Positions 1-25,087 are shown, counted from the stretch's first letter. The stretch is 25,087 nucleotides of DNA from Holdemanella sp. (GCA_963659395.1 CAVKTU010000003.1:1-25087); one strand, 5' to 3'. Notes: generated by a model not told the origin, from the letters alone. A program made the numbers and translations.

Positions 1-1200
1 ATCGTAATGAGTTGAGGAGGCGGAAAAGACGTAAGAAAGCAATAATGAGAGGAATTGGCAAGCGACGAAATTAATGGCTAATTCCTTGAAAGCGAGTCGG
101 ATTTTCTTAGGCTTTGCATAAGCCATGCCCATGAAAACGATGTTGACGATGAGGCCAATTACGCCAATAAGCGCCGCTATTAACAAGAAGTCCGGTTCGT
201 CGGCGAAATAAGGAAGGAAAAGGAATTCGAAGACCGTGAGCGTGATGAAATAAAGGGAGAAATATTTATAAACGACTTTTCTCGTTCCTTCGGGCGTAAG
301 CTCTTTCTTAACGGGGGCGACAATCGGTTCCGTGGCGTTTTTGCTAGGGATTTCTTCTTTTTTGGCGATGGTTAGCTCATCGCTTGGACGAGATTCAGCG
401 GCGATGGCTTTTTGCTTTTGCTTTTCTAAAAGCCTCTTTTGCTCGGCTTCTTTCTTTGCTAAGGCTTTCTCTTCCACCTCTTTTTCTCGTTTTTCCTGTT
501 CGAGGCGTTTGGCTTCTTCTTTGGCTTTCTTTTCTGCTAAGGCCTTTTCTTCTTGCGCCTTTCTTTCCGCTTCTTTTTGGGCTTTTAAGACGGCCGCTTT
601 TTCTTCCGCTACGCGCCTTCTTTCTTCTTTTATCGCGTTTTTCTTCTCTTTGGCGATCCTCTTTTCCTCTTTAACGGCAAGGCGCACCGGCTTCGTTTTG
701 ACGATGTGGAGGATGTTCATCAGTACGCAAACGACGAGCAAAACGGCCGTCAAGGCCATGGCAACATAGACGACCCAATCGTTTTGGCCGTTAAAAAGAT
801 GCAAGAACCCTTCCCCGGCGACGGTGTTCGACGCGCAATCCCCTTCTTCTACGCACCTTTTCGCCATGGTTTGGTAGAAACCGTAAGCGTAGACGGGGAG
901 AAGGATGAAGATAAGAACGTCGGATGCAATCAAGCTGATGCGGTTTTTGATAAGCACACCACGGTCTTTCCTTATGAAGCAAGTGACTAACCTTATAAAT
1001 AGGAGAGGGATCGCCGCGGTCATGGAACTGGCGAATAGAGCCATTAGAAAGACGTTGGCCGTCGCCGAGATATATGTTTGTCCCGCTAACGCTATTTCGG
1101 ATAACGCAACCGCCGCTATCCCGATGACTAGAATCGTTGCTATAAGGATCCAGACGTAACGGATCCCCCTGTTTTTCTTGGCTGATGCTTCATTTTTCAT
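1..1200 (-). CDS. Multi-pass membrane protein with a central Glu/Lys/Ala-rich coiled-coil (TolA-like) segment; 3' end runs off the window
   Basis: Absent from the ORF track because it has no stop in the window; translated by hand. ATG at 1200 follows AAGGTGG, and the frame is open to base 1: MKNEASAKKNRGIRYVWILIATILVIGIAAV... It has about 4 hydrophobic segments, then KEEKRIAKEKKNAIKEERRRVAEEKAAVLKAQKEAERKAQEEKALAEKKAKEEAKRLEQEKREKE..., then further hydrophobic segments (YFSLYFITLTVFEFLFLPYF; FLLIAALIGVIGLIVNIVFMGM). Confidence 0.85.
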   Translation of the reverse strand, partial: MKNEASAKKNRGIRYVWILIATILVIGIAAVALSEIALAGQTYISATANVFLMALFASSMTAAIPLLFIRLVTCFIRKDRGVLIKNRISLIASDVLIFILLPVYAYGFYQTMAKRCVEEGDCASNTVAGEGFLHLFNGQNDWVVYVAMALTAVLLVVCVLMNILHIVKTKPVRLAVKEEKRIAKEKKNAIKEERRRVAEEKAAVLKAQKEAERKAQEEKALAEKKAKEEAKRLEQEKREKEVEEKALAKKEAEQKRLLEKQKQKAIAAESRPSDELTIAKKEEIPSKNATEPIVAPVKKELTPEGTRKVVYKYFSLYFITLTVFEFLFLPYFADEPDFLLIAALIGVIGLIVNIVFMGMAYAKPKKIRLAFKELAINFVACQFLSLLLSYVFSASSTHYD

Positions 1201-1269
1201 ATGTAAAAACCACCTTGTTGGAAAGTATATAAAATGAAGCGCCAACAAAGAGCCAACGGAAGGGTCGAT

Positions 1270-2049
1270 TTATTCTATTTCGTAGGCCAAGCGCTCTTCC
1301 GTTTCGATGGCCCATTCATAGGGCCGCATATATTCGCCATGGAAAGCGTCGTTTTTCTTATCCAAATAATCCCAATAGTCGCAAGAGAGGCCTGAGGGGT
1401 TTAAAAAGGCGCGGGCGCGGTTGAAAGTCACGATATGCTCGATGCCATATTGCCTTAATTTCATCTTGAGGCGGCTTACGGCGTCGCGGTATAGCCTTTT
1501 GGCCAAATCCGTCTTCTTGTCGATCCATAATTTGGTGATGGCCTCTTCCATGCTGACCTCGCCCCCATGGTGATCGACGAGCAAAGCCAATAATTCCTTA
1601 GCCTTCGACCGTTCGAAATCGAGCAAGACGTCATTCACATAGACGTCGAAGCGGGGGAAGGTCACGAAACGAATATGAATTCTCTCTTTGCTAAGCAACC
1701 TCACCAAGATCCCCTTGATCGTTTCTTCGTCATAGGGCTTATAGCAGAAATCGAAGAAATTCCTTCCTAATCTCTTCTTGATTTGCTCAACATCCTGGAC
1801 GTAGCCCGTGATGAAGATGATTTTGATGTGCGGATTGATTTTGATCAGCTCTTCGGCGATATCGATGCCATTATTCGTAGGCATCACGATATCCAAGAAA
1901 GCGGCGTCTACGTGATTGCTATGGGCGTAAGAGAGGGCTTCGTCGCATTTCGAAGAGAAAATATTGAGGCTGATGTTCGGAATGTCGATAACATGGGAGG
2001 CGAAAAGCAAAAGGGATTCTCTCTCGTCGTCGATTACAATCGCGTTCAT
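1270..2049 (-). CDS. Two-component response regulator, REC domain plus SARP/BTAD-like winged-helix output domain
   Basis: REC motifs IVIDDE, FLDIVMP (phospho-Asp), FITGY and YKP. The C-terminal TFPRFDVYVND...KAKELLALLVDH...LW...RDAVSRLK is typical of SAPR-family regulators. Start placed at ATG 2049, which has a GGAGG RBS and an ATGA overlap with the kinase stop. Confidence 0.9.
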   Translation of the reverse strand: MNAIVIDDERESLLLFASHVIDIPNISLNIFSSKCDEALSYAHSNHVDAAFLDIVMPTNNGIDIAEELIKINPHIKIIFITGYVQDVEQIKKRLGRNFFDFCYKPYDEETIKGILVRLLSKERIHIRFVTFPRFDVYVNDVLLDFERSKAKELLALLVDHHGGEVSMEEAITKLWIDKKTDLAKRLYRDAVSRLKMKLRQYGIEHIVTFNRARAFLNPSGLSCDYWDYLDKKNDAFHGEYMRPYEWAIETEERLAYEIE

Positions 2050-3932
2050 TTGCTTTCCTCCTGTTTGCAATACGGGATGGATATACGAATCTTGGTTCCT
2101 TTGCCGATCTCCGATTCGATTTCCGTTTTGGCGCCCAAAATTAAAGCCAATCGTTCCTTAGCGTTAGACAATCCAATCGAAGATGGGCCGATTTCGTTTG
2201 CATCGAACCCCACGCCGTTATCCGTGACGAGAATGATTATATGCCTTTCCTCGAGATAGGTGGATAGTTCGATATATCCGTCTTCTTTCGTCTCGATTCG
2301 CGAATGCTTGACGGCGTTTTCGACGAAGGGCTCTAAGCTTAAAGGAGGCAAGGAGAAGTTCGTCTCCTCCAAATCGAGAAGGAGTTCGATTTCCTTCTCT
2401 TTCCTCGCGTTCTCCAGTTTGACGTAATTAAGGATATTGGATAATTCCGTCTCGAAGGGGACGAGATTATAGGAGGATGATTGGAGGTTATTCCTCAAAT
2501 GCTTGGAGAACATGGTGATCATCTCCTCGCCTTTATTGGTGTCTTCCTTATAAGCGCTCTGGATGCTAGTGAGGCAATTGAAGACGAAGTGGGGCTTGAT
2601 TTGCTCTTTGAGGGCATCGGCTTTCAAGCGCTCGGCTTCCTTTTGCTTTTCGAGCGCTTGGATGTATTTCTTGGTGCGGGAGACGCTAAAGAGGCGATAG
2701 AGGACGATGATCGTGATAACTAGCGGCAACAGGATATAGGAAATGGCTTGCTCGGTGCCGGCGATCATGATGTTCTCAAGATCGAAGAAGGTGATCGTGA
2801 AATACGTCAATAAGGAAAAGATGATGAAAAGGAAGGCGATATTCACCTTTTTGCCTTCGAAAACCCCATTGGTGAGTGGTGGTATCAGGACTAAAAAATT
2901 AAGCAAGGATAGCATTAGGGGAATCACCTGCATGAAAGTCCCCATCAAGACGAAATAAAGGGTGATCGACATCAAGGAAACGGCAAGGAAGGCCATCCAA
3001 TAAAACCTATTCCCTTGGATTTTACGCGATTTGACCAAATGGAAATAAAGGGCGAAGGACAAGGATATCGATATAAGCAAGGTAATGAAGATGATGGGAT
3101 TATAGGTGTTCAGCTTGATGATGGAGAGGATGCGCCAATAGACGTCGATCGAGAAGAAAACCATGATGGAGAATAGGCCCATCAAAATGGCGAAGGAGAA
3201 ATCCTTCCTAGAAACGTTGATGTTGACGATGAAGGAGATGATAAGGAGGGAGAGGACGACCCCTAGGAGCACGAAGCCGATATTGTTCGTCAAATATTGG
3301 GAGGTGGGGTTCCTTCCCAAAGTATTGATGACGAGCCTGGCGGGGGAGGTTAATCCTCCCTGATAGGAGGAAGAGACTTCGAAGACGACTTCTAGCGGCA
3401 TGTCGTCCTTCACGACATATTCCTTCGTCATGTCGTCGCCGCCATTGCTTAGGCAATTGCCCGCCTTTTCCCTTGTGCCGTATTTGACGACCAATTCCTT
3501 GTTTATATAGGCATAGAACCCCCCGACGAAATTGTTGTTGATAAACCATATTTTGGTGCCAATCGGTAATCCCTTTACATAAACGCGGTAAGATGAATGC
3601 CCCTCGTTAGATAGCCTTTTCCCGTCGATCACGGTGTCTTGATAGTGATGGGGGACGCTCACCTTCGTATCGGGCTCGCCGAGGTAATCATCTTCAACGA
3701 TCCACCTCTTATAGAAGAATTCGTATTCCCCTTTCATATGTTGCTTCACGTATTTCTCGCCGATGCTATAGCCGCTAAAATCGAGCACGCCGCCTTTTAG
3801 GTCGGGTAAGCCTTGCTTGCTATTCATGTTGGTATCGCTATTAATTAAGGCAAAGCACACGATTAAAATGCTAGCTAAAGCTAGTAGCAATGTGCTTACC
3901 GAAGCGATGAATTTCTTTAGCTTTAACGTCAT
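2046..3932 (-). CDS. Membrane sensor histidine kinase, LytS/YesM type, with a 7TM-DISM-like extracellular beta-sandwich and about 7 TM segments
   Basis: H-box ALKEQIKPHFVFNCL, N-box PFVENAVKH, G1 VTDNGVGF, IGLSNAKERL and ESEIGKGT. N-terminal TM, then a ~180-aa extracellular domain beginning GGVLDFS...KGEYEFFY, then a multi-TM block. No clear RBS, so the start is uncertain. Confidence 0.88.
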   Translation of the reverse strand: MTLKLKKFIASVSTLLLALASILIVCFALINSDTNMNSKQGLPDLKGGVLDFSGYSIGEKYVKQHMKGEYEFFYKRWIVEDDYLGEPDTKVSVPHHYQDTVIDGKRLSNEGHSSYRVYVKGLPIGTKIWFINNNFVGGFYAYINKELVVKYGTREKAGNCLSNGGDDMTKEYVVKDDMPLEVVFEVSSSYQGGLTSPARLVINTLGRNPTSQYLTNNIGFVLLGVVLSLLIISFIVNINVSRKDFSFAILMGLFSIMVFFSIDVYWRILSIIKLNTYNPIIFITLLISISLSFALYFHLVKSRKIQGNRFYWMAFLAVSLMSITLYFVLMGTFMQVIPLMLSLLNFLVLIPPLTNGVFEGKKVNIAFLFIIFSLLTYFTITFFDLENIMIAGTEQAISYILLPLVITIIVLYRLFSVSRTKKYIQALEKQKEAERLKADALKEQIKPHFVFNCLTSIQSAYKEDTNKGEEMITMFSKHLRNNLQSSSYNLVPFETELSNILNYVKLENARKEKEIELLLDLEETNFSLPPLSLEPFVENAVKHSRIETKEDGYIELSTYLEERHIIILVTDNGVGFDANEIGPSSIGLSNAKERLALILGAKTEIESEIGKGTKIRISIPYCKQEESK

Positions 3933-4011
3933 AAGCGGGCGATAAGGTTAAGCGAATTTCGTAAAATCGATGGCAAATCAGCGTTGTTTTGATAAGGAAC
4001 GGCGATTATCT

Positions 4012-5565
4012 TCATTTATTCCCTTCGTGATAATCGCTTTCGGTGTTGACCGACCAAATATTCTCTTTGTCTTTAATGCCGTTAATGATGTTGTCGGCGG
4101 CGATAAGGCCGGTTAGCATCGAGTGGTCCATGTTGTTATAGCGGTGCTGACCATTCCTGCCGATGCAATAAAGATTGCTTATCTTATCTAATTCCTCGCG
4201 GACCTTTGAAAAATCCTGATAGGAGCCAAAATAGGCGGGATAGGCCTTTTTGACCTTTATCATGGTGGCGTCTAGCACGTCGTCTTTCGAGGCGATAAGA
4301 CCCATGGAAAGAAGTTCGTTGGTGGCCATGGCGATAAAATCCTCTTGGCTCATCTCCCATAGCGAATCGCCCTCGGTCGCGAAATATTCAAGCCCCATCC
4401 ATACTTGGTGGAAGGGGTCGGCGACCATATAAGGGGACCAGTTGTTGAAAATCTGGATGCGCCCCATCTTAACCGACCTCTCTTGGACGTAGATCCAATT
4501 GTCGGGCACCAAATCATTAAGGGTTTTGATCTTCGTTTTGTTTTTGATGGCCAAATGGTCGAGCAATATCCCGACGGTGATGAAGTCGCGGTAGGGCAAA
4601 GACGTGGCGACGTTAAAGGCCTCTTCGTTTACCTTTCCTTCGCCGATGGAAAGGAAAAGGTCCTTGATCGGCATGCTCGAAAGGAAATAATCGCCGAGGA
4701 ATCTCTCTCCGTCCGACGAGGTGACGGATGTTATGACGCCTTGATCGTTCAATTCGATTTTGGTGACGGGCTTATTGTAGAGGAATTTCACGCCTTTCTC
4801 GACTAAAAGGTCGCGCATCCTCTCGTATAATTCGCCAGGTCCATATTTGGGGTATTTGAATTCCTCGATGAGGGTCGTTTCCACTTTCCTTTGCTTCTTC
4901 TTGAAAGGCTTGCTAAGGGCGGCGCCCAAGGCTTTCCATAAAGAGAGCCCCTTGACCCTTTGCGCCCCCCAATCGGGCGATAATTCCTTAGGGGAGACGC
5001 CCCAAAGCTTTTTGGTGTAGTCTTCGAAGAATAGCTGATATAGCGGCTTTCCGAAGCGGTTGATGTAAAAATCCTCTAAGGAATCTTCCTTCCTTTTATG
5101 CAAACTGCTTCCTAGATAGCCAAAGCCACATCGGATGGTGCGCCATAGGCCCATGTTGACGAAAGTCTGTAATTTAAGGGAAATGGGGTAATCGAAGAAT
5201 TTCTTTAGGAAGTAGATGCGGGAGACCCTTCCTCTAATTAGCATCACGTTGTCGCTTTGCTCGGGATCGGGGCCGCCTGCTACCCATTTCTTCTCTCGTT
5301 TTAAGGCTATATCGTCAAGCGCGGGAGCGCCTTGGGTGGGCATTAATTCCTCCCAAAGGTCATTGATGCGGTCGCTTTTGCTGAAGAAGCGGTGGCCGCC
5401 GATATCCATGCGGTTGCCTTTGTAGGAGACGGTTTTGGAGATGCCTCCGACATGGTCCTCGCTTTCTAAGATCACGATTTCATAATCGCCATTTTTCGAT
5501 AATTCATAGGCGGCGCTTAAACCGGCGGGGCCGGCACCGATGATAACGACCGTTGGCTTCGACAT
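4012..5565 (-). CDS. FAD-dependent oxidoreductase (PRK07208-like; protoporphyrinogen oxidase / UDP-galactopyranose mutase-like superfamily)
   Basis: Rossmann motif [27 protein letters not shown] and C-terminal [23 protein letters not shown] upstream. Confidence 0.85.
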
Positions 5566-5656
5566 AGCTTTCCTCCGTTTTTTCTTAGATAACTATAAGC
5601 GTTCTTCTTCTTAGAAGAAATAACGACCTCCATCCTTCGCCAAGGGGCGTATAGTT

Positions 5657-6559
5657 ATGGAGATGATTTGGGTACTATTGGCCATTGTCTCCGCCATTGC
5701 GACGAGCCTAACGAATATCTTGGCCAAAATCGGCATTAAGGACGTCAACAGCGATTTCGCCACGGCCTACCGCACGCTCATCGTGCTCTTTTGCGCGGCG
5801 ATATTATGCCTTTGCACCAGCAGTTTCTCGCTTTTTCCCGAATTGACGTGGCAGAATTATCTGTTTCTTTCCCTATCGGGCTTAGCGACGGGGATATCCT
5901 GGCTTTGCTATTACCGCGCTTTGCAACTTGGCAGTATCAATCAAGTCGCTCCCATCGATAAATCTAGTTTTATCCTCTCTAGCGTCCTTTTTCTCATCTT
6001 CTTTTATGACGAAACGACGCATAACGGCGACCCTTTGACCCTCTCGATGCTCTTGGTGGCGATGGCTCTTATGCTAGCGGGCACCCTTCTTATGATCGAG
6101 AAGAAGGATGTGGCTAGCAAAGACGGGAGGAAATGGATGGTTTATGCCATCTTAAGCGCGGTGTTTGCCGCTTTGGTGTCCTTCTTCGTCAAACTAGGCT
6201 TGCGCAATACCTCCAGCTCGCTTGGCACTTTCCTAAGGACGGGAGTCGTTTTCCTTTTCGCTTCGGCTATTGTTTTAGCTAGAAAAGAGATGCCCAAATT
6301 AAAAACGGTCGGCAAGAAGAATTGGCTCTTTCTCACCCTTTCGGGGATTATGACGGGGATCTGCTGGTTTGCCGAATACGCCGCCCTTAATTATGAGGGG
6401 TCGAATGCCGTCGCCATCACTTCCATTGGCAAATTCTCCATCGCTTTGACGATGCTTTTCTCCTTCTTGATACTCAAAGAGAAATTCAGCAAAAAGATGC
6501 TCTTAGGGCTAGCTCTCCTCTTAGGCGGCATTGGGATAGTGGTGGCTTTCGCTTTATAG
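5657..6559 (+). CDS. EamA/DMT family transporter (two EamA repeats)
   Basis: About 10 hydrophobic segments in two similar halves (LAKIGIKDVNSDFATAYRT...LSLSGLATGISWLCYY vs FVKLGLRNTSSSLGTFLRT...LTLSGIMTGICWFAEY), plus VAPIDK and LILKEK. The true start may be ATG 5663. Confidence 0.9.
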   Translation: MEMIWVLLAIVSAIATSLTNILAKIGIKDVNSDFATAYRTLIVLFCAAILCLCTSSFSLFPELTWQNYLFLSLSGLATGISWLCYYRALQLGSINQVAPIDKSSFILSSVLFLIFFYDETTHNGDPLTLSMLLVAMALMLAGTLLMIEKKDVASKDGRKWMVYAILSAVFAALVSFFVKLGLRNTSSSLGTFLRTGVVFLFASAIVLARKEMPKLKTVGKKNWLFLTLSGIMTGICWFAEYAALNYEGSNAVAITSIGKFSIALTMLFSFLILKEKFSKKMLLGLALLLGGIGIVVAFAL

Positions 6560-6631
6560 TCGTTACGTTATCTAGTCACGTTAGAATTCTTGGTTATATC
6601 CAGATATGTATTGATTAAACCCGCTTTGGCG

Positions 6632-8353
6632 CTATTTCTTTAGCCAAACGCTTAGGCGGTTATGGCATTCATCCCATTTCTTGCCCGACGAAGCAAAATC
6701 GGTGAAAACCAATCCGTTATTACGGAAGCGCAATCTTTCTTCGCCTTGGGGCGCTTCCATTAGGAAAGATGATAATGTTTCCGCATGGATTTCCTCCAAA
6801 GGGGTTTGAGGATTGTTTTCTTCCGCTACGCATAGGACATAAGGGCCGTATGTGTAGGCCACGCGGTCTTGGCAAAGGTGTTGGTCTATTTGGGCGTTAA
6901 GCAGTAGCGATAAAGAATGCCTTCCCGCTTCGATTAGATGATAAGTCCCAGCCTCAACTGGATGAATGTCACCATCGATGTCAATCGTTGGATCATGGGC
7001 CCATGAGGGAATGCGAAGGTTAATCGGCTTAGAGGAATCGATCCGCAAAGATACATTGGTATCTCCGTCTATTTCGATCGCTAGGCCGTTTGTCTGTATT
7101 TTCCCAGGATAATAGGCATTTAGATAATATGCGTCATCGTCTTCCATGATGGCATCTAGTCCCATGATGCCGATGCCGGCGCTGCCGATGGCGGCGCAGC
7201 ATCCATAGAATTCGCCATCTTCGAAGAATTGAAGACCGCCCGTCGATTTTCCCCGGCAATCATCGACCAAAGGGGAATAGCTATCGAAGGGCAAGGGATG
7301 CAATTCGGTATGGTGATAGAAGTCGTGGGCGTGCTGATGATGGTAATTTATCGGCCCCAAATAAGCGTTAAGAGAGATCCTCTCCATCATATCCATGTAT
7401 TTAGGATCAGGGGAGTCGCGATAGAGAATATCCAAAATCCTCATCCAGGTTACGGATACGCACGTTTCTTGGCAGAAATTCTCGGGCTTGGTGGCTTGCA
7501 TAAGGGAACCATGATTAAATTCTTCACCTTTCGCGCCCGCGTTACCGATGATGGAAGTCTCGCTTTCGTAGACGTCAAAGAAGAAACGGAGAGCTTTGTT
7601 TTTTAACGCTTCGTCGCCAGTTACTTTGGCGTATTGGTACACGCCTTCGAAGAAGGACATCGTTTCGTACGCTTTCGTTTCGGGATATTGATAGGGGAGC
7701 ATTTTGCCCACGCAGTCTAGCAGATTGCCATCTTTTATGCCGCCGGTTGAGACGATATAGGAAGCAAAATCCAAATATTTCTTCTCTTCGGTTACGTTAT
7801 ATAAATTGACGAATGGCTCCAATATCGAAGAGGAATTCACCCCTAGCCACCAACGGCTGGTGTCGGTGATTTCCTTTTTGCCGCCCCCCACATGGTCAAG
7901 AATATAATCAGCGTGTCTTTTGACGGCCGTTAAAACCTTTTCTTTTAAGATCGGATCTTGGCATATCCAAAAGAAATGCAAGAGGCCCGTCACCACGTAT
8001 TTGCGGCACCAAACATCCCATCCCTGGAATTCGTTTTCGACGTTATAGGTTGATATGCGTCCCAATTCGTCTTGGGCGTTTAATAGGCAAGTGACCGCTT
8101 GCGACAAGACCTTATAAAGCTCTTCGCTTGGATTATAGGCGTAGCATAAGCAAGCGCCTCTCATCATCTTGCCGAAATATTCTCCACGCCACCCAAGGTT
8201 TGTCGAATCCTCATGGACGACAAAAGGCTCGACGAAGCGCGCCCAAAGGCCTTCGTTAAGCAATTGCTCTTGTAAGATGAAGGAATACGCTTTTTCGAAT
8301 TGATCTTGGAAGTAGCAGGAGCCAAAGGGCAGGTAATGGAGTTTCTTTTTCAT
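6632..8353 (-). CDS. Glycoside hydrolase, GH127/GH146-like (beta-L-arabinofuranosidase, DUF1680), cytoplasmic
   Basis: GWRGEYFGK, GEEF (acid/base region), QETCVSVTW (7460-7468) and GCCA (7196-7201) match the Glu/Cys Zn-site motifs of HypBA1-type enzymes. C-terminal LRIPSWA and YGPYVL are also typical. No signal peptide. Confidence 0.85.
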   Translation of the reverse strand: MKKKLHYLPFGSCYFQDQFEKAYSFILQEQLLNEGLWARFVEPFVVHEDSTNLGWRGEYFGKMMRGACLCYAYNPSEELYKVLSQAVTCLLNAQDELGRISTYNVENEFQGWDVWCRKYVVTGLLHFFWICQDPILKEKVLTAVKRHADYILDHVGGGKKEITDTSRWWLGVNSSSILEPFVNLYNVTEEKKYLDFASYIVSTGGIKDGNLLDCVGKMLPYQYPETKAYETMSFFEGVYQYAKVTGDEALKNKALRFFFDVYESETSIIGNAGAKGEEFNHGSLMQATKPENFCQETCVSVTWMRILDILYRDSPDPKYMDMMERISLNAYLGPINYHHQHAHDFYHHTELHPLPFDSYSPLVDDCRGKSTGGLQFFEDGEFYGCCAAIGSAGIGIMGLDAIMEDDDAYYLNAYYPGKIQTNGLAIEIDGDTNVSLRIDSSKPINLRIPSWAHDPTIDIDGDIHPVEAGTYHLIEAGRHSLSLLLNAQIDQHLCQDRVAYTYGPYVLCVAEENNPQTPLEEIHAETLSSFLMEAPQGEERLRFRNNGLVFTDFASSGKKWDECHNRLSVWLKK

Positions 8354-8465
8354 AAAAACATTAATATTTTAAGATGATTGGCGATTGTCTGTTGTTGTTT
8401 TTAGCGCTTTATATTTCTTTATATCTTTATTCAGCATTAGAAGCGGTGGGGGTTAAGGACCCGGT

Positions 8466-8496
8466 AAGAAAACGGGCAGTTGAAGCCTGCCCGTTT
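8466..8496 (-). terminator. Rho-independent terminator after the 8512-10275 gene
   Basis: Perfect 10-bp stem AAACGGGCAG(8470-8479)/CTGCCCGTTT(8487-8496) with a 7-nt loop; on the minus strand it runs out into TTTTCTT. Confidence 0.8.
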
Positions 8497-8511
8497 CCGA
8501 TGATCAAAAGT

Positions 8512-10275
8512 TTATTCGATGACAAAATCGGTGAAAGTCGCCTGTGTCGCTTGGTTGTTTCCTCCATTAAAGAACCTTAGATTTATCATGAACTCGGTGG
8601 CATCTGGATGGTTTGTTTTTAACGTAGTTAGGTCAAAGGTCCATTCGGTGCCGGAATCGGAGATCGTTGGATTTCCGAAATCCCATCCGCCAGTCGATGA
8701 CCAACTGTTGTTTTCGTAATAAGCAACGTTGTGGAATATGGCCGCGGTAGCTCCTTCGTTTAATGTCACTTTGCAGGTGAATTTGCTTGAGCCAGCAGCT
8801 TTCAGGCTTTCGTAATCGTATTGGTTCATCAAATATGATCCACTGGCTTCGGGGCCGGTTATTTTGCTTTCGTCGCTGTCGCTATAAACGCCGCTATAAA
8901 CGCGGCCGTTCATTTTGGCATAGAAGGTTGCCTTCGCCACTTCGGCAGCGTCATCGCTTGTCACATAATTAATGTTGAAACATTCGACGCTTGTTAAACC
9001 ATCTTGTCCGCTCCAGGTGAACCTTGTCACTTCAGAGTCGCTAAGGTAATTGCCCACCTTATATGTGAGAACCGATCCGTTGGTTTGGCTGCAATATTTC
9101 ACATTGGTCAAATCGTAGTCTGCGCTTTTTTCTCCTTCGTCGGAGCAATGACGGACATACATCCATCCAGCCGTATTGGGTTTATAGGCCGCCACGACGT
9201 TTTTAACGCCGGCTATTCTCATCAAGGAGACTTGCAAACGGCTGAATAAATAGCCTTCCGTTTGAGTTGTGTAGGAGCTATAGTCCGTTTTAAGCTTGGC
9301 TAAAGCCGTTTCGGCTGTGTAATTGATTTTAGATGTGTCGGTTGTGACGTCTTCCGACAGGAGGGTGGCGTCGCTAACTTTAGTTGGATCGGCGTCCCAT
9401 GCTTTGTGGCAGTTTTCGCATTCATAGTGGCCGACATGGTATGTTCCGTCTTCGTTCGCGCCAACGGCGTGATAAGTTCCTACATGGCTTACGCCCAAGG
9501 AATCGTATTTCGCATAATATGTCGTTTCGCCTTCGATTGAGAAATCGGTGACGACTTCTCCACCTTCGGTCTTTGACCATCCTTTGAAGGAATAGGTGTC
9601 GTTATTTTCTTCGTATTGGGTGACAGAGATAGTGGGCATGGTCGGCGTTTTGCCATAATCGACCGTTTGGTCTTCGCCAACTTGCTCTCCGCGGTTTACG
9701 AATTTGACCGTATAACTTCTTAAGGTTTCCTTGTATATGGCCACAAAGGTTGTGTCGCCGGTTATTATCGGCAATTCCGTAAGAACGTCTTCTTTGCCTT
9801 GGAGGGCCCAACCTAGGAAGGTGTAGGTATATTGAGCGGTGGCCGCTTTCGTGGGCGCTTCGGGGGTAGAAGGTTTCTCGCCGTATTTGACGTTTTGGGA
9901 AGGAACCTCCGTCCCGCCATTGGAATCGAAAGTCACCTTTGGGGTTAATGGCGCGACATAGCGGTCATCCTCTTCGGTTAGCTCGCTGAAATAGGAAGTC
10001 TTGCTAAAATCCCCGCCCTCTTGAATGGTGCCTTTGGTTGGCTCCGTGAAGACGTGGGTACCTGGATCGCTGCAGCTGGCCCAGAATTCCTTTGAACCGT
10101 AACTGGTGAAGGTCGCTTCGACGGCCGCGTAATGCTTCCAAATGACGGCGTCCTCGTTGGTCTCGGTGAGGATGCCGACGGCGTTGCCGCCGCTTGCCAC
10201 GGCGATGGCGCCGATGCTGAAGGCGCCCAAAAGGGCGGCCGCGGATAGCAAGGCGATTCTTTTCTTTCTTGTCAT
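8512..10275 (-). CDS. Exported/surface protein with two InlB B-repeat (Listeria-Bacteroides repeat) domains and an unassigned C-terminal domain
   Basis: RBS AAGGAG. Signal/anchor MTRKKRIALLSAAALLGAFSIGAIAVA. Repeats VTFDSNGG...PTK...YTFLGW...ITGDTTFVAIY and YTVKFVN...YSFKGW...IEGETTYYAKY. His/Cys module HYECENCH. Confidence 0.8.
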   Translation of the reverse strand: MTRKKRIALLSAAALLGAFSIGAIAVASGGNAVGILTETNEDAVIWKHYAAVEATFTSYGSKEFWASCSDPGTHVFTEPTKGTIQEGGDFSKTSYFSELTEEDDRYVAPLTPKVTFDSNGGTEVPSQNVKYGEKPSTPEAPTKAATAQYTYTFLGWALQGKEDVLTELPIITGDTTFVAIYKETLRSYTVKFVNRGEQVGEDQTVDYGKTPTMPTISVTQYEENNDTYSFKGWSKTEGGEVVTDFSIEGETTYYAKYDSLGVSHVGTYHAVGANEDGTYHVGHYECENCHKAWDADPTKVSDATLLSEDVTTDTSKINYTAETALAKLKTDYSSYTTQTEGYLFSRLQVSLMRIAGVKNVVAAYKPNTAGWMYVRHCSDEGEKSADYDLTNVKYCSQTNGSVLTYKVGNYLSDSEVTRFTWSGQDGLTSVECFNINYVTSDDAAEVAKATFYAKMNGRVYSGVYSDSDESKITGPEASGSYLMNQYDYESLKAAGSSKFTCKVTLNEGATAAIFHNVAYYENNSWSSTGGWDFGNPTISDSGTEWTFDLTTLKTNHPDATEFMINLRFFNGGNNQATQATFTDFVIE

Positions 10276-10340
10276 TGTTTTCTCCTTTTGAATGATAGTT
10301 TGTTATTGGGGAACGCTATCGAAGGTGAAGATGTACTTGG

Positions 10341-10455
10341 TTACGTGCGGATTGATCCTATTTGGCTAGTCGATGCGCCATCTGTCGGGTCGCAAGACGT
10401 AAGCTTAAAAGCCAGGATGCCGCTAGTACCAATAATGCATGTTTTCTTCGTCGAT
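10341..10455 (-). pseudogene. Possible lipoprotein gene remnant (signal peptide and lipobox only)
   Basis: RBS AGGAG (10462-10466), a 6-nt spacer, then ATCG instead of ATG, followed by TKKTCIIGTSGILAFKLTSCDPTDGASTSQIGSIRT*. This contains a basic N-region and the lipobox LTSC. Confidence 0.35.
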
Positions 10456-10500
10456 AATGCGCTCCTTTTATGTAACTATAGGAAGTTTTCGGCAAAATTA

Positions 10501-10514
10501 GTAAAGCGCTTACA
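10501..10514. promoter_or_regulatory. cre / LacI-family operator-like site
   Basis: GTAAAGCGCTTACA, a 12/14 match to TGWNANCGNTNWCA. It lies in the -35 region of a minus-strand -10 TATAGT (10475-10480) upstream of the secreted-protein gene. Confidence 0.55.
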
Positions 10515-10596
10515 TTAATGTCGGATTATCGCAATTTGGCGTTGCAAAAACGCACAAGCGATTGTCTCGATTATCCTTTTCTGAAAGAACTGGCGA

Positions 10597-11511
10597 CTAT
10601 TTGTCGGGCCATGCGTTCTTGAGGTAGTGGTCAATTTTCTCTTTGGCTTCGGACTCGTCCTTGCTATCTTCGTTGAAATATTTCTGACGGTATTTGCCTG
10701 GCGAGCAATTGTAGTGCTTCTTGAATAAGGAATTGAAGTAGCTAAAGGAGGAAAAGCCTAAATTGTTAGCGATTTCCGAAGCGCTGAGATTGGAATAAAT
10801 CAATAAATCCCTCGCGTAGCTCATCTTTTTATCCGTCACGTAATCAAGTAAGGTCTCGCCCGTTTCCTTTTTGAAGATTCTGGATAGATGGGCATGGGAG
10901 AAGCCCGATTCCTTGACGACGTCATTAACCGTCCAATCGATGTTTTGCGGCTCATCCATCTGAATTAGGAGCTTGTTAAGCCAATTGGGTTTGCTTGAGA
11001 AGCTATTCTTATTTGAAACGGCCGTATAGGCATTATCTAAGACCTCTATTATGAGAAAGGATTTGATGGTCTCAACGCGCGGCTGCTCTTCGCTCGTTTT
11101 GATGGTTCTTAGTTCATTCGTTATCTTATCGATGGCGACGTTCGATAAAGGGAAGGAGATTGGCGTGTTTTTGGATAGGTATTCGAAAAGATCGGGGGAG
11201 ATTTGCTCGCAGGCCTTCTTCATGAGATCGACGGCGATCATGATATCGAGGTGGCTGGCGGAAGGGGAGGAATCCTTTAACGAATGGAAATCGCCGGGCT
11301 TTAGTAAGATGGCGTCCCCTTTAATCAGCGTCTCCTGCCTTCCGTTGATTTTATGTTCATATGATCCCATCGTGCAGACGCTAAATTCCCAGAAATCGTG
11401 ATCATGGTAATAAACGTAATCCCTGCTGGCGAAATGAAAGCTCATCCGTCCATATTTGCGATCGATGAGTTTATCGAAGTAGAATGTCCCCATAGTGTGT
11501 TTTTGTAACAT
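10597..11511 (-). CDS. AraC-family transcriptional regulator (cupin plus double HTH; ChbR/RhaS-like)
   Basis: Cupin motifs YHDHDFWEF and LLKPGDFHSL. HTH region SGFSHAHLSRIFKKETGET...LLIYSNLSASEIANNLGFSSFSYFNSLFKKHYNCSPGKYR. Start uncertain (11514 TTG, 11511 ATG or 11493 ATG). Confidence 0.92.
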   Translation of the reverse strand: MLQKHTMGTFYFDKLIDRKYGRMSFHFASRDYVYYHDHDFWEFSVCTMGSYEHKINGRQETLIKGDAILLKPGDFHSLKDSSPSASHLDIMIAVDLMKKACEQISPDLFEYLSKNTPISFPLSNVAIDKITNELRTIKTSEEQPRVETIKSFLIIEVLDNAYTAVSNKNSFSSKPNWLNKLLIQMDEPQNIDWTVNDVVKESGFSHAHLSRIFKKETGETLLDYVTDKKMSYARDLLIYSNLSASEIANNLGFSSFSYFNSLFKKHYNCSPGKYRQKYFNEDSKDESEAKEKIDHYLKNAWPDK

Positions 11512-11554
11512 CAAATCAAACGATTGATGTATTTTGTTTTGTTTCTCCTTCTTT

Positions 11555-11583
11555 TTTATAACATTCTATGTTTGCTTATTCAA
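11555..11583 (-). promoter_or_regulatory. SigA-like promoter of the AraC gene
   Basis: TTGAAT-17 bp-TATAAA with an extended -10 TG. Confidence 0.55.
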
Positions 11584-11631
11584 GAAGCCAATTGCCCGCT
11601 ATCGAGTTTGAAACGACCTAGAACTACCTCT

Positions 11632-11659
11632 TTGCCTATGGTTTCATAAAGGCTAAAAT
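11632..11659 (+). promoter_or_regulatory. SigA-like promoter of the ABC ATPase gene (predicted leaderless transcript)
   Basis: TTGCCT-16 bp-TAAAAT. ATG 11666 follows after 6 nt with no SD. Confidence 0.45.
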
Positions 11660-11665
11660 TCCGAT

Positions 11666-12412
11666 ATGATCGAATTCCAGGACGTCAGCGTTTATTACGA
11701 AGAGAAAAACGGCAAACTGTTTGCGGCCCTCTCTTCCTTCTCGGCGCAGTTTCTAGAAGGGGAGACGACGGTTATCTTAGGCGAATCGGGATCGGGGAAA
11801 ACGACATTGCTTAAAGCTCTTATCGATGGGGTTTTATACAATGGTGAAATCATGATTAATGGCGTTCCCTTGCGCAAAATGCCCTTAGGGAAAAGGGATA
11901 TCTCCTACGTCAGCCAAGAATTCGATCTGTATCCCAAGATGACGGTCTTCGAAAATATATCCTTCCCTTTGCTCATCCAAAAATTAAGCAAAGACGAAAT
12001 CCGAAGAAGGACGTATGAGATGATTTCCTTTCTCGATTTAGTCCCTTATCTTAGCCGTCAGCCCCGTTATTTATCGGTCGGACAAAGGCAAAAGGTCGCT
12101 TTGGGGAAGGCGCTAATCCGCGATAGCGGAATCTACCTTTTCGATGAGCCGTTTTCGAATTTGGACAAAAGGGCCGCCGAAGAGTTGCTATCATATTTAA
12201 AAGCCTGGTTCGAGGAAAAGAAGAAAACGGTTCTTTTCGTCACCCATTCGGAGAAAGAGGCTCTCTATATCGCCAAAAAGATCATGATACTAGAAAAAGG
12301 AAAAACGATTTTCGTTGGCACGCCAAGCGAGGCTTTATCTTCCTTAAGCCGCGCCGTTAGAGCCTATTTCCCCGATGAAAGCGTAATCAAAGGAGATGGC
12401 GGTCGCCTATAA
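11666..12412 (+). CDS. ABC transporter ATP-binding protein (MalK/PotA-like core, no C-terminal TOBE domain)
   Basis: Walker A GESGSGKT, Q-loop YVSQ, LYPKMTVFENI, signature LSVGQRQ, Walker B/D-loop YLFDEPFSNLD and H-loop FVTHS. 248 aa. Confidence 0.92.
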   Translation: MIEFQDVSVYYEEKNGKLFAALSSFSAQFLEGETTVILGESGSGKTTLLKALIDGVLYNGEIMINGVPLRKMPLGKRDISYVSQEFDLYPKMTVFENISFPLLIQKLSKDEIRRRTYEMISFLDLVPYLSRQPRYLSVGQRQKVALGKALIRDSGIYLFDEPFSNLDKRAAEELLSYLKAWFEEKKKTVLFVTHSEKEALYIAKKIMILEKGKTIFVGTPSEALSSLSRAVRAYFPDESVIKGDGGRL

Positions 12413-12420
12413 TTGCTTAG

Positions 12421-13299
12421 ATGAAGAAAAAGACAGAGTCCATAAACATTTACGGTTCATTGCCGCCGACGAGGAAGAGCGAATTCTTCGATATCGTCAA
12501 AAACCGTTTCGCTTTTCTTCTAAGAATCGGCCTTGTTTTGCTTCTATCTTTTTTGCCGTTGCTCGTCGTTTTTTATTTTAAGAACCGTTTCTCCATCTTG
12601 GCCCTTGCCTCGATGCAAGAGGAAGGGGCCGATATCGCCTCCATTCGATTAGGCTATTCCTTGATGAGCCTCTTGTTTTTAGGTTTCGACATCCTTTCTT
12701 ATCTATTCGTTTTCCTTGGTTTGGCCGGGTCGATGAAAATCATCAAGCTATTGGCCTATCAAGAGCCGCCATTTTTCTGGAGCGACTTCTTTTCGGGAAT
12801 CAAGGAGAATTGGGGGCAATCGCTCTTGCTTTCTTTGTTTTTCTCATTTCCCGTTTCCATCGCCGATTGCTCCCTTTCCTTAGCGAGGATCGCGGAGATG
12901 GAAGCCTTATCTTATTTGGCGTATGCCGCTATCGGGGTGCTGTTTTTCATTTTGTTTCCCGCTTTGCTTATCGCCATGTCGATGAATGCCGTCTATAAAA
13001 ATTCCTTCGGGACGAATCTAAAAGGGGGCTTTCAATTATCCCTAGCTCATTATTGGCCTTACGCATGCTTTTCCTTGCTTGCTTTAGCGGTTTTCGCCGG
13101 CATTGAAGCGATGAACGTCTTCGTTTCGATATGGGTGGATTTAGGGACTTATGTCCTGATAATCGTCCTGTTATTGCCTTTCTATCTATTGGCCTCCCAT
13201 TTATATTCCCTTTATCTTTTCGATTCGCATATAAATAAGGATTATCCCGAAATATGCCAAAAAGGCCTCGCATCCTATTACTTAAGAAAGGAAGAATAA
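12421..13299 (+). CDS. Integral membrane protein, YesL/DUF624-like
   Basis: About 6 TM segments. The motifs FFWSDFFSGIKENWGQSLL and YKNSFGTNLKGGFQLS resemble YesL-family proteins that accompany sugar ABC importers. Starts 8 bp after the ATPase stop. Confidence 0.7.
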   Translation: MKKKTESINIYGSLPPTRKSEFFDIVKNRFAFLLRIGLVLLLSFLPLLVVFYFKNRFSILALASMQEEGADIASIRLGYSLMSLLFLGFDILSYLFVFLGLAGSMKIIKLLAYQEPPFFWSDFFSGIKENWGQSLLLSLFFSFPVSIADCSLSLARIAEMEALSYLAYAAIGVLFFILFPALLIAMSMNAVYKNSFGTNLKGGFQLSLAHYWPYACFSLLALAVFAGIEAMNVFVSIWVDLGTYVLIIVLLLPFYLLASHLYSLYLFDSHINKDYPEICQKGLASYYLRKEE

Positions 13300-13302
13300 A
13301 CA

Positions 13303-13330
13303 AAAAGGCCCCCGATTTAAGGAGCCTTTT
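13303..13330. terminator. Bidirectional Rho-independent terminator between convergent operons
   Basis: AAAAGGC-C-CC...GG-A-GCCTTTT hairpin with A/T tracts on both sides, between the stops at 13299 and 13348. Confidence 0.75.
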
Positions 13331-13347
13331 GAACTAAGTTACGCCGA

Positions 13348-15126
13348 TTAGGCGTCGATGATGGTTATGCCGTCGGGACTTAAATCCCCGCTAGTGAAGA
13401 CGGGAACGCCGGCTTTTTTGCGGATAACGACGTTTTCATAGGAATTCGGGAAGTCGTTTTTAGTATTTTCTCCCGCTAAAGCCGTATTGGATGTGCTGGC
13501 GATATCCTTCATATCGACATAGACGTTTTTGAGTTGAGTGTGGGATTGGAACACGCCGGCGAAAACGCTTGGGTTCCCTCCTAAAGAACTTAATCCTGCT
13601 TTAATATAGATGGCGACGTTTTCGATCAGGGCATTGTTTGTGGTTTCCCATCCGATGAGATAACCGGTGTTAAGATCGGTGAAAGTTATGTCCTTTAAAA
13701 CAGCAGAACTCATTCTTCCGAAGACACCGTATCCATAAATTTGCGCATTGTCAATGGTATGCCCGGCTCCGTCGAAGGTGCCACTGAAGTAATTGAGGCC
13801 ATTGCTATTGGAATAGAAATTCTTTAAATCCGCCCCAAGCACGGCGTACATATGCAAGTCTTCGTCACCATCGGCATCAACGGCGGAGATGAATGAGGTT
13901 AGATCGTCATTTGATTTGATGATTCTATCGACGGCTTTGGCGAGGAAATGGACCTCTTGCCCATCGAGCGTCGTCTTTAGCATCAAGGTGTCGCCACGTT
14001 TTAAAGATGAATAATCTGGCGCCGCTCCGGTGTTATTATCCGTAATAACGCACGTGGAATCGAATTTATCCTTATATCCGCCGCCGATGTCGCTCGAATC
14101 GACTTGTTTGGTGGCGAGGTTATAGTAATAGTGGGTCAAAGCGAGCTCTCCGCAAGAGCAAACATCGCCTTGCTCTGGGCTATAAGAGTACTGATGGATG
14201 ACATTGACCTTGTGACTCACTTTTACTTCGTCGAAGTCGTTGGTGGCGGCCAAAGACGCCGTTAGGGTGTAGGGGCTATTATCCTCTTCCAGGTTTTTAT
14301 ATTGGCTTTGGCTCACTTCGTTATCGTCTTTATCCGTTAACGTGAAGGAGACCTCGCCAAAATCGGAAGTTATCGAACTTAAATTCAAATCGCCATGGCA
14401 AACGATTTCCTTGTCGGCGAAAGGGGTGATCGTGGCAGTGGCCTTATTTACGGTGATATCGCTGATTTCCAGGCTTAAGGAATAATAATGCAGAGTGACT
14501 TTATTATCCCCATAATGGAATTCGTTCGCCCCGTTTTCATAGGTGAAGCTAAGCTCGCTGGTGTCAATATCGACATGGTCGCCTCTTGAGCAGATTCCGG
14601 TTACCTTTAGCCCGCTAGGATCGAAGGTCTCGAGGGCTTGATAAGTCTTTTTAGTCGGCTCATTGACGACAGAGAAAGAGGTTAGATCATGTCCAAGCGG
14701 CAAGCCATAAGAATAGGTTTCGTCACCTTTTTCGCCGCAAGAGCAGGCGTAATAATATTTAGCCGGATCGACGCAAGTGGGCTCGGAGGCGCGATATGCG
14801 TCGCTAATGATCTTCTCGTTATAGGTATGGTCTGACGTCTTTTCGATGACGGTTTCCTTTTTGTAGCCGCAATCGAGGCAGAGATATTCTTTGACCCCCT
14901 CTTTCGAATGCGTGGCGGGGGTGGTCACGGTGCCTTCGTCGAATTCGTGGGATCCGCTTTCGACGTGGCCTTCGTTACCCTCTAAGCAGGTATAGCATGT
15001 CCTTATGTGCGTATTGGCGTCGATGCTGACCCAGGGCCCATAGACGTGATTATGGGTGGAAGCAGGCGCGCAAGAGGTCATTAAGGCCAAGCTGATGAGG
15101 GTGGTTGCAAAATGCTTTCTTTTCAT
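13348..15126 (-). CDS. Lipoprotein with Cys/His-rich repeats, bacterial Ig-like domain(s) and a C-terminal GLUG/beta-helix-like domain
   Basis: Lipobox LMTSC and RBS AAGGAG. Modules HIRTCYTC, PATHSKEGVKEYLCLDCG and PTCVDPAKYYYACSCG. Ig-like motif PTKKTYQALETFDPSGLKVT. The motif FSGTFDGAGHTIDN opens a beta-helix-like region. Confidence 0.75.
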   Translation of the reverse strand: MKRKHFATTLISLALMTSCAPASTHNHVYGPWVSIDANTHIRTCYTCLEGNEGHVESGSHEFDEGTVTTPATHSKEGVKEYLCLDCGYKKETVIEKTSDHTYNEKIISDAYRASEPTCVDPAKYYYACSCGEKGDETYSYGLPLGHDLTSFSVVNEPTKKTYQALETFDPSGLKVTGICSRGDHVDIDTSELSFTYENGANEFHYGDNKVTLHYYSLSLEISDITVNKATATITPFADKEIVCHGDLNLSSITSDFGEVSFTLTDKDDNEVSQSQYKNLEEDNSPYTLTASLAATNDFDEVKVSHKVNVIHQYSYSPEQGDVCSCGELALTHYYYNLATKQVDSSDIGGGYKDKFDSTCVITDNNTGAAPDYSSLKRGDTLMLKTTLDGQEVHFLAKAVDRIIKSNDDLTSFISAVDADGDEDLHMYAVLGADLKNFYSNSNGLNYFSGTFDGAGHTIDNAQIYGYGVFGRMSSAVLKDITFTDLNTGYLIGWETTNNALIENVAIYIKAGLSSLGGNPSVFAGVFQSHTQLKNVYVDMKDIASTSNTALAGENTKNDFPNSYENVVIRKKAGVPVFTSGDLSPDGITIIDA

Positions 15127-15138
15127 TTCTTTGCTCCT

Positions 15139-16008
15139 TTAAGCAATGACGAATCTTATTTTCAAGGTGGCGGCGTTTCGGTAATTGCCATAGGCGTAAG
15201 CCTCGCCGCTATGGATCGCTTTGATCACGCCGTCTTCGACTTTGAGAAGGTCGGTGTTCGACGAAGAATATAGGAGATAAGCGCTTTCGTCTATCTTCCC
15301 ATTGACCGAAACCTCCACGTTCGGAATGAAATCCATTCCCGCGTTAAGGCGCACATAGTAGCCCCCTTCTTCGGGAGAGGCGTTTAAGACATTGAAATAA
15401 ATGTCGTTTTCGACGATTTTGACGAGACAAGACGAAGTGGCTGTTTGCCCATAATAGTCATAGCTAGCGAAGATTCGCGTCTCGCCTTCGTTAAGGGCGT
15501 TTATGGTAACTTCGTTGCCTTGGGTATCTAAACTTAACAAGGTTTTATCCTCAACCGACCACGTTACCATCGCCCCTTCGATGGTTTTGCCTCGATTGAT
15601 TACCATGGCCGTTAATTCGCTCTTGTCACCGACATAAAGGTTCAAGTCGGTTTGGGATAATTTGATGGTCGGGAAGGAGAAGGAGTCATAGACGGTGATT
15701 TCGCATTGCGAAGATAAATCGCCAAATGAGGCGGAGATCGTCGCGCTCCCCACCGATAAGGAACTTAAAACGCCGCGACTAGATACGGTGACGACGTTTT
15801 CGTTAGAGGAAGACCAGGTGACGATTTGCTCTAAATCCGCATTGGCTATATGCAAATCCATCGTGTCATGCAAATCCATTGCGTAGACCGATTCGGCGAA
15901 ACGGATGTCGCTAGAAGAATATGTGATTTCTTCTATGCTTCCTCCTTGGCAAGAAGCAAGGGCGCAAACGGATAGACCCAACAAGATTTTTACGTTCTTC
16001 TTTTTCAT
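15139..16008 (-). CDS. Lipoprotein with three bacterial Ig-like (Big_2) domains
   Basis: Lipobox LASC and RBS AAGGAGG. Repeats VTWSSSNENVVTVSSRGVL..GSATISA, VTWSVEDKTLL..ALNEGETRI and YSSSNTDLLKVEDGVIKA. Confidence 0.85.
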   Translation of the reverse strand: MKKKNVKILLGLSVCALASCQGGSIEEITYSSSDIRFAESVYAMDLHDTMDLHIANADLEQIVTWSSSNENVVTVSSRGVLSSLSVGSATISASFGDLSSQCEITVYDSFSFPTIKLSQTDLNLYVGDKSELTAMVINRGKTIEGAMVTWSVEDKTLLSLDTQGNEVTINALNEGETRIFASYDYYGQTATSSCLVKIVENDIYFNVLNASPEEGGYYVRLNAGMDFIPNVEVSVNGKIDESAYLLYSSSNTDLLKVEDGVIKAIHSGEAYAYGNYRNAATLKIRFVIA

Positions 16009-16020
16009 GGTTACCTCCTT

Positions 16021-18033
16021 TTATATCCCCCAAGAGACATAGATTTCGGATAGATCGCCGTTTTCTGAGTGTTTGGAGAACCCTAAAGCGTCGGCATCTT
16101 GCTTAAATTTGACGCGCTTTTCTTGTAGTTGAGTCGTGGTATAAGAGGAAGAATGGATTTCGAGCAAGGCGTAGCGAGGGAAGATCGATTCAACGAGGAT
16201 GGCATCACGGATTTCGCTATATTTGTCGGGGTTCGTGGTGGCAAGAGACGAAATCGCTTCTAACGCCTCTTCACAAAGGCCTTCCCATCTTTCAAGGAGG
16301 TTTTTAGGCCATATCGATGCGACGTTGATCACATCATAGATGCCGCCGCTAGAGATGTTCGGATAAGCCATCTCTTGCTGCATAGTCCATACGCGCATTT
16401 CTTCGTAGAATTGGCGCATCGGATTGGAGGCTTTGCCATAATATCCGTCGAAGAAAGTGTCGGTAATCTCCTTAACGTTGCTATTGACATCGAAGGCTAT
16501 TTTGGCGTCAATATAGAGCTTCAATCTGTTGAAACCGGTTCTTGCCGAAGAATTATGGGCGTTTTCCATATAAACCATTTTGGCATTATTCTCTTTAAGG
16601 AAACGCATCGTCTCCGGCGTTGCCGAGAAAGAGTTGTATGGATAGAGGTAATTGGAGAAATTGGTTTCATAGCCCCAAAAATAAACATTATCGGAGACGG
16701 CGCTCCAAGCTTTGATGTTATCCGCGTAAACCTCGTTTTCCTCTTCATAGAAACTATGGGTGAAAGAGGCGTCGATGGGGGCGATGTAAACGCAAACGTT
16801 GGGATTGGTGTGAATATTGTTGATGGCTTTGTAGACGCCGTTTTCCTTTACGGCGGGAGCGTTTTCGAAGGCGTGATACGCGAAGAAGGATATGTATATT
16901 TCGCGTTTGGCTTTGCCCGTTTCGTCCGCTATATGTTGATAATGCTCTTGAACGATATCGTCCAAATCGTTGATGAATAGCAAAGCGGTGGAGGAGAAAT
17001 GCCCGCCGTATTGAGAGGATACTTCTTTGCAAGTATCGCAATCGCAGGTGAAATAATTGTCTTCGATTGTGAAGGTGATGTTGGACAGTTCCGGATTCTT
17101 ATCGGCTGTGTTGATAAGAACGTCGGCCGCTGTTTTTTCCATTAACTTCAATTCTTCTTCATCGCCATGCGCGGTATAGCACAATTGGCCGGTGGTTGAG
17201 CCTTTGCTAGAGGACGAACACCCTTCGGATATGGTGCGTGCCGAATACCATTTCGGATGATCTTTTCCATAAGTTTCAGGCGGAAGGTATTGGAAATCGT
17301 TATGGAATTGAATGTTTCCGACGGTCATAAAGAGATCGTTCGCCGTAAAGCCGGCCCCATATCTCCAAGAGGTATCGGGATCATCGATTTTCCTGTAATC
17401 GAAATCGGGCCGTTCGGTAATGTCCATTTGAGGCAAAACCGATCCGTCTTTGCTAAAAGAGATGCTGTTTCCGTAATAAAGGTCGAATCCTAACAAAAGA
17501 TCAAGGAAACGGATGGCCATCGCGGAATAGGAATCTGAACCCGTGCCCATAAGGTATACGGCGTTGTCTTTCGTTTTGATTTCATAGCCGGTTTGGCCAA
17601 GATTTTCGCTTGTGTGCGTAAAGCCGGCCCCGACAAAGGAGGATTCGCTACCGATGACGATCGCTTTGCTTGAGGAAGGAATTGCGTCTCCTTCGGCGAT
17701 GGTATCGTTTTCTACATTGACGCCAGTGGCGTTGAAGATTTGTGTCGCGATATAGTTCGCGGCTGTTTTGGCTGCCGTGTCGTTTATATGGAGAATTCGA
17801 TAATCGGTTGTGTCATTGACGATAAAGGGGACACCGTTATCGTCAGCGCTTTTCACTTGATGGAGCGTCCCGTCGATATGATGGACTTCGTTATCGCTTT
17901 GCGTTTGCGTGGCGGGAGGAAGCGAATTCAGATCACCGTTTTGACTGTCTTTCTGTTCGCCGTTTTCGCTGCAACCAGCTAAAGGAAGGAGCAGGAAGAG
18001 AGGGACAATCCATAATTTCTTTGTCTTTTTCAT
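16021..18033 (-). CDS. DUF4838-like lipoprotein (putative glycoside hydrolase) with a GH20/GH67-type N-terminal domain
   Basis: Lipobox LAGC and RBS GGAGG. Motifs ERPDFDYR, HNDFQYLPPETYGKDHPKWY, QLCYT, EDNYFTCDCDTC, FFAY, IKAW...YFWGY, YIDAKIAFD and FFDGYYG are typical of DUF4838 proteins. Confidence 0.8.
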   Translation of the reverse strand: MKKTKKLWIVPLFLLLPLAGCSENGEQKDSQNGDLNSLPPATQTQSDNEVHHIDGTLHQVKSADDNGVPFIVNDTTDYRILHINDTAAKTAANYIATQIFNATGVNVENDTIAEGDAIPSSSKAIVIGSESSFVGAGFTHTSENLGQTGYEIKTKDNAVYLMGTGSDSYSAMAIRFLDLLLGFDLYYGNSISFSKDGSVLPQMDITERPDFDYRKIDDPDTSWRYGAGFTANDLFMTVGNIQFHNDFQYLPPETYGKDHPKWYSARTISEGCSSSSKGSTTGQLCYTAHGDEEELKLMEKTAADVLINTADKNPELSNITFTIEDNYFTCDCDTCKEVSSQYGGHFSSTALLFINDLDDIVQEHYQHIADETGKAKREIYISFFAYHAFENAPAVKENGVYKAINNIHTNPNVCVYIAPIDASFTHSFYEEENEVYADNIKAWSAVSDNVYFWGYETNFSNYLYPYNSFSATPETMRFLKENNAKMVYMENAHNSSARTGFNRLKLYIDAKIAFDVNSNVKEITDTFFDGYYGKASNPMRQFYEEMRVWTMQQEMAYPNISSGGIYDVINVASIWPKNLLERWEGLCEEALEAISSLATTNPDKYSEIRDAILVESIFPRYALLEIHSSSYTTTQLQEKRVKFKQDADALGFSKHSENGDLSEIYVSWGI

Positions 18034-18034
18034 T

Positions 18035-21034
18035 TCATTTTCCTCCTTGTTTTACTAGGCACTTGGCGGTGGCGTATGATGCGTTTCCGCTTTCGTCGAT
18101 TGCCAGAATCTTAAACGTGTATATTCCCGACGAAGTCGTTTTTATGCTGTTCGATCCTTCGGGCAAGAGGATTTCGTTTCCTAATGGATTTACCACCGAT
18201 TTCACAATGGTGATGTCCTCGCTCGAGGTGAGGTTATCGGTCACTTTAAAATTAGGCATGACGATAACGTCGCCGACTTTAGCCTCCTTCGTCCAACCCG
18301 ATGTGAAGGTGATGACGGGCGCTTCGGAATCCACGCAATTAACGTTATAGGAAAAGATAATTTGGTTAGATCTATTCCCGTTCAAATCGGATTGGTCATC
18401 GATTGTATAGATGAAAGTGTAGCGTCCGTATTTTGTCAATTCGATTTGAAGGTCGTTTTGCTGTTCGTAATTGGCCAATTTATCGCCATTAGCCAAGCAA
18501 ACCGTCTCGCCATCGGGGTCGGTGACGCTTAGGCGCAAATTCGCGACTGGCTGGATGACATCGTTAATCAAAGGGTTTCTAGCGATGTAAACGGCTCCTT
18601 TTTCGTAAGCGCCGCCATATTCGCCATCGACATAATATTCGGGCTCACCGCGATCGGTGGAAGAAGAGGAGAAAACATGGGAATTGATTGACCGAACCGA
18701 ATAAGAAAGATCGGAATCCCCTTTGACGGACACGCTTAATTTGACGAAACGGCTAGGGAAGCTAGCGAAAGGGCTCCCGTCATTATTGCCATTCACTTCG
18801 AAACTAAGGCCGGCGATGGAAACGATGCCATCTTGATATGAATATGTAAACGATGACAAGGAGCTTCCGGAAAGGACATAGTTTCCTCCGTCTAAAATCA
18901 AGGAAGTCTCTTCGTCGGTAATCTTAATCGTCCCTGTGAAAGAGATGTTTTCGTTTTGAGAATCCGTTAAAGTGACGGAGAATTCGTCGACACCGCTAAG
19001 GGAAGAAACGTTGAGACTAAAATTTTCACTGATGAGTTTGGAGAAGAACTTCCAATCCGATTCAGCGCCATTGTTAACGAAATCGATCCCATTGTTGCTT
19101 CCGTTAGCGGTATATCCGCTTCCTAAGAAATAATTTTCGGATTTCAAGCGGTTATTCTCATAAGCGATGATGCCAATTTCCGTCTTTTCGTACACGCAGT
19201 CTTCGCCTTTAAGGAAACGCAGTTTTATGGTATCGCCGTTATTGGAAACAGATGGGGTAAAAGAGGCACCCGCTTGATAAATCTTGCTGCCTGAGGCGTC
19301 GCTTATTTCCACATCGCAAAGGGATTTGTCGGCTTTTCCGTTTTGAAATGTATAGGCATAGACGTTGGGTGTTTTATAACTTTGCCCGCTAATATAGCCA
19401 GTGGCTCCATCGTTTTCGACGCTAGCTAGGACGGCATGATTATTATCGACGATTTCGATCGCCTTGCCGAAAATCGTTTCCGTCCCAAAATAATCCTTCA
19501 CGCTATAACGGAGAGTGTAGTGGCCCGTTTTAAGGGGTTGGGCCTTATTATCTACGATTTGTACTTCGCTATCTTCGCTTCTTAGGCTTGTGGCAACGGA
19601 GAGCTTTCCCGATCCGCCTTTAAGGTTGATGAGCTCTGGGATATCGATGATCGTTCCCACTGGATAGGAATTTTGTATCTCGGTAGAGACAAGAGCGGTT
19701 ATTGGCGATATTTCGCCGCCGACATGCACCCAAAGGATTTCTTTTCCTTCTTGATGGTAGGCGTCTATGGCGCGATAGACGATGGCGTAATACCCGTTTT
19801 TGGTCGGGACGAATTTGTCATCTTTTATCTCGACGCTTTCCGGATTTTCCGAATTGTAGTTGTAATAAACTCTAGTTTCGACGGGGACTACGTTTTTCTC
19901 GCCGTCTTTGGCCGTTGCTTTCGGCACTGGATAAGCCGTCCCAATCCGCCCTTCGGGCAAGGTGTCGTAATCGTTATCCACAGTTACCTTTGGCGGTTCC
20001 ACGTCGTATTTCTTCTGATTGATATCGACGCCTAAGACGCTAGTGACGCAGAATCTCGCAATCGTGTCGTTATAGGTGCCGCACGAGACCGACAGGCGGG
20101 CCCTTCCGCTAGGGAAGCCGCTCCATAATTTCGAATAATAGGTTGAATCATCAAGATCGGAGCATTTTTCGCCGCAGGTATACGTTTCCAAGGTTTTTCC
20201 GTCGACCGCCAATCTAAAGCCATATTGGCTCGGGTCGACCCAGCGGAAGTTGTAGTTGTCGTTGGCTTCTTTGCAGTTAAACGTGAAGGTCGTCTTCGTC
20301 CCGAAGAAGTTCGTTGTCACGTGATGCCCATCGGTATCCCAACCCGCTAAAGTTTGACCGTTTCCGGCGGCTTTCCAATAAGTAATACCCGGATAAACGG
20401 CATCGTAATCGGCGTAGCCGTTGCCTAGGAAAGTCAAATACACGGAAGGGTCGTCAACATCGGTGAAGGTGAAGGTCATTTGACTATAGTCATATTCCCC
20501 TTGCGTTTTCGGGGTGACGAAGCCCGTGACGAGTGGCTGGTCTTTTCGCATGTCGCTGACGTCGATTGGCTCTTCGATAGTCAAGGTGTCGCCTTTCGTC
20601 AAAGAGACGTAAACTCCTTTGGCGCTGGTGTATTCCTTAGCGAATTCGGGAATCTCGTAGCTAATGGAGCTCGTGGAGAGGTTATTATAGGTAAAGAGGT
20701 TCTTCCTCACCATGAAATGCTCTTCGTGGTAAAGGGTCTCGTTTCCTGATAAAGCCGTGTAGGTTATGGTGTAATAGCCGTATTGATCAAGCGTTAAATC
20801 GCTAGAAGAAGTCGAGGTTCCGTCAGGATAAACCATAATTCCCTTGACGGTTTTACCATTATCGAAGGTATAGGAAGGAACCGAAAGGGAATCGCCATAG
20901 TCGTATTCCTCTAATAAAGGAGACTCAAGCTTCGCTCCGCTAGTCGCGAAGGGCAGATTCGCGGCGAGGACGATAGCTAAGCATCCGGAAAGGGAAAAAG
21001 CGGAAAGGCCCAAGATTGCTTTTGTCTTTTTCAT
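18035..21034 (-). CDS. Large (999 aa) exported protein with multiple Ig-like modules and two related non-Ig domains
   Basis: RBS AGGAGG and an ATGA overlap with the permease. N-terminal signal, which also contains LSGC. Ig-like starts DVEPPKV, DRGEPE and DSEAPVI; Ig-like ends YTITYTA, YAIVYRAIDAY, YTLRYSVKDYFG, YTFIYTIDD and YTFKILAIDESGN. Confidence 0.8.
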   Translation of the reverse strand: MKKTKAILGLSAFSLSGCLAIVLAANLPFATSGAKLESPLLEEYDYGDSLSVPSYTFDNGKTVKGIMVYPDGTSTSSSDLTLDQYGYYTITYTALSGNETLYHEEHFMVRKNLFTYNNLSTSSISYEIPEFAKEYTSAKGVYVSLTKGDTLTIEEPIDVSDMRKDQPLVTGFVTPKTQGEYDYSQMTFTFTDVDDPSVYLTFLGNGYADYDAVYPGITYWKAAGNGQTLAGWDTDGHHVTTNFFGTKTTFTFNCKEANDNYNFRWVDPSQYGFRLAVDGKTLETYTCGEKCSDLDDSTYYSKLWSGFPSGRARLSVSCGTYNDTIARFCVTSVLGVDINQKKYDVEPPKVTVDNDYDTLPEGRIGTAYPVPKATAKDGEKNVVPVETRVYYNYNSENPESVEIKDDKFVPTKNGYYAIVYRAIDAYHQEGKEILWVHVGGEISPITALVSTEIQNSYPVGTIIDIPELINLKGGSGKLSVATSLRSEDSEVQIVDNKAQPLKTGHYTLRYSVKDYFGTETIFGKAIEIVDNNHAVLASVENDGATGYISGQSYKTPNVYAYTFQNGKADKSLCDVEISDASGSKIYQAGASFTPSVSNNGDTIKLRFLKGEDCVYEKTEIGIIAYENNRLKSENYFLGSGYTANGSNNGIDFVNNGAESDWKFFSKLISENFSLNVSSLSGVDEFSVTLTDSQNENISFTGTIKITDEETSLILDGGNYVLSGSSLSSFTYSYQDGIVSIAGLSFEVNGNNDGSPFASFPSRFVKLSVSVKGDSDLSYSVRSINSHVFSSSSTDRGEPEYYVDGEYGGAYEKGAVYIARNPLINDVIQPVANLRLSVTDPDGETVCLANGDKLANYEQQNDLQIELTKYGRYTFIYTIDDQSDLNGNRSNQIIFSYNVNCVDSEAPVITFTSGWTKEAKVGDVIVMPNFKVTDNLTSSEDITIVKSVVNPLGNEILLPEGSNSIKTTSSGIYTFKILAIDESGNASYATAKCLVKQGGK

Positions 21035-21921
21035 TTGATACCTCCTACGGTGATATTTCCCAATAGTCTCTTATGAGAGCAAAGGAACAGGATAGTCGGC
21101 GGGAGCAAGGCGATAAAGGCTAAGGCCAATTTCCCTGGGGTGTTGGAGACGAGGTTGTCGGCCCCGTAATTCATCGCGTTGGCGTAAACGGCATAGAAAA
21201 TGGTTGGGTGATTGGGGAGATAGAGGAAAGGGGTCTGATAATCGTTCCAGAAGGTGATGAAATAAATTAGGAAAACCGTGAAGAAAGTGTTCCTGATTAA
21301 GGGGAGCATGATTCGGCACATGATCGTGAAGTTTCCGGCGCCATCGATTTTAGCGGCTTCTGAGAAGGTTTCGGGAACCCCTTTGAAGGTCTCGTAGAAG
21401 ATAAGGAAATATAAGCCGAGGAAGTTCGCTTTCATGATCCATAGGCCCCATATCTGGTCGTAGATCCCCAAAGTGGAGGCCACTTGAATCTCCGAGGCGG
21501 TGCTCCCGACGATCGGAATCATCATGGTGACTAAGACGACGACGTAAAAGACATTGAGGAATTTGTATTTGAAACGGGCGCAGACATAGGCCGTTAGGCA
21601 AGGCACCAACGTTTGCACGAAGGCGCATCCCAGGGCATAAAGGAAAGAATTAAGGAACATTTCGGGCAGACGCACGGAACGGGTCCCGCCGTCGACGGGC
21701 AGTCCATAATTCGAGAAAAAGTATTGGTAATAGGTGGTGATCCATTTCTTTGGGAAGGCGAAGCCGCTGCTGTTGAAGAAGTCGCCGTTGGCTTCTTTGA
21801 AAGTGGTGATGAAGCCCCAATAAAGCAAACCAAAGAGACTTAGTGCATAAATGATGAGAAAGGCTAAAATCACGATCATGAGAGGCGTGAATTTCTTATT
21901 GAATTTACTGATTCTTCTCAT
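21031..21921 (-). CDS. Carbohydrate ABC transporter permease (MalG/UgpE type)
   Basis: FLNSFLYA, AYVCARFKY, EAA loop EAAKIDGAG, FWNDY and C-terminal ITVGGIK. About 6 TM. Confidence 0.93.
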   Translation of the reverse strand: MRRISKFNKKFTPLMIVILAFLIIYALSLFGLLYWGFITTFKEANGDFFNSSGFAFPKKWITTYYQYFFSNYGLPVDGGTRSVRLPEMFLNSFLYALGCAFVQTLVPCLTAYVCARFKYKFLNVFYVVVLVTMMIPIVGSTASEIQVASTLGIYDQIWGLWIMKANFLGLYFLIFYETFKGVPETFSEAAKIDGAGNFTIMCRIMLPLIRNTFFTVFLIYFITFWNDYQTPFLYLPNHPTIFYAVYANAMNYGADNLVSNTPGKLALAFIALLPPTILFLCSHKRLLGNITVGGIK

Positions 21922-21924
21922 CTT

Positions 21925-22878
21925 TCAATCCTCGCTGGGCCCATATTTGTTGAGCAAGAAACGCACCAAGAAGGTAAGAGGTATGGCGATAAAGGAGAAG
22001 ACGATGCCCAAAAGGGCGAGTTTCGGATAGAAGGTATAGCCTTCGTTTCGAAGGGAATTGAAGAGATAATAGCCCAGGGTTTGCATGTCGGTGGGGCAAT
22101 TGGGGCCATAGAAGGAATAGAGGCTGAATTGCTCGGTGAAGATCGTCGCTAAGGAGGTGACGAAGAAAACCTTGAAAGTCGGGAAGACGAGGGGGAAGAC
22201 GATGGAACGGAATTCCCTTATCCCCTTCGCTCCGTCGATCGATGCCGCCTCGAGGATCTCGGGAGAGATGGCGGACATCGCGTTGGCGTACATAAGAACC
22301 GAGGTCCCAAAGCCCGACCAGATATTAAAGAAAATGACGACCGATTCCCTGACCCATAAAGGGTTCCTCGGACCCGTCACCCCGCTCATGCTATTAAGAA
22401 TGGTTTCGGCAAAAGGGAAATCCATGAAGTTCATGTAAAGAAGCACGAGAATCAAGGCCGAGATGATGGAGGGTAGATATAAGACGACGCGGAAGAAGCC
22501 CGATGCGGGCATCTTTTTGGCGATGTAATAAGAGAAAAGGAGACCGAGTGGCGTCCCGATAATGACGCCTGCCGCCCAATTGAGGGTCGACATCCCTAGC
22601 ATGGAAAGGAAGTCTTGGCCGGAAAAGAAATCTTGGCACCAAGACCAATTCTCCAAAAAGGCTGCCCAACTTGTCGTGACCAAATGGCTTTCGTCTAAGG
22701 ACAGATCAAATTTTTGGAAAACCATCAAGAAGGAATTGAAATTGACGCCGAGATAGAAGACGGCGAATTGGGCCGTGGGCCAAATCAATAGCAAAATAAC
22801 GAACAGCAAGTCCTGCCAGCCCGATTTCTTGGCTCGGTTTTTGTCGTTAGCTCTGTTTACTAGGACCGCCGTTTTCAT
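21925..22878 (-). CDS. Carbohydrate ABC transporter permease (MalF/UgpA type)
   Basis: FFRVVLYLPSIIS, WSGFG and EAA loop AISPEILEAASIDGA. About 6 TM. Confidence 0.93.
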   Translation of the reverse strand: MKTAVLVNRANDKNRAKKSGWQDLLFVILLLIWPTAQFAVFYLGVNFNSFLMVFQKFDLSLDESHLVTTSWAAFLENWSWCQDFFSGQDFLSMLGMSTLNWAAGVIIGTPLGLLFSYYIAKKMPASGFFRVVLYLPSIISALILVLLYMNFMDFPFAETILNSMSGVTGPRNPLWVRESVVIFFNIWSGFGTSVLMYANAMSAISPEILEAASIDGAKGIREFRSIVFPLVFPTFKVFFVTSLATIFTEQFSLYSFYGPNCPTDMQTLGYYLFNSLRNEGYTFYPKLALLGIVFSFIAIPLTFLVRFLLNKYGPSED

Positions 22879-22893
22879 TTCCTTGAATCCAAA

Positions 22894-24615
22894 TTAAATG
22901 TTCGACCAATAATTCTTATAGTAGGAATAGGATCCTTCGAAGACATCGGATAAGCTGCCGCGATTGAATTTGAAGGGTTCGGCCGGATAGTTATAATTGC
23001 CGCCGACGGTGCTTCTAAAATAAGCGCTTGGCTCGAAGAGCTCTTGGTGATTCACATAGACGCCTGCTTTAGAAAAGGGATATACCAGCGAAGTGGTGGA
23101 GGCGTTCTTGTATTCGTATAGCGCCTTGCCATAGAGGCTGAGACTATTCTTTTGCTCCTCGCTAAGCTCATAATGCAAGCATCTGGTCGTATAGGTCGTT
23201 TCGGTGAATTTGGCCAATTGCTCGTCGGTGTTCATGAATTGGAGGAAATCTATCGCTAAGGCCTTTTTCTCATCGGAAAGCCCCTTTTTGACGAATTGGA
23301 GGGAATTGAGGATGTCGGTGTAGGTGGCGTGATAAGTGTCGCTAGCTTGCGCCTTTGGGAAAGGCATCAACCCGAAATTTCTTTCGGTCGGGAGTTGCTT
23401 GCCTGGGTAATTGTTATGCATATAATTCCAAGCGTCGGCCGCTTCGTTTTGCCACCATGATCCGTCGATTAGCATCGCGGTGTCTTTTTCTCGGCCGTTC
23501 GTGCCTTGCGATCCATATACGAAAGAGGTTTGGGCGCCGATTTGCGTTTGGGAATTGTTATCGTTTCGCGGATGTTGCCAATCAGTGGTCTGTATTATCT
23601 TTTGCAAGAACGATAGGACGTCATAACGGGATTTGGCTCTGGTTAATTCGTATCCGTTCTTCTCATTTATGGCCAATTCGCCGTCGATTTTTGGATTTCC
23701 GTCGCTATCGAGGACAATTTTACCCGAGCCATCGATTTGCACGAGGCCCGTGGCCGTTCCGTTAAAGGAATATTGAAGTTCCGCTTGCTCATACCCAAGC
23801 AAAGACGAGAGCATGCAGCCGAGCATCGAAGCCGTGTAGGTGTTGTATTCGGAGCCGGCCCAGGCGATCGCGTACCGCTCATCGTGATGGATATAGTCAC
23901 AAAGGAAATAGAACTCGTCGAAGGTCTCGGGGAGGCCATCGTCGGAAGTTCCTTCGATTCCATCGGGTCCAGGCGCCAAATCGTCGGTATCGGGATAGCC
24001 GAAATAGTCATCCCAATTAGCTTTCAAAGAAACATCTGGATGGTCTTTTTTGAAGTAATATCCGCGGCTTTGGAACAAATCGATGTTGTAATTAATGCCA
24101 TAGGTGCCAGAGTAATGCGGAATGCCGTAATAGTGAGTCGTTCCATCATCGGCTTGATATCCATAGAAACTCTTCTGGGCGTCATCCATTTTGCTTTCGA
24201 TCGTTTTGCCCGTTTCGTATGGATTAGCGCCGGTTACGGCTTCGGTTATGTCATCGATGTACCCGTTAGCGACGTAATAGGGGTATTTGGCCTTTTCGGC
24301 GAAATACACTTCATAGTTATTCGTGGCGAATTCGGGCCCTTCATAAGTTCTTTTGTCACCGGTGATCAAGATCTGAACGCCCGTTTTGTCGCCGTATTTG
24401 GTATCGGCATGAAGGGCTTCGTATTCGTTTTTGAGGTTATTGATCCACGTCGTCCCATAGCCGCCGGCGAAATTATGGATCCGGAGTTGTATTTTCGAGG
24501 CGTCGATTATTTCGTCGCCTCCGTCTTGGCCGTCTCCGCCACAAGAAGAGAGCCCCAAACTGGCGCAGGTCGCCAGAAGACCGACGACAAATTTCGATGA
24601 ATTGTTCTTTTTCAT
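22894..24615 (-). CDS. Carbohydrate ABC transporter substrate-binding lipoprotein (family 1-like, enlarged)
   Basis: Lipobox LSSC and RBS GGAG. Motifs YGIPHY..GINYNIDLF, PETFDEF, AMLIDGSWW, FGLMPFP and AIDFLQFM. First gene upstream of two CUT1 permeases. Confidence 0.9.
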   Translation of the reverse strand: MKKNNSSKFVVGLLATCASLGLSSCGGDGQDGGDEIIDASKIQLRIHNFAGGYGTTWINNLKNEYEALHADTKYGDKTGVQILITGDKRTYEGPEFATNNYEVYFAEKAKYPYYVANGYIDDITEAVTGANPYETGKTIESKMDDAQKSFYGYQADDGTTHYYGIPHYSGTYGINYNIDLFQSRGYYFKKDHPDVSLKANWDDYFGYPDTDDLAPGPDGIEGTSDDGLPETFDEFYFLCDYIHHDERYAIAWAGSEYNTYTASMLGCMLSSLLGYEQAELQYSFNGTATGLVQIDGSGKIVLDSDGNPKIDGELAINEKNGYELTRAKSRYDVLSFLQKIIQTTDWQHPRNDNNSQTQIGAQTSFVYGSQGTNGREKDTAMLIDGSWWQNEAADAWNYMHNNYPGKQLPTERNFGLMPFPKAQASDTYHATYTDILNSLQFVKKGLSDEKKALAIDFLQFMNTDEQLAKFTETTYTTRCLHYELSEEQKNSLSLYGKALYEYKNASTTSLVYPFSKAGVYVNHQELFEPSAYFRSTVGGNYNYPAEPFKFNRGSLSDVFEGSYSYYKNYWSNI

Positions 24616-24676
24616 AATGTCTCCAAATTGAAAACCACGACTTTATGGTTTAAATATAACTTCTATGGAAGAGCCT

Positions 24677-24690
24677 TGTGAGCGTTTTCT
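24677..24690. promoter_or_regulatory. cre / LacI-family operator-like site upstream of the ABC operon
   Basis: TGTGAGCGTTTTCT, a 13/14 match to TGWNANCGNTNWCA. It overlaps the -35 region of a minus-strand -10 TATATT (24653-24658). Confidence 0.55.
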
Positions 24691-24721
24691 TATCAATTGT
24701 TTCGTTTTTAAATACTTGTTA

Positions 24722-24735
24722 TGTATGCGGTTACA
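24722..24735. promoter_or_regulatory. Second cre / LacI-family operator-like site
   Basis: TGTATGCGGTTACA, a 13/14 match to TGWNANCGNTNWCA, within the pseudo-palindrome ATGTA..CG..TACAT. Confidence 0.55.
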
Positions 24736-24949
24736 TAAAAACAAAAGCTTTGCCTAAGTCCAAGTTTTGTTTATCGGCTCTAACGCCATTTTTTGATGAT
24801 CGGATGATATTTTGGCTAATCGCTGGGTGCGACGGGTTTAAGCGGAGACCATAAGGAAAAGCGTTCGCGTTGTTGCTTATATAAGTAAGGATAATAAGAT
24901 AGCTATCCACGTTTGGCCTTATTATCAAAGGAAGGAATAAAAAGTTAAG

Positions 24950-24985
24950 AAAACGAACAACGCATGACTTTGAATTTCCTATAAT
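24950..24985 (+). promoter_or_regulatory. Putative promoter of the GH38 gene (perfect -10, no consensus -35)
   Basis: TATAAT at 24980-24985 with AAAACG 30 nt upstream. RBS GAAAGGA precedes ATG 25021. Confidence 0.45.
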
Positions 24986-25020
24986 GAAGCCGAGGCAAAA
25001 CATTTTAGAAAGGATAGTCT

Positions 25021-25087
25021 ATGAAAAAAATGCACCTTATTTGCAATGCCCATATCGACCCGATTTGGCAATGGGAGTGGGAAGAGG
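25021..25087 (+). CDS. Alpha-mannosidase, GH38 (5' end only; runs off the window)
   Basis: Translated by hand: MKKMHLICNAHIDPIWQWEWEE. This is the HxDxxWxW Zn-binding N-terminal motif of GH38 enzymes. RBS AAAGGA; no signal peptide. Confidence 0.85.
   Translation, partial: MKKMHLICNAHIDPIWQWEWEE

Follow-up and report, generated by a model that had tools for sequence, protein, structure and literature searches.

The locus studied here, from Holdemanella sp. (GCA_963659395.1, CAVKTU010000003.1:1-25087), raises the question of why a sugar ABC importer is co-encoded with four large surface proteins, and what these proteins and the importer do together. The window, i.e. the whole analysed stretch of 25,087 nucleotides, contains seven co-directional minus-strand genes spanning positions 24615 to 13348 (Table 1). 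According to the ORF coordinates, the intergenic gaps range from -4 to 15 nt; computed from the SBP gene to the 592-aa gene, they are 15, 3, -4, 1, 12, and 12 nt, respectively, and the -4 junction is an ATGA overlap between the stop codon of permease 2 and the start codon of the 999-aa protein. These values bear out the tight seven-gene operon described in an earlier sequence-only reading of this DNA, and its estimate of approximately 2,550 aa of extracellular accessory protein agrees with the total for the four proteins (2,550 aa). A GGAG motif lies 8 nt 5' of the SBP start, and the SBP gene is separated from a divergent plus-strand start at 25021 by approximately 400 bp of non-coding DNA. 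The terminator-like hairpin at the other end (an 11-pair stem with 5 G-C pairs and a T-rich tail) starts 18 nt past the last stop codon. It is the sole strong site of this type on the minus strand, and the other minus-strand matches within the operon have 5-6 pairs only, in line with the earlier description, which noticed no internal terminator and placed one at the end. The total number of terminator-like sites, 19, is as in shuffled sequences (16.7 +/- 3.8).

Table 1. Features of the locus in the window. Positions are counted from the first nucleotide of the window, and lipoboxes were read off the translations.
Feature	Position	Strand	Evidence and remarks
SBP lipoprotein, 573 aa	22894..24615	-	SBP_bac_8, 28.9 bits (cut-off 27); lipobox LSSC25; first gene of the operon
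Permease 1, 317 aa, MalF/UgpA-like	21925..22878	-	BPD_transp_1, 7.2e-10; partial matches to MalF, GlcT, and UgpA
Permease 2, 296 aa, MalG/UgpE-like	21031..21921	-	BPD_transp_1, 2.9e-11; UgpE, 6.2e-21; MalG, 8.6e-13
Exported or N-terminally anchored protein, 999 aa	18035..21034	-	AF2 model and fold matches
DUF4838 lipoprotein, 670 aa	16021..18033	-	PF16126, 1.1e-43; lipobox LAGC21; predicted surface glycosidase
Big_2-type Ig lipoprotein, 289 aa	15139..16008	-	Big_2, 5.5e-11; lipobox LASC20
Cys/His lipoprotein, 592 aa	13348..15126	-	Big_3, 0.0011 (below cut-off); lipobox MTSC19; last gene of the operon
Terminator-like hairpin	13303..13330	-	Closes the operon; the convergent plus-strand pair ends here too
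Polytopic membrane protein, 292 aa	12421..13299	+	No family match; always after the short ATPase
Short MalK/UgpC-like ABC ATPase, 248 aa	11666..12412	+	ABC_tran, 9.9e-27
AraC-family regulator	10597..11514	-	HTH_18, 7.7e-22; AraC_binding; 1.8 kb from the operon end
GH127-like protein	6632..8353	-	PF07944, 3.6e-33; without signal peptide

The order SBP, permease, permease, 999-aa protein, DUF4838 lipoprotein, and Ig lipoprotein occurs four times in the 1.4-Mb source genome (in the window and in three other copies) and in 7/7 loci of relatives. A sample of 34 MAG loci from gut Clostridia and Bacilli (denominators count testable loci) shows the DUF4838 gene downstream of the large gene in 29/29, permease 2 upstream of the large gene in 27/28, and an Ig lipoprotein gene next after the DUF4838 gene in 26/28 loci, and the gap between the large gene and the DUF4838 gene is <=30 nt in all 38 cases. 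One MAG locus (L047) contains the large gene without an adjoining ABC importer. Conservation of the order from SBP to Ig lipoprotein had been proposed as a test of the earlier reading; the three extra copies, the relatives, and nearly all of the 34 MAG loci show it, and this recurrence makes the co-encoding more than a chance neighbourhood. Of the proposed seven-gene cassette, only the first six genes stand as a conserved unit, and the last gene (592 aa) is a variable addition.

Among the 27 complete modules, the identity matrices of the SBP, both permeases, the large protein, and the DUF4838 protein are correlated, with r values of 0.81-0.89. In four pairs of orthologous modules, each of the five core proteins has its nearest neighbour in the partner module, and the in-genome paralogues are distant; the five core components co-diverge as a unit. 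Among them, the large protein evolves fastest (26-48% identity, compared with 42-70% for the permeases). The distribution of the module is patchy among close relatives (1/24 and 1/10 same-genus genomes), and the module is expanded where present: genomes of 1.4-2.0 Mb carry at least four diverged copies each. The flanks of these copies carry genes for GH2, GH130, GH20, GH36, GH78-like, GH29, GH115, GH127, and GH1 enzymes and for sugar (including rhamnose) catabolism; no GH130 gene was found in the source genome, the assembly of which is 91% complete. The flanking enzymes vary between copies, which makes it probable that one general scaffold is re-used for different glycans.

The Pfam score of the SBP is barely above the threshold, its matches to other carbohydrate-SBP profiles are weak, and its length is unusually great. 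In the loci of relatives and in the MAG loci, the SBP gene is kept at the head of the module. The operon thus encodes an extracellular SBP (with a weak match) and two MalF/MalG-type permeases, as in CUT1-type importers. The short ATPase encoded nearby aligns to approximately positions 1-240 of the UgpC, GlcV, MalK, and WtpC models (347-369 positions); in this profile alignment it is an NBD of this type that lacks the C-terminal regulatory domain of MalK/MsmX-type ATPases and in this respect differs from CUT1 ATPases. Its paralogues adjoin other module copies (C8, L021, and L023), and an ATPase gene beside the module was found in 0/34 MAG loci. This ATPase is likely the motor of the importer. 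Paralogues of the 292-aa membrane protein are present in C8, C34, C60, C162, and L020-L023. AraC genes also adjoin the module elsewhere (C8, L020, L022, L026, and 12/34 MAG loci), and the AraC-family gene in the window likely regulates the locus. The GH127-like gene is present as a single copy in the genome, and in L022 and L026 the operon of the module itself includes GH127-like genes; its product is likely the intracellular finishing enzyme of the locus.

No Pfam family was identified for the 999-aa protein by Pfam scanning. Its AF2 model is confident and all-beta (pLDDT 91.4, pTM 0.72) and forms a chain of six Ig-like and two ConA/legume-lectin-like domains: an Ig domain (approximately residues 35-111), a first ConA-like lectin domain (112-335), three Ig domains (341-625), a second ConA-like lectin domain (624-801), and two Ig/PKD-like domains (791-999). 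Both lectin-like segments match ConA-like lectin, CBM, and GH16 folds with Z values of 9.2-10.2 over 141-175 residues (rmsd 3.2-4.1 A), and the fold matches include the SraP L-lectin, legume-lectin-like, CBM40, CBM66, and GH16 structures (5zbt, 4m01, 7exo, 1ciw, 8jp4, 2w68, and 4b1m). The best background matches are stated to reach a Z of 7-8, against which the VIA Z of 9-10 for the 999-aa protein is moderate, and the fold alone shows no function; at this moderate Z, both segments are classified as ConA-like beta-sandwiches. In lectin-like domain 1, D158, D182, D192, Q227, H238, D278, D293, D295, and W304 are conserved, and these are candidate sugar or metal residues only. Conservation along the protein is highest in the first lectin-like domain and the next Ig domain and lowest in the second lectin-like domain.

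GH16 enzymes carry the catalytic motif E-[ILV]-D-[IVAF]-[VILMF](0,1)-E. A regular expression of this pattern had no match in the 999-aa protein and matched 1 of 150 homologues, there outside the ConA-like domains. Lectin-like domain 1 thus has a GH16 fold match in a protein that lacks this motif.

The family of the 999-aa protein comprises 1685, 1431, and 839 cluster representatives at E<=1e-3, 1e-10, and 1e-30, respectively, and the length is nearly always approximately 1000 aa among the 839 representatives. At the N-terminus, LSGC18 is located within a longer hydrophobic helix (residues 5-23 in the AF2 model). A permissive lipobox pattern was found in only 7/32 large proteins, compared with 23/27 SBPs, 29/31 DUF4838 proteins, and 24/26 Ig proteins; the N-terminus of the large proteins holds a long hydrophobic segment instead, and a C-terminal anchor was found in 0/150. 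The participation of the large protein in glycan capture, as envisaged in the sequence-only reading, gains from the two glycan-binding-type (ConA-like) folds in the model, and the predicted lectin-like domains may bind glycan.

The premise that the surface proteins are accessory proteins rather than enzymes was wrong. DUF4838 is described as the catalytic domain of GH163 and GH185 and as related to GH20 (PMC10570127), and because the DUF4838 gene carries this domain, the operon includes an enzyme gene. Residues 200-543 align to profile positions 17-324 of 325 of PF16126, with a score of 150.1 bits (cut-off 26.6). As summarised in the same article, GH163 BT1035 is a surface endo-beta-N-acetylglucosaminidase acting on complex N-glycans, and GH185 Sp_0475 is a 6-sulfo-GlcNAc-ase with the important residues Q174, H227, and D309, in this order, plus Y436 (PMC10570127). 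In the module-linked DUF4838 homologues, H244, D325, Y386, N433, W443, W453, Y455, and E615 are invariant (31/31), and Q283 is Q or E in 30/31. Residues of the types important in Sp_0475 (His, Asp, Tyr, and Gln/Glu) are invariant or near-invariant in this family and are candidate active-site residues only. In a comparison by residue number, the H-to-D spacing is 81 in the window protein and 82 in Sp_0475, but the order H244, Q/E283, D325 is unlike that in Sp_0475. A Cys cluster (C285, C330, C332, and C335) is also conserved, and the lipobox Cys is kept in 29/31 homologues. No relative with a solved structure was found by sequence. PF16126 is common to the GH163 and GH185 enzymes and the window protein, which is placed here by this Pfam domain. 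BT1035 is a lipoprotein at the surface, as predicted for the window protein, but the latter has no F5/F8 module; furthermore, BT1035 belongs to a SusCD PUL and Sp_0475 is cytoplasmic, whereas the window gene is part of a monoderm ABC-importer operon. By analogy with BT1035, the DUF4838 protein may be hydrolytic and surface-located. As a separate observation, GlcNAc linkages are the targets of the characterised DUF4838 enzymes (PMC10570127), yet the sole nearby intracellular enzyme is GH127-like.

The third surface lipoprotein of the module is variable, with lengths of 289 to 1984 aa, and the 289-aa protein is one of its short forms; the 595-1459-aa lipoproteins in the same position (C8, L020, and L025) share homology with it in their N-terminal part. 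The 289-aa protein had been read as a triple-Ig protein; three Big_2-like repeats can indeed be read in the sequence, whereas Pfam calls one. The 592-aa protein, which was aligned with four homologues, has Cys/His-rich N-terminal repeats, two Ig-like domains (approximately residues 150-310), and a C-terminal module with FxGTFDGxGHTI. The beta-helix assigned to it in the earlier reading is at most putative, as the AF2 model of this protein is poor (pLDDT 60) and confident for residues 150-310 only. The C-terminal module recurs fused at the N-terminus of long DUF4838 proteins, and the protein has a sub-threshold likeness to Peptidase_M26_N/Glug. The two Ig lipoproteins may be extra, fast-evolving binding proteins.

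The minimum content of a Gram-positive polysaccharide utilisation locus (gpPUL) is defined as at least one enzyme that degrades polysaccharides, a system for carbohydrate transport, and a regulator of transcription (Sheridan et al. 2016, PMC5320581), and this definition is restated in a 2026 review (PMC13543919). All three are predicted in the window, i.e. the DUF4838 domain and the GH127-like gene, the SBP_bac_8 protein with two BPD_transp_1 permeases and the ABC ATPase, and the AraC-family gene with its presumed control of the operon. Because the locus fits the published definition, it represents one form of a strategy already known rather than a new class. It shares with gpPULs a carbohydrate ABC importer, a glycoside-hydrolase-family gene, a regulator, and surface-tethered proteins that precede uptake. 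The described gpPULs, however, use CBMs on the enzymes themselves, whereas the cassette has a separate lectin-array protein of approximately 1000 aa, which has no Pfam entry and is invariably located between permease 2 and the enzyme, and this enzyme is always of the DUF4838 type. A literature search found no paper on this cassette, consistent with the earlier statement that no characterised example of the architecture is known; the cassette is apparently unstudied, though of the known gpPUL kind.

Since the six-gene order is kept in dozens of gut-bacterial loci, we consider it likely that the conserved cassette is the core of a gpPUL for glycan capture, surface cleavage, and import. The membrane-tethered 999-aa protein would use its two predicted lectin-like domains to capture a complex glycan, which the DUF4838 lipoprotein would cut at the cell surface. 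The fragments would be imported by the large binding lipoprotein and the two permeases, energised by the neighbouring short ATPase, and finished inside the cell by the GH127-like enzyme, with the AraC regulator controlling the locus. A stable complex is not needed for these steps; co-tethering in one membrane would suffice.

That the four surface proteins and the SBP nevertheless form a stable complex on the ABC importer, as a monoderm counterpart of the utilisome with direct hand-off, appears rather unlikely. The strict gene order with its tight junctions (the ATGA overlap and the short gap between the large gene and the DUF4838 gene) and the co-divergence of the five core proteins would fit such a complex, but co-inheritance and tight spacing are equally expected of any co-regulated operon. 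Most large proteins lack a lipid anchor and their three partners have one, so that docking could retain the former, but the long N-terminal hydrophobic helix alone can anchor the large protein. Similarly, the conserved lectin-like domain 1 and Ig domain and the variable domain 2 would fit a docking face and a ligand face, respectively, whereas the fast evolution of the large protein suits ligand diversification over a rigid interface, and the third lipoprotein varies widely in length. SusCD utilisomes of Bacteroidota were reportedly described by White et al. in 2023. The cassette is alike in functional logic only, i.e. a co-encoded surface glycan-binding protein, an endo-enzyme, and a transporter with a binding lipoprotein; the utilisome is defined by physical assembly, which for the cassette is hypothetical. 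The cassette has no SusC/SusD homologue or outer membrane, its transporter being a cytoplasmic-membrane ABC importer, and Pfam scanning of 18 window proteins identified no TonB-dependent receptor or SusD family member.

In the binding region of SraP from Staphylococcus aureus (4m00/4m01/4m03), a legume-lectin-like module precedes cadherin-like Ig modules, and the C-terminal residues 630-999 of the 999-aa protein are alike in fold and in the succession of modules. The match to 4m00 has a Z of 10.2 over 308 aligned residues, with an rmsd of 20 A that reflects differing angles between the domains, and there is a weak profile match to the cadherin-like modules (E 1e-5). An adhesin role of the large protein and the Ig lipoproteins in attachment to host or particles, with an incidental or regulatory link to the importer, is nonetheless highly improbable. 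The large gene lies between the permease and glycosidase genes (27/28 and 29/29 testable loci, respectively) and co-diverges with both, and several diverged copies per small genome beside differing glycosidases look like nutrient specialisation. Moreover, the 999-aa protein has two lectin-like and six Ig domains, is encoded in a transporter operon, and lacks serine-rich repeats and LPXTG, and a cell-wall anchor was found in 0/150 large proteins.

It is just as hard to believe that the cassette recycles the cell's own envelope, with the DUF4838 enzyme trimming a GlcNAc-containing wall polymer and the importer recovering the fragments: the known cleavage of GlcNAc linkages by DUF4838 enzymes (PMC10570127) and the tethering of all parts at the own cell surface are consistent with such a role, but the copy number, the patchy distribution, the AraC-type regulators, and the flanking GH2, GH36, GH78-like, GH115, GH127, GH130, and rhamnose-catabolism genes fit accessory foraging loci and not housekeeping envelope roles.

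The seven co-directional genes described in the sequence-only reading were confirmed as ORFs on the minus strand. They encode, in this order, the solute-binding lipoprotein of an ABC importer (SBP; 573 aa), two permeases (317 and 296 aa), and proteins of 999, 670, 289, and 592 aa, and the junctions calculated from the coordinates are 15, 3, -4 (ATGA), 1, 12, and 12 nt. A GGAG sequence is located 8 nt 5' of the SBP start, and ~400 bp of non-coding DNA separates the SBP gene from a divergent start at 25021. A consensus scan detected a single strong terminator-like hairpin on the minus strand, 18 nt past the last stop codon, and internal matches were limited to stems of 5-6 pairs, in agreement with the earlier description of a terminator at the operon end and none noticed inside; the total number of terminator-like sites (19) is at the level of shuffled sequence (16.7 +/- 3.8).

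Features of the window and of loci elsewhere (position in nucleotides or as gene order; strand; annotation)
Feature	Position	Strand	Annotation
416-aa membrane protein	1-1248	-	Central part long and rich in Lys/Glu; truncated by the window start
Two-component pair	1270-3932	-	Multi-pass sensor of 628 aa (His_kinase PF06580, HATPase_c); overlaps a response regulator of 266 aa whose Trans_reg_C domain is weak
517-aa protein and divergent transporter	4012-6559		FAD amine-oxidase-like protein; EamA transporter
GH127-like gene	6632-8353	-	
587-aa secreted protein	8512-10275	-	Listeria-Bacteroides (Flg_new) repeats; C-terminal part without family
ATPase and membrane-protein pair	11666-13299	+	
Terminator-like hairpin	13330-13303	-	
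Seven-gene operon	24615-13348	-	
SBP	gene 1	-	SBP_bac_8, barely above threshold (Pfam/NCBIfam); lipobox LSSC25
Permease 1 and permease 2	genes 2-3	-	BPD_transp_1; partial MalF/UgpA-like and MalG/UgpE-like matches
999-aa protein	gene 4	-	No family in Pfam/NCBIfam
670-aa lipoprotein	16021-18033	-	DUF4838 at 1.1e-43; lipobox LAGC21
289-aa lipoprotein	gene 6	-	Big_2; lipobox LASC20
592-aa lipoprotein	last gene	-	Big_3, sub-threshold; lipobox MTSC19
C-terminal module of 592-aa lipoprotein	13348-14150	-	
Long DUF4838 protein with that module, L063	1286-4207		
Long DUF4838 protein with that module, L020	929-3889		
Large gene, L035	5004-8016		Split into ORFs of 742 and 329 aa
Large gene, G008:C13 (L012/L026)	55246-58263		One in-frame TAG reported

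The order of the first six genes, i.e. SBP, permease, permease, large protein (the 999-aa protein and its relatives), DUF4838 lipoprotein, and Ig lipoprotein (hereafter the module or cassette), had been put forward for a conservation check, and it recurs in the genome of the window (G000), in its relatives, and in MAG loci. G000 (1.42 Mb, 91% complete) contains seven DUF4838 matches and four copies of the large gene, each lying between a permease gene and a DUF4838 lipoprotein gene. The copy on contig C8 has a full set: an AraC regulator, an SBP, two permeases, a 988-aa large protein, a DUF4838 protein, a 595-aa Ig lipoprotein, a short ATPase, and membrane proteins. The six-gene order was present in 7 of 7 relatives' loci, sampled from five further genomes within the genus, family, order, and class of G000. 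A search for related loci with the single large protein as query found no relative, whereas a scan of 185,579 public species genomes with one peptide pattern, taken from a 7-sequence alignment of the closer large-family members, yielded 34 loci, all in gut MAGs. Judged from record titles, these comprise Clostridia (Ca. Scatosoma, Lachnospiraceae, Oscillospiraceae, Christensenellaceae, and Anaerovoracaceae, from human, chicken, sheep, deer, and yak) plus one Bacilli MAG from horse faeces. Annotation with HMMs built from the copies of G000 and its relatives placed DUF4838 directly 3' of the large gene in 29 of 29 MAG loci testable on the contig, an Ig-type lipoprotein after DUF4838 in 26 of 28 testable loci, and permease 2 before the large gene in 27 of 28, the sole exception being L047, in which a GH115 gene takes the place of permease 2, 5' of the large gene. 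The large gene and DUF4838 are separated by <=30 nt in each of 38 copies examined. The arrangement is real, and the cassette is a defined six-gene unit, repeatedly conserved, whose large-protein gene is almost always flanked by those of an ABC permease and a DUF4838 enzyme.

Among 27 complete modules, the pairwise-identity matrices of the five core proteins (SBP, two permeases, large protein, and DUF4838) are correlated (r 0.81-0.89, Mantel p 0.001); this correlation is partly due to common species history, and paralogues provide a sharper test. The copies on C8 and in L020, a locus of another genome of the genus, are mutual nearest neighbours for all five proteins (61, 68, 70, 48, and 59% identity for the SBP, permease 1, permease 2, large protein, and DUF4838, respectively), whereas C3 and C8, both in G000, share only 35, 42, 46, 26, and 41%, respectively. 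Nearest-neighbour agreement for all five proteins was also found in L021-L023, L030-L031, and L036-L048. Since orthologous pairs are close and in-genome paralogues distant, these sequence comparisons indicate that the module copies diverged before these species did and were inherited whole. The window's own copy forms an orphan lineage, with 30-53% identity to its best relatives; for its large protein, the top relative in the representative library is at 45%.

The large protein was detected in 1 of 24 other genomes of the same genus, in 0 of 16 genomes from other families of the order, and in 7 of 150 other genomes sampled from the order of one Clostridia carrier. Even samples of other genomes, with two candidates per genome scored, gave 4 of 399 in the window's phylum and 0 of 400 in the phylum of that Clostridia carrier, and because of the latter result the label 'widespread' was dropped for the large family. 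Its distribution is patchy, and the family is expanded where present. The Clostridia carrier G435 (the genome of L027), a 2.0-Mb human-gut MAG, contains eight large-family matches, at least seven of which are near full length. Genomes of 1.4-2.0 Mb contain four to eight diverged copies, a heavy outlay for reduced genomes, and this suggests that the module is the carriers' main route to complex glycans.

The large protein represents a predicted lectin-array family of ~1000 aa that has no Pfam entry. A word-index search found seven relatives, a number that reflects a limit of sensitivity, since an exhaustive profile-free search identified 1685 cluster representatives at E<=1e-3 and 839 at E<=1e-30. 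Nearly all of the 150 matches listed are ~1000 aa in length and align end to end. An AF2 model of the 999-aa protein, built on an 81-sequence alignment, is all-beta and confident (pLDDT 91.4, pTM 0.72) and consists of an N-terminal helix (residues 5-23), six Ig-like domains, and two larger sandwiches. Foldseek with the whole model returned generic multi-Ig chains only (TM about 0.1). By VIA-align against 48,161 chains, residues 112-335 and 624-801 matched ConA-like folds (Z 9.2-10.2), including the SraP L-lectin module, legume-lectin-like domains, ERGIC-53/Emp47, sialidase CBM40, CBM66, and GH16 enzymes, and the last domain matched PKD-like domains (Z 9.0); a profile search of PDB sequences detected the cadherin-like modules of SraP (E 1e-5). 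As the ConA-like Z values are moderately above the stated background of VIA-align, the fold assignment for the two sandwiches is reasonable, and we infer from the model that they may bind glycans. GH16-type catalysis in the first of these domains was ruled out by the absence of the GH16 catalytic motif from the 999-aa protein and from 149 of the 150 homologues listed, and both domains are therefore read as lectin-like and non-catalytic. The first lectin-like domain and the Ig domain that follows it are the most conserved parts of the protein, and the second lectin-like domain is the most variable. A C-terminal anchor was found in 0 of the 150 listed members; most have a long N-terminal hydrophobic segment without a lipobox, which fits a predicted signal-anchor or cleaved signal peptide.

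The sequence-only reading had counted the DUF4838 protein as extracellular accessory protein, set against the enzymes usual in CUT1 operons, a premise that did not hold. As described in PMC10570127, DUF4838 is the GH20-related catalytic TIM-barrel domain of GH163 and GH185; the GH163 founder, BT1035, is a surface endo-beta-N-acetylglucosaminidase cleaving the GlcNAc-beta1,2-Man linkage of complex N-glycans, and the GH185 founder, Sp_0475, is a 6-sulfo-beta-GlcNAc-ase in which Q174, H227, D309, and Y436 are important. The operon therefore does include a predicted enzyme, tethered outside the cell as judged from its DUF4838 domain and lipobox. In 31 of 31 module-linked DUF4838 proteins, H244, D325, Y386, N433, W443, W453, Y455, and E615 are invariant, and the position of Q283 is occupied by Q or E in 30 of 31. 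The conserved residues are of the same types as those important in Sp_0475, and the H-to-D spacing is 81 in the window protein versus 82 in Sp_0475. The order of Q and H is unlike that of Sp_0475. From this comparison of residue types, the catalytic machinery is likely, rather than proven, to be kept in the module-linked proteins. PDB sequences were searched with both the DUF4838 protein and its profile, and nothing usable was returned.

Immediately following the invariant D325, a four-Cys cluster (C285, C330, C332, and C335; QLC...D-x4-C-x-C-x2-C) is shared by 30-31 of the 31 proteins and may represent a candidate metal site beside the active site. Very long DUF4838 proteins (746-2063 aa) are encoded directly 5' of the SBP gene in L036, L045, L048, L055, L046, and L037, and these Clostridia loci therefore hold two DUF4838 enzymes.

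The 592-aa gene lies outside the conserved core, and its relatives are found beside some copies only (L021, L022, L058, and C65); the gene order of the horse-faeces Bacilli MAG is identical to that of the window for all seven genes. The 592-aa lipoprotein contains Cys/His-rich N-terminal repeats, two confident Ig domains (about residues 150-310), and a C-terminal module (about residues 398-570) with FxGTFDGxGHTI; its AF2 model, built on five sequences, is too poor (pLDDT 60) to judge the 'beta-helix' assigned earlier. Homologues of the C-terminal module form the N-terminal module of DUF4838 proteins of 973 aa (E 8e-11) and 986 aa (E 5e-16) encoded in G000 and a congener, and this fusion link argues for a functional tie between the 592-aa protein and DUF4838 enzymes. 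Its resemblance to the Peptidase_M26_N/Glug region is below threshold only. A word-index search with the 592-aa protein gave three weak matches besides itself, and a PDB sequence search gave no match. The possibility that the 289- and 592-aa genes are a split form of a longer third lipoprotein was ruled out, as nothing in the 592-aa protein resembles the C-terminal parts of such longer lipoproteins and the two genes coexist at full size in one Bacilli MAG.

The genes convergent with the operon end encode a 248-aa MalK/UgpC-like ATPase, which lacks the usual C-terminal (regulatory) domain, and a membrane protein of 292 aa that belongs to no known family; an AraC regulator comes after this pair. 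Such pairs are also located beside other copies in the lineage of the window (C8, L021, and L023) and on C34, C60, and C162 of G000. Short MalK/UgpC-like ATPases (235-267 aa) occur five or more times in G000 (in the window and on C8, C34, C60, C162, and C10), usually adjoining sugar-importer loci, and most are followed by a polytopic membrane protein of ~280-290 aa, with two small membrane proteins in between on C8 and C60. An ATPase gene was found beside the module in 0 of the 34 MAG loci. In Firmicutes, importers of this kind often share a single MsmX/MsmK-type ATPase, which would account for this result.

The enzymes encoded around the copies are varied and mostly without signal peptides, and include GH2 (many), GH130, GH20, GH36, GH78-like rhamnosidases, GH29, GH115, GH1, and GH32; sialate-O-acetylesterase-like and GtaA-like proteins, rhamnose catabolism genes, and glucuronate isomerase are also encoded nearby. 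The presence of GH130 and GH20 in several loci would fit N-glycan breakdown, by analogy with GH163, and plant glycans are suggested by other flanking enzyme sets; the cassette resembles a general scaffold that is put to use for different glycans. In G000, GH130 was not found at 91% completeness, and two GH20-like genes are located away from the window. The GH127-like gene of the window is the only one of G000 and has no signal peptide, and in L022 and L026 GH127-like genes are part of the module operon. Besides the 587-aa protein of the window, Flg_new proteins are encoded 3' of the module in L026, L040, L048, and L054, where they measure 900-1500 aa.

The locus is best filed as the core of a Gram-positive polysaccharide utilisation locus (gpPUL) with a dedicated lectin-array partner. 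It fits the published minimum definition of a gpPUL (PMC5320581, PMC13543919), i.e. enzyme, transporter, and regulator, and its enzyme belongs to the DUF4838 superfamily, which has two characterised members. Because SusC and SusD are absent, the locus falls outside the SusCD utilisome class, and the likeness is one of logic only. No published description of the invariant trio of ABC importer, ~1000-aa double-lectin protein, and DUF4838 lipoprotein was found in a literature search in which subscription journals are thinly covered. The view of function in the sequence-only reading, glycan capture and cleavage at the surface feeding the SBP, is reasonable. That the cassette encodes a true monoderm 'utilisome', one physically assembled machine, seems to us unlikely. 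In such a machine, the ~1000-aa double-lectin protein would serve as a stalk anchored in the membrane and would keep the DUF4838 glycosidase and the Ig lipoprotein docked beside the ABC importer, so that glycan capture, endo-cleavage, and binding-protein loading would take place in one machine. With its ligand domains exchanged, the machine would serve gut bacteria of small genome size for many different glycans. Far less is understood about how Gram-positive gut bacteria forage for glycans than about the Sus-type systems of Bacteroidota, and the gpPUL core described here provides material for finding new specificities among the barely explored DUF4838 enzymes, for a new class of predicted surface glycan-binding proteins, and for asking whether monoderm ABC importers work with assembled surface partners.

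Some module copies look decayed from their sequences, namely those of L035, L052, and the G008 locus. The large gene of L035 is split, as is the DUF4838 gene of L052 (152 and 524 aa). At the G008 locus, the in-frame TAG reported within the large gene may lie outside it, and a 1003-aa ORF is intact in L026.
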